64,000 nucleotides of DNA from Sedimentisphaerales bacterium. GTDB lineage: Bacteria > Planctomycetota > Phycisphaerae > Sedimentisphaerales > SM23-30. How positions within the stretch are numbered: position 1 is the stretch's first letter; each line of letters begins with the position of its first letter. Of the stretch, positions 1-64,000 are shown piece by piece. The stretch spans positions 224,001 through 288,000 of the forward strand of contig CAXXFK010000001.1 in the NCBI GenBank assembly GCA_963663965.2, read 5' to 3'. Both the position numbers and the translations under genes were made by a program. The notes beneath the pieces are model-generated. The model saw only the letters and a program-made list of their open reading frames with translations. It did not search any database and was not told the DNA's origin.

Positions 1-1030
1 GTATGTGGTCTTTACGACGAAGCATCACAGCGGGTTTTGTATGTGGCCGACAGCGACGACGGATTTCTGTATCCGCAATACGCCCTGTGAACAGGATATC
101 GTGGGGCGTTATGTGCAGGCGTGCCGGGAGGCGGGATTGATGGTGGGATTTTATTTTTCGCCGGAAGATTTTTATTTTCTGCACGGCCAGGGGCAGGTGA
201 TCCGGCGGCGGGCGGATTATGCCAATATTTCGCAGAACAAAGCGCTATGGGAGTATGACAAAAAACAGCTGACCGAGCTGCTGACGCAATACGGGCCGAT
301 CGACGTGATTTTTCTGGATGGATTCGATAACGAGCCGGCGCGGCAATATGTCCATGAACTGCAACCGAAATGCCTGGTGACGCGCGGGGAGATGCATACG
401 CCGGAACAGAATATTCCGGACGCGCCGATGCCCGGGCCGTGGGAGGCGTGTTATACGCTGGGAACGCAATGGCAGTTTAAACCGACCAACGAAGATTACA
501 AATCGGGGACAAAATTGATCCAGATGCTGATCGAGATCCGGGCCAAGGGGGGGAACCTGCTGATCAACGCGGGGCCGGAACCGAACGGGCGGATCCCTTA
601 TGAGCAGGAATGCCGGTTTCGGGAGCTGGGATTGTGGATGTTTGTGAATGGTGAGGCGATCCATGATATCCGGCCCTGCCCGACGATCCGGGAGGGGGAT
701 CTGTGGTTTACGCGGTCGAAGGATGGCCAGGCGGTTTATGTGTTTATTACGGGGCAGGAGGACTGGACCCGGGGCAGCCGGCGGGAATTCGAGTTGAAAA
801 CGGTGCGGGCGACCGAGACGACGACCATTGCGGTACTGGGGCAGAACGACAAGGTGGTGGAATATCAGCCGGATCGGGACGCGACCTCACGGTTTAAACA
901 GCAGGAGGATACGCTGACGATTTCGGTAGTACGCGCCCAGCGGTTGTATAATGACCATCAATGGCCGAATCCGGTGGTGGTGAAGTTGACGAATGTGGAA
1001 TTTGTGAGTGAGGCACAGACGGTGGAATGA
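1..1030 (+). CDS. Alpha-L-fucosidase (GH29), 5' truncated by window edge
   Basis: TTKHHSGFCMWPT, ACREAGLMVGFYFS, GGNLLINAGP and WMFVNGEAI motifs typical of GH29. Confidence 0.9.
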   Translation, partial: YVVFTTKHHSGFCMWPTATTDFCIRNTPCEQDIVGRYVQACREAGLMVGFYFSPEDFYFLHGQGQVIRRRADYANISQNKALWEYDKKQLTELLTQYGPIDVIFLDGFDNEPARQYVHELQPKCLVTRGEMHTPEQNIPDAPMPGPWEACYTLGTQWQFKPTNEDYKSGTKLIQMLIEIRAKGGNLLINAGPEPNGRIPYEQECRFRELGLWMFVNGEAIHDIRPCPTIREGDLWFTRSKDGQAVYVFITGQEDWTRGSRREFELKTVRATETTTIAVLGQNDKVVEYQPDRDATSRFKQQEDTLTISVVRAQRLYNDHQWPNPVVVKLTNVEFVSEAQTVE

Positions 1031-1036
1031 GTTTAT

Positions 1037-1074
1037 TTCACGATAAATCGTGAACTCCATACGAACTCCATACG
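1037..1074. repeat. Hairpin plus 11-bp tandem duplication between convergent genes
   Basis: TTCACGAT-AA-ATCGTGAA (1037-1054), overlapped by GAACTCCATAC x2 (1052-1062, 1063-1073). Confidence 0.7.
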
Positions 1075-1078
1075 GGTG

Positions 1079-2254
1079 TCAGCGCTGGACGCGGGCCCAG
1101 GTGACCTTTTGGCGGCCGGTGAGGAATTTAAGGAAGCCGATGAAGATGGCGAAATTCATGGCGATAAAGTATTTGGGGACGGTGAGGAGTTTGGCGGCGC
1201 CGTGGAAGTCTGGCAGGAGGACACTGGCGAATCCGAAGCAGTAGAAGATGGCCTGGGCCAGCAGGGTACTGCCGTAGAAGGGTTGGCCGGCCAGGATGAT
1301 ATTGCTGGCGAGCATGGCCATGAGGAAGAACGGGACCAGCCAGCGGAGCAGTTTGTGGCTGAAGAAGGCGAAGCTGACGCGGCCGCAGAAGGGATTGAGG
1401 ATGCGCGGGACCAGCAGCAGGGACTGGAAGTTGCCGGCGCTGATGCGGATACGGCGGCGGAGTTCGCCGGACCAGCTGGCGAGCGTTTCGTAGGCAACGG
1501 CGTCTTCGACAAAGACGCAGCGGTGGCCTCGGGTCATGATTTTCATCCCGAGGACCTGGTCTTCGGTGACGGAATTAGCGGGGATGGGTTCGTAAAGTTT
1601 GCGGCGGATGGCGAAGATGCCGCCGTTGATGGTGGGAACGGCGCCGAGTTTGCTTTCCTGGCGTTTGAGGAAGTTTTCGTAGCGCCAGTACATGCCTTCG
1701 GGCCGGCAGGGATGGGATTCATCGGGTCCGGCGATCAGGTCGAGTTTGCCGATGGCGCAGCCGACAGATGGATCACGAAAGCCGCGGATCAGTTTGAGGA
1801 TAGCGTCGGTACGAAAAATGGTATTGGCGTCGGAAAAGATGACGATTTCGCCGTCGGCCATATCGATCATCCAGTTGAGCATCTGGACCTTGCCGCTACG
1901 GACCGGGACATGGATGGTCTTGAAGCGGGGATCGTCGATTTTCTGGAGGATGGGCCAGGTCTGGTCATCGGAACCGTCGGAACCAAAAATAAAGCGGAGT
2001 TTGTCGTGAGGATAATCAATGTTGCGGCAGTTGGCGATTTTTTCAGGCAGGACCTTTTCTTCGTTCCAGGCGCTGACGATCATGGTGACCCTGGGCAGGC
2101 CCTGTTCGGGCCAGGAAGCCATATCATCACTGTGATGATGACGCAATCGATTCAGCGCGGTCAGGAACAGGGGATAAAGAAAATAGGTATAGATTGTCGC
2201 TGACAGGCTCAGCCAGAAGAGGATTCGCCACAGTTCGCTTGTTGTCATGTTCAT
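1079..2254 (-). CDS. Glycosyltransferase family 2 (membrane, CESA/PgaC-like)
   Basis: SAWNEE, DGSDD, FSDAN (DxD-like), TED and RRRIRI motifs; N- and C-terminal TM helices. Confidence 0.9.
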   Translation of the reverse strand: MNMTTSELWRILFWLSLSATIYTYFLYPLFLTALNRLRHHHSDDMASWPEQGLPRVTMIVSAWNEEKVLPEKIANCRNIDYPHDKLRFIFGSDGSDDQTWPILQKIDDPRFKTIHVPVRSGKVQMLNWMIDMADGEIVIFSDANTIFRTDAILKLIRGFRDPSVGCAIGKLDLIAGPDESHPCRPEGMYWRYENFLKRQESKLGAVPTINGGIFAIRRKLYEPIPANSVTEDQVLGMKIMTRGHRCVFVEDAVAYETLASWSGELRRRIRISAGNFQSLLLVPRILNPFCGRVSFAFFSHKLLRWLVPFFLMAMLASNIILAGQPFYGSTLLAQAIFYCFGFASVLLPDFHGAAKLLTVPKYFIAMNFAIFIGFLKFLTGRQKVTWARVQR

Positions 2255-2343
2255 AGGTTCAACCTTAAAAGTAGCGGTTCCACCGCAATGTTCTCAATTC
2301 TCCAAAGATGTTATTAATCGCTAACGCATCACTCCCGATTCAA

Positions 2344-3306
2344 TCATTCAGAAGGAACGGCGGATGGTTTTTTACTGAGCGGTTTTCGACAATAGACTTC
2401 CAGATTACCGGGGATGCAACCGGTGGTTTTATAGACGGCGTTGAAAGCGGCGCCGCAGACTTTTTTCAAGTTGTCACGCATCGAGCCGGTCGATCCGAAT
2501 TCCATGGGAGTCAGGCGGAATTCCAGTGGTTCAAGGCCGGATTCGACGGCGAGTCGGCTGAAGGTTTTCTGGCTGAAAAAAAAGAGGTGCATGGCCGGAC
2601 CGAATGACCATTGGCGACAGCCGGGGATCATGTGGTAAACCGTGGCCTTGAATTTCTGCCAGTTGGCGGAAGGAAACCGCAAAGCCATCATGCCTCCCGG
2701 GCGCAGCCAGGAAACGCAACGCTGGAGAACCGCTTTGGGATCGGTAACGTGTTCGATCACATCAAACGCGGTAATCGCGTCAAAGCTATCGGGCGGCAGG
2801 TCGGTTTCTTCGATGGTTGACTGAAAGATTTCCAGGCCGAAATGGCGATGGGCGTAGGCAGCCGGCTGGGGCGCGGGCTCGATTCCGGCGACATTGAAGC
2901 CCTGCTGCTGAGCCAGTTTCATAAAATGCCCCCCCCCGCAACCGATATCCAGCAGCATGTGGCGATTTTCGGAACCATTGCCATGCAATAACGATTGCAG
3001 GTGTTCGAGCGCGGTCCGAAAGACCGGTTCTTTGGCCCGGGCATGGTCTTCGATATCCTGATCGGTGTAGTCTTCATCCAGCAGATAGACGGCATTGGCG
3101 TCACTCAGGCGGGGATTGGTATAGACCAGACCGCAATGGGAACAACGGACGACCTGGAACTCGAGTTCGGTATCGAAATAGGGCACCCGTTCCCGTTCAT
3201 AAACCTGCGGTTCATCATGGCCGCACAGGTTGCAGGGCACCTGTTCCCATTGAATAGGAGGCGCCGACTGGCTGTTTTTGTGATGCGTTGACAACGAGGT
3301 ATTCAT
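2344..3306 (-). CDS. Class I SAM-dependent methyltransferase with N-terminal zinc ribbon
   Basis: CNLC..CSHCGLVY, LLDIGCGGG, FDVIEHV. Confidence 0.88.
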   Translation of the reverse strand: MNTSLSTHHKNSQSAPPIQWEQVPCNLCGHDEPQVYERERVPYFDTELEFQVVRCSHCGLVYTNPRLSDANAVYLLDEDYTDQDIEDHARAKEPVFRTALEHLQSLLHGNGSENRHMLLDIGCGGGHFMKLAQQQGFNVAGIEPAPQPAAYAHRHFGLEIFQSTIEETDLPPDSFDAITAFDVIEHVTDPKAVLQRCVSWLRPGGMMALRFPSANWQKFKATVYHMIPGCRQWSFGPAMHLFFFSQKTFSRLAVESGLEPLEFRLTPMEFGSTGSMRDNLKKVCGAAFNAVYKTTGCIPGNLEVYCRKPLSKKPSAVPSE

Positions 3307-4766
3307 GACGCACGAACCACCAGGTGACGGGCCAGGTGCAGAAACGCCTTGACATTGCGGCGGGCCTCATGCACACTGGTCAGGGATTGGCCGATTTTTC
3401 GCATAACGTAATTGTTTCGCAGATAGAACACGCGTCGCGCCTGGTCACAGCCGTTCATGACTTCGCGGGCGCTGAGCTGGGGCATATCGATCACGCTGTT
3501 ATGCAGTCCTTTTTCGTTGAGCCAATGCTCAAAGTTGGAAGTATTCAAATAACCGTTATCCACGGCCCACTGATAGGTGAGGGTGCCGGGGTAGGCGATC
3601 ACCGGGAAAAACTGGGCGGTATCAGGATTAAGCTGGATGGCCAGATCGATGGTTTTCTGCATGGTCTGGGTCGTTTCGCCGGGATTGCCCAGTACGAAGC
3701 AGCCATGCACAATCAGGCCGGCCCGGCGGGCATTGGCCATAAAATCGAAAGAGGCCTCCACCTTGGTGCCTTTATGAATGGTATCGAGCAGGGTCTGATC
3801 GCCGCTTTCGAAGCCGACAATCAACAGTCGGCAACCGGCGGCTTTCATCAGCCGCATGGTTTCGTAATCGAGATCGACCCGGGTATCGCACCAGAACGGA
3901 ATCCGGTTGTCCTGGGCAATGAGCAGTTCGCAGATCCGGTGCAGGCGTTGTTTATCACCGGTAAAGAGATCATCTTCAATCCCGATTTCCCGGACCGAGG
4001 GCATATTTTCGCGAACCCAGGCGAATTCTCCGGCGACATTTTCGGGACTGCGCTGGCGATATTTGCCCCGGTGCATCACCTGGGGATAGAGGCACCACTG
4101 GCAGCGGAAGGGGCATCCGCGCGAGGTCATGGTCATGATCATGGGAAAACGTGCCGCGGCAAAAAAGTAGTTGTTGATATTCAGGAAATCGCGATAGATT
4201 TCACTGACAAAAGGCAGGCTGTCGAGATCTTCAATTAAGGGCTGATCGGGAGTGGTAATCAGTTCATCACCGCTGCGAAAGGTAATTCCCCGGACCTGAT
4301 CCCAGGGAGACCCGGTCTGGATTGCCTGGATTAATTCGACCAGGGTACGATCGTATTCACCCCGGGCAACGACATCAATCCGCATATCGGCGTTGAGTAC
4401 TTCACCCGGCAGCGCGGTGGCATGGGTCCCGGTCATGACAACAACACAATCGGGCCAGGCTTCCTTGATGGCTCCGGCCGTTTTGATATCTTCATAAATA
4501 CTGGGAGTCGTGGTTTCACAGACGATCAAGTTGGGTGAAGATCCGTTAGTCAGATAACGGATCAGATCGTCCTGATCCCACTTATGCGCGACGGCATCGA
4601 CCAGTTCGATATCCACCGAATCGGCCAGGCAGTCGCGCGCGTAACCGGCGGCATAGGCCAGCCAGATCGGGTAATAGATCGTTCCGCTGCGCGTGACGGC
4701 GGGAGACCGGCTGCAGCGCGAATAATCCTGTTTTTTGTAAGGTGCATTCAGATATATGGCTCTCAT
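3303..4766 (-). CDS. Cobalamin-binding radical SAM protein (HpnJ-like architecture)
   Basis: TSRGCPFRCQWC (CxxxCxxC) and an N-terminal B12-binding-like domain (GTHATALP, VARGEYD). Start re-set to ATG 4766 behind an AAAGGA SD. Confidence 0.85.
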   Translation of the reverse strand: MRAIYLNAPYKKQDYSRCSRSPAVTRSGTIYYPIWLAYAAGYARDCLADSVDIELVDAVAHKWDQDDLIRYLTNGSSPNLIVCETTTPSIYEDIKTAGAIKEAWPDCVVVMTGTHATALPGEVLNADMRIDVVARGEYDRTLVELIQAIQTGSPWDQVRGITFRSGDELITTPDQPLIEDLDSLPFVSEIYRDFLNINNYFFAAARFPMIMTMTSRGCPFRCQWCLYPQVMHRGKYRQRSPENVAGEFAWVRENMPSVREIGIEDDLFTGDKQRLHRICELLIAQDNRIPFWCDTRVDLDYETMRLMKAAGCRLLIVGFESGDQTLLDTIHKGTKVEASFDFMANARRAGLIVHGCFVLGNPGETTQTMQKTIDLAIQLNPDTAQFFPVIAYPGTLTYQWAVDNGYLNTSNFEHWLNEKGLHNSVIDMPQLSAREVMNGCDQARRVFYLRNNYVMRKIGQSLTSVHEARRNVKAFLHLARHLVVRAS

Positions 4767-4791
4767 GGTTTTGTTCCTTTGACGGCATCCA

Positions 4792-6225
4792 TCAGGCAGT
4801 GGCCGGTTTGACTGGCGGGGTTTCCAGCGGCGGGGTCCACCCCCCCTGCCACCAGGGTATCCATAACGCCGGCGCCACCGGCCGGGCCCAGGCACGACTG
4901 CCCGCCACCAGCATACCCAGTATAAACCAGTAATTTAAACCACCGCCGGGCAGGAAATAGGTATTGTTAGCCAGCCAGATAATGAACTGGCCCATCAGCC
5001 CGATCGTACCACCGAGTAAGATCGCCTTGACGCGCGGATTATCGATCGTTCGGACATTTTTAAAGATGTACCAGAACAGCGATAACAGCAGTACAATAAA
5101 ACTCAAAAGTCCCAATGGTCCCAGGCGGCAAAGAATATTCATCCAGTAGGAATTATAGCCGGCCCATACGGTATTGGCAGACTGGATACGGAACGCCCAT
5201 TCCGCGCCGTTGGGATACACCGTGACCATACGCCCGAATCCGCTGCCGAACGGAATAATCTGCATGAGTTGCATAACAATCGCGGGATATTGAAAACGCG
5301 GATCACCGGCAACCCGGGCAAACTTGGGATTAACCGAAACCAGCAGGGTATCCATGACCCCTTGACCGGTCATCACCAACGCCAGCAATAAAACCGGTAT
5401 TGCCAGCAACAACCATCGATTGCGGATACTCAGCAGGATGATTCCCGAGAGAATGAGGCATATCCAGCCGGCACGCGATCCGGTTGCGATAATACAAATT
5501 GTATTCAAGATCAGCAGGGTAAAGCCGATCAGGCGGGTTTTGAAGTCAACGCCCTTCCAGACACTTAACGCCAGAGCGATCGAGCCAAAAACGATCATCT
5601 GTCCGGCCAGTACATTGGGATCACCGTAGGAGGACAGGACCCGGCGGCCGGCAGCCGTATCGACCTGGAGGTAAGACAGCGCCAGATCGGTATTGGAATT
5701 GTAGGTCAGGCCCCGGACCAGAATATGATCGCCCCAATAGATCTGGGCAATGCCATAAACGCTCACCACAGCCGAAGCCAGCAGAAACAGATACATAAAG
5801 GAATCGAAATGATGTTTCTGATCGAAAGATTCGTTGACATAAAAGAAGATGCCAATGGTAAACAGGTAGAAAAAGGTTTCGAGCAGGGCCAGTTGGAACC
5901 CCCCGCCGGAACTCAGGCCGATGACCAGCCCGACGCAGGCAATGGCAGTATAGACCAGGAAAAATTTGCCATAAAATTGATGGCTGCCCCGATGCTGACG
6001 TTTATGGAAAATCAGCCAGTAAAGAATCGCCAGGCAGGCAATGATATGCGCCGCCGGCAAAGGCAGATTCATACTTTTAACGACGATACCGGCGCGCGGG
6101 AATACGAAAAAGAGGGTAGTCATGACCGATAACCAGACCATCAGATTACGGCCCGGATGCAGTACGTGCACCAATCCTACAATCGCCAGCACTCCCAGAA
6201 TCAGAATGATCCAATCAATTACCAT
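4792..6225 (-). CDS. O-antigen ligase / polysaccharide polymerase family membrane protein
   Basis: Multi-TM protein with RVLSSYGDPNVLA, TGSRAGW and PFGSGFG motifs. Confidence 0.8.
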   Translation of the reverse strand: MVIDWIILILGVLAIVGLVHVLHPGRNLMVWLSVMTTLFFVFPRAGIVVKSMNLPLPAAHIIACLAILYWLIFHKRQHRGSHQFYGKFFLVYTAIACVGLVIGLSSGGGFQLALLETFFYLFTIGIFFYVNESFDQKHHFDSFMYLFLLASAVVSVYGIAQIYWGDHILVRGLTYNSNTDLALSYLQVDTAAGRRVLSSYGDPNVLAGQMIVFGSIALALSVWKGVDFKTRLIGFTLLILNTICIIATGSRAGWICLILSGIILLSIRNRWLLLAIPVLLLALVMTGQGVMDTLLVSVNPKFARVAGDPRFQYPAIVMQLMQIIPFGSGFGRMVTVYPNGAEWAFRIQSANTVWAGYNSYWMNILCRLGPLGLLSFIVLLLSLFWYIFKNVRTIDNPRVKAILLGGTIGLMGQFIIWLANNTYFLPGGGLNYWFILGMLVAGSRAWARPVAPALWIPWWQGGWTPPLETPPVKPATA

Positions 6226-6579
6226 TTTCTTAACAACTCATTTATTTGTTGCAGTCCATATAGTTTAACAGGTCACGTCATCTTCACTATCGGTCAGTCC
6301 AGTGGGTGGTTGCAGTGGATTTCTAAAATTCCAGGAGCAAATTCCAAGTTAAAAGAAACCTGTTTCCGGATGGAGTCTGCTTATAGGACGTCGGCGTTGT
6401 TCAGCGGCCTTCAAAATGGGGATTTTGATACTATAAACTTAAAAAACAGTTATCGGCCGCGACTAGAAATGGCTTCGCCGGATAGGATAATTTTTAATTA
6501 AATATCGAATTCAGCGGGAATTCGGGCCGATAAAATCAGTAAACTTGATCGTTTATAACGAATACAGGGATTATCAGTA

Positions 6580-8007
6580 ATGTCATTTGCCTCGCTCGAC
6601 TTCATCATCTTTATTCTGTTATTCTTCATTGCCTGGCCGCATTTGAAGAAACACCGACAGTCTCGGTGGGCGTATCTGACGCTAGCCTCTTTTGTCTTCT
6701 ATGGCTGGTGGGACTGGCGGTTTCTTTTTTTGATAGTGATCAGCGGATTAATTGATTTTTGCGCGGCCCTGGCCATCCGCCGCTGGTATCGCTATCGCAA
6801 AGCCTGGCTGCTGGCGTCACTGGGAGGGAACCTGGGGATATTATTCGCTTTTAAATATCTTGATTTCATCCTGACCAGCCTGCAATCGCTGGCAACTTAT
6901 CTGGGACTACCAATCCATATTGGAACCGTGGGGTGGATCTTACCGGTTGGCATCAGTTTTTATACCTTCCAGTCCATGAGTTATACCATCGATGTTTACC
7001 AGGGGCGCCTGCGACCCACCCGGAATCTGCTGCATTTCTTTGCGTACCTGTCGATGTTTCCGCAACTGGTCGCGGGTCCAATCGTCCGCGCCCGGGACAT
7101 CCTCGATCAACTGCGCGAGCAGCCCCGCACCAGTGAAGCCATCCGGTTCGACGGTTTTCAGCTGATAGTCATGGGCTATTTTAAAAAGGTGGTGATCGCG
7201 GATAATATCGCCCCGATTGTCAATAGCGCCTTCAACGCTACCCACCGCGCGGAGTGTCTGTTCTGGTGGACCATGATCCTGCTGTTCGCGATACAGATCT
7301 ATTGCGATTTCAGCGGCTACAGCGATATCGCCATGGGACTGGCGCTCTGGATGGGTTATCAATTCAAGCCAAACTTCAATCATCCCTATATCTCCGGCAG
7401 TTTCAGTGAATTCTGGACCCGCTGGCATATTTCGCTGTCCAGCTGGTTTCGGGACTATGTGTATATTCCGCTGGGCGGCAACCGTCATGGGACCTGGCAA
7501 ACGCATCGTAACCTGTGGATTGCCATGCTGCTGTCTGGGTTGTGGCATGGAGCGGCCTGGAATTATGTGATCTGGGGTGGGATGCATGCCGCGCTGTTGA
7601 GTTTCGAAAAGGTAACTCACTGGCCCGAGCGGTTAAAGAAACTACCGGGTGGAACCACCTTAAGCATCATACTGGTATTCGCGACAACATTAATTACCTG
7701 GGTTTGCTTTCGAGCCCAGAGTTTTGAACAATGTCTGGCCATCCTGAAATCGATGTTCGCTTTTAATACTATCGAACACTGGAATATCACGTATTATACC
7801 ACACGTCGCAGCCTGGTACTGACTGTCCTGTTACTGGCGCGACACGCCTGGTTTTTGCCTGTGGCAGTCAGCGGCCGGCAACGGTTACCCGAATTGAATC
7901 TGGGGGGTCTGGCCTGGTCGGGAAGACTGGCCTGGACCAGCTTTATTCTATTTACCTGTATTATATTACGAGGACCCGGTAGTGCGTTTATTTATTTTCA
8001 ATTTTAG
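6580..8007 (+). CDS. MBOAT family O-acyltransferase (AlgI/DltB-like)
   Basis: LPVGISFYTFQ, FPQLVAGPI, DFSGYSD, WHISLSSWFRDY, LWHGA; C-terminal FIYFQF. Confidence 0.93.
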   Translation: MSFASLDFIIFILLFFIAWPHLKKHRQSRWAYLTLASFVFYGWWDWRFLFLIVISGLIDFCAALAIRRWYRYRKAWLLASLGGNLGILFAFKYLDFILTSLQSLATYLGLPIHIGTVGWILPVGISFYTFQSMSYTIDVYQGRLRPTRNLLHFFAYLSMFPQLVAGPIVRARDILDQLREQPRTSEAIRFDGFQLIVMGYFKKVVIADNIAPIVNSAFNATHRAECLFWWTMILLFAIQIYCDFSGYSDIAMGLALWMGYQFKPNFNHPYISGSFSEFWTRWHISLSSWFRDYVYIPLGGNRHGTWQTHRNLWIAMLLSGLWHGAAWNYVIWGGMHAALLSFEKVTHWPERLKKLPGGTTLSIILVFATTLITWVCFRAQSFEQCLAILKSMFAFNTIEHWNITYYTTRRSLVLTVLLLARHAWFLPVAVSGRQRLPELNLGGLAWSGRLAWTSFILFTCIILRGPGSAFIYFQF

Positions 8008-8041
8008 ACCGCTTAGCATTACGAATTTGACTATTTGAACC

Positions 8042-9058
8042 ATGAACTCAGATATGACGGTCACACCATTAAAAAACAAATTGGATGGTTCCATCACCGA
8101 AAACGACAAGCGCGCTGACCTGGTTGAACAGGCCATTCAATATCCCATTAACCATACTCGGCGGGAAATCCGGTCAAGTGTTCAGACCTTACCGGCGATT
8201 CTGAAAGAAAGAACCATTCTGGTTGTAGCAGGGGCATTATGTCTGTTAACGGTTTTCAATCTGATCCGAGGCAGCCGGGGGGTGTCTTATTATCAGTATC
8301 AAGCCATTCGCAACCGCTGGCAGGGAGTTGCGGATATTGTATTTGCCGGTGATTCCAGAACCCAGTTTTCAGTCTGCCCCCAGGCGGTGCAACAGGGTAT
8401 CACCGCGCGTGCCCTGAATTACGCCTGTGGCGGATTGCAATACAATAGCGCCTATTTTGATAGGCTGCGCCGTATTGTCGACCCCCATTCCTCCATGCGC
8501 CAGATTGTTTTTGGGATTACTCCGGTAAATTTTTTCGCGCAAGAGATGATAGAAGAAGACGCGCCGGTTGCTACTTCACGGATGGAACCCATGCTACATC
8601 GGATCATGCCGGCCTTATTTGAGCTGACCAATCCATTTTTCGCGGCGAAAAACATCTTCCATCCCGATGGCTGGGTGTACAGTCTGGAAAATACCGAAAC
8701 CTTAAGTGGCGTGACCTATTATCGAGATTTTTTATACGCTCACAATCAGGTCTCACAAGCGAAAATCAATCTGTTTCTGGATGAGATTCGCCAAATGGTT
8801 CAAGAGGGGTATCATCCCTGCGCCTATCGCGCGCCGGCATCGGATGAACTTTTCGAGGTCGATACCCGATACAGTGGTTTTAATTATGCCCTTTTCCGGC
8901 AACAGTTTATCGAAGCCGGGGGTCGGTGGCTGGAAGCGCCTCAATCGAGATGGAAAACCATTGACGGCATTCATATGCAAAAAGAGTCGGCAGAATCTTT
9001 TTCCAGGGAATTGGGAAAAATACTGGCTGATCAAGCAACGGACGAAAGATATAACTGA
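8042..9058 (+). CDS. SGNH-like periplasmic acyltransferase partner (AlgJ/DltD-like)
   Basis: Single TM, GDSR and DGIH motifs, directly after the MBOAT gene. Confidence 0.6.
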   Translation: MNSDMTVTPLKNKLDGSITENDKRADLVEQAIQYPINHTRREIRSSVQTLPAILKERTILVVAGALCLLTVFNLIRGSRGVSYYQYQAIRNRWQGVADIVFAGDSRTQFSVCPQAVQQGITARALNYACGGLQYNSAYFDRLRRIVDPHSSMRQIVFGITPVNFFAQEMIEEDAPVATSRMEPMLHRIMPALFELTNPFFAAKNIFHPDGWVYSLENTETLSGVTYYRDFLYAHNQVSQAKINLFLDEIRQMVQEGYHPCAYRAPASDELFEVDTRYSGFNYALFRQQFIEAGGRWLEAPQSRWKTIDGIHMQKESAESFSRELGKILADQATDERYN

Positions 9059-9177
9059 TTGTTATAACGCCTTTTATCAATTATACGATTTTGTTCAGGA
9101 TTCCTTCTGTATCTTCGCCAGCCTTTTGAAGGCAAGCCGGTTAAGATTGTTCCGGTCTATTACCGATAACTAAAACT

Positions 9178-10167
9178 ATGAAGAATCCATATTTAACCCG
9201 TACGCGTCCCTATCCATTAAAGATGATTGTGGATATCCATTCCTATTGTAACGCGCGCTGTACCATGTGTCCCTATCCCAGGTATGCCCGGATTCAGGAA
9301 CAGGGCGTGATGGCCTGGGATGATTATCGGACGATCATTGACGATCTGGGTATACTGGCTGAGATATACGGCTATACCCCGCTATTGACGTATTGTTATA
9401 TGGGGGAGCCATTCCTGGCGGAAGACCTGGGACGTTATATCCATTATGCCCGTCAGAAAAAGATCAAGGTCTATCTCAATACCAACGCGTCGCCGATGAC
9501 TCCGGCGAAAGTGGATAATCTGCTGAAAAGCGGCTTTGACGGGAAGATCCATATCAGTGTGCATGGCGCGACGCCATCCACCTATGAACGGATCACCGGT
9601 CTCAACTATGAACAGACGTTACATCATATCCAGTATTTATTAAGCAAATATGATCGGGGCAAGGTGGTTATCCGGGGTGTCAATGACGGCTGGCCGGTGG
9701 AGGAAGTGACCCGCTGGCATGAGATCTGGGAGCCCAAAGGGGTCCAGGTGGAATATCTCAAGCCGATCAGCCGCTGTGGTTCGGTTAAACGTTTGTTTCA
9801 TGGGGCATCCGATGCCCAGGGAGCAATTCGTCTGTATGGCTGTAAATTTAATCATCCTTTGGTGGAAATGGTGGTCTTGTTCAACGGTCAGGCCGTAATG
9901 TGCTGTCAGGATATGGGGCGGGAAGTAAACTGGGGTAATGTTCTGGTCGATGGCATCGAAGCGGTCTGGAACGGCCCAATCCGCCGCCGGCTGGTGGAGA
10001 AACTGTATAACGGCGAGTTGATCGAAGGGGATTTTATCTGTCGCCGGTGCGAGCAGGCCCTTCACCTGGCAGGTATGGTACAAAATATTTTCAGCGATTC
10101 CATGCGTAAAACCGGTCAGATTGCCCGTCGCACGGTTAGATCTCTGGTCAATCACAACCCTGAGTAA
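9178..10167 (+). CDS. Radical SAM/SPASM-Twitch domain protein
   Basis: CNARCTMC, GEP, C-terminal C..CCQD..CRRC. Confidence 0.88.
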   Translation: MKNPYLTRTRPYPLKMIVDIHSYCNARCTMCPYPRYARIQEQGVMAWDDYRTIIDDLGILAEIYGYTPLLTYCYMGEPFLAEDLGRYIHYARQKKIKVYLNTNASPMTPAKVDNLLKSGFDGKIHISVHGATPSTYERITGLNYEQTLHHIQYLLSKYDRGKVVIRGVNDGWPVEEVTRWHEIWEPKGVQVEYLKPISRCGSVKRLFHGASDAQGAIRLYGCKFNHPLVEMVVLFNGQAVMCCQDMGREVNWGNVLVDGIEAVWNGPIRRRLVEKLYNGELIEGDFICRRCEQALHLAGMVQNIFSDSMRKTGQIARRTVRSLVNHNPE

Positions 10168-10585
10168 CACTACATTGTCTTTAGCGGCCGCGCCAGTCTC
10201 TTACTTACGAGGCGGTGTATAAACCCGATTGAAATGCCATAGATAACTATCCGGATACATTCTGAAAATATCAAAAACCAACTGTGTCTGAAAATCGAAA
10301 CCGGTCTCGACGATATGATATTAATACGGCTGATTTCCTGATTGTCAAAATAATTATACTTTAAATATCGTCTTTGAGTTTTAACCGGCTAATTTACCAA
10401 ATATTTTTTGAGACCGGGCTTACCCACACCCGGCAACCGTATTTATTGTTATGGTAACTGCCAGGCAATAAGTTAAGACATAGCATTTAATCATGTTATG
10501 AACAAATCAAGTTGGTTGGTTTCTAATTGAAAGCTAATGAGCTTATGCTATTTTTTGCATAGCAATCAGGTAAAATGTAATGTGG

Positions 10586-10638
10586 TTGTGAAAAAAATCA
10601 CTCCTAAACTTGACTCGACCTGATTATCGGGCAATAAT
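10586..10638 (+). promoter_or_regulatory. Rex-like operator and sigma70-like promoter upstream of the hydrogenase operon
   Basis: TTGTGAA-AAAA-ATCACTC (10586-10603; 11/14 match to TTGTGAA-N4-TTCACAA); TTGACT-N17-AATAAT (10610-10638). Confidence 0.5.
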
Positions 10639-10949
10639 ACAAAAAGAATTTAGCATAAGACACATTGCAAAAGACGGTATTTGAAAATCAGAACAATAAC
10701 GCCCAAGGAGGTAATATGGCTGTAACACGCCTATAAATAACCTTGGCGAGATAACGTTTTTCTGCGACCGACTGAAAATTTCAAGATCACAATATCAAGA
10801 TCAAACACTGATGATCCTATCGGGCGAGGTAAAAGTACCAGGCCTGAAGGGGTTGTTGAGTGTGTCTGAATTTCTGGCCGGTTGTTGATAGAACTCAAAT
10901 ATTATGCCGCTATTTTCAAATTGATTCTCTCGATGGGGAGAGTACACTC

Positions 10950-12002
10950 ATGGAATCCGTTCAGTATTATTTGAACGGGAGAGAAGGGATAGAGTTCCTT
11001 AACCGGATCAGCCGGGGTACGGTATATGCGACTATCGAGCATAACGGTCAGATCGGATATGAAAAAATAGTTTCCCTGTTATCCATCCAACCTGAGTTGA
11101 CCGGGTTGCCGCCTATTGAATCCGTTAAGAGTTTTTATTTTCCGGCGCGGGAACGGGTCGCTGTTTATGGGAATTGTGAGTATTCAACCCCATCAGAGGC
11201 AGAGCCGGAATCAATCGGCTATCAGACGATTATTGGTGCGCGTACCTGTGATTTGAGCGCGTTGAAGGTCATGGATCGCATCTTTCTGGATCAGGAGTTC
11301 CATGATCCGTTTTATGAATCCCGACGGAAAAACACCCTGCTGGTAACGGTCGATTGCGTCCAGCCGGGCGAGTATTGTTTTTGCAATCTGGTGGGCGGCC
11401 AACCCTGGCCGCTGGATGGGTATCAGGTTCATTTATCGCCGATAGAGGGTGGTTACCTGGTCAGTTTTGGCAATGGCGTTGAAACTTTCCTGCTGGATTC
11501 GGTAAAAACGATGCTGTCCATGGCCACAGACCATCAAATTGCGCAAAAGGAATCCAACCGGGCCGGCGCGCTGGAACGACTGAAGACATGGAATCGCGGT
11601 TTTACCCCATTGACATCCATGAATGACATTGGCGCTATTGAGGACTGGGGCGAGTTATCCTGTTCGTGTGTGGAATGTGGAGCGTGCAGTTATGTCTGTC
11701 CAACCTGCCACTGCTTTCTGTTATTCGATCAGAGGGCACGCAGCGTACCTGAGATTCATATCCGCGAGAAGTCCTGGGACAGTTGCCTGCTGGCCAATTA
11801 CGCCAAAATGGCCGGCGTTGGCGGTATGAAACCCACCCCGCGACCGGAGTTACGGAACCGGTTTGAAAATCGTATTCGCCATAAATTCGAATGGATGGTC
11901 CAAAATCTCGGGTTGATCGGATGTGTGGGATGCGGCCGGTGCCGTTCAGCCTGCCTGGGGGGATCGGATATCCGGGCCGTTATTGAGGAGTTACACACAT
12001 GA
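10950..12002 (+). CDS. 4Fe-4S dicluster protein, AsrA/HydB/FlxB-like
   Basis: RTCDL, CVQPGEYCFC, CVECGACSYVCPTCHCF, CVGCGRCRSAC; ATG 10950 after GGGGAG. Confidence 0.85.
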   Translation: MESVQYYLNGREGIEFLNRISRGTVYATIEHNGQIGYEKIVSLLSIQPELTGLPPIESVKSFYFPARERVAVYGNCEYSTPSEAEPESIGYQTIIGARTCDLSALKVMDRIFLDQEFHDPFYESRRKNTLLVTVDCVQPGEYCFCNLVGGQPWPLDGYQVHLSPIEGGYLVSFGNGVETFLLDSVKTMLSMATDHQIAQKESNRAGALERLKTWNRGFTPLTSMNDIGAIEDWGELSCSCVECGACSYVCPTCHCFLLFDQRARSVPEIHIREKSWDSCLLANYAKMAGVGGMKPTPRPELRNRFENRIRHKFEWMVQNLGLIGCVGCGRCRSACLGGSDIRAVIEELHT

Positions 12003-12817
12003 TCCAGGCGAATCCCTATCAACCGATAGAAACGATACTGCTCGAGGTCATTACGGAAACCCCGACGATCAAGACGCTGGTACTGAAACCCAATGAGCCG
12101 ATCCCTTTTCGCGCCGGTCAGTTCATGCAACTGACCTGTCCGGGTATGGGGGAAGCGCCCTTTACCCCGTCATCCAATCCCCGTGACGCCGATATCCAGA
12201 CGATTACCATTTTAAAGACCGGCAAAGTCACCGATCAACTGCATGAATGCCGGGCGGGCGACACCCTGGGCTTGCGCGGCGCGTTTGGCAAGGGATATCC
12301 CATTGACAAGTTCTATGACAAAAACATTCTGCTGGTGGGCGGAGGCGTCGGGTTGGCGCCACTGCGGGCCCTGATTTACGCCTTGTTTAATGAAATCGAC
12401 CGGTTTAAACGAATCTCGATTAAATACGGCGCCCGGTCTCCGGAAGAGCTGCTGTTTAAGAATGAATTCAAACGCTGGCAGCAGATGGATCGGGTTGATT
12501 TTACCGCAACCGTGGACCGTGCCTCCAATGGGTGGCAGGGACCAGTAGGCGTTGTGACGACTCTATTGGATGACCTCGATCTGGATATCGCCAATGCGTA
12601 TGTGGTATCCTGCGGCCCGCCGATCATGCTCCGGTACGTTACGTTAAAATGCCTGGATCTGGGTTTCAAGCCCGCCCAGATTTATTTATCCATGAATCGC
12701 AAGATGAGTTGCGGCGTGGGGGTCTGCGGACGGTGCAATATCGGGCCGTATTACCTCTGCAAGGATGGCCCGGATATGTGTTACGAGAAGATTAAGGATT
12801 ATGACAATGTCTTTTGA
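11999..12817 (+). CDS. FAD/NAD(P)-binding 2Fe-2S subunit, AsrB/HydG/FlxA/PyrK-like
   Basis: GQFMQL, GLRGAFGKG, GGGVGLAP, CGPPIM, MSCGVGVCGRC..CKDGP. Confidence 0.9.
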   Translation: MIQANPYQPIETILLEVITETPTIKTLVLKPNEPIPFRAGQFMQLTCPGMGEAPFTPSSNPRDADIQTITILKTGKVTDQLHECRAGDTLGLRGAFGKGYPIDKFYDKNILLVGGGVGLAPLRALIYALFNEIDRFKRISIKYGARSPEELLFKNEFKRWQQMDRVDFTATVDRASNGWQGPVGVVTTLLDDLDLDIANAYVVSCGPPIMLRYVTLKCLDLGFKPAQIYLSMNRKMSCGVGVCGRCNIGPYYLCKDGPDMCYEKIKDYDNVF

Positions 12818-12831
12818 AACAAGGCCCGACA

Positions 12832-14565
12832 ATGGATGGTAACCTATCGAGATGTCCTTATTGTTCTTTGATGTGCCCGGTCGCCATCGAACGGCGCGCT
12901 CATGGCGTGACATTGCCGGCATACACAAACCCCGATGAATATTCCGGCGGACACCTGTGTTATCGCGGGCATTACCTGGCTCCCCTGCTCTGTCATCCCA
13001 ATCGCCTGATCGAAGCGACCCTGCAATCCGCCCCGGAACAACAAACGCAATCGGAGATCCATCACCAGGCGGCCCGGAAACTGCAAGAAGCCAGTAGAAA
13101 CAAGACTTTGGGGACACTGATATCGGGTAATCTGCCGGTGGAAGAAATCCACGCCGGCGGTCATTTTTTTCAGTCGATTTTGCCGGCCAGATCGACCAGT
13201 ATTTTTCTACCTCCTGCCGATGAAGCGATGATGCGTCAATTACGCGGTGGCCGGTATAAACCCGGTTTGCCGACCGCACTGGAAAAAGCCGATATCATTC
13301 TGGCCGTTGGCGATGTGCTGGGAACCCATCCGGTACTGGCCGGGCGGTTGATGGATCGGCTGGAAAGCAAGAAGCCCCCGATACTGATTAACCTGGACAG
13401 TATGAAGGGACGCACGATGCGCTTCGCGCGGATTGGACTGACTACCCAAACCGGTATGGAATGCTGGGGCATCGAAGCCCTGTTAACCTTGGTTAACCAT
13501 TCTAAAAAACCTGAGACGAAGGCCTGTTATCATGACGCACTGGCGGTCTGCGAACTGGAGGACGCGGCGGTTAAGGAGGCGGCAGAGGCCATCCGTCCGG
13601 AAAAAGGCAAGACGGTAGTCCTGCTGTTAACGATCCCACAAGGGCATTGCCGCCGTCCAAATGAACTGGCAACGTTAACCGGGCTGCTGGCGCGTACGAT
13701 CAAAGCCACACTGGTTCCATTATTGACCTATGCCAACGCGCCTGGCGCGTTCGCGGTCAGTCATACCCTGGGAACGACCCCACCGGCCCACTGGTTGAAA
13801 CAGGCCATGGATGGATCCTTCACGACCTTGTTTATTGCAGATGTCGATCTGTTCGGGATGTTGCCAAAAAACACCATCCAGACTATTCGCGCGAAAGTCG
13901 AAACCCTCATTACGGCCGCAGCGATGCCCGGACCCACCACTGAACTTTCGGATATTGTGCTGCCTCTGGCATTCGGCTTTGAAATGACCGGGCATTATAT
14001 GAATTGTCAGGGGACATTGATCAAACGTCAACCGCTGGGCATGCCGCCGGGACATGCCGTGGCATTAAGCGCGATGCTGCATCAGATCGACAAGCTATTG
14101 CTCCTGCCAGAAGTCACACGAATGCTCCCTGACGAATTTGCCTTGGAACTGGCTTCGGTTTCGGCGGCAGACCGGACCAAGCCGGAATTGTTGATACCGG
14201 AACCGGCTAATTCCTATACTTTGACGGCGCGTACTGAAACACTGGACCTTTATGAAGGAGCCGTATCCCGTCAGATGGACTGGCCGCTGGGTATCGAACC
14301 GATTCCAGTTGTGCTAATTCATCCGGAAAAGGCGCGGGCATTAAAACTGGCCGGCAATGACCGGATCCTGCTGACTCGAGGCACGCATGAGCAGGAATTT
14401 CTGGTAAGGATCAGCGACGCGGTCTGGCCGGACACGCTGGCTCTATCCGCGACTATACCGGAGACGCGTCATTACTTCCAATGGGAATTGAATGATGATG
14501 GTATCGAAATCACCCCTGTGCCGGTCGAAATCCGGCCGGCGGTTTGCGAGGTGGCCTGTGGCTGA
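12832..14565 (+). CDS. Molybdopterin-oxidoreductase-fold FeS subunit (FdhA/NuoG/FwdB-like), probably lacking a Mo/W ligand
   Basis: N-terminal CPYCSLMC...LCYRG 4Fe-4S motif, SDIVLP..FE..G motif, C-terminal Molydop_binding-like IHPEKA domain; no recognisable Cys/Sec-His active-site motif. Confidence 0.65.
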   Translation: MDGNLSRCPYCSLMCPVAIERRAHGVTLPAYTNPDEYSGGHLCYRGHYLAPLLCHPNRLIEATLQSAPEQQTQSEIHHQAARKLQEASRNKTLGTLISGNLPVEEIHAGGHFFQSILPARSTSIFLPPADEAMMRQLRGGRYKPGLPTALEKADIILAVGDVLGTHPVLAGRLMDRLESKKPPILINLDSMKGRTMRFARIGLTTQTGMECWGIEALLTLVNHSKKPETKACYHDALAVCELEDAAVKEAAEAIRPEKGKTVVLLLTIPQGHCRRPNELATLTGLLARTIKATLVPLLTYANAPGAFAVSHTLGTTPPAHWLKQAMDGSFTTLFIADVDLFGMLPKNTIQTIRAKVETLITAAAMPGPTTELSDIVLPLAFGFEMTGHYMNCQGTLIKRQPLGMPPGHAVALSAMLHQIDKLLLLPEVTRMLPDEFALELASVSAADRTKPELLIPEPANSYTLTARTETLDLYEGAVSRQMDWPLGIEPIPVVLIHPEKARALKLAGNDRILLTRGTHEQEFLVRISDAVWPDTLALSATIPETRHYFQWELNDDGIEITPVPVEIRPAVCEVACG

Positions 14566-15082
14566 ATTATCGACAGTATCAACGGAACCCAAACCTGATC
14601 CAGCTGAACAGGAACGCGTGGTATTGAATCTGGACCGATGTATCGGATGCCGGAGTTGTTCGGCAGCCTGTTTTTACGGGCATCTGGGCATGCCGAATAT
14701 CACCTTTGGGGCACTGGTCGAGGGCACTTTGCCGGTTATCTGCCGTCAGTGTGACGACCCGGCCTGTGAAGAGGCCTGCCCCGTGAACGCATTAAGACGA
14801 GATGACCAAGGCATAACCGCACGCAGCCGGATGCTGTGTATTGGATGTAAAAACTGCGTATTTGCCTGTCCATTTGGTGTTTTGAGCCCCAGCCTGACAT
14901 TAAGGCAAGTAGCCAAATGTGATTATTGTCAAGATTTAGTAGACCAGGAAGAACCGCCCCGCTGTGTTCAGGCCTGTCCGGCGGGAGCATTGAGCTATGT
15001 CAGATATCATGCCGACGAGAAAAAAGCGCCCATACTATTAAGCGGGCGAACGATCGGCAAACACCCTTACAAGAGACGATGA
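14558..15082 (+). CDS. 4x[4Fe-4S] ferredoxin-type subunit (HycB/CooF/HydN-like)
   Basis: CIGCRSCSAAC, CRQCDDPACEEACP, CIGCKNCVFACP, CDYC..CVQACP; GTG 14558 after GAGGT. Confidence 0.88.
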   Translation: MAELSTVSTEPKPDPAEQERVVLNLDRCIGCRSCSAACFYGHLGMPNITFGALVEGTLPVICRQCDDPACEEACPVNALRRDDQGITARSRMLCIGCKNCVFACPFGVLSPSLTLRQVAKCDYCQDLVDQEEPPRCVQACPAGALSYVRYHADEKKAPILLSGRTIGKHPYKRR

Positions 15083-15095
15083 AAGGAACCCGGCC

Positions 15096-16013
15096 ATGAA
15101 TCTGATGGCAATTCCGGCACTGGCCGGCGCGACGATGGGAACGATTGCGATCGGATTTCTATCCAAATGGATCGATCGCAAAGTGACCGCCCGCATTCAG
15201 TGGCGCGTGGGACCGCCCTGGTATCAGCCGCTGGCCGATGTGATTAAACTGATGGGCAAAGAAACTCTCTTGCCCGAGAGCGCGCGTGGCACCGGATTTC
15301 TGATGATGCCGCTGGTTGGGTTTGCGGCGGCTGCGGTAGCCGCAACGATTTTATGGTGGGCTACTTTTAATCCCGGTTCCGGATTTGTGGGCGATACGAT
15401 TGTCGTACTTTATTTACTGACGATTCCGGCCCTGATGACCATTCTGGGCGGGTCGGCCTCGGGTAATCCCCTGGCGGCAGTCGGGGCCGCGCGCGAGATG
15501 AAACTGGCGCTGGCCTATGAATTGCCATTATTGATTTCGGTCCTGGCGGCGGTCATGGCACGGTCCGGAGATTTTCGCCTGGGCGGCCTGATCGAAACGT
15601 CGCCGCAAGGTGTTTTCAGCAGCCTGGCCTGTGTGCTGGGATTCTTAGTGGCGATTTTGTGTATCCAGGCCAAACTGGGATTGGTGCCCTTCGACATTGC
15701 TGAAGCCGATTGTGAAATTGCCACCGGTCCTTTCATTGAGTATTCCGGGGTGGCGCTGGCGATGATTCTGCTGACCCGAACCATTCTGTTCGCCCTGCTG
15801 CCCATCTTCCTGATTACTATTTTCTGGGGTGGTTTGAATTTCTATTCGATAACGGGTGTGCTGGCAACCATCGGCAAATATGTTCTGATTATTGTCTTAA
15901 TGGTATTGATCCGAAATACCAACCCGCGGGTACGTATCGATCAAGCCATGAAATTTTTCTGGTTTGGCATGACGCCGATCGCGCTGATCGCGCTGATGCT
16001 GGCTTTAATATAA
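15096..16013 (+). CDS. Membrane subunit NuoH/HycD/MbhM-like
   Basis: RKVTARIQWRVGPPWYQPLADVIKL, PFDIAEA, EYSG, NPRVRIDQ. Confidence 0.92.
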   Translation: MNLMAIPALAGATMGTIAIGFLSKWIDRKVTARIQWRVGPPWYQPLADVIKLMGKETLLPESARGTGFLMMPLVGFAAAAVAATILWWATFNPGSGFVGDTIVVLYLLTIPALMTILGGSASGNPLAAVGAAREMKLALAYELPLLISVLAAVMARSGDFRLGGLIETSPQGVFSSLACVLGFLVAILCIQAKLGLVPFDIAEADCEIATGPFIEYSGVALAMILLTRTILFALLPIFLITIFWGGLNFYSITGVLATIGKYVLIIVLMVLIRNTNPRVRIDQAMKFFWFGMTPIALIALMLALI

Positions 16014-16027
16014 GGGAGAATTCGAAC

Positions 16028-16477
16028 ATGAATCTGAAAACCTGGGCCCTGAAAAAATCGATCTGGCTCTATCATGCCAATGTGGGCGCCTGTAACAACT
16101 GCGATATCGAAGTGGTCGACTGCCTGACGCCGCGATACGATATCGAGCGATTCGGGATGATGCTGGTAGGCAGTCCCCGTCATGCCGACGCTCTGGTTGT
16201 TACCGGTATCTGCACCATGCAGGCCCGGCCACGGTTGCAGGAACTGTACCAGCAGATGCCCAGACCCTGCCTGGTTTTGTGTATCGGGTCTTGTGCCTGT
16301 TCGGGTGGAATTTTTCGGTCCTGTTATCACTTTGCCGGCCCGGTTGACGAGGCGATCCGCGAGGTGGATCCCGCGGCGATTATCGCTTATGTGCCGGGTT
16401 GTCCACCCAAACCCGAGGCGATTATTGCCGGCGCGGTCAAGGCGCTGGGCGCTATTCCGGATGAAGCGATCGCGTAA
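16028..16477 (+). CDS. Group 4 [NiFe]-hydrogenase small subunit (HycG/NuoB/MbhJ-like)
   Basis: ACNNCDIE, SPRHAD, GSCACSGG, PGCPP. Confidence 0.93.
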   Translation: MNLKTWALKKSIWLYHANVGACNNCDIEVVDCLTPRYDIERFGMMLVGSPRHADALVVTGICTMQARPRLQELYQQMPRPCLVLCIGSCACSGGIFRSCYHFAGPVDEAIREVDPAAIIAYVPGCPPKPEAIIAGAVKALGAIPDEAIA

Positions 16478-16489
16478 AGGAAGTCTGTT

Positions 16490-16993
16490 ATGAATAATAA
16501 TGAGTTATTGAAAATGATTGAACAGAAACTGGGAGAAATATCCGAATCGATAACCGTCCGCAAAAGCCGGCGCATCTATATCGATGTGCCGCCGGAGTTC
16601 AGTCTGCAAGCGAACCGGATTTTATTTGCAGAGTTACAGGCCAGACTGGCCACCGCCACCGGCATGGATACTCCTGACCGCATCGAGGTATTGTACCATT
16701 ACTGCTTTGATTCTTCAGGCGTTGTTGTGTCAATTCGTACCTGGGCGCTCAAACCGGAGTGTGTGCTGGATTCTGTCGCGACGCTATTCCCGGGAGCCAA
16801 CTTTATCGAACGGGAAATCCAGGACCTGCTGGGGGTACGTTTTGAAAATCATCCCGATCCGCGCCGGCTCCTGCTGGCGGATAACTGGCCTGAAGGCAAA
16901 TATCCGCTCCGCCGCGATCAGGCCCTGCGGCGCGAACGGACCGAAACTCCTGAATTAAAACGACAGGCTTGTACAAAGGCGACCACACCATGA
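16490..16993 (+). CDS. NuoC/MbhK-like 30 kDa-family subunit
   Basis: EREIQDLLGVRFENHPDPRRLLLADNWPEGKYPLR. Confidence 0.9.
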   Translation: MNNNELLKMIEQKLGEISESITVRKSRRIYIDVPPEFSLQANRILFAELQARLATATGMDTPDRIEVLYHYCFDSSGVVVSIRTWALKPECVLDSVATLFPGANFIEREIQDLLGVRFENHPDPRRLLLADNWPEGKYPLRRDQALRRERTETPELKRQACTKATTP

Positions 16994-18174
16994 AAAAAAC
17001 CATCATACCGATCGGGCCCTTTCATCCGATTCAGGAAGAACCGGAATTTTTCCAGCTGACGGTGGAAGGCGAGACGGTGGTCGATGTTGACGTACGGCTT
17101 TCCTACAACCACCGGGGGATCGAGCGGCTCTGTCAGGATCTGACCTACGATCAGATTCCTTTTTTACTGGCCCGGATCTGCGGTATCTGTTCGGCGAGCC
17201 ATCCAATGGCGTTTTGTCAGGCGTGCGAAGATCTCTGCGGCGTGGAAGTTCCCATACGCGGACGGCATTTGCGCACCATCATCTGCGAAATGGAACGGAT
17301 CCACAGTCACCTGCTCTGGGCGGGATTGGCGGGTCACTTTATTGGATACAATACCGTGTTCATGTGGGCCTGGAAATATCGTGAACCGGTGCTCGAATTG
17401 TTTGAACGGCTGCTGGGCAACCGCAACCATTACGAAAACTTTTGTGTGGGCGGCTGCCGGCGCGATATCCCGCAGGAACATATGCCGGATATTCTCAAGA
17501 TGGCGGATGAACTGGAAGGACCGGTGGAAATGCTGACCCAGGCCGTACTGGATGATCCCGTATTAAAAGCGCGGTTGGGCGGCATCGGCGTCTTGACCTA
17601 TGAACAAGCCCGGCAATGGTGCACCACCGGCCCAACCGCGCGCGGGTCCGGGTACGATATCGATGTCCGGCGGGATGAGCCATACGCTTCTTATGATCTG
17701 CTGGACTGGCAGGTTTATACCCAGCCGGCCGGTGATGTCTTTGCCAAGGCCGTTGTTCGACTCCTGGAGGTTCTGGAGGCGATCCGGATTATCCGTCAGA
17801 CTGTTGCTCAGATCGAGCCGGGCGACATCCGCGCTGAAGTGCTGGAGATGCCGGAAGGTGAAGGCATCGGTCATGCCGAAGCGCCGCGTGGTGAGACCTT
17901 TCACTACGTCTGCTCGGATGGTTCCAATTATCCTCAACGCTATAAAGTACGCGCGCCCACTTATGTCAACCTGCCCAGTTTTAAGGCCTGTGTGGTGGGC
18001 CAGGAACTGGCAGACGCCATGTTGAGTGTGGCGGCGATGGATCCCTGTTACAGTTGTACCGAACGGGTGGCAGTGGTAAGGCCGCGACAAGGTCATCGTA
18101 AAGAGCGGTTCGACCAGAAAGCGTTAATAAAAATGAGCTGGGATAAAACCCGGCGTATCATGCAAAATGTATAA
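16990..18174 (+). CDS. Group 4 [NiFe]-hydrogenase large subunit
   Basis: GPFHP, L1 RICGICSASH, EAPRGE, L2 DPCYSCTER followed by a probable cleavable C-terminal tail. Confidence 0.95.
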   Translation: MKKTIIPIGPFHPIQEEPEFFQLTVEGETVVDVDVRLSYNHRGIERLCQDLTYDQIPFLLARICGICSASHPMAFCQACEDLCGVEVPIRGRHLRTIICEMERIHSHLLWAGLAGHFIGYNTVFMWAWKYREPVLELFERLLGNRNHYENFCVGGCRRDIPQEHMPDILKMADELEGPVEMLTQAVLDDPVLKARLGGIGVLTYEQARQWCTTGPTARGSGYDIDVRRDEPYASYDLLDWQVYTQPAGDVFAKAVVRLLEVLEAIRIIRQTVAQIEPGDIRAEVLEMPEGEGIGHAEAPRGETFHYVCSDGSNYPQRYKVRAPTYVNLPSFKACVVGQELADAMLSVAAMDPCYSCTERVAVVRPRQGHRKERFDQKALIKMSWDKTRRIMQNV

Positions 18175-18193
18175 CAGGTTACTGGATAACCAC

Positions 18194-18257
18194 TGACTTG
18201 AATTGTCAGACATCAAGTCAAGGCCTGGCATTTTCTGATCGCCAATCCGATCAGAAA
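18194..18257 (+). other. Two intergenic stem-loops between the catalytic and antiporter modules
   Basis: TGACTTGA-N11-TCAAGTCA (18194-18220); TTTCTGATCG-N6-CGATCAGAAA (18232-18257) overlapping the AAAGGA SD. Confidence 0.7.
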
Positions 18258-18268
18258 GGATATCGGCA

Positions 18269-20149
18269 ATGAATGAAACGACATTGATCTGGATGTTAAT
18301 AATCCCCAGCATCGCCGGCCTGCTGGCGTATCTCTGGCCGCGCCAGGGACAGCCGGTCGTACGACTGCTGGCGCTGGTGGCGACGGCAATGCTGGTTTTC
18401 CTGGCGATTATCCCGATTTATCATTCGGACTGGCAATGGCAATGGACCTGGCTGCGAACGGGTCAACTCGCTATCGGTATCGACCTGACGGCCAGACCTT
18501 TCGCAAGTGTGATAAGTTTGATGATCGCCCTATTCGGTTTTCTGATTACCCTTTACGACGTCGCTTATCTCCGGGGAGCAATCGGTCGTCATTATGCCTA
18601 TATGCTCTGGACCCTGGCCGGTGCTATTGGTGCGGCGCTGGCGAATGACCTTATTTTTCTACTATTCTGCTGGGAAATTACTACCCTGATGCTTTTCCTG
18701 CTGATCAATCAATCCGGGCCTCAGGCGCGTACCGGGGCGGCCAAAACCCTGGCCATGCTGGGTTTCAGCGATTGCGCGCTACTGCTGGGTATTGGTTTGA
18801 TCATCACACGGCCGGATATGAGCTCGCCGGCGATCGATCAAATCCACCTGAGTACCAATACGCCGCTGATGGCCATCTGTTACCTGCTCTTTATGATCGC
18901 GGGGCTGGCCAAGGCCGGCGCGATGCCGTTTCATACCTGGATTCCTACTGCCGCGGAGGCGACGACCTGCGATGTGATGGCGCTTCTGCCCGCAGCGCTG
19001 GATAAACTGCTGGGGATCTACCTGCTGGCACGGGCCTCACTCGAACTGTTTGTTCTGACTGACGGATTGAAGATGCTGCTCATGATTATCGGTGCGGTAA
19101 CAATTATTGGCGCGGTAATGATGGCAATGGTCCAGCATGACTTAAAGAAACTGCTTTCGTTTCATGCGGTCAGTCAGGTCGGTTATATGGTGCTGGGAAT
19201 CGGAACCGGCAGTGTTCTGGGTATCGCCGGTGGGTTGTTTCATATGTTCAACAACGCGATCTATAAAAGTTGCCTGTTTCTGACGGCCGGCGCAGTGGAA
19301 AAGCAGGCGGGCACGACCCACCTCGACCGGTTGGGCGGGCTGGCCCGAACCATGCCATTGACTTTTACGGCCTGTCTGCTGGCCGCATTGGCTATTTCCG
19401 GGGTGCCGCCCATGAATGGATTCAGCTCCAAATGGATGATCTACCAGGCCGTACTGGATGTGCCTTCACGCTGGGCGCCGATCCTGACGGCGGCGGCCAT
19501 CTTTGGCAGCGCCCTGACCCTGGCGAGTTTTGTCAAGGTACTGCACAGTGTCTTTTTGAGCGTGCCCGCACCGGACCAGGCCCCGGCAGTCGAGGGCGAA
19601 GTATCGGGTTGGATGACGGTACCAATGCTGGCGCTGGGCGTAACCTGTATTGTATTTGGAATCTGGGTGGCGCTGCCGCTGGGCGCGTTGATCATCCCGT
19701 CGATGACATCGATGGGGCAGGCCGGTACTGACACCATTCTACAGGCCAACCAGATCGATGCGGCGGCCCGGTTGTGGAATCCGGGACTGGCGACTTTGCT
19801 GCTGCTGGGGGGGCTGCTTATGGGGCTGATTATCTATTTCCTGGGCAAAGGTTTCAAAGTACGCCGGACCCGCACTTATATTGGCGGCGAAAAGATCACT
19901 CCTGAGCTGGTTCATTACAATGGTACCGGCTTCTATACCACCCTGCGAAACCTGCCCGGTATTCACGCCCTTTATCGCGACGCAGAGCGCCAGGTCTTTG
20001 ATATCTATCACCTGACCGGACGACTGGGCCATACCCTGGTCGAAGGCCTGCGCCGAACCCAGACGGGTATTCTATCGCTGTATATCAGTTGGGTCATTTT
20101 AGGGCTGGTGGTGATATTAATCTGTTTTATCAAGCTCCACAGCGGATAA
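18269..20149 (+). CDS. Antiporter-like membrane subunit (MrpA/NuoL/HyfB-like)
   Basis: CWE, KAGAMPFHTWIP, DLKKLLSFHAVSQVGY, GVPPMNGFSSKW; C-terminal QTG..YI lateral-helix-like end. Confidence 0.9.
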   Translation: MNETTLIWMLIIPSIAGLLAYLWPRQGQPVVRLLALVATAMLVFLAIIPIYHSDWQWQWTWLRTGQLAIGIDLTARPFASVISLMIALFGFLITLYDVAYLRGAIGRHYAYMLWTLAGAIGAALANDLIFLLFCWEITTLMLFLLINQSGPQARTGAAKTLAMLGFSDCALLLGIGLIITRPDMSSPAIDQIHLSTNTPLMAICYLLFMIAGLAKAGAMPFHTWIPTAAEATTCDVMALLPAALDKLLGIYLLARASLELFVLTDGLKMLLMIIGAVTIIGAVMMAMVQHDLKKLLSFHAVSQVGYMVLGIGTGSVLGIAGGLFHMFNNAIYKSCLFLTAGAVEKQAGTTHLDRLGGLARTMPLTFTACLLAALAISGVPPMNGFSSKWMIYQAVLDVPSRWAPILTAAAIFGSALTLASFVKVLHSVFLSVPAPDQAPAVEGEVSGWMTVPMLALGVTCIVFGIWVALPLGALIIPSMTSMGQAGTDTILQANQIDAAARLWNPGLATLLLLGGLLMGLIIYFLGKGFKVRRTRTYIGGEKITPELVHYNGTGFYTTLRNLPGIHALYRDAERQVFDIYHLTGRLGHTLVEGLRRTQTGILSLYISWVILGLVVILICFIKLHSG

Positions 20150-20167
20150 CTTCCCAGGGAGAATATT

Positions 20168-20692
20168 ATGTATCCATTTATCATTGTGTTAACACTGTTT
20201 CTCATGCTGGCGGCGTTTGTGGCGATTGAAGCCAAGGGATTGCTTTCCACAGTCGTTTCAGTAGGGGCGGCCGGACTGGCGCTGGCGGTGATTTTCATGC
20301 TGCTGGGTGCGCCCGATCTGGCCATTACGCAAGTTGTCGTTGAGGTCCTCTGCCTGGTATTATTGATCCGGGCGGCGGTGATGCGGGAAGATTCAACCTT
20401 TGGCACACCGCAGAGCAGCTTTGTACTGGCGGCTGGATTGATCGGAGGGGGCATATTTCTAACGCTGGTCTATTTTGCTTTACAGACCTTGACGCCGTTT
20501 GGAACCCCGCTGATGAATCTGTCGGAAGGCTATCTGCAAAATGGTTTAACACAGACTGGTGCAGTCAATTATGTCATGGCCATCCTGCTGGATTACCGCG
20601 CTTATGATACCCTGGGGGAAGCCACGGTGATTTTTGCCTCGATTATCGGTGTTTACGCCGTGATGCGACGGCTCGGGAGGAAGAAATCATGA
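20168..20692 (+). CDS. DUF4040 + MbhE-like fused subunit (MrpA C-terminal part)
   Basis: APDLAITQVVVE and AILLDYRAYDTLGEATV. Confidence 0.88.
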   Translation: MYPFIIVLTLFLMLAAFVAIEAKGLLSTVVSVGAAGLALAVIFMLLGAPDLAITQVVVEVLCLVLLIRAAVMREDSTFGTPQSSFVLAAGLIGGGIFLTLVYFALQTLTPFGTPLMNLSEGYLQNGLTQTGAVNYVMAILLDYRAYDTLGEATVIFASIIGVYAVMRRLGRKKS

Positions 20693-21138
20693 AAGGAATG
20701 ACGCTTATCGTTAAAGAAGTGACCAACCTGGTTATCGGATTTATTTTGCTGTTTTCGATCTATCTGGTGTTATACGGCCATCTTTCGCCCGGCGGTGGAT
20801 TTGTGGGCGGGGTCATGCTGAGTTGCGGCCTGATCCTGCTGATCCTGGCGCACGGCAAGGAAACGTTCAATACCCTGATCGATGACCGAGCCATGACCCT
20901 GTGGGATTGTATCGGAGCACTGCTGTTTCTGGTCCTGGCTTTGCTGGGGTATAGCGCCGGTATATTTTTCGCCAATATTTTTTCGGCCTGGGGCAGACCG
21001 TTCACCCTGGTCAGTGGCGGGACAATACCTCTGGCCAATATTGCCATTGGCATTAAAGTCGGTGCGTGTCTGGCCGGGGCCTTTATCGCGCTGGTGGTGA
21101 CGGGCAAAGCCAAACAATCGCTATCCGGAGATCTGTAA
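20689..21138 (+). CDS. MrpB/MnhB-like subunit
   Basis: GHLSPGGGFVGG; NIAIGIKV. Confidence 0.9.
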   Translation: MKGMTLIVKEVTNLVIGFILLFSIYLVLYGHLSPGGGFVGGVMLSCGLILLILAHGKETFNTLIDDRAMTLWDCIGALLFLVLALLGYSAGIFFANIFSAWGRPFTLVSGGTIPLANIAIGIKVGACLAGAFIALVVTGKAKQSLSGDL

Positions 21139-21140
21139 TC

Positions 21141-21503
21141 ATGAACACTGGAATGATACCTTACTTTCTTGCCATGCTGGTTATCGGGATCGGTCTGTAC
21201 GCGATCATCGCCAAAAAGAACATTATCAAAATCATCGTCGGGTTGATCATTCTCGACTACGGCGCCAATCTGTTTTTGATATTATGCGGGTATCGTCATG
21301 AGGGCATTGCCCCGATCCGGACACCGGATATGGCCGCGGATTCATTTGTCGCCACATCGGTCGATCCGGTGCCACAGGCATTGATTCTAACCTCGATCGT
21401 GATCGGTTTGGGACTGGTAGCCCTGATGGCGGCAATTGCCATACGAATTTATGAAAAATACCGAACCTTCGATATTACCCGGATTCGCCAGTTGAAGGGA
21501 TAA
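21141..21503 (+). CDS. MrpC/MnhC-like subunit
   Basis: DPVPQALILTSIVIG; ATG 21141 after GGAG. Confidence 0.92.
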   Translation: MNTGMIPYFLAMLVIGIGLYAIIAKKNIIKIIVGLIILDYGANLFLILCGYRHEGIAPIRTPDMAADSFVATSVDPVPQALILTSIVIGLGLVALMAAIAIRIYEKYRTFDITRIRQLKG

Positions 21504-21508
21504 TTATT

Positions 21509-23035
21509 ATGAATGCTATTCTGCCTTTGTTTGTTGTGATTCCGCTGGCGCTGGCTTTTATTCTGCCGTTGCTTGAGAAGCGCTCATACGGTTCGTTCCT
21601 GAGCCGGGCACTCGCCGTGCTGGCTTCAATAGTCCTGCTGATTCTGGCCGTCAGCCTGCTGTTCAGCCCATCTTCGATCAGTTGGATCGGAGGGTGGTCG
21701 CCTTCCAAAGGTTCGATAGGAATCAGTATGGTGCTGGATCCGCTCAGCGCCATGATGATGGTGATCGTTACGGTGGTTGCCCTGGCCGCGACACTCTATT
21801 CGCTGAATTACATGAAACGCTTTACCTCAGAACCACTCTTCTACTGCCTGTTCTTTCTGATGATCGCCGGTATTCATGGCGTTGTCCTGACGGGCGATAT
21901 TTTCAATCTGTATGTCTTCCTGGAAGTCGCCGCCATCGCCAGCTATTCGCTGGTGGCATTCGGATGCGAAATGGAGGAGTTGGAGGCCTCTTTCAAGTAC
22001 CTGGTGCTGGGATCGATCGGCTCAATCTTTATCTTTCTGGGGATCGGAATTATTTATAACCAGACCGGACATCTCAACTTGCAGTTCATTCGCGCCAATT
22101 TGCCGCCTGACAATGGCGCGGTTATGATCGCGGCGGCCTTTTTCCTGACCGGTTTCAGTCTCAAAGCCGCCATGGTGCCGTTTCACGCCTGGCTGCCGGA
22201 CGCCCATCCATCGGCGCCGGCCCCCATCTCTGCCATGCTGTCGGGGATACTCATCAAAGCCCTGGGAGTTTATACCATGATCCGGGTCTTCTTTACGACC
22301 ATGATCCTTAATCGCGAACTGGTCTGGGTACTGATCACCCTGGGGGCAGTCAGCATGGTGATCGGGGTTTTTCTGGCCGTGGGACAATGGGATTTCAAAC
22401 GGTTGTTGGCTTATCATTCGATCAGCCAGATGGGCTATGTCGTTCTCAGTCTGGGCGTGGCCGGTGAGATGCTGCTGAACAATAATTGTACGGTCGCGTC
22501 ATTGGCTTTGCTGGGCGGATTGTTTCACATGGCCAACCATGCCACCTTCAAATCATTGCTGTTTCTCTGTTCCGGCGCAGCGGAGTATGCGACTGGAGTA
22601 CGTCAGCTCAAACTGCTGGGCGGTTTAAAATATCGCATGCCGGTTACTGGCGCCTGCCTGCGTATCGGGGCCTTGAGCATTTCGGGAATCCCGCCCTTTA
22701 ACGGATTCTGGAGCAAACTGATTATTGTAATCGCCGTCCTCCAGGCCGGGCATCCACTACTGGGCGCCATGACCGTACTGGTCAGTTTTATGACACTCCT
22801 GTCATTTATCAAAGTACAGCGCTATATTCTCGATGGCGAACCCTCCGAACGAGTTACTCAGGCCCGTGAAGTGCCGGTTGGTATGCAACTGGCAATGGTC
22901 TTACTGGCAGTGATCTGCCTGGGGGCGGGTTTGTTATTGCCTGTTTACAAAGACATCTTTTTCGAAAACGCCGGTCGGATCGTGACAGACTCCATAACGA
23001 GTACGATTCAACTTCTGGCTGGAAGCGGAGGCTAA
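21509..23035 (+). CDS. MrpD/MnhD/MbhH-like antiporter subunit
   Basis: GDIFNLYVFLEV, KAAMVPFHAWLPDAHPSAP, KRLLAYHSISQMGY. Confidence 0.93.
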   Translation: MNAILPLFVVIPLALAFILPLLEKRSYGSFLSRALAVLASIVLLILAVSLLFSPSSISWIGGWSPSKGSIGISMVLDPLSAMMMVIVTVVALAATLYSLNYMKRFTSEPLFYCLFFLMIAGIHGVVLTGDIFNLYVFLEVAAIASYSLVAFGCEMEELEASFKYLVLGSIGSIFIFLGIGIIYNQTGHLNLQFIRANLPPDNGAVMIAAAFFLTGFSLKAAMVPFHAWLPDAHPSAPAPISAMLSGILIKALGVYTMIRVFFTTMILNRELVWVLITLGAVSMVIGVFLAVGQWDFKRLLAYHSISQMGYVVLSLGVAGEMLLNNNCTVASLALLGGLFHMANHATFKSLLFLCSGAAEYATGVRQLKLLGGLKYRMPVTGACLRIGALSISGIPPFNGFWSKLIIVIAVLQAGHPLLGAMTVLVSFMTLLSFIKVQRYILDGEPSERVTQAREVPVGMQLAMVLLAVICLGAGLLLPVYKDIFFENAGRIVTDSITSTIQLLAGSGG

Positions 23036-23038
23036 GCG

Positions 23039-23524
23039 ATGAAATACCTGGCTTCGTTTATTATGTTGTTACTGCTCTGGCTGATACTGGCTAATCCGGA
23101 TTCAGCCTGGGAGTGGCTTACCGGCGCGGCAGTGGCATTGCTACTCTCTGTTGTGTTAGGGCGGCTCTATCGCCCTGTTCCAATCGCCATCCTCGATCCG
23201 GTACGCTGGCTCTGGTTTGTAGTGTATGCTCTCTATTTCATTTACTACTGTATCCGCGCCAATCTGGATGTGGCCTATCGGGCGCTGCATCCGGATATGC
23301 CGATTCGTCCCGGGATTGTCAAAGTCCAGACCCGATTAAAAAGCGATATTGCCAAAACCTTCCTGGCCAACTCGATTACTCTGACGCCCGGCACACTCAC
23401 CATAGACATCATGGGCAACTCGCTGTTCATACACTGGATCAATATCGTCACTGACGACCCGGACGGGCAAACGGATATTATTGTCAGACGTTTCGAAACC
23501 CTTTTGGAAAGGATCTTCGAATGA
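23039..23524 (+). CDS. MrpE/MnhE-like subunit
   Basis: ANSITLTPGTLT. Confidence 0.93.
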   Translation: MKYLASFIMLLLLWLILANPDSAWEWLTGAAVALLLSVVLGRLYRPVPIAILDPVRWLWFVVYALYFIYYCIRANLDVAYRALHPDMPIRPGIVKVQTRLKSDIAKTFLANSITLTPGTLTIDIMGNSLFIHWINIVTDDPDGQTDIIVRRFETLLERIFE

Positions 23525-23778
23525 TTACCATAGGAATGTGGATACTGATCATCGCCAGTTTTCTGTGCCTTTACCGGATAGCCGCGGGGCCAACCGCGCC
23601 GGACCGCACAGTTGCCATCGATATACTCGGTACCCTGATGATCGGCTTTGTCTGTCTGTTCGCTCTGCTGCACAAGCAGGATTTTTATATGAATATCGCG
23701 CTGGCCTGGGCCCTGCTCAGTTTTATCGGATCCATTGCCCTGGCCAAATATCTGGAAGGCAGGCATTTCCATGAATGA
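23521..23778 (+). CDS. MrpF/MnhF-like subunit
   Basis: GPTAPDRTVAID; FIGSIALAKYL. Confidence 0.92.
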   Translation: MITIGMWILIIASFLCLYRIAAGPTAPDRTVAIDILGTLMIGFVCLFALLHKQDFYMNIALAWALLSFIGSIALAKYLEGRHFHE

Positions 23779-24121
23779 GTTGATTGGATCCATCCTGATT
23801 GGAATCGGACTGGCTTTTGACCTGGTCGGCGTCATTGGCCTGGTTCGCTTCCCTGATATCTACAATCGGTTACAGGCCGCCACCAAATGTGTTACACTAG
23901 GCACCGCCACCCTGTTGCTGGGTGTGGCCGTTTATGACGGTGGTTTTGCCCTGGGCGCCAAGGCTTTGCTCTGTGCCGTTTTCATTCTGCTCACCTCGCC
24001 CGTCGGGGCACACGCCATTGCCCGGGGCGCACATATTTCCGGCATCCGGCTTTGGGAGGGCAGCGTCTGCGACCGTTACCGGGAGGTACCCAAACAGGAG
24101 TCTGGCCATGAAGAAGCCTAA
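23771..24121 (+). CDS. MrpG/MnhG-like subunit
   Basis: RFPDIYNRLQAATKCVTLG; SPVGAHAIARGA. Confidence 0.92.
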   Translation: MNELIGSILIGIGLAFDLVGVIGLVRFPDIYNRLQAATKCVTLGTATLLLGVAVYDGGFALGAKALLCAVFILLTSPVGAHAIARGAHISGIRLWEGSVCDRYREVPKQESGHEEA

Positions 24122-24725
24122 ACTGCGAGAACTCGGCGAAGCCATTCGCTCACTGCTGAGTCCGGCTTTTACCACGCGATTTCCAGCTGTTCCAGCGCCG
24201 GCCCCGCCGGCTTATCGGGGTAAAGGCAAGTTCCACGATGAACAGTGTATTGGCTGCGGCGCCTGTGCCGAGGTCTGCCCGGCCGACGCTATCGAAGTGA
24301 TCGATAATATCACTGATGATACACCAATGCGTACCTTGATACGGCATGATGATATCTGCATTTTCTGTGGCCAGTGTCAGTCTTTATGTACAACGGAACA
24401 AGGCATTGAATGCACACCCGAATACGAACTGTCCACCTTTGATCGTGCCACTTGTGCGGTATCGGTGCAAAAAGAGCTGGTTTTATGCCGGCTCTGCGGC
24501 GAGACGATAACCACCAAAGACCACCTCCGCTGGCTGGCGGATAAACTGGGCACCAAACGTTACGCCAATCCAACTCTGATACTGATTAAAGAAGCACAAC
24601 TCGGGTTGCTTCCGCCGGAAACCGCGCCGCCACCGCGTCCTCATGAACCGGATCGGGGTGATACCATGCAGGTTTTATGTCCGCATTGCCGACGACAGGT
24701 CATTTTAAAGGAGATTTGGGGATGA
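24108..24725 (+). CDS. NuoI/HycF/MbhN-like 2x[4Fe-4S] subunit with extra C-terminal Cys pairs
   Basis: CIGCGACAEVCP, CIFCGQCQSLC, plus CRLC..CPHC; ATG 24108 after AGGAG. Confidence 0.88.
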   Translation: MKKPKLRELGEAIRSLLSPAFTTRFPAVPAPAPPAYRGKGKFHDEQCIGCGACAEVCPADAIEVIDNITDDTPMRTLIRHDDICIFCGQCQSLCTTEQGIECTPEYELSTFDRATCAVSVQKELVLCRLCGETITTKDHLRWLADKLGTKRYANPTLILIKEAQLGLLPPETAPPPRPHEPDRGDTMQVLCPHCRRQVILKEIWG

Positions 24726-25261
24726 CCATTCATGATATGCTTGCCCGGAACCTTGACAAAGAATCGCTCATTCTGGGGGTGGGCAACCGCCTTTTTGGCG
24801 ATGATGCTTTTGGACCGGCTGTCATCGACGGCCTGCGTGACCGGACATCGCTGGCATTGCTCAACGGAGGCATTGCCCCGGAAAATCTCTTCGGGCCCAT
24901 CTCCCGCCTGGCGCCTACCCGTGTCATTATCGCCGATGCCGTTTCGCTAAATGCTCCCTTTGGCAGCCTGCACTGGCTCGAACCGGATGAGCTGGATGGC
25001 GCCGCCATTTCTACCCACGGCCCGCCGCTTGACCTGGTGGTGGCGATTATTACGCAGTATATCAAAGCCCGGGTACATATCATCGGAGTGGTGCCCGCGA
25101 CTCTCGGGTTAAATCAGGCCATGTCACCGGAAGTGCAAAAAGCTACCCAAACGGTCGTTGCCTCCATCGCCGATCTGTTTCCGGCCGATCCCTCAGTCAT
25201 ACAATCGCTTGATTCCGACCCAATTTCGCACCGGACTCACAGGCGTACCGAACCCAAATAA
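24722..25261 (+). CDS. Hydrogenase maturation endopeptidase (HycI-like)
   Basis: GVGNRLFGDDAFGP, APEN, IIADA, ISTH. Confidence 0.9.
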   Translation: MTIHDMLARNLDKESLILGVGNRLFGDDAFGPAVIDGLRDRTSLALLNGGIAPENLFGPISRLAPTRVIIADAVSLNAPFGSLHWLEPDELDGAAISTHGPPLDLVVAIITQYIKARVHIIGVVPATLGLNQAMSPEVQKATQTVVASIADLFPADPSVIQSLDSDPISHRTHRRTEPK

Positions 25262-25279
25262 CCTGATCAACAACATTAC

Positions 25280-27712
25280 TCAGCCGATTAAGGTATCGTA
25301 GGGCCACATTTCCAGCCCCCCTTCCAGCACCCGTACCTGATCAAAACCGGCCGCATCCAGAATCAGGGAGGCTTCATACGCGCGCAAACCGGAATTACAA
25401 AGCGTAACAATCAATTTGTTACCATCCAATTCGTTGGCTCGTTCACGTAACACACCCAGGGGGATATTCCGGACATAAGGCAGATGATTATGTTCCACTT
25501 CCATGGCGGTTCGCACATCAAGCAGAATCATATCCGCCCCTGAGCGGATCAGGTCGTATAGCTCCGCAGCCCCAATTCCTTTTAAATAGCCATCCAGCTT
25601 ATTGCACGCGATATTGGTGGCTGTAATCAGGTTATCCATGACCGGTGAAAAACTGGGCGCGTAACAAAGATCCAGATTACTCATGTCATCGACAGTCATA
25701 TGATTGGTAATTGCCAGCGCCGCCAAATTGACCCGGGCAACCGCGCTACCAGGCCCCACCGCCTGGGCGCCCAGCAAACGACGGCTGGCTTTATCAACCA
25801 CCAGTTTCAGTTTAATAGTAGCCGCTCCGGGCGCGAAATGTTCACGATCCGGCGCCGGATTTAATACGGTGATAGTATCATAGCCCCGCTCGCGGGCCTC
25901 CCGTTCGGTAAATCCGGTCCGAGCGATCTCGTAGTCGAACACCTTACAGCCGATACTGCCAATCACGCCCCGATAGGCCTTATCGCCGCCACAGACATTG
26001 ACAGCCACTACACGCCCCTGCTTATTGGCCGTTGAACCCAGTGGGATATGACAGCCCTGACCGCTGATCAGATGAATGGATTCGACACAGTCACCTGCGG
26101 CAAAAATATCCGGATCGGAGGTCCGAAGTTGTGCGTCCACTTTGATCCCCCCGGTCTTACCGAGTTCCAATCCGGCCTGGCGCGCCAATTCGGAATTGGG
26201 GCGTACCCCGGTCGATAAGATCACCATATCCGCCGGGAGAATCCCCCGACTGGTAGCCACCGCTTCAACCTGATCGCCGCCGATCAGCCGTTTTGTTTCG
26301 GTTTGGGTCAGAACTTTAACGCCATGCGCTTCCAGATAATTCTCCACCAGACGGGCAATCTGGTCATCCAGTATCCTCAGGATCTGAGACCGTTTCTCGA
26401 CGATACTGACCCGGCAGCCTTTACGCGCCAGCGCTTCTGTCACTTCGATTCCTACCAGGCCGCCCCCTAAAATAACGACATCGTGGGCCCGGCCGCGCTC
26501 CAACTCGGTCTTGATCCCTTCAGCGTCGGCGACACCCCACAAAGTAAATACATTGCGCAAACGCAATCCTTCGATATCCGGCATGACCGGCCGGGCGCCG
26601 GTGGCCAGAACCAGTTTATCATAATCCAGCCAGGTCTCTTTTTTGCTGACGTAATCACGCACCAGGATTCGTTTATGAGCGCGGTCAATCTCCAACGCCT
26701 CGGTCTGATTCATGATATGAACGTTCTTGACTTTCTGAAAGAAAACCGGGTCGCGAACGATACCCGCTGAAGAACTCATTAATTCGTATTGGTTTTTTAC
26801 TTCACCTGAAATGTAATATGGCAGACCGCAGCCGGCATAAGAAAGTAACTTCCCTTTTTCGATAATCGTCACGTCCGCTTCCGGAATCAGGCGGATAATC
26901 TTGGCGGCCACCTTGGGACCAGCAGCCACCCCGCCGACGATAATCACTTTCAATCGTTGTGCCATGGGCATATCCCCACTTTTCTGGATATGAGAGGGTT
27001 TTATTACGGGAAATTGTATAATGAATTCTGCCCCACCATAACGTGAACGGTCCACCTCGATCGTTCCACCCGCCGCATCGATTACTGCCTTCACAAAAGC
27101 CAGCCCCAGCCCAGAACCTGTGCGGGCAGCATTACTGCTGGATTGCGACCGGAAAAAAGGCATCAGTACCAGATCTCGCTCGGATTCAGCAATACCCGGC
27201 CCGGAATCTCCCACACGCAAACGAATGCGTTCGGAGGATTCAGTGTATTCGACAACGACATCGATATGGCCATGATCCGGTGTGTACTTTAACGCATTGT
27301 TAATCAGCGCTTCGATGGCCTCGATCAGCGCTGGTTCGTGGCTTTTTACCCAATCCTGTCCGGACATGGTGTTGTTATGTAGATTCAAATGGATGTGATG
27401 GCTTCTGGCAAGATCGTGATAACGGCCGGCGGCCTGTTCAACTGCCTTTACCAGGCTGGTATTGCCACGCAGGCTGTCGGGATTATGAATGGCCCGTGCG
27501 ATAGACAGCAATTGCTGGGCAGTCTGGATCGATTCATCGCAACGAAGTATGGCCTTTTCCAATAATTCTTTTTGTTTCGGGGTTAAAGGCCCGGCAAATT
27601 CACCCAATAGAACTTTTAGCAGACTGGCCACTGCGCTGACCGGTGTTTTTAATTGATGCGCGATCACAGCGGCATATTGCATCGGATCGGTTGGATCGAA
27701 TCGGGTTCCCAT
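25280..27712 (-). CDS. Fusion: histidine kinase (HisKA-HATPase) + CoA-disulfide reductase/NADH oxidase-like flavoprotein + rhodanese
   Basis: AHQLKTP, NNALKYT, DSGPGI, GSGLGL; then GGVAAG, SYAGCGLPY, LVLATGA, GGGLVG, IFAAGDC, YAPSFS; then LDVRT..CNSGLRA..LEGG, all in one uninterrupted frame. Confidence 0.88.
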   Translation of the reverse strand: MGTRFDPTDPMQYAAVIAHQLKTPVSAVASLLKVLLGEFAGPLTPKQKELLEKAILRCDESIQTAQQLLSIARAIHNPDSLRGNTSLVKAVEQAAGRYHDLARSHHIHLNLHNNTMSGQDWVKSHEPALIEAIEALINNALKYTPDHGHIDVVVEYTESSERIRLRVGDSGPGIAESERDLVLMPFFRSQSSSNAARTGSGLGLAFVKAVIDAAGGTIEVDRSRYGGAEFIIQFPVIKPSHIQKSGDMPMAQRLKVIIVGGVAAGPKVAAKIIRLIPEADVTIIEKGKLLSYAGCGLPYYISGEVKNQYELMSSSAGIVRDPVFFQKVKNVHIMNQTEALEIDRAHKRILVRDYVSKKETWLDYDKLVLATGARPVMPDIEGLRLRNVFTLWGVADAEGIKTELERGRAHDVVILGGGLVGIEVTEALARKGCRVSIVEKRSQILRILDDQIARLVENYLEAHGVKVLTQTETKRLIGGDQVEAVATSRGILPADMVILSTGVRPNSELARQAGLELGKTGGIKVDAQLRTSDPDIFAAGDCVESIHLISGQGCHIPLGSTANKQGRVVAVNVCGGDKAYRGVIGSIGCKVFDYEIARTGFTEREARERGYDTITVLNPAPDREHFAPGAATIKLKLVVDKASRRLLGAQAVGPGSAVARVNLAALAITNHMTVDDMSNLDLCYAPSFSPVMDNLITATNIACNKLDGYLKGIGAAELYDLIRSGADMILLDVRTAMEVEHNHLPYVRNIPLGVLRERANELDGNKLIVTLCNSGLRAYEASLILDAAGFDQVRVLEGGLEMWPYDTLIG

Positions 27713-27796
27713 TTTAAACTGACGTTATTGCTCCATTTGATTAAATACTATCTTAATTTCCAGATCAACGTATTTCAATCTTTTTCCTCTTTTTAA

Positions 27797-27826
27797 TATA
27801 CACAGTGTTTTTTATTTTGTTGACAA
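27797..27826. repeat. Left copy of a 30-bp inverted repeat flanking the Y1 transposase
   Basis: TATACACAGTGTTTTTTATTTTGTTGACAA; its reverse complement matches 29160-29189 at 27/30 positions. Confidence 0.85.
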
Positions 27827-28117
27827 AATAAAAAGCTATGCGTTTTTGTTCAAAATGAATACCGACTTTCCCGTCTATCTGGCTAATTCTGCTATTTTAA
27901 CTGTTATGATTTATATGCTTCTATAATTAAGCCTCATAGTAAAAGCAGCATAATGGATCAATATTAATGCCTTTAGTGATATTTATTGATGTCTATGTTT
28001 CAACAGAGCTTGTTAAAGATACGTATCATCTAAATTCTTTTCAAATCTACCATAGATTCAAATACTAAGAATAATCTGGTTAATCCATATATTATAAATT
28101 GCGTATATTACGACTGA

Positions 28118-29069
28118 TCAATAGCTGTGGACGGCTTTGAGGGCGAAGAGGCCGGTGGGGAGGGGGATGGGGTTGGTGCGGCGGTGGTATTGGCCGGTTT
28201 GTCGGAAGGTTTGGAGTTGCTGGCGGATGTAGGTTTCGGAGCCGATGGCCAGGCCGTCGATGAAGTGTTTGAACTGTTGCAGGAAGAGGCCGGGGTGGGC
28301 GAAACCCAGGGAGCGTTCGTTTTCGAGGATGGCGGCGGGGATTGGGGGGTGCTTGGCTTGGGAATCGGCGTCTGAGGGTGCGAGGTTGCCGCGGTAGGTG
28401 AGGCGGTGGGTGTAATCTTTGAGGGCTTGGGGCTCGGTGGTGCGCTGGTCGAAGAGTTGATGGAGGGGGCAGCAGCCAGGCGGCGGCGTGGCGGTTTTGG
28501 GTGCGCTGATGGTGGGAGCAGAACTCGTAATCGGCGGGGTGGGCGGCCTGGCCGGCGCGGACGGGGTTGAGATCGACGTAGAGCATGCAGTCGCGGACGG
28601 CGCGTAAGTCTTTGAGGAATACAGACTTGAAGCGCGTGGCCCAGAAGCGGCCGCGGCGTTCGAAGGTCTGGTTGTACCATTTGGCGAAGCGGGCCTGGAG
28701 GTTGCGGAGGAGCTCGGAGAGGTCGAAGAGGCGGTCGTTGAAGCGCTGCCATTGGGCCGGGGACCAGTTGGCGATGATTTCCTGGGAATGGGGGCCGGGG
28801 TAGAGGAGGTGGGCGCGGCGTGCGAGTTCGGCGGGCGGGAGCTGGGATTTGGGGTCGAAGCGGAGGATGAGGTGGTAGTGGTTGCCCATGAGGGCGAAGG
28901 CGGCGACTTCGCAGCAGTAGGCGCGGGTGTAGTGCTGGATGAGGGCGAGGAGTTTGCGGCGGCAATTGGGCTGCTGGAGCGGGCGGTCGGCGGGTGAGCC
29001 GGCGATGCGGCTGTAGACGTGGTAGAAGGCGGCGAACCGGGTCTGCTTGAAGCGAAGGCGGCATGACAT
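28118..29069 (-). mobile_element. REP-associated tyrosine (Y1/HUH) transposase, RAYT-like, with a 1-nt frameshift
   Basis: YHVYSR, LMGNHYHL (HUH), RGRFWATRFKS, YVDLNPVRAG. Removing one base from the G5 run at 28465-28469 gives a normal-looking C-terminus (..FKHFIDGLAIGSETYI..VHSY) ending at the stop at 28118-28120. Confidence 0.88.
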
Positions 29070-29137
29070 AACGTAACTCCTTTTATATAAATACGATATA
29101 CTAATTAATGATTGGTATGAGGGCTTTGGATAGTTGA

Positions 29138-29166
29138 AGGATAATGGGTGAAGAAAGAGTTGTCAA
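29138..29166 (-). promoter_or_regulatory. Sigma70-like promoter of the transposase, with -35 inside the right inverted repeat
   Basis: Minus strand TTGACA-N17-TATCCT. Confidence 0.6.
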
Positions 29167-29189
29167 CCAAATAATATACACTGTGTATA
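29160..29189. repeat. Right copy of the 30-bp inverted repeat, containing a perfect palindrome
   Basis: TTGTCAACCAAATAATATACACTGTGTATA; TATACAC-T-GTGTATA at 29175-29189. Confidence 0.85.
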
Positions 29190-29255
29190 AAAAATAGTGT
29201 TATAGAATTATAATAAAAAAGGTTATGGGTGTGATATAATTTTCCGGAGCTTTAT

Positions 29256-30521
29256 ATGACATCCAACGAAAATGTATGCCAAATTGTATCAGACCTTATC
29301 GATCTTAAGGACCGGGCGCTGGCCGCTACGGATGAAGGGATTACCATATCCGATCCGAGCCAACCGGATAATCCAATTATTTTTGCCAATCGCGGTTTTG
29401 AATTGATCACTGGATATAGCATTGATGAGATACTGGGGCAGAATTGCCGTTTTCTTCAGGGGCCAGAAACAGATCACGCCACCAGCGACCTGATTCGTGA
29501 CGCACTAAAAAATGAAGTTCATTGTACCGTTGAAATTCTTAATTATCGCAAGGACGGCACCCCGTTCTGGAATCGCCTGTCAATTAATCCTGTCCGTGAC
29601 CAAACGGGAAATACGACTCATTTCATCGGGATTCTATCTGATGTCACTCGCCGGCGCCTGGCTGAAGAGGCTCTCCAACAAACTAATGAGCAACTTCAAC
29701 TGGCTAATCAGCAGATGAAAGAGGATCTACACCTGGCTGCCCAGGTCCAGCAAACCCTGCTACCGGACAAACTACCGGTTGACAGCCGTATCCGTTTCGA
29801 CTGGCGTTTTTTGCCCTGTCGCGAACTGGCCGGTGACATACTGAATATCATTCAACTCGATTCCGATCATATTGCATTTTACGTCCTCGACGTCGCCGGT
29901 CATGGCGTTTCCGCCGCCCTTCTATCTTTTACGCTCAGTAACTATCTTAATGGTAATCCCGACGATTCCTGTTTATATTATCCCGATCCCAGCGGTTGCG
30001 ACTATCTGATCTGTTCTCCCAAACAGGTGGTTGAGCGCCTGAACCGCAATTTTCCCATGAATATGCGCACGGGACAGTATTTTACTATTGTATATGGTTT
30101 GATTAATCTAAATAACCAGACCCTGCAGATCGTTTCCGCCGGTCATCCGTGTGGCATTATGATCAAGCATAACCGCCCTGCCGAACTTCTTTCAATCTAT
30201 GGTTATCCTCCCGGAATTGTGCCTGACGCAGAATACGAGCAGACAGAAATACTGCTGACACCAGGCGATCGATTTTATTTTTACACGGATGGCGTTACCG
30301 AGGCCATCAATCACCAGAACGAACCATTTGGCATTAATCAATTGCTCGGCGTACTAAACCAGTCCCAACCGCAATTCCTGGATAAAATCATGAATCAGGT
30401 GATTACGAAAGTACAAAACTGGTCAAAAGGCCATCATCCCTCTGATGATATTTCCATAATCGCCTTTGAATACCAGCCGGACAACTTCAATTTTTCCGAG
30501 CAGGGTATGTATTATGTCTAA
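29256..30521 (+). CDS. LOV(PAS)-domain PP2C/SpoIIE (RsbU/RsbP-like) phosphatase
   Basis: DNPIIFAN..GQNCRFLQG..NYRKDGTPFWN; then LAGD, DVAGHG, SAGHP, YTDGVTE, DDISI. Confidence 0.92.
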   Translation: MTSNENVCQIVSDLIDLKDRALAATDEGITISDPSQPDNPIIFANRGFELITGYSIDEILGQNCRFLQGPETDHATSDLIRDALKNEVHCTVEILNYRKDGTPFWNRLSINPVRDQTGNTTHFIGILSDVTRRRLAEEALQQTNEQLQLANQQMKEDLHLAAQVQQTLLPDKLPVDSRIRFDWRFLPCRELAGDILNIIQLDSDHIAFYVLDVAGHGVSAALLSFTLSNYLNGNPDDSCLYYPDPSGCDYLICSPKQVVERLNRNFPMNMRTGQYFTIVYGLINLNNQTLQIVSAGHPCGIMIKHNRPAELLSIYGYPPGIVPDAEYEQTEILLTPGDRFYFYTDGVTEAINHQNEPFGINQLLGVLNQSQPQFLDKIMNQVITKVQNWSKGHHPSDDISIIAFEYQPDNFNFSEQGMYYV

Positions 30522-30538
30522 ATCTACTAATCATATCT

Positions 30539-31573
30539 TCATGGATGCCGGGCATAATTGCCGGTAATTCGGTGTACCAGTAAATCGTTGAAACCATTCA
30601 AATCCTTCCAGGCGGTTGCGACATTCATCTGTTTGGCGTTGGGATCGATTCGGGTATAACCTTCATTATCGACCCGGATACCGATGGTTTCCATCTGGCA
30701 GGCCTGTTCATTGAAAACCAGATAAACCGCCACGGTATCAAACAAAATACTACTTTGAGTCTCAGCCACTTTGGGATCCTGGGCCCAGACACGATAGTTC
30801 TCAATTATCGCCCGGGCTACCGGATGCAAAGAGTCCTGAACCTCGCGATAAAGGTTGCCTTTTAATTGCACCAGTCCACAGGTATCCAGAGGCGTGATCG
30901 TCACCGGCCAAGCCGCGCTTAAGGCAGCCTGACAAGCCGTCACATCAGCCCGCACATTATATTCGGCCGAAATCTCTTTACTGCCACCATATCCCAGCCG
31001 CACACTGCCATGCATCCCGACAAAACGCACCCTGGTCGCAATGCGAGGCTCGCGTTTCAGAGCCTCTTGAATATTGGGCAGCGGCCCCACACACAACAGG
31101 GTCATCTGTTCTTCAGAGGCCATAATCATATCGATCATTGCCTGCACACCATCATTATAAATCTTACCTGGATAGCTTTCCAAGTCATAATCCCCAATCC
31201 ATTTCGATTGCCGGCCTTTTTTGTCCACCCGCTCCCCCACACCAATGCCGACAGGAATATCGGCGTGCCCCATTCGTTCCAGCAATTTAGCCAGCAGTTT
31301 GGCGCGATATAAACAATTCTGTTTGTCGCCAACAACCAGTTTTGCCTCGATTTCCGGACACATCAACATGAAACCCAGCGCCCAGGTATCATCGATATCA
31401 TCCCCAATATCCGTATCGAATATGACCGGTATTTTTTTGACAACTATCGACCTCTGAGAGTCAGAAACAGGCGATGCATTCACTGCGGATAGTTGAATAG
31501 TCAGATGACCAGTCAACCACATAAAAGCCACCATTGATATCCAATAACGCGTACCGGTGCGATCGATTTTCAT
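30539..31573 (-). CDS. Nucleoside hydrolase family protein with N-terminal signal-like segment
   Basis: DTDIGDDIDD, GPLPNI, EYNV, PLD, LFDTVAV. Confidence 0.85.
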   Translation of the reverse strand: MKIDRTGTRYWISMVAFMWLTGHLTIQLSAVNASPVSDSQRSIVVKKIPVIFDTDIGDDIDDTWALGFMLMCPEIEAKLVVGDKQNCLYRAKLLAKLLERMGHADIPVGIGVGERVDKKGRQSKWIGDYDLESYPGKIYNDGVQAMIDMIMASEEQMTLLCVGPLPNIQEALKREPRIATRVRFVGMHGSVRLGYGGSKEISAEYNVRADVTACQAALSAAWPVTITPLDTCGLVQLKGNLYREVQDSLHPVARAIIENYRVWAQDPKVAETQSSILFDTVAVYLVFNEQACQMETIGIRVDNEGYTRIDPNAKQMNVATAWKDLNGFNDLLVHRITGNYARHP

Positions 31574-31620
31574 TCAAACATCCTTTCCAAAAGCCAAGTC
31601 GTCTGTTTGCATAAATCCAG

Positions 31621-32010
31621 CTAATAATGCCGATTCACAATATTCTTTAACCGCTCCAGCCTGGCGAGTTCTTCTTTTCGTTGTTTCCTTATACTGATCA
31701 TCAGAAATACACTTGACAATGCTCCGGCCAAAGGAATGGCGCCTAAAATCAGAACATCAAGCAATTCTTCCCCCCCCCAATGGTCCTCCTGCGGCTCGCT
31801 AACATTCAGGGATAACCCGCTGGTTTGAGGCAAGGTCAATTCTTCATCAAAATAGTAATCTGGAATTAAGTCATGTGGGAAATAGCTGAATGGATATTGG
31901 TTTTCCGATAACCAAGGATAACGGGGATAATTCATTTCTGAATCGATATTACCAACTGCGCCTGTAATCAACAGGCCTAACAGAATTGGCCAATATCTTA
32001 ACACCTTCAT
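31621..32010 (-). CDS. Hypothetical exported/membrane-anchored protein
   Basis: N-terminal hydrophobic segment, C-terminal TM followed by basic residues; no recognised domain. Confidence 0.5.
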   Translation of the reverse strand: MKVLRYWPILLGLLITGAVGNIDSEMNYPRYPWLSENQYPFSYFPHDLIPDYYFDEELTLPQTSGLSLNVSEPQEDHWGGEELLDVLILGAIPLAGALSSVFLMISIRKQRKEELARLERLKNIVNRHY

Positions 32011-32057
32011 GCTAACATCAGAAGAAAATCAGAGTTATACTAACAGTTTTTACTGAC

Positions 32058-32128
32058 TGGAGCCGAGGGGAGTCGAACCCCTGGCTGCGCGATGCGACCG
32101 CGCCGTGTTCCCACTACACTACGGCCCC
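32058..32128 (-). tRNA. tRNA-Ala(CGC), CCA not encoded
   Basis: Cloverleaf GGGGCCG/CGGCTCC with G3:U70, D-stem GTGT/ACAC, anticodon stem GCGCG/CGCGC with loop GTCGCAT, T-arm AGGGG-TTCGACT-CCCCT. Confidence 0.95.
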
Positions 32129-32285
32129 AAATTACTGGGTCATTCTATCGCTTTTTAAAAAGCTTTCTTATTATATCGATATTAAAACGATTCTCGGACA
32201 GAAAAAATACATCAATTTCACCTTTGACGCCATTTTTTCGTATCCACTTGTGAATTAAGTAGTTATCGTCATATTTTATCAATTG

Positions 32286-32867
32286 TCAATATAAATCATA
32301 GATCCGCTGTTGGAGAGCGGCCAGATATTGCTTTCGGATTTGATCATCCACGGTCGGTACTGCGCCATAAAAAATATGATCCAGAACAGTAATCGCACAA
32401 AATTGATAGATCCCTTCATCAATCGTTTTTTTCAAAGCATCATGCATCCCAACCTGTTGGTAATACTCTGATGGTGCACCGGTCGTCGTGATAATCAATG
32501 CCTCTTTATCGCTCAATAATCCGGTTAAACCCGAGGCATCAATTCTATAAGCAAAGCCAAAACTGAAAACCCGGTCAATATAACCCTTCATACGAGCCGG
32601 CAGGCCGGTCCACCAGATTGGGTGGATCGCGATAATCCGGTCGGCCCAGCGAATATGCTCTTGTTCTTCAGCCACGTCGGGCAATACCTGGCCCTGGCCA
32701 ATGGCCTCAAAATCGGTTGGATCCAATACTGGCTGGAAATTCAATTGATACAAATCACGCACCCGGTAGAGATGGCCGCCCTTTTCAAGGGATTCAATTA
32801 CCGTGGTTAAAATTGCATGATTAAAACTGGCTGGATTCGGATGGCAATAAAGGATGAGTGTCTTCAT
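32286..32867 (-). CDS. Flavodoxin-fold NAD(P)H dehydrogenase (quinone) family
   Basis: HPNPASFN, PIWWTGLPARMKGYIDRV, TTTGAP; start re-set to ATG 32867. Confidence 0.9.
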   Translation of the reverse strand: MKTLILYCHPNPASFNHAILTTVIESLEKGGHLYRVRDLYQLNFQPVLDPTDFEAIGQGQVLPDVAEEQEHIRWADRIIAIHPIWWTGLPARMKGYIDRVFSFGFAYRIDASGLTGLLSDKEALIITTTGAPSEYYQQVGMHDALKKTIDEGIYQFCAITVLDHIFYGAVPTVDDQIRKQYLAALQQRIYDLY

Positions 32868-33080
32868 AAAATAGTACCTTATCATTTGATTTTTAATATT
32901 ACTCTTTATTCTATCACTAATTATATCCCCAGCAAGTCCATCTGCGCCACCCAATCACCCAACAATTAACCTAAACTATATCTATATACTAAGTTATAAA
33001 ATCCTTAAAATGGATATTTGTTTCTTAGAAACTGATTCTATCTCTTAATGTCTTCGATCTAATGTTCATGGGTTATGCAG

Positions 33081-33108
33081 TTGATGTTTATGGCTTGTAT
33101 GCTATAAT
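33081..33108 (+). promoter_or_regulatory. Sigma70-like promoter with extended -10
   Basis: TTGATG-N16-TATAAT with TGn immediately before the -10. Confidence 0.5.
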
Positions 33109-33118
33109 CCCCCCCACA

Positions 33119-34741
33119 ATGACTGACCACTTTCCATCCATGGATCGCCAACAGATTTCCCGCAGACAGGCCTTGATCTGGCTGCTCATCATCTGGGGAG
33201 TCGTTTATTTGTGGAACCTGGGCGGGCTGGAATTCAAAGGAGAAGAAGCCCGCCGCGCCCTGCCGGCGGTCGAAATGCTCAAATCCGGGAACTATATCGT
33301 ACCCTATATCGGCGGCGAACCCTATTATAAAAAACCACCCTTAATTAACTGGCTGGTGGCCGGTTCTCTTAAATTATGCGGTGTCCAGAATGAATTTGCC
33401 GCACGCTTACCCTCAGTCGTTTTCGTGTTATTATTTCCATTGATTCTGCTTTATATCCCGGGGGCCTGGCCTGACAACAATATTCGATTTATGACCGGTC
33501 TGATTTTTATGAGCTGCGTTGGAATACTGGAAAAGGGACGACTTATCGAAATTGAGGCTGTTTACGTCAGCCTGACCGGAATCGCCACCTGCTGGTGGCT
33601 GTCTACCTGGCTAAGCCAGCGCCCCCGATGGCAGATCTGGCTGGTCCCGGCCCTGGCACTGACTGCCGGGATGCTAACCAAGGGCCCGGCTCATTTGCTA
33701 TTCTTTTTTACCGTGGTATTGAGTGTCCTGATCGCCAATCGCCGGCTTAAAGATATCCTTGTCGTCGAATCCATACTTTGCCTGATCGTGATTTTCGGAG
33801 TCACTGCCTGGTGGTATTATCTGGCCCAGAACCAGGTTGACAGCACTGCCATGCAGCAAGAGATCAATCAACAACTCAGTTCCCGTATCTTCAGTTTAAA
33901 GTACCGATTGAGTGAGAATTTCAGCAGTTTCTATCGCAGTCTGATTGGTTTTCTACCCTGGATCATTTTCCTGCCGGTTTTATGGAACCAATCTTTGCTC
34001 CAGAGCATGGCGCCCGATCACCGGATGACCTGCAAAAGCGCAACCCTGGGCTTATCAATTGCAGTTATTTTCTATTTAATCTTACCGGGGAGTATGTCGC
34101 GTTATCTGATGCCGGCGTATCCCATTGCTTCTTTTATGCTGGCATGGCTGCTGAACCAGCAAGATATTTACGGATCCGTAGAGCAACACTGGTGTGCTAT
34201 CCTGAAAGGCAGCGCTCCCGTTATAGTCATCAGTTCGATACTCTCGCTGCTGGCGGTTGTGATCCATCCGGGAATGGACGCCTGGCGCAACTCATTACTA
34301 TGGATCCTGATACCGGCTTTACTGACAGCTGGTTATTTGTGGCGGGTCAGGCCCCGATATTCCCTGGTCGATCTGGTAACCCGCTTTACTTTACTAATTG
34401 GATTTTTTGTCTTTCTATTCAATCAACTGGTCCCCATCTGGGCTCCAGAGCATGAACAACGCCGCCCACTGGCCCAGACGATCAATCAGATGATCGCATC
34501 TGATGATACGTTGTACGTCTATCGACCGGGGTATCTTGCCTTTATTTATTATCTCCGTGAACCCATGCAATACCTTGTTCAGCCGGAACAAATTAACGGC
34601 AACGTTCATTACCTTTTAATCAAGGATGAAGCCTGGACCGAACTGAGCCAATCCCCTGTCCTTGTCAATCGCTCTCCCCGGATTATTCTAAACCAGGAAT
34701 TTCGTCATAAGGGCAATGTTCTGATCGTTCACCTGGATTAA
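33119..34741 (+). CDS. ArnT/PMT-family (GT83-like) membrane glycosyltransferase
   Basis: EEARRA..EM, PYYKKPPLINW, AARLPS, LTKGP; many TM helices; start uncertain (33119 or 33140). Confidence 0.85.
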   Translation: MTDHFPSMDRQQISRRQALIWLLIIWGVVYLWNLGGLEFKGEEARRALPAVEMLKSGNYIVPYIGGEPYYKKPPLINWLVAGSLKLCGVQNEFAARLPSVVFVLLFPLILLYIPGAWPDNNIRFMTGLIFMSCVGILEKGRLIEIEAVYVSLTGIATCWWLSTWLSQRPRWQIWLVPALALTAGMLTKGPAHLLFFFTVVLSVLIANRRLKDILVVESILCLIVIFGVTAWWYYLAQNQVDSTAMQQEINQQLSSRIFSLKYRLSENFSSFYRSLIGFLPWIIFLPVLWNQSLLQSMAPDHRMTCKSATLGLSIAVIFYLILPGSMSRYLMPAYPIASFMLAWLLNQQDIYGSVEQHWCAILKGSAPVIVISSILSLLAVVIHPGMDAWRNSLLWILIPALLTAGYLWRVRPRYSLVDLVTRFTLLIGFFVFLFNQLVPIWAPEHEQRRPLAQTINQMIASDDTLYVYRPGYLAFIYYLREPMQYLVQPEQINGNVHYLLIKDEAWTELSQSPVLVNRSPRIILNQEFRHKGNVLIVHLD

Positions 34742-34754
34742 ACAACCCGTGCGT

Positions 34755-35597
34755 TTAATGCTGACAATGACATCTTTTGGGATTAGAATTAGAATGGGGC
34801 TTATCCTGCTGACCAACACTGTTAAAGTCTGTTACGGTTTGACACTCCGGGCAATCTTTTTTGCTGACCGTTTCTGGCGCCACCGTATTATCCTTCAGCT
34901 TTTTATGCCGGTTAATGAAAATCAAATTGCGGATATAAATCAGATTATTAAACAGATACGCCAGAATGAATACCGGATCCTGACGATAAAATGCGTATAA
35001 CAAGACCGTTGAACATCCAATAACACTGAATATCCAGAATGAATCCGGCACCACACTTTTTTTGGCCCGTTCAGTAGCAATCCACTGAACCAGAAAACGG
35101 GCAGTAAAAAATAACTGGCCTAATAATCCTATACAAATCCAGATTTTTTCGGAGAACGATTTGCCGCGAAATTTGCTGACTTTAATTCCAACCGGCAGAT
35201 AAGTCACTTCGGGCCGGTCATTCAGCAGGGTAAATACTCCATCACTTCCTCCGGGCCGAACGGCAATAGCCATTTTCAGGGGGGCCTGTTGATAGATTTC
35301 CATATTGCCCGGATCCAGGGTGACCCTGATTCGACCATCCTGAATTGCCACATTCTTATAGATGTCTGATTGCCACAAGGGCTCCTGATCAGATTCCATA
35401 CCATAAATGGAAAATTGCATATCCAGACTGGCTGACTTGAAAGTTTCGGGTAATTCCAGGGTACCCGTATAAACAAATGCGGTATGATTCTCAGTGCCTG
35501 AACAGACAGGAGCAGTCAACAGGAGCAACGCCACTATTGTCAGCCTATATAGAATCGATAACGTCAATGAAACTTTTCTGGATGTTGGCGCCGGCAT
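34755..35597 (-). CDS. Lipid-A-disaccharide synthase N-terminal (LAB_N) domain protein with an extra exported N-terminal domain
   Basis: GQLFFTARFLVQWIATERAKKSVVP..W..S..G, DPVFI, IYIRNL. Confidence 0.85.
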   Translation of the reverse strand: MPAPTSRKVSLTLSILYRLTIVALLLLTAPVCSGTENHTAFVYTGTLELPETFKSASLDMQFSIYGMESDQEPLWQSDIYKNVAIQDGRIRVTLDPGNMEIYQQAPLKMAIAVRPGGSDGVFTLLNDRPEVTYLPVGIKVSKFRGKSFSEKIWICIGLLGQLFFTARFLVQWIATERAKKSVVPDSFWIFSVIGCSTVLLYAFYRQDPVFILAYLFNNLIYIRNLIFINRHKKLKDNTVAPETVSKKDCPECQTVTDFNSVGQQDKPHSNSNPKRCHCQH

Positions 35598-35602
35598 GAT
35601 GC

Positions 35603-36328
35603 TTATGCTTCCTCCTTAAATTCCGGCCTTACGATCCGGGTTCGCATCCATCGGATCGCAAAGGTATCACGCAAGGCTTTAAAAAGCCGATTCGATATTC
35701 CGTATTTTGAGACGCCGGCGGTCCTGGCCCGGTGATGAACGGGGATCTCCGTTACGGTATAACCTTCCATTTTCACCAGAGTGGGTAAAAACCGATGCAT
35801 ACCGTTGAACATTTTCAGCCGTTCGACACACTCGCGCCGGAATACTTTTAAACCACAGGCCGAATCGTGGATATTCTCATGGGTCAGCCAGTTTCTCACC
35901 CCATTGGCAATCCGGGTCGACACCAGGCGAATCCACGGATCGTTACGATCCTTCCGCCAGCCATTGGAGAAATCGAAGCGCCCGGCCGCCACTGGCTCTA
36001 ACAACATCGGGATATCCGCCGGATCATTCTGCAGGTCTGCATCGAGAGTTGCCAGGTACCGTCCTTTTGCCACCCTGAAACCGGTATCCAGGCCGGCTGT
36101 CTGACCAGCATTTTTCAGATGCCGGATCACTCTTAAAGCCGGAAATTCGCCCTGGAGTTCTTTTAAAAGTGTTTCACTTCCATCCGTACTGGCGTCATTG
36201 ACTATAATCATCTCATAGGGCTTATCCAAAGTTGACAAAGCCTTATCCAACTGCTCAACCAAGGGCCTGAGATTTTCGATCTCATTATAGGCAGCGGCGA
36301 TCGCGGAAATATAAATGTCATCATTCAT
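35603..36328 (-). CDS. Polyprenyl-phosphate glycosyltransferase (GT2, DPM1/ArnC-like)
   Basis: AYNE, NDASTD, DADLQNDP, DSACGLK, MHRFLP. Confidence 0.9.
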   Translation of the reverse strand: MNDDIYISAIAAAYNEIENLRPLVEQLDKALSTLDKPYEMIIVNDASTDGSETLLKELQGEFPALRVIRHLKNAGQTAGLDTGFRVAKGRYLATLDADLQNDPADIPMLLEPVAAGRFDFSNGWRKDRNDPWIRLVSTRIANGVRNWLTHENIHDSACGLKVFRRECVERLKMFNGMHRFLPTLVKMEGYTVTEIPVHHRARTAGVSKYGISNRLFKALRDTFAIRWMRTRIVRPEFKEEA

Positions 36329-36886
36329 AGTGGTGTATTATTTCAAATAGAGTAAATCGCAGTTTGCATGAAGGGATTGTACGATTTAAGATTAAATCAA
36401 TCGTCGGTAGTTTTAATCCCCAGTAAAAGCAGAATTTTAGTTAATATCATCTACCCGGTCAATACGCTAAAAAAGATTTCTCCTATCCGGTTTATAAATA
36501 CCCCGAGAATTATGCAAACTATATTACTCTATTTAAACTCGGTAACCAATTCTTATATCTGGGCATACCAAATCACAATTCATATCAGTTATTCCTTGAT
36601 ATTTTCTCACTTTCTGTTATGATGTATATCAATAACAGAGGACATAACCAATAACAATCAATAGTTGATTGCGTATTCCCCACGTGCCTCCTTGCAGTGG
36701 TCCTCGTTATGTGGGTGAGTTATAATATAGAAAGGGCAACTCAGATTCCACTATTGTCCATAAAGAAGGGGACGCTATCGCTAAATTTCCTAAATACAAT
36801 AATTAACATAACCAATTGCGGAGTAAATTCTTATCAATAATAATCCAAAATATTTAAATCAACCTGGCCAGATATCCGCTCTACCA

Positions 36887-37966
36887 ATGGAAATCCAGGA
36901 ACAAATAAACCCAGTAGCAGATCTTTATCGCTTTCGTTCCAATGAATATTATCTCTCTCTAATTGACTGGAACGACCCTGATGATCCCATTCGACGAATT
37001 ATTATTCCGAATCTGGATGAATTGGAACCCTGGGGAAGCCTTGATCCATCTGATGAAAGCAGTGTAACGGTATTACCTGGCCTGGAACATAAATACGATT
37101 CTACCGCACTGTTGCTGGTTTCAAATGTTTGTGGAGGCATATGCCGATTCTGTTTTCGGAAACGGGTCTTCCTGAACGAAAGAGAAAGAGCTGATATTGT
37201 CACAAATATGGATTTGGCAAAACGTTACATTAATAATCACAAGGAAATAACCAATGTTTTACTTACCGGAGGCGACCCTTTATCACTCTCCACTAAACGC
37301 CTGGCCAGCTATATCGACACTCTATCCATGATCGATCATGTTCAAATCATTCGGATTGGCACCAAAATGCTGGGGTTTAATCCATACCGCATTCTCAACG
37401 ACCCGGAATTACCTGAAGTAATCCAGAACACAATGGATAAAGGCAAGCAAGTCTATATTATGACACACTTTAACCATCCAAGAGAGATAACCGATCTTTC
37501 CATACAAGCCGCCCGTATATTGCAGCATACCGGCGCCGTTCTGGCCAATCAGACTCCCCTGCTTCGCGGCGTCAATAATGATCCGGATATTCTTGCAGAT
37601 TTATTCAGAAAGCTTTCCTTTATAGGCATTCCACCCTATTACATATTTCAATGTCGGCCCTCTTCAGGAAACCATACATTTTCATTGCCAATAGAAACCG
37701 GCTATGAACTATTCGAGCTAGCGAAAAGCAAAGTTTCCGGCCTGGCTAAACGAGCTCGTTTTGCCATGAGCCATCGCACTGGAAAAATTGAAATTCTCGG
37801 ACTTACTGACGACCAGGTCTTTATGAAATACCACCGGGCGCGTGATTCTGAGAACGATAGCTGCTTCATGGTTTACCCGCGTAATCCCCATGCCCTCTGG
37901 CTTGATGATTATGATGAGCCAGTCCAGAAGTACCCTATCGATGACCTGATAACAGCCAGTCTTTGA
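36887..37966 (+). CDS. KamA family radical SAM protein (aminomutase-like)
   Basis: GLEHKY, CGGICRFCFRKR, LLTGGDPL, THFNHP, NQTPLLRGVN. Confidence 0.9.
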   Translation: MEIQEQINPVADLYRFRSNEYYLSLIDWNDPDDPIRRIIIPNLDELEPWGSLDPSDESSVTVLPGLEHKYDSTALLLVSNVCGGICRFCFRKRVFLNERERADIVTNMDLAKRYINNHKEITNVLLTGGDPLSLSTKRLASYIDTLSMIDHVQIIRIGTKMLGFNPYRILNDPELPEVIQNTMDKGKQVYIMTHFNHPREITDLSIQAARILQHTGAVLANQTPLLRGVNNDPDILADLFRKLSFIGIPPYYIFQCRPSSGNHTFSLPIETGYELFELAKSKVSGLAKRARFAMSHRTGKIEILGLTDDQVFMKYHRARDSENDSCFMVYPRNPHALWLDDYDEPVQKYPIDDLITASL

Positions 37967-38156
37967 TATAATATATTAATTAACAATACTTTAAGAAAAA
38001 TAACCTTTAATAATTCCAAATGGTAAGAATTGCGAGAATGTACCATTCCAATCCAAATTTGAAGATTTTGAAAATAGTCTTGATTTTTCTGGATTATCCA
38101 TCATAATATTCGATTCTACGATTTCTGAAGATAGTAACCTTAATGGAGACATAAGC

Positions 38157-38474
38157 GTGTACGCAATTATTGAAGACAGTGGCAAACAATATAAAGTGGC
38201 CAAAGGTGAAGTTGTCTGTGTTGAACTTCACGATATCGAAGAGAACCAGGAAACCCTGGAATTCGATAAGGTTCTATTCGTTAGTGACAACGGCGAGATT
38301 CTGGTTGGACAGCCCTATGTTCAAGGCGCAAAAGTAATCGCCAAAATTAACGGTGAAGCCAAAGGTCCCAAACTTTATCCTTTGTTTTTCCGTCGCAGAA
38401 AAAATTCACAGCGTCGTATAGGCCATCGTCAGAGATATCTTGAAGTCGAAATCGCCGATATTGTCAAATCCTGA
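38157..38474 (+). CDS. rplU: 50S ribosomal protein L21
   Basis: (M)YAIIEDSGKQYKV..GQPYV..GHRQ; GTG start after GGAG. Confidence 0.96.
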   Translation: MYAIIEDSGKQYKVAKGEVVCVELHDIEENQETLEFDKVLFVSDNGEILVGQPYVQGAKVIAKINGEAKGPKLYPLFFRRRKNSQRRIGHRQRYLEVEIADIVKS

Positions 38475-38500
38475 TCAGAGCCATGCTGAAATCTTTGGGG

Positions 38501-38529
38501 TTGACAGGATAAGACAAGGCTTGTAAGTT
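38501..38529 (+). promoter_or_regulatory. Sigma70-like promoter upstream of lptB
   Basis: TTGACA-N17-TAAGTT. Confidence 0.55.
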
Positions 38530-38568
38530 AAAGCCTGATTTGCCTTTATGGCCAATCAGGCTTTTTTT
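38530..38568 (+). terminator. Intrinsic terminator after rplU
   Basis: AAAGCCTGATT-tGCC-TTTAT-GGCc-AATCAGGCTTT ending in a T7 run. Confidence 0.75.
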
Positions 38569-38580
38569 ATGGTATCGACT

Positions 38581-39327
38581 ATGGACATGGTATTGCTCGA
38601 AACTCAGGATTTGATCAAACGCTATTCCGGCCGCACCGTCGTGGATGGCGTATCGCTCAAGGTCCATGAACGTGAAAGCATTGGCCTGCTGGGGCGAAAC
38701 GGGGCGGGAAAAACCACCTCATTCAGAATGACCATCGGCATGGTTACCCCCGATAGCGGCAAGGTCTTTTTTGAAGGGCGTGATATCACCCATATGCCCA
38801 TGTTTCGCCGGGCCCGTCTGGGCATTGGCTATCTTTCACAGGAACCCAGTGTTTTTCAACGCCTTACTGTCGAACAAAACCTGCTGGCTATTCTTGAAAC
38901 CCTTTCTCTGACCCGGCGCGACCGCAATATCCGAATGGAAGAACTGCTGGACCAGTTTGGTCTGGCCAAAGTTCGCAAACAGCAGGCACGGGTTCTCAGT
39001 GGCGGGGAACGGCGCAAGTTGGAAATTGCCCGCGCCCTGATCACGAATCCATCGCTTATTCTACTGGATGAGCCGTTCAGCGGCGTGGATCCGATCGCGG
39101 TGGAAGATCTGCAAAAAGAAATCGGCCGGTTGATGGACAAGGGAATCAGCATATTAATTACCGATCATAATGTGGAAAGAACACTTGAAGTTGTGGATCG
39201 GGCGTATATTATAAATGAGGGTAAAGTGCTAGCCTGCGGCGCCCCCAAAGAGTTAGTCAACAATCCAACGGTACGAAAAGCGTATTTCGGCCATATGTTC
39301 AAAGGAGATGAATTCGACAACCGCTAA
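38581..39327 (+). CDS. lptB: LPS export ABC transporter ATP-binding protein
   Basis: GRNGAGKTT, RRARLGIGYLSQEPSVF, LSGGERR, LDEPFSGVDPIAV, ITDHNV. Confidence 0.93.
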   Translation: MDMVLLETQDLIKRYSGRTVVDGVSLKVHERESIGLLGRNGAGKTTSFRMTIGMVTPDSGKVFFEGRDITHMPMFRRARLGIGYLSQEPSVFQRLTVEQNLLAILETLSLTRRDRNIRMEELLDQFGLAKVRKQQARVLSGGERRKLEIARALITNPSLILLDEPFSGVDPIAVEDLQKEIGRLMDKGISILITDHNVERTLEVVDRAYIINEGKVLACGAPKELVNNPTVRKAYFGHMFKGDEFDNR

Positions 39328-39368
39328 TCCCGGCCAGATGGAAATCCATTTTCCTGGAGGAAACCGCC

Positions 39369-40316
39369 CTGTTAAGGTATCTTGAATATATTTATATCAA
39401 TTACGGCATTATCCGGCCGGCTATCGAACTATGCCTGATCGGTTTTGCGGTCTATTCAGTTATCCGCTTCCTGAGAGGCACTGGCGGTGAAAAACTATTC
39501 ATGGGTTTCATTTTCCTGGTATTGGGTTTCTGGTGCGTGAGTTTTCTAACGGACTGGCTGGCATTGGAGCGAATTCAGCTTATTTTCAAATATTTCCTTT
39601 TAATGGTCTTACTGGTTGCCACGGTCTCGTTTCAACCGGAATTGCGCCGGGGCCTGATGAAACTGGGCGGCGCGCGTTTCAGCCGAAACACGGTTCCACA
39701 GATCGCCAATGTGATCGAACAGATCATCGATTCAGTAGCCATTCTCAGCCGCTCAGAAATCGGGGGCATAATCGCCATTGAACGCGAAGTCGGACTGGCC
39801 GATTATATTGCCAGCGGAACGCAGATCGATTCCGAAGTCACTGCCGATCTGCTTAACACCATTTTCTGGCCGGGTTCTCCCCTGCATGATATGGGCGTTG
39901 TTATTCGCAAAGGGAAACTGGCTGCCGCCGGCGTGCAATTCCCCCTGGCGGAATATGGTGATTTTGACCGTATGCTGGGTTCCCGCCATCGAGCGGCAAT
40001 TGGTCTATCCAAGGCGACAGACGCGGCCATTGTTGTTGTCAGCGAAGAAACCGGGAATATTTCACTGGCCCAGAACGGCAAACTGGCCCGTTTCCTGACG
40101 TTAGAACAGCTCCGTCAACAGTTACTCGACTTGATGCTCCCATTAGCAACGGAACCTCAAAAAACCAAAAAGCGGAAAACTTCTGATGAATCGAATCATT
40201 CCAGCCAGGTGAACATAAACACCCCATCATCAAGAGATCATGAGGATTTGAAAAACTCACCGCAATCCACGCATACCAATCTGTCCGGGCAGGAGGTGGC
40301 GGATCATGTTCAATAA
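39369..40316 (+). CDS. cdaA: Membrane diadenylate cyclase CdaA/DacA, probable CTG start
   Basis: FQPELRRGL, SPLHD, GSRHRAAIG, VVSEETG. The frame extends 44 codons upstream of ATG 39501, through a first TM helix, to CTG 39369 behind GGAGG. Confidence 0.85.
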   Translation: MLRYLEYIYINYGIIRPAIELCLIGFAVYSVIRFLRGTGGEKLFMGFIFLVLGFWCVSFLTDWLALERIQLIFKYFLLMVLLVATVSFQPELRRGLMKLGGARFSRNTVPQIANVIEQIIDSVAILSRSEIGGIIAIEREVGLADYIASGTQIDSEVTADLLNTIFWPGSPLHDMGVVIRKGKLAAAGVQFPLAEYGDFDRMLGSRHRAAIGLSKATDAAIVVVSEETGNISLAQNGKLARFLTLEQLRQQLLDLMLPLATEPQKTKKRKTSDESNHSSQVNINTPSSRDHEDLKNSPQSTHTNLSGQEVADHVQ

Positions 40317-41385
40317 AATCCGGACCGGTATCATCGTCGCGATACTCAGCGGCCTGATCTGGGTATTTGCCGAACAGGCCGTCACCAAAGAAGGCAGCAA
40401 AGATATCATCATCACGCTGGATGAAATAAACCGTTCGGGCGATTTATATGTTCAATTTCTCGATGAGTTAAACAATCCGATCGATTCCTCGCAACAAGCC
40501 GTCAATGTCACGGTTCGCGGTCCGGCCGCCCGGATACTTGAATTGAACCTGTCTTATATCAATCAATTGATCCTGCAACCGGGCCGCATGGAAGTGGATC
40601 TATCCACCATCGTCGACAAGAAACGATTTAATGTCCCGGTGATCAACCTGTTAGGCAAAGGGCTGAATTCGATAGACGGCCGCAATTTTCTTCAGGTTAC
40701 CAATACCGAGCCAACTTCGCTGAATATACTGATAACCAAACTGATCTCAAAAAAAGTACCCGTGGCGGTTTACTCGAATGCCGGTGACCGTTTGACTCCG
40801 GAGTTAATTGAGCCGCCAACAATCGATGGATTTATCGTCCAGAACCCGGATAACCCGGTAGAAGCCACCGTCAGACTGACTGCCGATCAACAGCTTCAGG
40901 CTCTTCAACAGGAGATCATTGTTCCGGTAAAAATCGACTGGCCCAATCGTGGTCAGGGCGAAGTCCGGATCCGACTCAAACAAATAGTCAATCTGGTTGA
41001 TGACAAGATCCGGCTGCCCAGACTCTATGTTCAGAAACCATATACTATGGAAGATTTCCGCGTGGTGATCGAAGATCTGGATGCCAAACTGGAAGCCAAC
41101 CGGTATAGCCCGTTGGAAATTCGTGGAACGACAGAAGCCGTGAAGGCATATCGCGAGAGTGAATATCAGCTCGTCCTCAAAATAACTGAGCTGGACCGTC
41201 AAAATGCCAGCTCCGAGATTTCACGGCCACTGGAATATTACATTCCCCCATCAATCACCGGCCTGGAAATCATCAATACCGAAACACGGCCCATCAAATT
41301 CAGACTGGAGAGAATCAAACCCACTGAAGAGGCAGACGGATTACCCACACTTTCAGGCATTACCAATCCCTCGAATACTCCCTGA
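40306..41385 (+). CDS. CdaR/YbbR-like periplasmic regulator
   Basis: N-terminal TM (LIWVFA), VNVTVRGP motif, overlaps the end of cdaA. Confidence 0.6.
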   Translation: MFNKIRTGIIVAILSGLIWVFAEQAVTKEGSKDIIITLDEINRSGDLYVQFLDELNNPIDSSQQAVNVTVRGPAARILELNLSYINQLILQPGRMEVDLSTIVDKKRFNVPVINLLGKGLNSIDGRNFLQVTNTEPTSLNILITKLISKKVPVAVYSNAGDRLTPELIEPPTIDGFIVQNPDNPVEATVRLTADQQLQALQQEIIVPVKIDWPNRGQGEVRIRLKQIVNLVDDKIRLPRLYVQKPYTMEDFRVVIEDLDAKLEANRYSPLEIRGTTEAVKAYRESEYQLVLKITELDRQNASSEISRPLEYYIPPSITGLEIINTETRPIKFRLERIKPTEEADGLPTLSGITNPSNTP

Positions 41386-41529
41386 ATCCCCGAGTAGCCT
41401 AAACAGGCGATTTCGGGCCGGGTTTTCAAGTTCGTCAGTCTATTCGTCCGATAATTAAATCTGGAGCGAATCCTATTCGTGAGATTTTTATAACAATTCT
41501 TATAATAATATACTTGGAGCTTTAGCCTT

Positions 41530-42561
41530 ATGGCGGATGTTCTAGACCAGGATGAGGTGGACGCCCTTTTAAATGCCGTCGCAGGAGGAGAGTTTGAAAC
41601 GGATGAGGACTCCGGCGAGTCCGGTTTTGGCTGTATCGATGTCGGAACCGGTCCGGCAATCTCTCAAAAGGAAGTCCGTTCCTACGATTTTAAGCGTCCA
41701 GAACGTGTCAGTAAAGACCAGATGATGGCCCTGGAAGGACTGCATGAAACTTTTGCGCGGAATTTCGGAGCCCTGGTCAGCGGCTATCTCCGTACGATTA
41801 TCGAAGTCAAAGTTCGCAGCACCGAACAGCTAACCTATGCCGAATTTACCTACTCCCTTCCCACCCCCACGGTTTTTTACCTGATGAATGCCAGTCCGCT
41901 GGAAGGCCAGGTCTGCCTTGAAATCAGTCCTCTGATTGTCTATCCTATTCTGGATCGCATGCTGGGTGGGAGCAGTTCGGATCTCTATATTCCCCAACGC
42001 CCGCTGACCCAGATCGAGCAGCGCCTGGCAGACCGTCTGATGGAACGAGCTATTGACGCGCTGGTAGAGACCTGGAGCAATATCACTGACGTTAATTTTG
42101 AAGTGATCCAGAGCGAATCCAATCCCCAGCTGGTACAGGTCGTCGCCCCCAATGAAGTGGTGGTGGTTATTGGTTTTGAAGTCAAAATGGGTGATCGGTC
42201 CGGATCCATGAGTTTATGTATCCCGTTTAATGTCATCGAACCCCTGATGGGTCGCCTGACCAGCCAGGACTGGTTTAACTATCGGAAAAAAAGCATCAGC
42301 GAGAGTTTCCGGGGCGCCATCAAACAAAATATCGGCGATGCCAAACTTAAGGTCCGCACCTATATCGGCCAGACGACGATCAAGGTCAGTGACCTGATGT
42401 CTCTGGAAGTCGGCGATGTCCTCAAACTCAAGAAAGAAGCGACCGAAGATTTGCTTATGCAGATAGAAGGTATCAGCAAATTTGCCGGAAAAGCAGGTCA
42501 GTTCCGAGGTAAAAAGGCTCTCAAAGTCTCGCGTAAAGCCAAGCCCGGCGAACGAATATAG
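41530..42561 (+). CDS. fliM: Flagellar motor switch protein FliM
   Basis: MADVLDQDEVDALL, YDFKRPERVSKDQ, RPLTQIE, ESNPQLVQ. Confidence 0.95.
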   Translation: MADVLDQDEVDALLNAVAGGEFETDEDSGESGFGCIDVGTGPAISQKEVRSYDFKRPERVSKDQMMALEGLHETFARNFGALVSGYLRTIIEVKVRSTEQLTYAEFTYSLPTPTVFYLMNASPLEGQVCLEISPLIVYPILDRMLGGSSSDLYIPQRPLTQIEQRLADRLMERAIDALVETWSNITDVNFEVIQSESNPQLVQVVAPNEVVVVIGFEVKMGDRSGSMSLCIPFNVIEPLMGRLTSQDWFNYRKKSISESFRGAIKQNIGDAKLKVRTYIGQTTIKVSDLMSLEVGDVLKLKKEATEDLLMQIEGISKFAGKAGQFRGKKALKVSRKAKPGERI

Positions 42562-42930
42562 CGCCCTCCATATCGTATTCACTTAAAGGTCACTCTAAAA
42601 ATTCATACGAGTCTGATAAGCTGGGTATTTGTTTCAACGATATGCCAGTCTGCCATGCAATTTTGAAAATAATAAAATTTTCCCAGGGAATCCAGTCGGT
42701 CTGGTTCGAAAACTACTGTCCAATAACTAATTGTCATTAAATAAGATAGTGATTCTTTCAGCGTATAATAATCCCCGGATTTATCATTATATTTCAATCC
42801 GAGTCGTGCGTATAAATGTTCCTAAATCCAGATACATTCTATGCCGATAATTAATTGGAATTGATATTTTAACATCGATTTTAGCGTTCTGCTTATTCTT
42901 TTATCCGAGAGATCACCAAGGAGCAAATTC

Positions 42931-45009
42931 ATGGAACGGACTGCTAAAAACAGGCTTTCCAGCACCTGTTTAAGAACCATATTGATCCTGACGGCTCTTA
43001 CCATTGGAATCACGGGGACTTTATGGATCTTTCAAACTTATCATAGTTTTAAAGACGATTGTGCCGAGTTGCGTCAGAACTATATTCGGGACCAGAAAAA
43101 TGCCATTCGAAGCGAAGTTGAAAAAGTCTGTGATTTTATTAATTACAACCGGAAGCAGGCAGAAGCAAGGCTGAAAAACGACATTAAAAGCCGCGTTTAT
43201 GAAGCCTTTGCCATTGCCTCCGGCATCTATGAAAATAACCGGGAACAATGCGCCTTAGCTGAATTAAAAACGCTGGTCAAAGATGCATTACGACCTATCC
43301 GGTTCAATGGCGGGAGAGGTTATTATTTTGCCACCCGTTTAGACGGATTGGAAGAATTATTCGCCGACAAACCGGAATTGGAAGGTAAAAACCTGTTGGA
43401 TATGAGGGACAATGACGGCCGGTGGGTTATCCGGGACATGATCGATCTAGTGAATTCTGAGGATGAAGGATTTTACCAATATAACTGGAGTAAACCGAAT
43501 CAGCCGGGAAAATCACATCCAAAAATCGCTTTCATCAAGCGGTTTGAACCGTTTAACTGGTTCATTGGGACCGGTGAATATCTTGAAGATGTGACTTCAG
43601 ATATTCAGCAGGAAGTTCTGAATAGAATCGCAAAGATCCGTTTTGGTGAAAATGGCTATATTTTTGTTGTCAGCTATGACGGCACCACTCTCATGAACGA
43701 TATTCAGAGGCATCTGATCGGCCAGAATCTTTGGGAAATGACCGATCCGGAAGGCACCAAAGTGATCCAGGCAGAAAGGAAAGCGACCTCGAAACCTGAA
43801 GGGGATTTTATTCAATACGTCTGGAATAAACCAACCAGTGAAAACCCCAGCCCCAAAATCGCGTTCGTCAAAGGGATCGCCGACTGGGAATGGATGATTG
43901 GCGCCGGAGTCTATCTGGATGACGTGGAACAAATCATCGCCCGGGATCGGGCCAGACTGGACGAACAGGTCAGGAACCAGTTATTACAGATTGTGCTATT
44001 GCTGCTGGTAGTGGCTATGGCCGCTTATTTCATTTCAATGCGGTTGATACGAAAATTGCGGATTTCGCTAGCCGCATTCGTATCATTTTTTCAAAACGCG
44101 GCATCCCAGGCCGCCCATGTCGATAAAAGTAAAATCTGTTATTCCGAATTTGATACGCTGGCCGACTCCGCCAACTTAATGATCGATAAACGCCTGGAAA
44201 CAGAGCACGATTTAAGACAGGAAAACAGAGTCAGGATGGAGGCTGAAAAAAAAGCAGAGGCAGCCAATATTGCTAAAAGTCAGTTTCTGGCCAATGTAAG
44301 TCACGAGATCCGAACGCCCATGAATGGAATTATCGGTTTTTCCGATCTGCTGGCAGCGGAACTATTGAATGAACAGCAAAGCGACTATGTCAAAATAATC
44401 AGAGACTCCGCGTATAATCTCTTTGAGCTGATCGACAACATCCTGGACCTGTCGAAAATTGAAGCCGCTGAACTGGAAATAGAAAGTATCGATTGTATGT
44501 TACAGGATATCATTAATTCCATTAACTTACAAATGAGGGCAAAAGCGCAAGAAAAAGGGATCGAATTTAAAATCATGACGGAGCCGCAGGTGCCCTCGGT
44601 CATACAGACTGATCCGGTTCGTCTGAAAAAATGTCTGGTGAATTTAATCGATAACGCGATTAAATTCACCGAGCAGGGTCATGTACAGTTAACCGTATCC
44701 TCTCAAAGAATCGATGAGGCGCATACGATCCGATTCGATATCAAAGACACCGGCATCGGTGTTTCACAAGATATTCAGGAACGAATATTCGAACCATTTA
44801 CACAGGCGGATGGCAGCAGTACCAGACGATTTGGCGGGACTGGCCTGGGACTGACTCTCACGCGGCAATTGACCCGGTTAATGGGCGGGACATTGACTCT
44901 GATAAGCGCACCGGGACAAGGTTCAGTATTCACCTTAATTATACCGGCAGTTATCAAATCGGAAGATCACGTTTGGATGGATTCATTTTACGCGGATGTC
45001 ATGGGATAA
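42931..45009 (+). CDS. Sensor histidine kinase with tandem Cache domains
   Basis: TM, two Cache_2-like repeats (GYYF/GYIF..YxWxKP..KIAF..WxIGxGxY), [32 protein letters not shown]. Confidence 0.92.
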
Positions 45010-45199
45010 AACTTCGCCTCATTGGTTTGCCAATTCAAGGAATTATATCCAATGGGTATGAAAATTCCTGATGGCTCGAAAGATAACTATTTACACGTGT
45101 AGAACTTATAACACGGCCCAGCGGGTATTTTCAATCGTAAATGGTATAATACCACAAATTCACAGGCCATGGCAATCCGGGTCACTATCTCCGGGCAAT

Positions 45200-46753
45200 T
45201 TACTGCAATTGGAATTCGATGATCCGAAGGGGGGTCGATTGCTGGGATTCGACCGGACTATCCTGGGCCATAATCGAGAGTATCTGTTCGGATTGGAAGC
45301 GGATGGGATCGGCGAGGAATTCATTGACAAAGAGACCAGGCTCGGTGTGGATGATTTGCCAGTCTGTCCAACCAGATGCGGCCGTCGCCGCCGCGATTTT
45401 TAAATCGCCGTCGCTGAACTGGACTCCCCCCCCCCACATGGCCGAAGGATCGCGTGAAGCGCCGTATATAAAGAAAGCGTCGCCATTGGGCCGGATAAAC
45501 AATTTGGGGCGATTGCCGGCAACCCAGTTCATCTCGAAATGACGCCAGGAGCCGTCGTTGTCCCGCCAGTAATGATGATAGCGTCGGGCCATGGGATGGT
45601 GCCAGGAATAGGCATCCGGATACCCCTGGTCAGCGGCCCGGGCAATGGTTTCTTCAGTACTATGCCAGGTCACCACATGAACACGGCCCTGAGGATCAAC
45701 GGCCTGAGCCTGCTGGTTGATCATGCCCAGACGCCGGGAAAGATTGACAACGATAACACCGGGAGAATCGATATGAATAAGCTGCTGAGTGGCCGCATTT
45801 CCAGTTGCCCGACCAATGATCCGGAAGTCTGAAGAGAGTCCGTTAAAGCTGAGTAAGGTTTGAGGTATCGTATCATCGATGGCAATTCTGAGGGCAGTGT
45901 TTTTGTCGTTGAGCCAGGTATAACCGTTGTCTGTACTCATGCCATACATGATATCATGATTGGCGCCCTGCGTGCCCTCCCGCCAGCACCAGGTAACATG
46001 AAATACGCCATCCAGGCCATAAGTATAATTATTGGGGTAAGCGCATCGTGAAGTACTGGTATTGTATTCATCGGTAAACGTTCCACTGCGAGAGATAAAG
46101 CCGCGTGAATTATGCCAGGAGTGATCGGAACCGTGGTAATCGGCTATCCACCAGTCGCCATTGCCGGAACCCCCCGTACGATAAATCATCTGAAGGTCAC
46201 CGGCCGGTGTCTGAATAAAAGCCGGGTAGGTCAGACTGAAAGTCTTGCCGGTTTCAAGATAGTTCCGAACCGGCCCGAAAAGGGAAGACTGCCATTCAGT
46301 CTGTCCCGGATCGGTAGCAACGCCAACCTGCGACAGGCGGTAATGCAAAGGATGACCATGATGATCAAAAGCCAGGTGAATGGTGCCATCATTGGGACAG
46401 ATACCCATTGAGATTGTGTTATGCGCATCGTTGCTGGCGAAATAATAATCGGTCAGTTCGATGGTCTGCCAGGGGCCGGAAGGCAAATAACGCCGTGCCA
46501 CACAGACATGGCGGTTCCCGTTATAATAAGCGACGTATTGATAACCATTATGGGATATGACGGCATCCTGTTGAAATGAGACGCCATTGATTGCCTGGCC
46601 GAAGTTTCCTTCAATCGTCAGAGCCAGAGGATCGACCGTTGTATCGGCAATTTTCTGTAACGCCGGAAAGGCGAATAAACCCGTTGACAGCAGGCTTAAA
46701 CCTGCGGATAGAAACAAAAATATACGTTGATACAGCATGAGGTAATGCCCCAT
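45200..46753 (-). CDS. Secreted BNR-4 repeat (beta-propeller) protein
   Basis: DAHNTISMG..DGTIHLAFDHH, LTYP, YRTGGSGNG, STDNGYTW; ATG overlaps the upstream TAA. Confidence 0.85.
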   Translation of the reverse strand: MGHYLMLYQRIFLFLSAGLSLLSTGLFAFPALQKIADTTVDPLALTIEGNFGQAINGVSFQQDAVISHNGYQYVAYYNGNRHVCVARRYLPSGPWQTIELTDYYFASNDAHNTISMGICPNDGTIHLAFDHHGHPLHYRLSQVGVATDPGQTEWQSSLFGPVRNYLETGKTFSLTYPAFIQTPAGDLQMIYRTGGSGNGDWWIADYHGSDHSWHNSRGFISRSGTFTDEYNTSTSRCAYPNNYTYGLDGVFHVTWCWREGTQGANHDIMYGMSTDNGYTWLNDKNTALRIAIDDTIPQTLLSFNGLSSDFRIIGRATGNAATQQLIHIDSPGVIVVNLSRRLGMINQQAQAVDPQGRVHVVTWHSTEETIARAADQGYPDAYSWHHPMARRYHHYWRDNDGSWRHFEMNWVAGNRPKLFIRPNGDAFFIYGASRDPSAMWGGGVQFSDGDLKIAAATAASGWTDWQIIHTEPGLFVNEFLADPIRFQSEQILSIMAQDSPVESQQSTPLRIIEFQLQ

Positions 46754-48483
46754 TATTGACAGCGCGGATAGATGCCGCATGACATCCAGTTATCCAGTAA
46801 TATCCTTAAATCGTAGAGGTCAACACGACAGTCAGGAGAGCCATTGGGTCCGGTTAAATCAAACGTCTGGGCGTACGACAGAATACAAAGAACATCTTCA
46901 GTGAAAAGGCTGACTACCTGAGCATCACTGAGCGCATAGTTAAAGATTCGAACATCATCAAGCGCGCCATTGAACGTATGGGCGCCGGAGGCATGTCCCA
47001 GATCGACTGTGATCCGGCCGGGATCGACCTTATGCCAGCTTTCGGTCGTTTTTATCCGGCCGTCCAGATAGGTACGCCCGGTAGTTCCATCGAAAGTCAC
47101 ACAGAAAAACTGCCAGTGGCCGGGTTGAGCCGCATGATCAAGACGGGAAGTGCCATTCCAGATGCTTTCGACCATCAGATCGCCGGCCGCTGAGGTCATA
47201 TCCTGCAGTCCGTTCCAACGATACCAAAAGGCAATCGAAAACTCTCCGGTGAACCCGATTGGTCTGAGAGGACTGGAACTGGCCCAGCCAGCTTCAGGAG
47301 TAATTTCACTAGCAGCAGCATCCTGACCATGAGCACCCAAAACAAAGGCCGGTAGACCGGTAATATCAGCATGATGGCCACCCTGACGATCCAGATAACG
47401 GTTATCGGCCACCTCCGCCTGCCCCAATGGCCAGTATGTCAGCAGAGCATTTACCTGTAACCGGGCGGCAGTCGAAACCACTGGAAATACGCTTTCATCA
47501 CTCAGAATACAATAATAGGCACCTTCATCGTCAGCATTGGCGTCGGTCATAATCAGACGGGCCAGCCAGGCGTCCGTGGCGTCATTATATTCGAGCGATG
47601 AAACAATATCAGGATTATCTCCCGGCAGTGTTGTATCGATACCCTCTTGCAACCGATGCCAGACTGCAACGGGCTGGGAATTCGTAGTAAAACGGACAAC
47701 AAATTCAACCGGCTGACTGCCGTAGATGGCAGTATCCTGCGGCTGGCCATCCGGTGTTATTTCAAGATTTGATTCGATACGCAATAAATTAAAATTCTTC
47801 AAACGGCCATGAATTGTATTCTGACCACTGGCGAAACCAACCGCATGAATATCAGGATTAGTCGAATATGTAAACGTATGAATTTGAGTGAAGTAAAAGT
47901 CGGCCGCATATTTTTGATACCATTGTACCTGCCAGCTCTCGTTGCGGGTATCAAGCAGGATCATCAGATCGACATCTCGGCTATGATCGAGCGACGGTTC
48001 AATCGAAATGCCATTGGCAGTAGCCGGTCCGGCAAACAGTTGATCCGGCTGGGTGGCGTTATTTCCCCGGCGCAGCATCCAGGCATAACCGGTTGTAGGT
48101 GAACCCAGAAAACGCTGTCCACTGGCCGTACTGGATCCGGCCGTGAAACCCAGCGCCAGCCAGTAATCATCACCCGTGACATCCCGGAACGAGGCGGACA
48201 AATGGTAGATAAAACCGGATTGTGGTTCAAAAGGCACGGTTGCCGTGCTGTAGAGCCCGGATGCGCCATCCGCCTTCCAACTACTATGAGCATTCCAGGT
48301 ATTGCCCGTTCCACCCGGATCAACATCAATCGGCTGGCCGTGCAAACTGGTGGATGAATCTCCGCTAAAGGTATGCTGATAGATTACTGTGGTTTGCGCC
48401 TGCAGGGGAATGATAATAAGGGGAAACAGTAGCAGTAGAAGACCGGGGCGTAAAAGAGGTGATAATGCCAAGATTTTTATCAC
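46753..48483 (-). CDS. Secreted Ig + LamG-like jellyroll protein with C-terminal dockerin-like module
   Basis: Signal peptide, DEGAYYC Ig motif, WQFFCVTFDG..LDDVRIFNYALS, DCRVDLYDL; GTG 48483 after AAGGA. Confidence 0.8.
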   Translation of the reverse strand: MIKILALSPLLRPGLLLLLFPLIIIPLQAQTTVIYQHTFSGDSSTSLHGQPIDVDPGGTGNTWNAHSSWKADGASGLYSTATVPFEPQSGFIYHLSASFRDVTGDDYWLALGFTAGSSTASGQRFLGSPTTGYAWMLRRGNNATQPDQLFAGPATANGISIEPSLDHSRDVDLMILLDTRNESWQVQWYQKYAADFYFTQIHTFTYSTNPDIHAVGFASGQNTIHGRLKNFNLLRIESNLEITPDGQPQDTAIYGSQPVEFVVRFTTNSQPVAVWHRLQEGIDTTLPGDNPDIVSSLEYNDATDAWLARLIMTDANADDEGAYYCILSDESVFPVVSTAARLQVNALLTYWPLGQAEVADNRYLDRQGGHHADITGLPAFVLGAHGQDAAASEITPEAGWASSSPLRPIGFTGEFSIAFWYRWNGLQDMTSAAGDLMVESIWNGTSRLDHAAQPGHWQFFCVTFDGTTGRTYLDGRIKTTESWHKVDPGRITVDLGHASGAHTFNGALDDVRIFNYALSDAQVVSLFTEDVLCILSYAQTFDLTGPNGSPDCRVDLYDLRILLDNWMSCGIYPRCQ

Positions 48484-48505
48484 TTTTCGATCCTTGAAAC
48501 AAGCA

Positions 48506-48534
48506 GATGGACCGCCCACCGAGGGCGGTCCATC
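48506..48534 (-). terminator. Strong intergenic hairpin (weak terminator or mRNA stabiliser)
   Basis: GATGGACCGCCC-N5-GGGCGGTCCATC, perfect 12-bp stem; only an interrupted T tract follows on the minus strand. Confidence 0.6.
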
Positions 48535-48566
48535 GGAAAGATCAAACGTTTGGAAGCCTCTATGAC

Positions 48567-50681
48567 TCAATCGCAAGCGGGATCCATATACACACCGCAG
48601 GATAACCAGACTTCGGTAATCTGAGCAAAGTCAAGCAAATCTACCCGGCAGTCGTTGTTAAAGTCATAACTATTGGCATAATCGAGAATACACAATTCCG
48701 CATCGGGATAGACTTCCAGATAGAGATCGGCTACTTGATATGCAGTTAATGGATAGTTGTAAATCTTCATATCGTCGATCGCGCCAACCAGATGGCCGTT
48801 GGGAACACCGCGATTATTATTAGCGCCAATCAAGACCGGGTAATCCCAGGCGGCGAAGGTCTGGCCGATTCCGAAATTGGCAGCATTACCAACCGGCAAG
48901 CCATCCAGATAAATTTGTGTCAGGCCGCCTTCCTGATAAGTGACCGTAAACAGGTGGAACTGGCCATCAGCAATAACCGGTGTGGTTGACACTCCGGTGG
49001 CGAAGGTAGCGTCTCCCGTGGCATGACGGATACGGAAATTGATATCTTCCGGACTGCCGTCAACCCATAGTTGAATGGCAGTAACCCCGTTGCTGTTATG
49101 GGTGCTGATGAACATCACATTGGTCTGGTCGGGAGCCAGACCATCGACACGCGCCCAGCAGGAAACGGTACCTGAGGTGACGCCATTACCCAGGCCGGGT
49201 TTGGGATAAGCGTCGGTTGACAATTCGACATATTGAGTACCATCCAAGATCAAAGCGCCATCGCCAACAATACCCGGACCGAAACCCGGAGGGATATTGG
49301 GATCGGGTTCGGCTTTGGGCGTGCCATGATTGGAGCCGACCGCATCATCCGCATTGGTATCCAATGGATAGTAGGCGAGCATCCGTTTAATGACCAGACT
49401 GGCCGGTTGACTTTGATCGGATTCAGTGGTAGAGGCAATACAATAATAATAACCCTGATCGGCAATATCTGCATTGGCAATACTCAATCCGGTAATAAAA
49501 CCATTCTCAGTTCCATTCGTATCAATTGTCAGGGTATAATCTCCTACTTTTACCGGACTGATGCTGGTATCAACGGTTCCAATCAAGGTATCGGTCTCAC
49601 CCGCTTCCAGGTACCATTTAACCGTAGGCAGTGAACGACTGGTGAAGTGAGCATCAAAGACAGCCGTTTCACCGGCATCGATAAACTGACTGACGGGATC
49701 GCTATCGAATGTGGGTACACTCTTTATCGTATCGAAGAAGGAGATAGGACCTTCAACTGCATTGGGTTCGGCAATGCCATCAATCCGCCAGAAATAAGTT
49801 TTATCCATTTCCAGGGCTAACGGGGGAGTCACACCGGTTTGATCGCCAGTGGCATCGATGACAACGGGTGCCACATCGATAAAATTGGGTTCATCCACTG
49901 CCACATAGAGCTTGTAACCGGTAACACCTTCGGCAGTCGCGCCGGTCCAGCTTAAGGTCGCATTTAGAGGAACCTCAATCTGGGCAAATTTTGGATAGGA
50001 AGGAGTAGCGCTGCCACCATCACTGACATCCAGTAAAATGTAATCCATTTTATAGACATTTTTGGAACGGGCCGCCCCCACGGCTCCGATATTTGGATTG
50101 GTGGTATAGGTATAAGTCCGTCCGGTGGTAAAATCATCAGAAGTCACCTTCTTGACCTGCCAGATCACCCCCCATTGAGCCTGGGTAGTATCCAGAATAA
50201 TCCGCATATCGGCATCGCCAGTATAAGTGCCGGTAATATCGGCGCCGCCGGTAGTACCCGGTCCATAAAACGCCTGGTCAGCGCGCGTATCCGCAGCAGC
50301 CCGATGCAGCATCCAGGGTTGGCCGGCTGTCACGCCACCAATAAACCGATAAGCATTATCGCCAGCACTGGTTGATGATCCGGCAGTAAATCCCAGAGCC
50401 CCCCAGTCACCTGCAGTAGCCACATCGATAAAACGAACCGTTAATTGATACACCCGGCCGGCCTGAGGAGTAAACGGCAAAGTCGCGCTGCAATCGTTGG
50501 TTGTATGCGTTCCCGCAGCCGTCCAGGAAGAATGGGCGATCCAGGCAGAGTTACCAATATCCGGTTTGAGACCGTTTAAGGGAGTCGATATGTTCCCATC
50601 CAGGTTGTCAAAAATCAGTACTTCAGCAGGTAAACAGGCTGCCAAAGTCAGCAACATAAGTAGCATCCATTTCATTTTCAT
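48567..50681 (-). CDS. Secreted Ig + LamG-like jellyroll protein with C-terminal dockerin-like module (paralog of 46753-48483)
   Basis: Signal peptide, TYFWRID, DQGYYYC, IDDMKIYNYPL, DFNNDCRVDLLDF; GGAGG SD. Confidence 0.85.
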   Translation of the reverse strand: MKMKWMLLMLLTLAACLPAEVLIFDNLDGNISTPLNGLKPDIGNSAWIAHSSWTAAGTHTTNDCSATLPFTPQAGRVYQLTVRFIDVATAGDWGALGFTAGSSTSAGDNAYRFIGGVTAGQPWMLHRAAADTRADQAFYGPGTTGGADITGTYTGDADMRIILDTTQAQWGVIWQVKKVTSDDFTTGRTYTYTTNPNIGAVGAARSKNVYKMDYILLDVSDGGSATPSYPKFAQIEVPLNATLSWTGATAEGVTGYKLYVAVDEPNFIDVAPVVIDATGDQTGVTPPLALEMDKTYFWRIDGIAEPNAVEGPISFFDTIKSVPTFDSDPVSQFIDAGETAVFDAHFTSRSLPTVKWYLEAGETDTLIGTVDTSISPVKVGDYTLTIDTNGTENGFITGLSIANADIADQGYYYCIASTTESDQSQPASLVIKRMLAYYPLDTNADDAVGSNHGTPKAEPDPNIPPGFGPGIVGDGALILDGTQYVELSTDAYPKPGLGNGVTSGTVSCWARVDGLAPDQTNVMFISTHNSNGVTAIQLWVDGSPEDINFRIRHATGDATFATGVSTTPVIADGQFHLFTVTYQEGGLTQIYLDGLPVGNAANFGIGQTFAAWDYPVLIGANNNRGVPNGHLVGAIDDMKIYNYPLTAYQVADLYLEVYPDAELCILDYANSYDFNNDCRVDLLDFAQITEVWLSCGVYMDPACD

Positions 50682-50743
50682 AATTTATCCTCCAGAAATA
50701 GGAAGTTATACATTCATCCAGCCGAACTACCAAGGCGGCGGGA

Positions 50744-52438
50744 TTAATACTTACGTTCAAAAATCAGTTGTGGCCGGCCAAACAAGGTCCAGTCATGATC
50801 ATTAGAATTCCCGGAACCCTGAGTCGTAATCAGGGTTAAAAATCTGGTATTCTGGGGGATCTTCAGATCCAGAGTTTCACATTCTCCCGCGGGAAGATCC
50901 TGTCGGGAAAACAAGGGTTTGCCATCAGCCAGGATAAAGAAATCCGCACTGGGAATTCGTGTGCCTTCCTGGGTAATTGATGGGTAGTTGAGAATCGTTT
51001 CGGAGATCCCGCAAATGGCTTTAAAAGCGACAACTTTCAGACCGGCTTGCTGTCTGCGAATGGCATCCAGGTCAAAGGTGATCCCTTGATTGGCGTGCAT
51101 GTAAATGGCCGGCATCTGTTCAGTACCATAGACAATACCGTCCAGAGTCAAATTATGAATCGGAACGTTATAACCCCGGCTGCCATGCCAGGCACCGTTA
51201 AAAACGCCGCCCCAATACCGGCCGTTGGTATCCGGGCAACCATCGAAAGTTAATCCTGAGGTACTGATAATAACCGTCTCGCTCCCATCGGGAACAAAAA
51301 TGCCATCAATATAAGGAGAATCCAAAACAGGCTGAAACGTTTGGGGGCCAACCGCCGAAGTCGTGATGGTATCGAAAATACGAAAACCGCTTTGACTGGG
51401 ATCGAGACCCCGGTTCAGCACACCCGCTTCAAAGCCATTACCGCCAGAGACAATATCCGCAAGGTTAAGTGGCTGACCATGCCAGGTTCGGTTCAATGTG
51501 GAATCAAAATTTTGCACAAAGGCCGTTTGATCCTGCTGAATCACTTCCATACGGGCCGAACCGGGCCGAACCCGTCTGGCCTCACCGGCGGTTAACATGG
51601 CGTTTTGCAGCGTTTTGCCGGTATCGCCGGCGATCAGATTGGCTTTGCCTTTAAACATATGAATATCCGAAGCCCCATTCAGTCCGACATTGATGCCGAA
51701 TTGGGTCCCCAGATCGATGACGCGCGAAGTAGGCGTGCGCACCATAAAACCAGATGCCGCCTGAGGAATGTAACAGAATATCCGGCCATAACGCAAATCG
51801 AGTTGTTCCGGCGATACGCAGGCGAACGAGGCCGGGCCTTCAATAATCACTTCGGCCTGGTCATCAAATCGAATCCGGACCAGACCTGCGGTCATTTCGA
51901 TGGGCTGGCTCAAATTAAAGACACGGTTGTCTTTTTTCAGAACGCACCAGTCATCTTTCCATTGAGCCTGCATGGTATCGACGACCGTTGCCACAGAATG
52001 CAAATGGGGCAACTGATAGGCATCGATCAAAAACAACGCCAGAATCAGGATTGCCGCCGAGGCAACCGCCGGCAGGAGCGATTTCCAGTTCACACGAAAC
52101 GGTTTGCGTTCCGGCGATGCGGAATTAGGATGGGAGACGGGTTGCAGTTGTGGTATCTCTTCGACCGTTGGCGCTTCTTTTTCCAACTGAGCCATGGACA
52201 TAAGCACATCCTGGCAACTACTGGCGCTCATACCCGACGCCATTGCCGCCCGGGCCCCTATCCCGATTTTCATGGCGGCATAATGCTGCATGAACTCGTA
52301 ATAGTGAGCGACCGCCTGGGGATCCTCATGCAACCATTGCTCCAGCTGCGCAAACGCTTCATCATCGATACTATGGTCCAGCAACCGCAAGAGCAGTTCA
52401 TCGATTTGCCTGGCATCTTCTCGGGTCATTTCAGACAT
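50744..52438 (-). CDS. FecR-family anti-sigma factor with C-terminal NPCBM/NEW2-like domain
   Basis: TM, VIIEGPA, F.VRTP..VIDLGTQFG, MHANQGITFDL, FLTLITT..DWTLFGRP. Confidence 0.85.
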   Translation of the reverse strand: MSEMTREDARQIDELLLRLLDHSIDDEAFAQLEQWLHEDPQAVAHYYEFMQHYAAMKIGIGARAAMASGMSASSCQDVLMSMAQLEKEAPTVEEIPQLQPVSHPNSASPERKPFRVNWKSLLPAVASAAILILALFLIDAYQLPHLHSVATVVDTMQAQWKDDWCVLKKDNRVFNLSQPIEMTAGLVRIRFDDQAEVIIEGPASFACVSPEQLDLRYGRIFCYIPQAASGFMVRTPTSRVIDLGTQFGINVGLNGASDIHMFKGKANLIAGDTGKTLQNAMLTAGEARRVRPGSARMEVIQQDQTAFVQNFDSTLNRTWHGQPLNLADIVSGGNGFEAGVLNRGLDPSQSGFRIFDTITTSAVGPQTFQPVLDSPYIDGIFVPDGSETVIISTSGLTFDGCPDTNGRYWGGVFNGAWHGSRGYNVPIHNLTLDGIVYGTEQMPAIYMHANQGITFDLDAIRRQQAGLKVVAFKAICGISETILNYPSITQEGTRIPSADFFILADGKPLFSRQDLPAGECETLDLKIPQNTRFLTLITTQGSGNSNDHDWTLFGRPQLIFERKY

Positions 52439-52961
52439 ACTCTCCCTGACGCATGCTACGATCGATACATTGACGAAGCATACTTAAGATTCGGGTCATC
52501 GATTTATACAATCCATCCGGCGACCGGCCGGTTGCCTGTGACATTTGTTTAATCGCCATATTTTTCTGGAAACGCATCACAATCAGCGATCGATCAGAAT
52601 CTTTGAGTTTACCGACGCACTGGTGCAAATGATTTAATCGATCAGACAAATCATCCCGGTCAGAATTCACGTATTGCTCAATTTGGCTATAGGTATCCGT
52701 GTCGAAAAAGGGCCTGGTTTTTTTGTTTTTACGTACAAAATCTATTACCTTATTACGAGCAATACTGCATGCCCACGCACTGAAATTGGTACCCAGTTGG
52801 AAATTATCAAAATGTTCCCATAACAGGGAGGATGTCTCCTGCAGCAATTCTTCGGCATCGTTTTCATTGTGGACCATGGTCAGAATATAAGCAAACAACC
52901 GGTTTTGCACCCCGGTATAGTGCCGGAAGAACAACTCACTTTTTTTGCTTTTATCTGACAT
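52431..52961 (-). CDS. ECF sigma-70 factor
   Basis: DAEELLQET, NFSAWACSIARNKV, region 4 HTH; coupled to the FecR gene. Confidence 0.92.
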   Translation of the reverse strand: MSDKSKKSELFFRHYTGVQNRLFAYILTMVHNENDAEELLQETSSLLWEHFDNFQLGTNFSAWACSIARNKVIDFVRKNKKTRPFFDTDTYSQIEQYVNSDRDDLSDRLNHLHQCVGKLKDSDRSLIVMRFQKNMAIKQMSQATGRSPDGLYKSMTRILSMLRQCIDRSMRQGEYV

Positions 52962-53256
52962 CGGTAACTTTATTACGATTCCAATAGATTCATCGAGACA
53001 AGAACCGGTTTTATATACAATTCATCCACTTATACACAAAACGTTAGATTTGACAAAATTAGAAGGTAAAAATCCATTTTTTACCAGAATCTGCATTGTT
53101 TTCATCGGCCATATATGACAATAATAATGTCTATGGTCTTGATATCAAAGACTTTGCATATTCTCGAACCAGGGCACATCCTATGCCGACTGACTGTTAT
53201 AAATTTTCAAGCATTCCTGAATACTGGCGCTTTGGATCAAAATCAATCCAATCCGG

Positions 53257-54084
53257 TCAATCTGGGATAACGATCTCATCGGCGCTTCGGTACTGATAAC
53301 CACGGTGCCAGGGCAGGGTCCATAATTCAGCTAATTTTACCGATTCGATATGAGAGTCTTTAAACGCAATGTTGACGGAACGTTTGTGGCGGTCAAAACA
53401 GAATCGCCACATTTCACCGATACCCGAAAAGGCATAATCGTTGGGGGTATCGCCCAGGTTAGTTGGCGGTTGATCGGGCGATTGGGGCCAGCCGATCGTC
53501 CAGAGAGCATCCCCAAAGACAGGTACATCACCTTTGACGCTATCCCATCGACGATAATATAAATTGGCGCGTTCGGGGACATTTTCATACATGGCATCAT
53601 AAACTACCCAGCCATTCATACCATAACTACCCATTGTGGACATATCATTGGTACGCTGCCACTCCCAGGGTTTCTTACGCGTCCCCCAATATCCCGAGGG
53701 ATTTTGCAGAGTGGTATCCGTATTGTAGCCGGCAGCAGGCGCCGAAGGACATAACAGTAATTCGATGGTCTCACCTCTCAGGTAACGTTGACTGTAATTG
53801 GCATTTCCGGCGTATTTAGCCAGTTTGCCCATCCAGTAGAGATTGGTTTCATTAAAATCAAGGTTGTTACGTACTGAAAATCGTTTATTGTCGTTATCGA
53901 CTTCATAGACTTCCAGAGCCCGCATCAACTGTGACAAATGGGTTGAACAGACCGTTTTTTTTGCCTGTTCCCGAGCCTGTCCCAACGCCGGCATTAAAAT
54001 CGCAATTAATAACGCAATAATCGAGATGACAACGAGTAATTCTATTAATGTAAAGCCTTTAAGGTTGTTTCGTTTCATAGTCAT
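53257..54084 (-). CDS. Prepilin-type N-terminal cleavage/methylation protein (PVC H-X9-DG-type)
   Basis: [53 protein letters not shown]. Confidence 0.92.
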
Positions 54085-54302
54085 AACAGGATTCCAGTAA
54101 GTTGTAAGCAATCTGTAACTTCGCTACTTTTATAAACAGAAACGAAACGTTTCCAAAAATTGGATGATAAAAATTGTTTTTTTGATATCGGATCAAACCC
54201 GGTGCATTGAAATATGGATGAATACGGTCACTAATCCAAATAAACTGTCAGCCCATATAGCCGGCTAAGGGTGATCATTATTCGTTATTCGAACAGACAA
54301 AT

Positions 54303-54593
54303 CTATTCAAAATACTTTGGTTGCCCCAGTGTTTTAAGCGAAAATAATGAAAAGATGTGATGGCCGTCATAATCCATAACACGCAGATCATCTTGCTGTT
54401 GCAAATCACCCATCACGGCATTATAATGCATCCCATACTTTTCCTTGACCAGGTTATCGGGAATTTCGTACGCAATAAATTTTTTGATCCCCTTGGAAGC
54501 CAGTTTTTCAATTAACCTGGGATTTTCTATGGAAGGGTAAGATGTAAGTACTAAAATCGGCCCTGTACCAGAAAATATAATAGCCGCATTCAT
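54303..54593 (-). CDS. Hypothetical small cytosolic protein
   Basis: Protein-like ORF (GTGPILVLT..KGIKKFIAYE..LRVMDYDGH) with AAAGG SD before ATG 54593. Confidence 0.7.
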   Translation of the reverse strand: MNAAIIFSGTGPILVLTSYPSIENPRLIEKLASKGIKKFIAYEIPDNLVKEKYGMHYNAVMGDLQQQDDLRVMDYDGHHIFSLFSLKTLGQPKYFE

Positions 54594-54800
54594 AACAACC
54601 TTTCCTTTCTGCTGTTTTGACAACTCGCTCCCGGTCCGGATGGGCCAGCCTGATCTGACATAATATAACTGCCAATATAAAATATTAGGTCATCCTGAGT
54701 TATGAAGTCAAATTTTATTCATTATGCTCATTAAAAAATTATTTCAAATCCAATGTTGTACCTGGCTGAAGCAATCCAGATAACGATCACGGTGTCGCTA

Positions 54801-55637
54801 TCAATTATGGTGCGGATTGGTCTGCGAGGGGCTGATCCCAAATAAACGTTTATATTCGCGACTGAAATGATAAGGACTGGAGAATCCCAGCCGACTGGCT
54901 ATCTGGGTAATAGTAAACTGCCTTTGACGCAACAATTCACGGCCCAGAGTCAGGCGAACCTGGTTATAATATTTTTTCGGGGATTCTCCAGTCGCTTTCT
55001 GAAACAAATTACGAAAATGGCGAACACTCAATCCGGCCATCCCGGCCATCTGCTCAATGGTCATGGGTGGATTGAAGCGGCTGTACATCAGATCAATCAC
55101 CTGATCGATGGCGTCGAAATGGCGTTCCGTCGCATCATTGCCACTTTCGCCGGCCAGCCATTCATATAATGTTTGAAGAAACAACGCGGATGCCATTCGG
55201 CGACTGGATTGACTGTGTTTGCGTAACAGGGATGATATCAGCCTGAATCGTCCCGGTTCGTCAGGTAAGGGCAGGATCGCCATAGGAACATACAACCTGA
55301 AATCCGCCGGGCCATAGGCATTGAACTCGAACCACCAGAAATGCCAGCTTGAGTCCAGGCATCGATAGCGTTGCAATTGCTGCCAGTCAAATAAAACCAG
55401 ACTGTCACCGGTAAGCACTATATCCCCCCGGTTTCTGAAACGGATACATCCTCGGCCCGCTATCGATTTAAGCGCGATTAATCCGGTACCGCCATGGGTG
55501 TGGATCTGGCGTGAGGTCTGGATTGACCGGTCCAGGTTAATATCATATTGGCTATCGGCCAGAACATGCCAGACCGTATGGAGATCAAGTCCGATAACGC
55601 TGGATGGGCCGGCGGCTGTGGCGTATTCTTCAAACAT
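54801..55637 (-). CDS. AraC family transcriptional regulator
   Basis: C-terminal double HTH: F.KATGESP..IASRLGFSSPYHFSREYKRLFGISP. Confidence 0.92.
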   Translation of the reverse strand: MFEEYATAAGPSSVIGLDLHTVWHVLADSQYDINLDRSIQTSRQIHTHGGTGLIALKSIAGRGCIRFRNRGDIVLTGDSLVLFDWQQLQRYRCLDSSWHFWWFEFNAYGPADFRLYVPMAILPLPDEPGRFRLISSLLRKHSQSSRRMASALFLQTLYEWLAGESGNDATERHFDAIDQVIDLMYSRFNPPMTIEQMAGMAGLSVRHFRNLFQKATGESPKKYYNQVRLTLGRELLRQRQFTITQIASRLGFSSPYHFSREYKRLFGISPSQTNPHHN

Positions 55638-55656
55638 GATAAAACTCCTGTAATTG

Positions 55657-55691
55657 CCGAAATATATATGATTATATCCGAAAAGTCTATG
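55657..55691 (+). promoter_or_regulatory. Candidate AraC-type tandem operator
   Basis: CCGAAA-N4-TATG twice with 21-bp period (55657, 55678), just upstream of TTGAAC-N16-TAGGTT. Confidence 0.55.
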
Positions 55692-55757
55692 GATTAATTG
55701 AACATCATGCCTGAATATATAGGTTCAATTTGTTTTTTTTATTTGCGAGAGAACTCC

Positions 55758-56804
55758 ATGAATTCACGCGAACGTGTTCAGATGGCATTGGCCCATGAGA
55801 CCCCGGACCGACCTCCAGTATTTGCTACATTTGTACCGGAAACCGAAACAAAACTCCGAAAATCAACTGGATGTGGTAATCAGGCCGATCTGGGAGTATT
55901 CCTGGGTAATGATATGATCAAAGATTGTGTCGGGCTGGAATTGAGTTTTTATGGCCAACCACGGCCGCAATATACCGATCCCTGGGGTATCGAATGGCGT
56001 TATATCCAGAATGAGTTTGGCGTATTTACAGAAATTTGTGGCCATCCACTGGCCGGTGATATGGCAAAACTGGGTCACTATGAAATTCCCGATCCTGGCG
56101 TAGATACTCAATATGACAATTTTCGAGCGATGAAAACACACTATGGAACGGACAAATGGTTGATTGGCTCTTCCCAGATCAGTATTTTTGAAGCGGCCTG
56201 GTATCTGCGCGGGCTGGACCAGTTTATGATGGATATGGCGCTGTCGCCAGATTATGCTGAAGCTCTGATGGACAAGGTGATGCAATTCCCCCTGGGCGCC
56301 AGCCGGAAATATATCGAACTGGGGGCCGATATGGTCTGGTTCGGGGATGATGTCGCCATGCAGACCGGCATGATGATTTCAGTGGACATGTGGCGTCGTT
56401 TTCTTAAACCCCGTTATGCAATCCTGTTTAGCGAAGCCAAGCGGATCAATCCTGATATTGTGATTGCCTATCACAGTTGCGGTAACTGTGAGCTGATCCT
56501 GGATGACATGATAGAAATCGGTCTCGATGTTCTTAATCCGATCCAGCCCATGGCCATCAATCCGGTAATGGTCAAGCAACGTTACGGCAAACACCTGACA
56601 CTTTTTGGCGGTATGTGTGTACAGCGGATCATGCCGAACGGAACACCGGCTGACATCCGGCATGAAACCCAACGATTAAAAACCGAATGCGGTTCAAATG
56701 GCGGCTATATCCTGGCGCCCGCCCATCATATTCAGGCGGATACTCCGGTTGAAAATGTCATGGCGTTTTATGAAGAAGGCTTGAAACTAATTCCTGGACA
56801 TTGA
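55758..56804 (+). CDS. Uroporphyrinogen decarboxylase / MtaA-CmuA methyltransferase-fold protein
   Basis: MNSRERV..PDRPP, DPWG, LRG, GDD, YHSCG, LNPIQP, GGYILAPAHHIQ. Confidence 0.88.
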   Translation: MNSRERVQMALAHETPDRPPVFATFVPETETKLRKSTGCGNQADLGVFLGNDMIKDCVGLELSFYGQPRPQYTDPWGIEWRYIQNEFGVFTEICGHPLAGDMAKLGHYEIPDPGVDTQYDNFRAMKTHYGTDKWLIGSSQISIFEAAWYLRGLDQFMMDMALSPDYAEALMDKVMQFPLGASRKYIELGADMVWFGDDVAMQTGMMISVDMWRRFLKPRYAILFSEAKRINPDIVIAYHSCGNCELILDDMIEIGLDVLNPIQPMAINPVMVKQRYGKHLTLFGGMCVQRIMPNGTPADIRHETQRLKTECGSNGGYILAPAHHIQADTPVENVMAFYEEGLKLIPGH

Positions 56805-56818
56805 GTTGGAGTTTAATA

Positions 56819-59800
56819 ATGAATCGACGGATAGATATCTTGTTACTAATTATATCGGCAATGCCTTTAATCAACTCAGGCTGGGCGATTCCGCAAGGAT
56901 GGTATTCCGTGGCTTCCGTTGATTGTGGCACAGAAAGCGGTGACAGTTTCCTTGATACCGGAGATAGTTATCGCTATCCGGAAAGCGATCTCAGTCTGGA
57001 AAAAATATCCGCGGCGGATCCGATGCGTACGGTCGCTTACGGGGAAGAAGTGGCCTATGTTTTTGGCAATTTTCAACCGGAAGCGAAATACGCCGTTAGA
57101 ATCTCCTTTCTGTCAGAAAAGGGCGGCCGGATTCAAAATTTAATGGCAAACGATATGATTCTGCAAGATAATATCGAACTGCCTGACGGGTCTCCGGTTA
57201 CTCTGGAATTTGAATTGTCACCGGCTATCTATCAGGCAGGAGAAGTAACAATAGCAACTCATAGAATCGCCGGGCCCAACGCGGTCATAGCCGCTCTGGA
57301 AATCTTCAGCGATAGAACCGGCCCCTTAACAGCGCCAGCCGATAGCCCCGAAACGCTGCCCGAACCGACTTACACTGCTATTCCGGTCAATGCAAAAATC
57401 ATGGACCTGAATGGCGCCTGGCAGTTTAATCCTGTCTCAGATGAGAGACCGTTACCCCCCCGCGGGCGAGGCTGGTCCACTATTCAGGTTCCAGGTGAAT
57501 GGTCCATGCAGGGATTTACTGTTGACCGAGCGGCGGAATATCGGCGGGATATCGATATCCCGCTGGAGTGGCAAAGCCGGTGTGTTAAATTGCGGTTTGA
57601 CGCCGTGTATGGTGATGCCGAAATCCTGGTCAACAGTAAAATAGCAGGCCGCCATTCAGGGACGTATACCCCATTTGAATTTGACATTACCAATTTGATC
57701 CATTGTGGCGTTAATAACGAAGTACGCGTCAGGGTAACAGCCAATACCCGTGCTGACCGGTTGGCCACGGGTTCAAAGTACGCGGTTCATCCGCTTTATG
57801 GCATTGCCCGCAAAGTTTCCCTGTTTGCCGTACCACAGCTGCATATCCAGAATTTCCATGTTGCAACCGATCTGGATGATCAGTACCGGGATGCCATTCT
57901 CAAAGCTGGAATGAAACTGATCAATACCAGCACATTACCTGTCCATGAAGTTGAAGTACTATTTAAGCTGAAAACCTGGCCTGAAGAAAAATATGTCGAA
58001 ATCACCAACCACAGTTTTACCATACCCATCCCTCAAAATGCCAACAACATCCAATCGATAGAACCAAACCAGAGCAATAAACCAGCCATGACCAACCAGG
58101 TATTTCATCTGGCGGTTGAGCAGCCTCGCAAATGGGATTGCGAACATCCCAATCTGTATACCCTGGAATGCCAGTTAAAGCAGAATAATACGATTATCGA
58201 GACGGTGCGACAGCGTTTTGGTTTTCGTGAATTGGCCGTCTCTGGCAATCGGTTTTTGCTCAATGGTGTTCCGGTGAAACTGCATGGTGTTGACCGGCAT
58301 GAAGTACATCCACTGACTGGTCGCAGTTTGAAACCGGAAGATAACTGGTGGCGCAAAGATGCCGAACTATTTAAAGCCATGAACTGTAACTATATCCGAA
58401 CTTCGCATTACCCGCCGGCGGAAGAATTTATCGACGCCTGTGATGAAATAGGTCTGTTCGTGGAAGAAGAAGCCCCGATCTGCTGGGGCAACGATGGCAG
58501 CCGTTTGAATCGCCCGATTGTATTGCAGAGTACGGCCGAGATGATCTCTCGTGACCGTAGTCATCCAAGTGTCATTATCTGGTCGCTGGCCAATGAATCG
58601 AAATGGCAGAAGAATTATCAACTCAGTTTTGCCCTGGCCGAAAAACTGGATCCCACCCGGCCCAAAACATTCCATGACCAGTGCTGGAACAATAGCCACA
58701 GCACCACTCAGATTGCCAATCAGCATTATCCCGGCCCCGGCGGTCCGGAACGCGCGAACAAAGAAGACCGCCCGGTGCTCTTTGGTGAGTTTTGCCATCT
58801 AAACTGTTATAACCATGAGGAGCTGGTGACCGATCCGGGCCTGCGCGACGCCTGGGGGCTGGTGCTGGCAAGCATGTGGGAAGCAATGTACCGGTCTGAT
58901 GGCTGCCTGGGCGGTGCGATCTGGTCCGGTATCGACGATACCTTTTTCCTGCCGGATGGCAAGGTTGTGGGCTATGGTCCCTGGGGCCCGCTGGATGGCT
59001 GGCGACGATTGAAGCCGGAAGCCTGGCATGTATTCAAAACCTACGCGCCTGTGCAAATCGAATTGGGTGAACAAACAGAGGAACAGATATGCCTGCAAGT
59101 GGAAAACCGGTTTGGGTTTACTGATCTGAATGAATGCTGGATTCACTGGCAATGCAATGGTCGTAACGGGCAATTGAAAATGGAATTAACGCCGGGCAAG
59201 CGCGGTTCCCTGACTTTACCGGTAAAAGTGAGTGATCTGGATAACATGATGCTCGATATCAAAGTTTACGACCCGGTTGATCGTCTGGTCCAGCATACCC
59301 GCTTTGGAAATAACTCTCAAATCGAGACTCCAATGACACCATCGGGCAAGCCATTTCAGGCTAAACAATCAGGCTCAACCTTAACAGCAGAATCGACCGG
59401 AATGCGGATTCGCTTTGATTTGAAAACCGGCCTCTTTATTTCCATAGAGAGTGATGGTCAGACTATTCTGACTGGCGGGCCCACTCTGATGCTGCTGGCA
59501 GATTATTTCCCGCCCGACAGCACCGCGCAAATGATCGGTACCGATCAGTTCGAATCTTATACGGCTCCATGCACCAACTGGACCTGTACGAACATTGATT
59601 GGCAACAGGCTGACAGCGGTGTGACGACCATCAAAGTATCCGGTCACACCGATCAGGCAGAGGGCACTTATACGATTGATCTGGATCGAGGCGGCCGGAT
59701 TACGGTAGCCTACAATTTCACCAATAAAGAAGAAATCAAAGCTCGCCAGATCGGACTGGTTTTCGATGTCCCTAAAAGCCAGTCCACTTTAAGCTGGCAG

Positions 59801-60211
59801 CGACAGGGGCAATGGAGTGTCTATCCGGACGATCACATTGGACGACTAAACGGCAAAGCCAGGGCCTTTTACGGCACCCCACCAGTCCGTTACGCCGGCC
59901 CGTCAAAAGAACCCAAAACACCCTGGAGCCGGGATGACACGGTTCTGGGCAGTCATGATTTCCGCGCGACACGCACCGGCATTCACTGGGCACAATTGAC
60001 CGGATTATCCGGTAAGGGTATCAGAGTTTTATCTGATGGCAGTCAAGCCGTGCGAGCCTGGGTTGATTCCGATACTATCCGAATGCTGGTGGCCGATCAT
60101 AACAGTATCGGCGCGGAACGATTTTTACGTTCTCACGCCTCTCCATGGAGTAAAACCCTGAAAGCCGGCGAAAATATTACTGGACAAGCGACAATTCGGA
60201 TAACCCCATAA
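56819..60211 (+). CDS. Secreted GH2 glycoside hydrolase (beta-galactosidase-like) with an extra N-terminal domain
   Basis: LNGAWQF, LHGVDRHE, IRTSHYPP, WSLANES, GEFCH; signal peptide; N-terminal malectin-like beta domain. Confidence 0.9.
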   Translation: MNRRIDILLLIISAMPLINSGWAIPQGWYSVASVDCGTESGDSFLDTGDSYRYPESDLSLEKISAADPMRTVAYGEEVAYVFGNFQPEAKYAVRISFLSEKGGRIQNLMANDMILQDNIELPDGSPVTLEFELSPAIYQAGEVTIATHRIAGPNAVIAALEIFSDRTGPLTAPADSPETLPEPTYTAIPVNAKIMDLNGAWQFNPVSDERPLPPRGRGWSTIQVPGEWSMQGFTVDRAAEYRRDIDIPLEWQSRCVKLRFDAVYGDAEILVNSKIAGRHSGTYTPFEFDITNLIHCGVNNEVRVRVTANTRADRLATGSKYAVHPLYGIARKVSLFAVPQLHIQNFHVATDLDDQYRDAILKAGMKLINTSTLPVHEVEVLFKLKTWPEEKYVEITNHSFTIPIPQNANNIQSIEPNQSNKPAMTNQVFHLAVEQPRKWDCEHPNLYTLECQLKQNNTIIETVRQRFGFRELAVSGNRFLLNGVPVKLHGVDRHEVHPLTGRSLKPEDNWWRKDAELFKAMNCNYIRTSHYPPAEEFIDACDEIGLFVEEEAPICWGNDGSRLNRPIVLQSTAEMISRDRSHPSVIIWSLANESKWQKNYQLSFALAEKLDPTRPKTFHDQCWNNSHSTTQIANQHYPGPGGPERANKEDRPVLFGEFCHLNCYNHEELVTDPGLRDAWGLVLASMWEAMYRSDGCLGGAIWSGIDDTFFLPDGKVVGYGPWGPLDGWRRLKPEAWHVFKTYAPVQIELGEQTEEQICLQVENRFGFTDLNECWIHWQCNGRNGQLKMELTPGKRGSLTLPVKVSDLDNMMLDIKVYDPVDRLVQHTRFGNNSQIETPMTPSGKPFQAKQSGSTLTAESTGMRIRFDLKTGLFISIESDGQTILTGGPTLMLLADYFPPDSTAQMIGTDQFESYTAPCTNWTCTNIDWQQADSGVTTIKVSGHTDQAEGTYTIDLDRGGRITVAYNFTNKEEIKARQIGLVFDVPKSQSTLSWQRQGQWSVYPDDHIGRLNGKARAFYGTPPVRYAGPSKEPKTPWSRDDTVLGSHDFRATRTGIHWAQLTGLSGKGIRVLSDGSQAVRAWVDSDTIRMLVADHNSIGAERFLRSHASPWSKTLKAGENITGQATIRITP

Positions 60212-60241
60212 AAAAAGCGTAAGTCACAACAACCTACGCTT
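60210..60241. terminator. Hairpin between convergent genes, terminator-like on the minus strand
   Basis: AAGCGTA..TACGCTT stem preceded by an A run. Confidence 0.5.
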
Positions 60242-60269
60242 GGTATTTCGTTTATAAACAATATCTGGA

Positions 60270-60959
60270 TCAGGCTCTTTTGCGGCTACGCAGCCAGCCG
60301 ACCAGCGCCGTGCCTAATCCACCCAGCACCATAGCGCCGGGTACAGGAACAATGGCCGGAGCCGGAGATAGCATGGTAACAACGACATTATCCAGAGCCG
60401 GGCCCCAGGCGCCATCCATACCTGACAGGAAGTATAGATCCGTTGAGTTGCTTTGAGCAGTAAAGGTCCAGCTCTTACCAACCCATCCCATGTTGGTTCT
60501 TGTTTTACCTATCGTGCTGAAGGTAAAAACTTCCGTGTCGTAATAGACACTGGAACTGGTATCGGCAACGGCAACATTCATGGTTTTGGTATCCTGACGA
60601 TCCGGGTTACCGGCCATGTCGAATGCTACACTGTACACTGCGCCGGCAGCAGTCTGAATGGTCTGGAACACACCACCCTGACCATAATAGCCATTTAAAT
60701 CCAGACTGCGATCCCCATCAGATGCAGACCAGTACGATCCGATGTAATCGATCGACTCGGTATGATTAGCCAGATTTACCGCCCCGATCACTGTCCAGCC
60801 ATTTATGTCAGTGGCGCCTTCATATAAGGTTACATACGTACCAACAGATGACAATGATGACGATGGCGATAATGACTCAAAACTGCCATTTGTTGTTAAA
60901 TTTGCCTGGGCGAATCCCGCCAACGCAACAACCATTAATAAACTTACTATTCTCATCAC
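60270..60959 (-). CDS. DUF642/choice-of-anchor C-type secreted protein with PEP-CTERM-like tail
   Basis: Signal peptide, NGSFE, W.ASDG.RSLDLNG, GPALDNV; tail VPVPGA + TM + RSRKRA. Confidence 0.82.
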   Translation of the reverse strand: MMRIVSLLMVVALAGFAQANLTTNGSFESLSPSSSLSSVGTYVTLYEGATDINGWTVIGAVNLANHTESIDYIGSYWSASDGDRSLDLNGYYGQGGVFQTIQTAAGAVYSVAFDMAGNPDRQDTKTMNVAVADTSSSVYYDTEVFTFSTIGKTRTNMGWVGKSWTFTAQSNSTDLYFLSGMDGAWGPALDNVVVTMLSPAPAIVPVPGAMVLGGLGTALVGWLRSRKRA

Positions 60960-61259
60960 TTAAACTCCTCATTTGGATTAAGGTATTTTTTGGTTTATCA
61001 GAGGTGATCTCAAATTCCCGAAGATTTTCCTGCTTCTTTGGAGACTTTCCTCATCTTTTGCACATAGTTATTTATATTATAAACATCTTTTTAGAACAAA
61101 TCAAGTTTAAATCCTGTCGAGTCGCATCAAAATCATAAACCTTTATTTTAACGCATATTACGTATTTGTTCTTTGACAAATCTTTTACACTGCTCTTTTG
61201 AATGTGTCTTCACTATAATTTGATAGTAGTAAAGACAAACGATTACAGGAGACCCGATC

Positions 61260-62765
61260 ATGAATCTGAAAAATTATCCGGACAAACATAAATACCGCGT
61301 CATCCTGGTGTTTCGACTGATTATCATTCTGATCGCATCCGGTTTTTTAGTGGGCATGCTCCCTCTCACCCGCCCAACCACAGCCAAACCCAAAGCGGAC
61401 CTGGTAATTGACGATTTCAATAAAACCCCAGGCCAGAATAAACCCGAATGGGAACTCATCACCGACAATGTCATGGGGGGAAAATCAACCGGAAACATAG
61501 AGCTGAAAAAAACTGAAAAAGAAAAGGACAACCACTTTTTACACCTGACCGGAACCGTTTCTCTGGAAAACAATGGTGGTTTTATCCAGGCCAGTCGGAT
61601 TCTTGGCGAAAAAAACAAACCACTCAATGGGAGCGATTATGAGGGGGTTGTGATTCGGGTCAAAGGTAATGGCGAGACCTACGCGATCCATTTAAAGAGC
61701 AATCAGACCACACAACCCTGGCAGTTTTATCAGGCAGATTTTATCGCTAAGGATACCTGGGAAGAAATTAAACTTCCATTCCAGCAATTCAAACCCTATG
61801 CTATCGATCAAAATCTGAATACCTCTACGCTTAAAAGTATCGCTATAGTGGCCATCAACAAGGCTTTTGACGCCGATTTAATGATTGATCGTATCGGCCT
61901 ATACCACAAGGAGCCCCTCATGTTAAATGAACTAACCGATTTCGAAAAACATGTCATTCTGAATAAAGGCACTGAACGGCCCGGTACCGGGGAATATACC
62001 GACCTGTTCGAACCGGGCGTCTATGCCTGCAAACAGTGCCGGACGCCGTTGTTCGAATCGGGCAGCAAGTTTCATTCCGGTTGTGGCTGGCCCAGCTTTG
62101 ACGATGCCCTGCCAGACAAGGTACTACGTCAGCGAGATGCCGACGGCATGCGAATTGAAATCATCTGTGCCACCTGTGGCGCGCACCTGGGTCATGTTTT
62201 CGAAGGGGAAGGTTTTACCTCTAAAAATACGCGACATTGTGTCAATTCGGTCTCGATGATATTTATCCCCGAAGTCGAAGTCGGCATGGAACGCGCAATA
62301 TTCGCCTCTGGGTGTTTCTGGGGTGTGCAGCACTGGCTGGATAAAGCGCCGGGAGTTATTCGCACGACGGTCGGATATACTGGCGGCCATGTCATGGCCC
62401 CTACCTATAAACAGGTCTGTACCGGAACGACCGGCCACGCAGAAGCCGTTGAAGTCATTTTCGATCCCAAAAAGACCTCGTACGAAACCGTTGCCAAACT
62501 CTTCTTTGAAACCCACGACTTCACCCAACTGGACCGCCAGGGGCCCGATATTGGCCATCAGTATCGCTCAGGTATTTTCTACCTGAACGATGAACAAAAG
62601 CAAACGGCCGAGAAACTGATCGATCAACTTAAAAAGATGGGCTATGATGTTAAAACCGAAGTGACACCCGCTTCACGGTTCTGGCCGGCTGAGGATTACC
62701 ATCAGGATTACTACGAACACAAAGGCACCCTGCCCTACTGCCATAACTATCGAAAGATTTTCTAA
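61260..62765 (+). CDS. CIA30-domain + MsrB + MsrA fusion methionine sulfoxide reductase
   Basis: DNVMGGKS..VSLENNGGF (CIA30); KGTERP, GCGWPSF, HLGHVF, RHCVNS (MsrB); GCFWG, TGHAE, AEDYHQDY (MsrA). Confidence 0.92.
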   Translation: MNLKNYPDKHKYRVILVFRLIIILIASGFLVGMLPLTRPTTAKPKADLVIDDFNKTPGQNKPEWELITDNVMGGKSTGNIELKKTEKEKDNHFLHLTGTVSLENNGGFIQASRILGEKNKPLNGSDYEGVVIRVKGNGETYAIHLKSNQTTQPWQFYQADFIAKDTWEEIKLPFQQFKPYAIDQNLNTSTLKSIAIVAINKAFDADLMIDRIGLYHKEPLMLNELTDFEKHVILNKGTERPGTGEYTDLFEPGVYACKQCRTPLFESGSKFHSGCGWPSFDDALPDKVLRQRDADGMRIEIICATCGAHLGHVFEGEGFTSKNTRHCVNSVSMIFIPEVEVGMERAIFASGCFWGVQHWLDKAPGVIRTTVGYTGGHVMAPTYKQVCTGTTGHAEAVEVIFDPKKTSYETVAKLFFETHDFTQLDRQGPDIGHQYRSGIFYLNDEQKQTAEKLIDQLKKMGYDVKTEVTPASRFWPAEDYHQDYYEHKGTLPYCHNYRKIF

Positions 62766-62771
62766 ACGCAA

Positions 62772-63485
62772 TTACTGAGCGATTGCCAGTCCATAGGGAC
62801 AATATTTTCTGAGCTCACATGAATCACATTCAGGCTTGCGTGCGTTACAGACCCGGCGGCCATGCCAGATCAGACGATGACTGAATAGCGTCCACTGCTT
62901 TTGAGGTATCAGTTCCATCAGGTTGTTTTCCAGTTTTACCGGATCGGCATGATTCGACAGAGCCAGCAACCGAGACAAACGGATCACATGGGTATCGGTT
63001 GTGATTCCCGGCACGCCAAAGGCATCGCCTAAAATCACATTGGCAGTTTTTCGGCCTACCCCGGGCAATTTAACCAGTTCATCCAGATTATCAGGCAACT
63101 GACCGCCGTAATCGCGCTCAATCACACCACAGGCCTGCTGAATGTTTTTAGCTTTGTTTCGGAAAAATCCGGTGGATTTAATATCCTGCTCCAAGTCTTC
63201 CGCAGGGGCTTTGGCATAATCAGCCGCAGAGCGATATTTCTTGAACAGCGCCGGGGTCACCATATTGACCCGAACGTCGGTACACTGTGCCGACAGCACG
63301 GTGGCCACGAACAGTTCCAGCGGATTGGAATAATTTAATTCGCAATGCGCGTCGGGATAGAGTTTTTTTAATCCGGCCAGGATCGGCTTGATCCGCTCGG
63401 GTGCAGTCGCAATATCTTTGGGGGTTGGTTTAAAGGTTTTCGGAGTAACCGCTTTCTCTTTGGCCATAAAAATTTGCTGCCTCAT
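62772..63485 (-). CDS. nth: Endonuclease III
   Basis: LSAQCTD, LPGVGRKTANV HhH, DTHV, C-X6-C-X2-C-X5-C FeS loop. Confidence 0.95.
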   Translation of the reverse strand: MRQQIFMAKEKAVTPKTFKPTPKDIATAPERIKPILAGLKKLYPDAHCELNYSNPLELFVATVLSAQCTDVRVNMVTPALFKKYRSAADYAKAPAEDLEQDIKSTGFFRNKAKNIQQACGVIERDYGGQLPDNLDELVKLPGVGRKTANVILGDAFGVPGITTDTHVIRLSRLLALSNHADPVKLENNLMELIPQKQWTLFSHRLIWHGRRVCNARKPECDSCELRKYCPYGLAIAQ

Positions 63486-63679
63486 TTATTAGCTAGTGGT
63501 TCATGCGCCTTGCGGCCATAGACTTTTTCATAAGCCCGGCATTGCGGACAAAACGCACCTTCGATCTTTCTGACAAACCAGAAGAAAAAACCTTTCTGGT
63601 CTTTGCGAGCCTTCTTACACACCGGGCAATTCAGACATCCCAGCGCCAGTTTGCGGTCTTTTTCGGTGATTACTGCCAT
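63482..63679 (-). CDS. Small Cys-rich hypothetical protein
   Basis: CLNCPVC..CPQC; AAGGAG SD; translationally coupled to nth. Confidence 0.7.
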   Translation of the reverse strand: MAVITEKDRKLALGCLNCPVCKKARKDQKGFFFWFVRKIEGAFCPQCRAYEKVYGRKAHEPLANK

Positions 63680-63692
63680 GGCATCACACTCC

Positions 63693-64000
63693 TTATTTAG
63701 CGGCAGCCATATCCAGAGCCTTTACTGCCATATTAAGCGTATAGACATCACGTAACACAATCGGCCGCAGAGGATCGTTGCCCGGAAATATCGCAGTAAA
63801 GGGAATACTCTGCGATCCCAGCCGCGTCAACAGTTCTTTGATCGCCGGATCATCACGAGTCAGATCGGCAATAATCAGTTTGGTATTCGTTTCATCGAGT
63901 TTGGCCTTGAACTCATCCCGTTTTAACACGGCCAGTTCGACCGCCTTGCAATTAGGACACCAGTCGGCCGTAAACTCAACCATCACCGTCTGAGCGGCGT
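63693..64000 (-). CDS. C-terminal thioredoxin-like domain, probably of a DsbD-family protein (truncated by window edge)
   Basis: VEFTADWCPNCK, ADLT, SIPF. Confidence 0.75.
   Translation of the reverse strand, partial: AAQTVMVEFTADWCPNCKAVELAVLKRDEFKAKLDETNTKLIIADLTRDDPAIKELLTRLGSQSIPFTAIFPGNDPLRPIVLRDVYTLNMAVKALDMAAAK

What the first reader, a model, noticed from the sequence alone, without database searches (positions are those of the whole stretch)
10950..25261. Group 4 [NiFe]-hydrogenase operon wired to an NAD(P)H module and a complete Mrp antiporter
Seen: 18 co-oriented, mostly overlapping or abutting genes. They encode an AsrA/HydB-like FeS protein, an AsrB/HydG-like FAD/NAD(P) subunit, a molybdopterin-fold FeS protein, a 4x[4Fe-4S] protein, NuoH/B/C-like subunits, a large subunit with intact RICGIC and DPCYSCTER motifs, two antiporter-like subunits, DUF4040/MbhE, MrpB,C,E,F,G, a NuoI-like subunit and a protease. 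Known: characterised group 4 enzymes (Hyc/Hyf, Coo, Ech, Mbh) take electrons from formate, CO or ferredoxin, while HydB/HydG-type modules belong to soluble NAD(P)-linked enzymes. Inference: this may be an ion-translocating NAD(P)H:H+ oxidoreductase. It would either use Na+/H+ motive force to drive endergonic H2 evolution from NAD(P)H in a fermenter, or pump ions during H2-to-NAD(P)+ transfer. Similar operons may already exist in other genomes; I cannot check this.
Basis: partly seen in the sequence, partly recalled or inferred. Interest (0 to 1): 0.8.

Follow-up and report, generated by a model that had tools for sequence, protein, structure and literature searches.

The report
Hun-type NADH-linked membrane hydrogenase operon
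An anaerobic planctomycete carries an 18-gene operon for a membrane-bound nickel-iron hydrogenase with ion-pump subunits and an NADH-type flavoprotein input; the design is already known from genome surveys but untested, and it probably spends the membrane ion gradient to turn surplus NADH into hydrogen gas.

Summary
The 18-gene operon is real and as described. The host is probably a Sedimentisphaerales planctomycete. The design is in print, as the 'enigmatic' Saganbacteria group-4 hydrogenase (PMC6349859), the 'Mbh-Mrp-oxidoreductase type' (10.1101/765248) and 'Hun' (10.1101/536078); Hun was assigned to ferredoxin. I found no biochemical test. This scan noted the same system in at least 7 other genomes. 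AsrB-like is adjacent in 25 of 30 clade loci from genomes (four others are cut by contig ends), 31 of 31 evaluable metagenome loci and 0 of 12 outgroup loci. The L2 motif is CYSC, not HunG's CYCC, but both fall in one clade. Evidence for NADH: an invariant Asp at the NADH-selecting position (66 of 66), and rex genes and Rex-like boxes enriched upstream (this locus's own box is weak). The molybdopterin-fold subunit looks like a dead formate dehydrogenase: no Cys, His or Arg, and no MoaC or MoeA found in the genome. With two pump subunits, an NADH-coupled enzyme could run only as ion-driven H2 evolution. That mechanism is inferred (about 50%); docking of the NADH module is untested.

The parts
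10586..10603 (.). Rex-like operator (11 of 14 to TTGTGAA-N4-TTCACAA), 6 bp upstream of a sigma70-like -35; also resembles a CRP-family box
   Evidence: The same position is kept in L016 (12 of 14) and L064 (10 of 14). Alone it is weak: shuffle p 0.06; 4.6% of this genome's upstream regions reach 11.
10610..10638 (+). sigma70-like promoter TTGACT-17-AATAAT (candidate)
   Evidence: 10 of 12 match; consensus match only
10950..12002 (+). AsrA/HydB-like FeS protein (HunA-like), 350 aa
   Evidence: PF17179; HydB, ShyB and AsrA models below their cut-offs; 13 invariant Cys in 40 aligned sequences
11999..12817 (+). AsrB/HydG-like FAD/NAD/[2Fe-2S] protein (HunB-like), 272 aa, with the NADH-type Asp173
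   Evidence: best PDB match is P. furiosus SHI gamma 9NEZ_C, E 1.6e-44; Asp in 26 of 26 and 40 of 40
12814..14565 (+). FdhF/NapA/NuoG-fold protein, 583 aa; one [4Fe-4S] site kept, catalytic and MGD-binding motifs lost (inferred cofactor-less scaffold)
   Evidence: (pLDDT 88); no MoaC or MoeA found in the genome
14558..15082 (+). HycB/CooF/DmsB-like 4x[4Fe-4S] protein (HunC-like); first in-frame ATG at 14492
15096..16013 (+). NuoH/MbhM-like membrane anchor
   Evidence: PF00146
16028..16477 (+). hydrogenase small subunit (NuoB-like), GACNNCD motif
   Evidence: PF01058
16490..16993 (+). NuoC/MbhK-like subunit
   Evidence: PF00329
16990..18174 (+). group-4 [NiFe] large subunit; L1 RICGIC, L2 DPCYSCTER, about 35-residue C-terminal extension
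   Evidence: best PDB matches HycE 7Z0S (E 2.9e-81) and MbhL 6CFW (E 6.5e-77)
18269..20149 (+). MrpA-TM/MbsH'-like antiporter subunit with C-terminal extension (626 aa); E, K, H, K axis motifs present
   Evidence: (6U8Y_X aligns residues 3-563)
20168..20692 (+). MbhD+MbhE (DUF4040; MrpA C-terminal part)
   Evidence: PF13244, PF20501
20689..21138 (+). MrpB/MnhB
   Evidence: PF04039
21141..21503 (+). MrpC
   Evidence: PF00420
21509..23035 (+). MrpD/MbhH-like antiporter subunit (508 aa); axis motifs present
   Evidence: 6CFW_H, E 9e-86
23039..23524 (+). MrpE
   Evidence: PF01899
23521..23778 (+). MrpF
   Evidence: PF04066
23771..24121 (+). MrpG
   Evidence: PF03334
24108..24725 (+). NuoI/HycF-like 2x[4Fe-4S] subunit with two extra CxxC pairs (a HycF-type extra metal site; recalled comparison)
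   Evidence: (PRK12387 is the best model)
24722..25261 (+). HycI-like hydrogenase maturation protease
   Evidence: PF01750, TIGR00072 above cut-off

Best explanation
This is a complete copy of the Hun / 'Mbh-Mrp-oxidoreductase' membrane [NiFe]-hydrogenase, in the form that keeps the FdhF-like subunit. Most likely it is an ion-coupled NADH:H+ oxidoreductase run backwards. NADH reduces the FAD of the AsrB-like subunit. Electrons pass through its [2Fe-2S], the AsrA-like clusters, the HycB-like and HycF/NuoI-like clusters and the small subunit to the NiFe site. Inward ion flow through the two-pump, MBS/Mrp-like membrane arm pays for H2 evolution. Rex switches the operon on when NADH/NAD+ rises, for example when H2 builds up and the cell's bifurcating [FeFe] hydrogenases stall. 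The FdhF-like subunit is a cofactor-less relic of a formate-hydrogenlyase-Mrp ancestor, comparable to NuoG. Shown here: the anatomy, conserved linkage, NADH-type residue, loss of the formate site and Rex association across the family. Inferred: physical docking, NADH as the physiological donor, ion number, direction and Rex control of this copy.
For: Linkage: AsrB-like lies next to the hydrogenase in 25 of 30 clade loci from GTDB genomes and in 0 of 12 outgroup group-4 loci. The 5 genomes lacking it in the fetched locus all have a 53-68% identical copy on another contig. It is present in 31 of 31 metagenome loci with at least 4.3 kb upstream. NADH type: Asp173 is invariant (26 of 26; 40 of 40). 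It aligns with Asp in NqrF, b5 reductase, PyrK and NfnA, and with Thr in the NADPH-type SHI gamma. D239T in b5 reductase is listed as an NAD-to-NADP switch in PMC5817062 (table passage). Rex: a rex gene is beside asrA in 6 of 24 genome loci and 13 of 31 metagenome loci. Boxes scoring at least 12 of 14 occur in 7 of 24 and 9 of 26 loci, against 14 of 2101 upstream regions of this genome; the consensus is in the PMC2883068 abstract. A near-identical box precedes this genome's NuoF-like soluble hydrogenase cluster. Two antiporter subunits are present, as in MBS (two pumps) and unlike MBH (one) (PMC8165549 passages). With assumed potentials, NADH alone equilibrates with 2-64 Pa H2; two ions at 150 mV raise this to 2-76 bar. 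Maturation genes are present: HypD and the operon's own protease.
Against: No biochemical or expression data. Glass et al. propose ferredoxin as donor, and HydDB calls group 4g putatively ferredoxin-coupled. Rex controls reductant-disposal genes broadly; a similar box precedes this genome's pyruvate:ferredoxin oxidoreductase-like gene (identified from its N-terminal sequence, recalled), so Rex control does not identify the substrate. This locus's own box is only 11 of 14 and could be a CRP-family site. Many rex-linked loci are close kin (one subclade). Rnf is present here and in 21 of 25 carriers, and this genome has five [FeFe]-hydrogenase catalytic domains, which already give a cheaper NADH-to-H2 route (about 1 ion per H2). 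One genome (G183, L040) has the operon split from asrAB. MoeA occurs more often in genomes with the FdhF-like subunit (12 of 16) than without (2 of 9) (the genomes are kin and the second group is smaller), which does not fit a wholly cofactor-free subunit everywhere.
Confidence: 0.5

Rival explanations
1. Ferredoxin-driven, ion-pumping H2 evolution (the published Hun/Mbh model). Reduced ferredoxin enters at the FdhF-like, HycB-like or AsrA-like clusters, and the two-pump arm exploits very low environmental H2. The flavin module is a side branch that exchanges electrons with NAD+/NADH.
For: Published model. All characterised Mrp-linked relatives use low-potential donors (HydDB table). Two-ion pumping from ferredoxin at -450 to -500 mV is feasible below about 14-665 Pa H2 at 150 mV, which suits sediments. 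The FdhF-like cluster ligands are invariant (17 of 17) and could be an entry point.
Against: An open wire joining ferredoxin to an NADH-type flavin would short-circuit ferredoxin to NAD+ without pumping (inference). No bifurcating flavin type is recognisable. AsrB is an NAD(P)-binding FNR-type protein, not a ferredoxin dock. The FdhF-like subunit is lost in several lineages while AsrAB is kept, and the first HycB-like cluster motif decays in 6 of 13 such loci, against 1 of 22 with it (L132 reassigned by gene order).
Confidence: 0.27
2. AsrAB-like is a separate soluble NADH-to-FeS/ferredoxin oxidoreductase, co-transcribed and co-regulated with, but not bound to, a ferredoxin-linked Mrp hydrogenase.
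For: L040/G183 has asrB on another contig. AsrAB-type pairs serve many partners, such as Asr, SHI and FlxAB-Hdr (family knowledge; the FlxABCD paper was seen only as a reference title).
Against: Near-universal linkage across the clade and none outside it. HydB/AsrA-type proteins normally dock on a partner FeS subunit (recalled).
Confidence: 0.1
3. Forward respiration H2 -> NAD+ with ion pumping, or loosely coupled H2 uptake that supplies NADH.
For: Group-4 enzymes are reversible (HydDB table). With one ion per 2 e-, the H2 threshold falls to about 0.2-70 kPa.
Against: With two ions it needs at least 0.2-80 bar H2 at NADH/NAD+ of 0.03-0.1. Rex derepression at high NADH is the wrong signal for an NADH-making enzyme (inference).
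Confidence: 0.08
4. The molybdopterin-fold subunit is an active Mo/W enzyme (formate or an unknown substrate), making the complex a formate-hydrogenlyase-like or substrate:H+ oxidoreductase.
For: Full FdhF fold (pLDDT 88; TM about 0.8 to FdhF and NapA). Invariant Asp136 near the old active site. MoeA is present in 12 of 16 other genomes carrying the subunit.
Against: The Sec/Cys ligand aligns with Ala135, His with Asp136, and the Arg motif RGQNN is lost. The QD and TGR/HYH cofactor-binding motifs are lost. It is the least conserved subunit (21-40% identity, against 55-84% for the large subunit). No MoaC or MoeA and no other PF00384 protein were found in this 94.6% complete genome. MoeA was also not found in 4 other carriers (86-89% complete).
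Confidence: 0.05

Closest known systems
'Enigmatic' group-4 hydrogenase of Saganbacteria RX5A (Matheus Carnevali et al. 2019, PMC6349859) = 'Mbh-Mrp-oxidoreductase type' (Meheust et al., bioRxiv 10.1101/765248)
   Same: asrA-like, asrB-like, an FdhF/NapA-like protein with one [4Fe-4S] lacking key residues, cooF-like, NuoB/C/D/H/I homologues and Mrp subunits in one region; function stated as unknown (passages and Supplementary Note 5)
   Different: Different phylum. This copy has the full MrpA-G set. Those papers do not name NADH as donor, the direction or Rex in the passages I read. Sequence identity to RX5A could not be tested.
Hun supercomplex (Glass et al., bioRxiv 10.1101/536078; section 8 read whole)
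   Same: HunAB = AsrA/B-like; optional 4Fe-4S molybdopterin-domain gene between hunB and hunC; group-4 large subunit; Mnh A-H-like module; NuoI-like last. CYCC-bearing large subunits with this gene order fall in one clade with ours (SH-aLRT 99).
   Different: L2 is CYSC, not the CYCC given for HunG. Hun is described as 16 subunits and ferredoxin-driven. The reference HunG sequence itself was not available to place in the tree.
Pyrococcus furiosus MBH (6CFW) and MBS (6U8Y)
   Same: Mrp-derived Na+/H+ module, NuoH-type anchor, NuoB/C/D/I-type arm; intact NiFe motifs like MBH; two antiporter subunits like MBS
   Different: MBH has one pump and MBS has no NiFe site; both use ferredoxin and lack the four input subunits.
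E. coli formate hydrogenlyase (7Z0S/7Z0T) and Fdh-Mrp-Mbh complexes (HydDB 4a/4b)
   Same: FdhF-like, HycB-like and HycF-like wire; HycE is the closest solved large subunit. A sister locus (L044) has an intact FdhF (HCARLCH, RGQNNVQG), HycB-like, group-4 core and Mrp.
   Different: The FdhF-like subunit has lost its catalytic residues, and an NADH-type AsrAB module is added.
Soluble NAD(P)-linked modules: SHI HydBG, AsrAB, FlxAB; and complex I N-module (NuoEFG)
   Same: AsrB-like is closest to SHI gamma. The whole arm parallels complex I: a diaphorase plus a dead FdhF-like scaffold feeding a NuoBCDHI core.
   Different: Here the module is tied to an ion-translocating H2-evolving core; the diaphorase is FAD/FNR-type, not NuoF/FMN; SHI gamma has Thr where ours has Asp.

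Membership tests
[quoted passage not shown] | Large subunit with L1 and L2 CxxC motifs, of the NuoD-like (short) type | tested here: met
   RICGIC and DPCYSC; best hits HycE and MbhL
[quoted passage not shown] | NuoB-, C-, I-, H-like and antiporter-like subunits, plus maturation machinery | tested here: met
   protease in the operon; HypD in the genome
HydDB subgroup 4g | Assignment by the HydDB classifier | not testable with these tools
   HydDB is not available; Glass et al. report HunG as 4g
Mbh-Mrp-oxidoreductase type (Saganbacteria RX5A) | asrA-like, asrB-like and cooF-like genes beside the group-4 core | tested here: met
Mbh-Mrp-oxidoreductase type (Saganbacteria RX5A) | FdhF/NapA-like protein with one [4Fe-4S] and missing key residues | tested here: met
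Mbh-Mrp-oxidoreductase type (Saganbacteria RX5A) | Mrp antiporter-like subunits | tested here: met
Hun (Glass et al.) | Gene set and order: AsrA, AsrB, optional molybdopterin-domain protein, FeS, NuoH-like, hydrogenase core, Mnh module | tested here: met
Hun (Glass et al.) | HunG L2 motif CYCC | tested here: not met
   CYSC here. CYCC marks a subclade (SH-aLRT 91) inside the same clade, so this is filed as Hun-like, not as HunG in the strict sense.
Hun (Glass et al.) | Phylogenetic placement with reference HunG (RXG63129) | tested here: inconclusive
   The reference could not be fetched; placed only with CYCC-bearing homologues in a quick tree
MBH (HydDB 4d) | One antiporter-like pump, ferredoxin donor, no input module | tested here: not met
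   Two pumps and four input subunits
Formate hydrogenlyase / Fdh-Mrp-Mbh (HydDB 4a/4b) | Active FdhF with Sec/Cys, His, Arg and bis-MGD | tested here: not met
Ion-translocating NADH:H+ oxidoreductase (proposed) | NADH-dependent H2 evolution coupled to an ion gradient | not testable with these tools
   Needs biochemistry; only sequence, regulatory and thermodynamic support

The most novel reading that the evidence does not exclude
The Hun clade is a widespread 'reverse complex I for H2'. It is a formate-hydrogenlyase-Mrp descendant whose formate dehydrogenase died and was replaced as input by an NADH-specific HydBG-type diaphorase. Under Rex control, it spends about two ions per H2 to vent NADH as H2 at partial pressures where bifurcating hydrogenases stall. 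It would be the first group-4 hydrogenase that uses NADH directly, and an independent parallel to how complex I gained its NADH module.
Probability: 0.45. Interest if true: 0.75.

Novelty: new member of a known kind. Interest (0 to 1): 0.38.

Why it matters
The operon itself is not new. The family is large: 6630 of 8000 scored candidates matched a CYCC-type large subunit at E <= 1e-100, though that count may include other group-4 enzymes. Source names among the top hits include Planctomycetota, Verrucomicrobiota, Kiritimatiellae, Lentisphaerae, Chitinispirillaceae, Spirochaetota and FCPU426. Genome papers routinely read these enzymes as ferredoxin-driven ion pumps that make energy. If they are NADH-driven and consume the gradient, the energy budgets drawn for many uncultured sediment fermenters have the sign wrong at this step. 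It would also supply a single-complex route for reverse electron transport from NADH to H2. The AsrB-like subunit is small and soluble, so its cofactor preference is directly testable.

Tried and rejected
Complex prediction of AsrA-like with the HycB-like and FdhF-like (residues 10-445) subunits gave no verdict (score 0.00 in two runs, controls not folded); it is no evidence either way. Search for RNA runs: no RNA holder listed, so co-transcription is untested; the two runs laid are contigs of at most one sample. The careful tree did not finish; the quick IQ-TREE tree was used, rooted at the midpoint, with no test of root or of one clade, so 'FdhF-like subunit ancestral and lost repeatedly' is a reading of an unrooted pattern. 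The tree used 61 rows: 42 genome loci, the window and 18 of 80 metagenome loci chosen by me. The search for related loci on genomes returned only 3 loci. The metagenome scan used patterns that force CYSC or CYCC and kept the best 80 of 598, so its motif counts (50 and 30) are not a census. Rex tally exclusions: L031 and L135 (no asrA in the locus), L076, L081 and L122 (under 300 bp upstream), L107 (contig starts inside asrA). For rex-led loci the region upstream of rex was scored. Fisher values overstate significance because loci are kin and the background is a single genome. Literature searches for a biochemical test or an NADH-donor proposal found none; the library lacks most subscription papers. 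The SHI structure paper was not found, and no Sedimentisphaerales genome paper surfaced. PMC6305446 was checked and is not relevant. Supplements of the bioRxiv papers (Glass Table S5 and the Meheust Fig. S10 gene maps) were not seen and may list planctomycete copies. Rejected: an Ehr/Mbx-type complex without Ni (motifs intact), an assembly artefact (conserved synteny), an active formate dehydrogenase, and NADPH as preferred partner (invariant Asp).


Full report
Observation. Junctions overlap or are 2-18 bp, except one of 94 bp. The large subunit has RICGIC and DPCYSCTER plus a C-terminal extension, its best solved relatives are HycE and MbhL, and a HycI-like protease ends the operon. HypD is in the genome. 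The closest named relative (83-84% in the large subunit, same 18-gene order) is a Sedimentisphaerales MAG, so the host is probably an anaerobic planctomycete of that order.

Conservation. The large subunit matched at E <= 1e-70 in 34 of 401 genomes of the phylum sample and at E <= 1e-40 in 14 of 31 relatives; both counts include this genome and other group-4 enzymes. Of 42 genome loci examined, 30 have a large subunit at least 54% identical. AsrB-like is adjacent in 25 of these and AsrA-like in 24. Four of the five without AsrB are cut by contig ends and one (L040) is split; all five genomes hold a 53-68% identical AsrB elsewhere. None of the 12 more distant group-4 loci has the pair. In metagenomes, 31 of the 80 kept loci had at least 4.3 kb upstream; all 31 had AsrB-like and 30 had AsrA-like. 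One locus (L025) has lost most Mrp genes. A quick tree puts the window in one clade (SH-aLRT 99) with CYCC-bearing large subunits, which form a subclade (91). The FdhF-like gene is present in the deepest branch and missing in several subgroups.

Prior art. Matheus Carnevali et al. 2019 (PMC6349859; passages and Supplementary Note 5 read) describe this gene set in Saganbacteria RX5A as 'enigmatic'. Meheust et al. (10.1101/765248; passages) call it the Mbh-Mrp-oxidoreductase type, function unknown. Glass et al. (10.1101/536078; section 8 read whole) name it Hun, note the optional molybdopterin-domain gene, class HunG as 4g with CYCC, and propose ferredoxin as donor. HydDB (PMC5037454; passages) lists 4g as of undetermined role. 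Two Antarctic-lake MAG papers (PMC8542988, PMC9324843; passages) read Mrp-linked 4g enzymes as ferredoxin-driven. Searches found no biochemical test and no printed NADH-donor proposal. Unchecked notes of this scan report the same operon and its Rex link in at least 7 other genomes (read after my own Rex analysis).

Input module. The AsrB-like protein is closest to P. furiosus SHI gamma. At the end of the strand that reads the adenosine 2' position it has T-V-D. The Asp is invariant in 26 of 26 sequences (25 genome loci plus the window) and 40 of 40 metagenome sequences. NqrF, b5 reductase, PyrK and NfnA have Asp there and SHI gamma has Thr; their cofactor preferences are partly from the PDB names and partly recalled. 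D239T is tabulated as an NAD-to-NADP switch in b5 reductase (PMC5817062, table passage); equating Asp173 with Asp239 rests on alignment. The molybdopterin-fold protein folds like FdhF/NapA/NuoG. It keeps only the four cluster cysteines and a few Gly, Asp and Pro residues. In profile alignments the Sec/Cys ligand maps to Ala135, His to Asp136, and the Arg and cofactor-binding motifs are gone. MoaC and MoeA were not found, and this is the only PF00384 protein in the 94.6% complete genome. Against this, MoeA is commoner in genomes with the subunit (12 of 16) than without (2 of 9). A sister locus outside the clade, L044, has an intact FdhF with HycB-like, group-4 and Mrp genes, which suggests descent from a formate-hydrogenlyase-Mrp complex (inference). 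Where the FdhF-like gene is lost, the first cluster motif of the HycB-like protein decays in 6 of 13 loci, against 1 of 22 where it is kept. That branch therefore looks dispensable, and AsrA probably feeds in elsewhere (inference).

Regulation. A rex gene lies beside asrA in 6 of 24 genome loci and 13 of 31 metagenome loci. Most belong to one subclade, but L016 and L132 are separate lineages. Against the Rex consensus (PMC2883068, abstract in listing), sites scoring at least 12 of 14 occur upstream in 7 of 24 and 9 of 26 loci, against 14 of 2101 upstream regions of this genome. The window's own site scores 11 of 14 (background 4.6%, shuffle p 0.06) but sits 6-7 bp before a -35-like hexamer in the window, L016 and L064. 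This genome's rex heads a NuoE/NuoF-like plus [FeFe]-hydrogenase cluster.

Membrane arm and direction. There are two antiporter-like subunits with the charged-axis motifs. Yu et al. 2021 (PMC8165549; passages) give MBH one pump (12 kJ/mol) and MBS two (41 kJ/mol). With assumed values (NAD+ -320 mV, H+ -414 mV, pH 7, 25 C), NADH alone balances 2-64 Pa H2; one ion at 150 mV gives 0.7-22 kPa and two ions give 2-76 bar. An NADH-coupled two-ion enzyme can thus only run as ion-driven H2 evolution under natural conditions, and H2-to-NAD+ pumping is implausible. Two-ion pumping from ferredoxin is feasible only at low H2 (about 14 Pa at -450 mV, 665 Pa at -500 mV). Rnf is present here and in 21 of 25 carriers, and this genome has five [FeFe] catalytic domains and two other NiFe hydrogenases. 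The complex would therefore be an expensive high-H2 valve rather than the only route, which fits Rex induction but also weakens the need for it.

Verdict. [quoted passage not shown] The NADH-driven reverse mechanism is my best reading (about 0.5), against the published ferredoxin model (about 0.27). Docking, co-transcription and activity remain untested.

Noticed in passing
window 25280-27712 (-): 810-aa fusion of a histidine-kinase core (HisKA + HATPase) with a CoA-disulfide-reductase/NADH-oxidase-like flavoprotein and a rhodanese domain, converging on the operon end. The fusion junction is conserved in L016 (47% over residues 8-290), where it lies upstream of the operon on the same strand as rex. 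It may be a redox- or persulfide-sensing kinase linked to this locus.
   Followed up: partly
G000 C41:40056-47081: The genome's only rex gene found heads a NuoE-like/NuoF-like/[FeFe]-hydrogenase cluster followed by a second [FeFe] catalytic-domain gene.
   Followed up: partly
G000 C1:4980-10167 (-): NuoF-like, soluble NiFe hydrogenase cluster (probably group 3d) with an upstream Rex-like box very similar to the one before this operon.
   Followed up: partly
G000 C33:279020-288395 (-): A second group-4-related cluster (three antiporter-like, NuoH-like, large and small subunit homologues) not matched by PF00374; probably an Ehr-type complex.
   Followed up: no
G000 C31:84300-84599, C31:140142-140492, C33:308662-309148: Three rotary ATPase c/K-subunit loci. 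By recalled motifs, one F-type looks H+-coupled, while an N-ATPase-like and a V/A-type one look Na+-coupled.
   Followed up: no
L044:5822-18458: Intact formate dehydrogenase + HycB-like + group-4 core + full two-pump Mrp set in a planctomycete: a bacterial Fdh-Mrp-hydrogenase and a possible model of the ancestor.
   Followed up: partly
L025 and L135: Variants that keep the AsrB-like input arm but have lost most or all Mrp genes at the locus (L025: one antiporter subunit, then NuoI-like; L135: NuoI-like directly after the large subunit). They may be one-pump or uncoupled forms.
   Followed up: no
L086 and L101: Variants with an extra antiporter-like hit between the large subunit and MrpA-like, possibly three pumps.
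   Followed up: no
window 6580-10167 (+): Upstream genes (an MBOAT-like protein judged from its sequence, a 338-aa protein with no Pfam match, a radical SAM/SPASM protein) look like an unrelated cell-envelope cluster.
   Followed up: no

What the first reader, a model, noticed from the sequence alone, without database searches (positions are those of the whole stretch)
25280..27712. Sensorless histidine kinase fused to a CoA-disulfide reductase-rhodanese: candidate persulfide/redox-sensing kinase
Seen: one 810-aa frame begins almost immediately with the H-box (AHQLKTP) and has N, G1 and G2 boxes but no TM, PAS or GAF input. It continues into a full pyridine-nucleotide disulfide reductase (redox Cys in SYAGCGLPY) and a rhodanese domain that keeps its Cys (CNSGLRA). 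Known: CoADR-rhodanese (Npsr-type) proteins are NAD(P)H-dependent persulfide/polysulfide reductases and normally stand alone. Inference: the enzyme part may be the C-terminal sensory input, linking NADH/CoA-persulfide/S0 status to phosphosignalling. It sits tail-to-tail with the hydrogenase operon, recalling the H2-versus-sulfur switch known in Thermococcales. No response regulator lies in the window.
Basis: partly seen in the sequence, partly recalled or inferred. Interest (0 to 1): 0.78.

Follow-up and report, generated by a model that had tools for sequence, protein, structure and literature searches.

The report
Kinase fused to persulfide-reductase flavoenzyme
One gene, conserved in hundreds of sequences from several bacterial phyla, joins a signalling kinase core with no ordinary sensor to a complete NADH-type sulfur-reducing flavoenzyme that likely serves as its redox sensor, and many copies carry a hidden internal start predicted to make the enzyme alone as a second product.

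Summary
Confirmed. The 810-aa frame joins HisKA and HATPase_c to an Archaeoglobus-Npsr-like reductase with rhodanese. It is no artefact: two searches listed 240 distinct fused proteins (Phycisphaerae-centred and Spirochaetota-centred clades), and 27 sampled fused reductases fall in one clade. This scan noted the fusion before on other DNA.

Three refinements:
(1) The kinase is atypical. His19 is almost invariant, but the next residue is Gln, not the usual catalytic acid (238 of 238). That kills CrdS autokinase, although active PhoQ also lacks it.
(2) In this clade the linker DNA often holds a Shine-Dalgarno plus ATG/GTG/TTG (17 of 20 such starts, against 57 of 1999 controls). This predicts a reductase-only second product; the window's own site is weaker.
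(3) The persulfide/S0 reading is too narrow. The rhodanese Cys is lost in the second clade. Among genomes the gene tracks an NAD-linked Hox hydrogenase operon with a lone receiver (15/18 vs 4/42), not the adjacent group-4 hydrogenase (5/18 vs 10/42).

Best reading: an NADH/oxidant-gated kinase-phosphatase acting on lone receivers of hydrogenase operons (0.45). Coupling, activity and partner are untested. I found no paper on it.

The parts
25280..27712 (-). Whole gene, 810 aa: HisKA-HATPase_c-linker-Npsr-type reductase-rhodanese
   Evidence: AlphaFold2 mean pLDDT 94.1, pTM 0.75
27491..27676 (-). DHp (HisKA) domain, residues 13-74; His19 at 27656-27658, Gln20 (H+1) at 27653-27655, Thr23 (H+4), Cys58 at 27539-27541
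   Evidence: Pfam; H19 and Q20 120/120, C58 117/120 in this clade; H 117/118, Q 118/118, no Cys58 in the second clade
27005..27337 (-). ATP-binding (HATPase_c) domain, residues 126-236; Glu131 (N-8), Ala135 (N-4, usually Asn), Asn139, G1 and G2 boxes
   Evidence: E131, N139, D169, G171, G173, G199, G201, G203 each 120/120, Ala at 135 in 110/120
26951..27004 (-). Linker, residues 237-254; predicted disordered at 241-248
   Evidence: pLDDT under 50 at 241-248; 18-25 residues between anchors and poorly conserved in this clade
26963..26977 (-). Candidate internal translation start: SD-like GGGGAT (26977-26972) and in-frame ATG Met250 (26965-26963; Met248 at 26971-26969); would give a 561-aa reductase-rhodanese
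   Evidence: sequence; family signal; window's own site -5.5 kcal/mol, equalled or beaten by 5 of 76 control windows in the same gene; product not observed
25634..26950 (-). FAD/NADH pyridine-nucleotide disulfide reductase with dimerisation domain, residues 255-693; redox Cys295 at 26828-26830; Glu439 (NADH-selecting position); AfNpsr-type loop near 313-321
   Evidence: Foldseek 6PFZ 43% identity, rmsd 1.4, TM 0.97 on target; PMC7969121
25304..25570 (-). Rhodanese domain, residues 715-803; Cys772 at 25397-25399
   Evidence: Cys in 93 of 116; Ser in 113 of 117 in the second clade
10860..25261 (+). Neighbouring operon: AsrA/AsrB-like subunits, group-4-type [NiFe]-hydrogenase (large subunit 16969-18174 with RxCGxC and DPCxxC), Mrp-like subunits, HycI protease; converges on the gene
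   Evidence: a neighbour here and in some relatives, not correlated at genome level

Best explanation
The gene encodes one protein with a sensorless histidine-kinase core fused to a complete Npsr-type flavoenzyme, and the enzyme's NADH-versus-oxidant state likely sets the kinase/phosphatase balance towards lone receiver proteins of NAD-linked hydrogenase operons. Shown: the architecture, its conservation, intact FAD/NADH/Cys295 and ATP-binding motifs, the almost invariant His, the Gln at H+1, the gene associations. Inferred steps: (a) NADH reduces FAD and Cys295 (with bound CoA); persulfide, polysulfide or O2 re-oxidise them, as in AfNpsr. (b) Both halves are homodimeric folds, so the redox state of the enzyme dimer would be passed to the DHp bundle; in this clade the conserved DHp Cys58 could be the thiol target. 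(c) Without an acidic H+1 the autokinase is probably weak, or uses Glu131 (the position is also Glu in PhoQ), so the output may lean to phosphatase. (d) The best target candidate in this genome is the single-domain receiver at the end of the Hox operon (G000:C1:4532-4903). (e) In many members of this clade an internal start would also make free reductase, so most enzyme does housekeeping while a kinase-bearing fraction reports on it.
For: Fusion kept in 120 of 120 listed hits (116 are 789-839 aa) and 120 of 120, with no sequence shared between the sets. 27 of 27 sampled fused reductases sit in one clade (SH-like 96, with 2 unfused rows inside). Kinase part only 43% identical to relatives of this clade, yet His and ATP boxes 120/120. 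Only a short leader before the His (median 16 and 21 residues, maximum 52 and 42). Of 9 close short hits, 7 run on into the reductase. Neighbours within up to 8 kb among 41 non-redundant loci (many contigs shorter): hydrogenase-cluster genes 10, Rex 5, lone receivers 6. Genome co-occurrence with the Hox receiver 15/18 vs 4/42; within the window's family 7/8 vs 2/16; class-wide 10/15 vs 19/285. PhoQ is an active kinase with Ser at H+1 and Glu at N-8. The genome has a separate canonical CoADR-rhodanese-TusA-DsrE gene for sulfur detoxification. Internal start.
Against: No activity, expression or binding data. CrdS E372Q has no autokinase activity (PMC3510030), and DrBphP, which lacks both the H+1 acid and the N-box Asn as this clade does, is a pure phosphatase (PMC8292422). 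H+4 is Thr here but mostly Ser/Gly in relatives, so the canonical phosphatase residue is not conserved either. Glu131 and Cys58 are absent from the second clade, and Gln-H+1 with acidic N-8 is only a weak trend in unfused kinases (4/17 vs 14/164, p 0.07). The linker is predicted disordered and variable in this clade. The Hox receiver occurs without the fusion in 19 of 29 class genomes, and the fusion without it in 5 of 15, so they are not an exclusive pair; kin are not independent. Most loci (about three quarters of 41) show no hydrogenase neighbour.
Confidence: 0.45

Rival explanations
1. Uncoupled fusion: the reductase works as an ordinary NADH-dependent persulfide/O2-detoxifying enzyme and the kinase-like part is only tethered to it (co-expression, scaffolding or an ATP-binding pseudokinase), with no redox control of phosphosignalling.
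For: Disordered, variable linker in this clade; reductase more conserved than the kinase (62% vs 43% to the query); non-acidic H+1 throughout; an internal start would free the enzyme; no conserved adjacent regulator in most loci.
Against: His and all ATP boxes stay nearly invariant across two clades whose kinase parts are only about 30% identical; linker length fixed at 18 in 116 of 120 proteins of the second clade; kinase-only forms are rare (2 of 9 close short hits, 1 truncated locus).
Confidence: 0.25
2. Reverse direction: the enzyme is the output. The DHp His takes phosphate back from a phosphorylated receiver (or the module binds ATP or a receiver) and this switches NADH-consuming reductase activity, so that it does not compete with NAD-linked hydrogenase.
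For: His kept while the autokinase base is lost; lone receivers and a separate GAF kinase sit next to the gene in L050/L063; both the enzyme and Hox use NADH.
Against: ATP-lid and G boxes are invariant, more than a phospho-acceptor alone needs; a free short isoform would escape such control; I recall no precedent.
Confidence: 0.18
3. One reading: a persulfide/S0 sensor that switches off the adjacent group-4 membrane hydrogenase when sulfur is present, as in the Thermococcales H2/S0 switch.
For: Tail-to-tail position here; a group-4-type or AsrAB cluster, with Rex, also neighbours the gene in L049, L050, L052, L167; the closest characterised enzyme prefers per/polysulfides (PMC7969121); C772 present here.
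Against: No genome-level co-occurrence with this hydrogenase (5/18 vs 10/42, p 0.75); rhodanese Cys lost in most of the second clade; where a regulator lies beside the group-4 cluster it is Rex, an NADH/NAD+ sensor; no DNA-binding response regulator recurs next to the gene.
Confidence: 0.11
4. Assembly error or recent stop-codon loss between two genes.
For: An SD-like site and ATG lie in the junction, as a formerly separate gene would have.
Against: 240 distinct fused proteins listed; one clade; fourfold-degenerate sites 36% identical among SD-bearing members, i.e. near saturation.
Confidence: 0.01

Closest known systems
Archaeoglobus fulgidus NADH-dependent persulfide reductase AfNpsr (PDB 6PFZ; PMC7969121)
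   Same: Best solved relative (phmmer E 1e-139; Foldseek 43% identity, rmsd 1.4); redox Cys, rhodanese Cys, NADH-selecting Glu and the extra loop over CoA all align
   Different: Stand-alone 551 aa; no kinase. Activity of the fused enzyme untested
CoADR-RHD / Npsr / CoAPR of Bacillus anthracis (3ICR), Shewanella loihica (3NTA), Enterococcus faecalis (8A56)
   Same: Same reductase-plus-rhodanese fold
   Different: 32-34% identity; lack the AfNpsr loop (stated for the Bacillus and Shewanella enzymes in PMC7969121); no kinase. The genome's canonical paralogue is a different gene
HisKA-family sensor kinases (HK853, WalK/VicK, CpxA, CrdS)
   Same: DHp and HATPase_c with H, N, G1, F and G2 boxes
   Different: No N-terminal sensor; Gln at H+1 and Ala at N-4, where 48 of 51 and 47 of 51 kinases of this genome have E/D and Asn; enzyme fused C-terminally
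PhoQ, TctE-annotated kinases and DrBphP (non-acidic H+1)
   Same: PhoQ has Ser at H+1 and Glu at N-8 and is an active kinase; TctE-annotated proteins have HQ with Asp/Glu at N-8; DrBphP lacks the H+1 acid and N-box Asn and is a phosphatase
   Different: All have ordinary sensor domains; PhoQ and the TctE-like proteins keep the N-4 Asn
Enzyme-coupled or redox-sensing systems: HupUV-HupT / HoxBC-HoxJ, ArcB, RegB, NreB, Rex, SurR, CstR/SqrR (all recalled, not looked up)
   Same: An enzyme or redox centre reports H2, quinone, O2, NADH or sulfane-sulfur state to a regulator
   Different: None is a pyridine-nucleotide disulfide reductase fused to a kinase; SurR, Rex and CstR/SqrR are one-component transcription factors
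Genes with nested in-frame starts, such as CheA long/short, IF2, ClpB (recalled)
   Same: One frame, two N-termini
   Different: Here the short product would be a whole metabolic enzyme lacking the signalling half; predicted from DNA only

Membership tests
HisKA histidine kinase | DHp domain with phospho-acceptor His | tested here: met
   PF00512 29 bits over cut-off 26.9; His 120/120 and 117/118
HisKA histidine kinase | HATPase_c with N, G1, F, G2 boxes | tested here: met
   PF02518 E 9e-21; box residues 120/120 in both clades
HisKA histidine kinase | Acidic H+1 general base and its N-4 Asn partner | tested here: not met
   Gln20 and Ala135; requirement from PMC3510030, PMC3904827, PMC8292422; PhoQ is an exception for H+1
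HisKA histidine kinase | Thr/Asn at H+4 for phosphatase activity | tested here: inconclusive
   Thr23 here, but Ser 55, Gly 46, Ala 10 of 120 in this clade and Ser 102 of 118 in the second
HisKA histidine kinase | Autophosphorylation and transfer to a cognate receiver | not testable with these tools
   candidate receiver from co-occurrence only
Npsr / CoADR-RHD | FAD and NADH Rossmann motifs, single redox Cys, dimerisation domain | tested here: met
   (C295 120/120; G260, G416, G421, E439 120/120)
Npsr / CoADR-RHD | C-terminal rhodanese with sulfur-accepting Cys | tested here: met
   C772 aligns with AfNpsr C519; not family-wide (93/116 and 4/117)
Npsr / CoADR-RHD | NADH-dependent per/polysulfide reduction with bound CoA | not testable with these tools
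   inferred from AfNpsr (PMC7969121)
CoA-disulfide reductase equivalog (TIGR03385, PRK09564) | Score over the curated cut-off | tested here: not met
   398 vs 578.8 and 390 vs 458 bits
Thermococcales SurR-type H2/S0 switch | Regulator tied to the membrane-bound hydrogenase it controls | tested here: inconclusive
   neighbour in the window and four other loci of 41 but no genome-level association; SurR itself is a one-component factor (recalled)

The most novel reading that the evidence does not exclude
A two-product gene: an internal start makes bulk NADH-persulfide/O2 reductase, while the full-length form makes a kinase-bearing version that uses the enzyme's catalytic redox centre as its sensor and, through a non-canonical active site (His-Gln with an N-box Glu) and a DHp cysteine, phosphorylates or dephosphorylates the lone receiver of NAD-linked hydrogenase. 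That would be a two-component sensor whose input is a working metabolic flavoenzyme, with sensor-to-enzyme ratio set by translation.
Probability: 0.25. Interest if true: 0.86.

Novelty: new variant of a known kind. Interest (0 to 1): 0.68.

Why it matters
Two-component sensors of the NADH pool or of sulfane sulfur are poorly known; the described sensors I recall are one-component factors or Fe-S/quinone kinases. A soluble protein that carries both the redox enzyme and the kinase can be tested in one tube, and a cultured carrier exists (Anaerobaca lacustris, WP_349243171.1). It also tests whether a His-Gln kinase can autophosphorylate, proposes a partner for the unexplained receiver in Hox operons, and gives a clear case for a conserved nested start. 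Databases name these proteins 'FAD-dependent oxidoreductase', so the kinase half is easily overlooked.

Tried and rejected
Complex prediction of the kinase dimer (10-236, two copies) with the reductase (254-799): no answer, score 0.00, controls not folded; not used for or against. Sequencing runs: no RNA holder listed. Lost N-terminal sensor: rejected (upstream stop, short leaders family-wide). Glu131 as a general compensating base: not supported family-wide or by covariation in unfused kinases (p 0.07; that sample is biased by the search pattern). Leaderless full-length mRNA: TAnnnT just before the start in 11 of 38 loci against 29 of 304 control windows (3 loci without a suitable ATG dropped); suggestive for a subset only. 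Promoter and terminator scans at chance level. No Rfam family in 10000-30000. Rex-box pattern: 3 matches, 2.9 expected. Single-protein scan of genome contigs gave one fused relative among 19 loci. The careful tree did not finish; its quick tree was used. The 905-aa neighbour in L062 proved a molybdopterin (formate-dehydrogenase-like) protein, not a hydrogenase, and is not counted. Proteins longer than about 1400 aa were not searched, so longer fusions are not excluded.
Full report
OBSERVATION. The frame at window 27712-25280 (-) is open for 810 codons. A stop lies four codons before the ATG (814-aa open frame), so nothing precedes the kinase. Pfam gives HisKA 13-74, HATPase_c 126-236, Pyr_redox_2 255-549, Pyr_redox_dim 589-693 and Rhodanese 715-803. 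The gene converges, 18 bp apart, on an operon of AsrA/B-like subunits, a group-4-type [NiFe]-hydrogenase (intact RxCGxC and DPCxxC, HycI protease) and Mrp-like subunits. No receiver domain lies in the window; the genome has 71 matches elsewhere. AlphaFold2 on a 135-row alignment (92 fused, 28 unfused reductases, 15 unfused kinases) folds all domains confidently, with only residues 241-248 under pLDDT 50.

A FAMILY, NOT AN ARTEFACT. With residues 1-300 as query, all 120 listed hits (the best 120 of 4978, query included) carry both HATPase_c and the reductase; 116 are 789-839 aa. Named ones are mostly Sedimentisphaerales/Phycisphaerae, plus Krumholzibacteria and the cultured Anaerobaca lacustris, so the window's organism is probably of that group (inference). 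The search of 50% clusters found more distant fused forms. One of them (P0130) returned a second set of 120 fused proteins, named Spirochaetota and Chitinivibrionales, sharing no sequence with the first. In a FastTree tree of 89 reductase domains all 27 fused rows form one clade (SH-like 96) that also holds two unfused rows, so one old fusion is the simplest reading. Among proteins under 445 aa, 9 are close relatives: 7 run on into the reductase and 2 end after the kinase. One locus has a stop after the kinase (L165) and one a frameshift in the reductase (L042). The gene is patchy: 18 of 60 relatives (one further hit at 29% identity, G003, dropped as distant) and 16 of 300 class genomes, one truncated (only 9 candidates scored per genome).

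THE ENZYME HALF. The closest solved structure is A. fulgidus Npsr. I read parts 1-3 of 4 of PMC7969121 (supplements not opened): the enzyme reduces per- and polysulfides and O2 with NADH only, and not CoA-disulfide. Its redox Cys, NADH-selecting Glu183, loop 60-66 and rhodanese Cys519 align with C295, E439, residues near 313-321 and C772. C295 is 120/120 and 117/120 in the two sets, but the rhodanese Cys is 93/116 and 4/117. The constant element is therefore the flavin-Cys centre, not the persulfide shuttle. The protein is under the CoA-disulfide reductase cut-offs. The genome has a separate canonical CoADR-rhodanese-TusA-DsrE gene, 34% identical.

THE KINASE HALF. His19 and the N, G1 and G2 boxes are almost invariant. 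H+1 is Gln in 120/120 and 118/118; the one exception seen is P0141, with Glu. In this genome 48 of 51 kinases have E/D there. Passages of PMC3904827, PMC3510030 and PMC8292422 show that the acid is the general base, that CrdS E372Q loses kinase but keeps phosphatase activity, and that DrBphP, lacking both the acid and the N-box Asn, is a phosphatase. This clade also lacks that Asn (Ala 110/120) and has Glu131 at N-8 in 120/120. Against a dead kinase: E. coli PhoQ has Ser at H+1 and Glu at N-8 and is described as autophosphorylating His277 (passages of PMC8719878), and His-Gln occurs in 17 of 184 unfused kinases sampled (biased sample). The second clade keeps the Asn and has no Glu at N-8, and the covariation is weak (p 0.07), so Glu131 as substitute base is only a hypothesis. 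A DHp cysteine (C58, 117/120) is specific to this clade. Whether the output is kinase, phosphatase or both is open.

A NESTED START. The linker of this clade often reads G-D/E-x-x-M. On DNA this is GGAGA, 7 bases, then a start codon. Of 49 loci with a readable linker, 30 have a start with anti-SD pairing of -6 kcal/mol or better, against 150 of 3617 ten-codon windows elsewhere in the same genes. After removing near-duplicates (90% identity) it is 23 of 41 against 119 of 3056. Counted without selecting on SD strength, 20 of 41 have ATG/GTG/TTG four or five codons before the reductase's first strand, and 17 of these 20 have GGAG 12 bases upstream, against 57 of 1999 other in-frame start-type codons. 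The codon switches among ATG, GTG and TTG with the SD kept. Fourfold-degenerate sites among 17 carriers are only 36% identical, and carriers lie on several deep branches of the quick tree, so the site is more likely selected than a relic. The organism has a normal anti-SD tail and uses SD starts (663 of 1874 ORF-start windows vs 80 of 1191 internal). Against: the window is one of the three exceptions (GGGGAT, -5.5; 5 of 76 control windows as strong); 18 of 41 loci lack a strong site; the second clade has Met in only 11 of 120 linkers (its DNA was not examined); a pausing role for the SD-like stretch cannot be excluded; no product has been seen.

CONTEXT. There is no fixed operon. Among 41 non-redundant loci (up to 8 kb each side, often less), 10 have hydrogenase-cluster genes: group-4/AsrAB/Mrp type in the window, L049, L050, L052, L167; Hox type in L046, L072, L162; Mvh type in L159; HypD in L040. 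Five have Rex and six a lone receiver. The receiver beside the gene in L046, L072 and L162 is 62-71% identical to one that ends this genome's Hox operon about 245 kb away on the same contig. Across 60 relatives that receiver, which travels with HoxH, is in 15 of 18 genomes with the fusion and 4 of 42 without. The window's group-4 hydrogenase is in 5 of 18 and 10 of 42. Class-wide the receiver is in 10 of 15 and 19 of 285 (one weak 41% hit dropped), so it often exists without the fusion. Kin are not independent and many genomes are incomplete; the association may reflect a shared lifestyle rather than a pair.

MECHANISM. I commit to a redox-gated kinase-phosphatase whose sensor is the enzyme's flavin-Cys centre, reading NADH against persulfide or O2, and whose likely targets are lone receivers of NAD-linked hydrogenase operons (0.45). 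Rivals: an uncoupled tether (0.25), the enzyme as output (0.18), the narrower S0 switch on the group-4 hydrogenase (0.11), artefact (0.01). Architecture, motifs and associations are shown; coupling, catalytic activity, partner and short isoform are inferred.

NOVELTY. Searches for the combination found no paper on it: (0 papers; 2 listings; 4 listings), whose titles and abstract openings concern other subjects; these and the listings not named above were seen as search listings only. The library lacks most subscription papers. Four earlier notes of this scan describe the same fusion on other DNA; a word search for the internal start found none. Both halves are known families, so I rate it a new variant of a known kind, with interest 0.68.

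Noticed in passing
L170:4529-10167 (G000:C1): Hox-type NAD-linked hydrogenase operon (fused NuoE/F-like diaphorase, HoxU, Y, H, protease-like gene) ending in a single-domain receiver conserved at 54-76% in about 29 of 300 class genomes; its kinase is unknown.
   Followed up: partly
window 10860-25261: Group-4-type [NiFe]-hydrogenase with Mrp-like subunits, preceded by AsrA/AsrB-like NAD(P)H subunits and a NuoG-like protein; in relatives the same cluster lies next to Rex (L049, L050, L052, L167).
   Followed up: partly
window 10586-10603: Rex-operator-like stretch with 3 mismatches upstream of the hydrogenase operon; the number of such matches is at chance level. A Rex homologue is on contig C41.
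   Followed up: partly
L169:5779-8250 (G000:C38): Canonical CoADR-rhodanese-TusA-DsrE fusion, 823 aa, divergent from genes that look like Nqr/Rnf subunits (read by eye).
   Followed up: partly
window 28092-29069: Broken-looking IS200/Y1 transposase just upstream of the gene (Pfam E 3e-06 over 45 residues, then low-complexity); an apparently intact relative lies at L170:3460-4404, next to the Hox receiver.
   Followed up: no
window 27800-27843: 21-nt inverted repeat centred on TTGTCAACAA upstream of the gene; pieces of it match other contigs of the runs. Probably an ordinary promoter element.
   Followed up: partly
window 29256-30521: Soluble PAS-SpoIIE (PP2C) phosphatase 1.5 kb upstream; a related gene is also near the fusion in L156.
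   Followed up: no
window 42931-45009: Second orphan kinase in the window, membrane-bound with Cache-like repeats and no receiver nearby.
   Followed up: no
L080-L124 and P0289-P0375: His-Gln H-boxes occur in many unfused kinases (TctE-annotated and others; 17 of 184 sampled), a class whose catalytic mechanism I found no paper on.
   Followed up: partly
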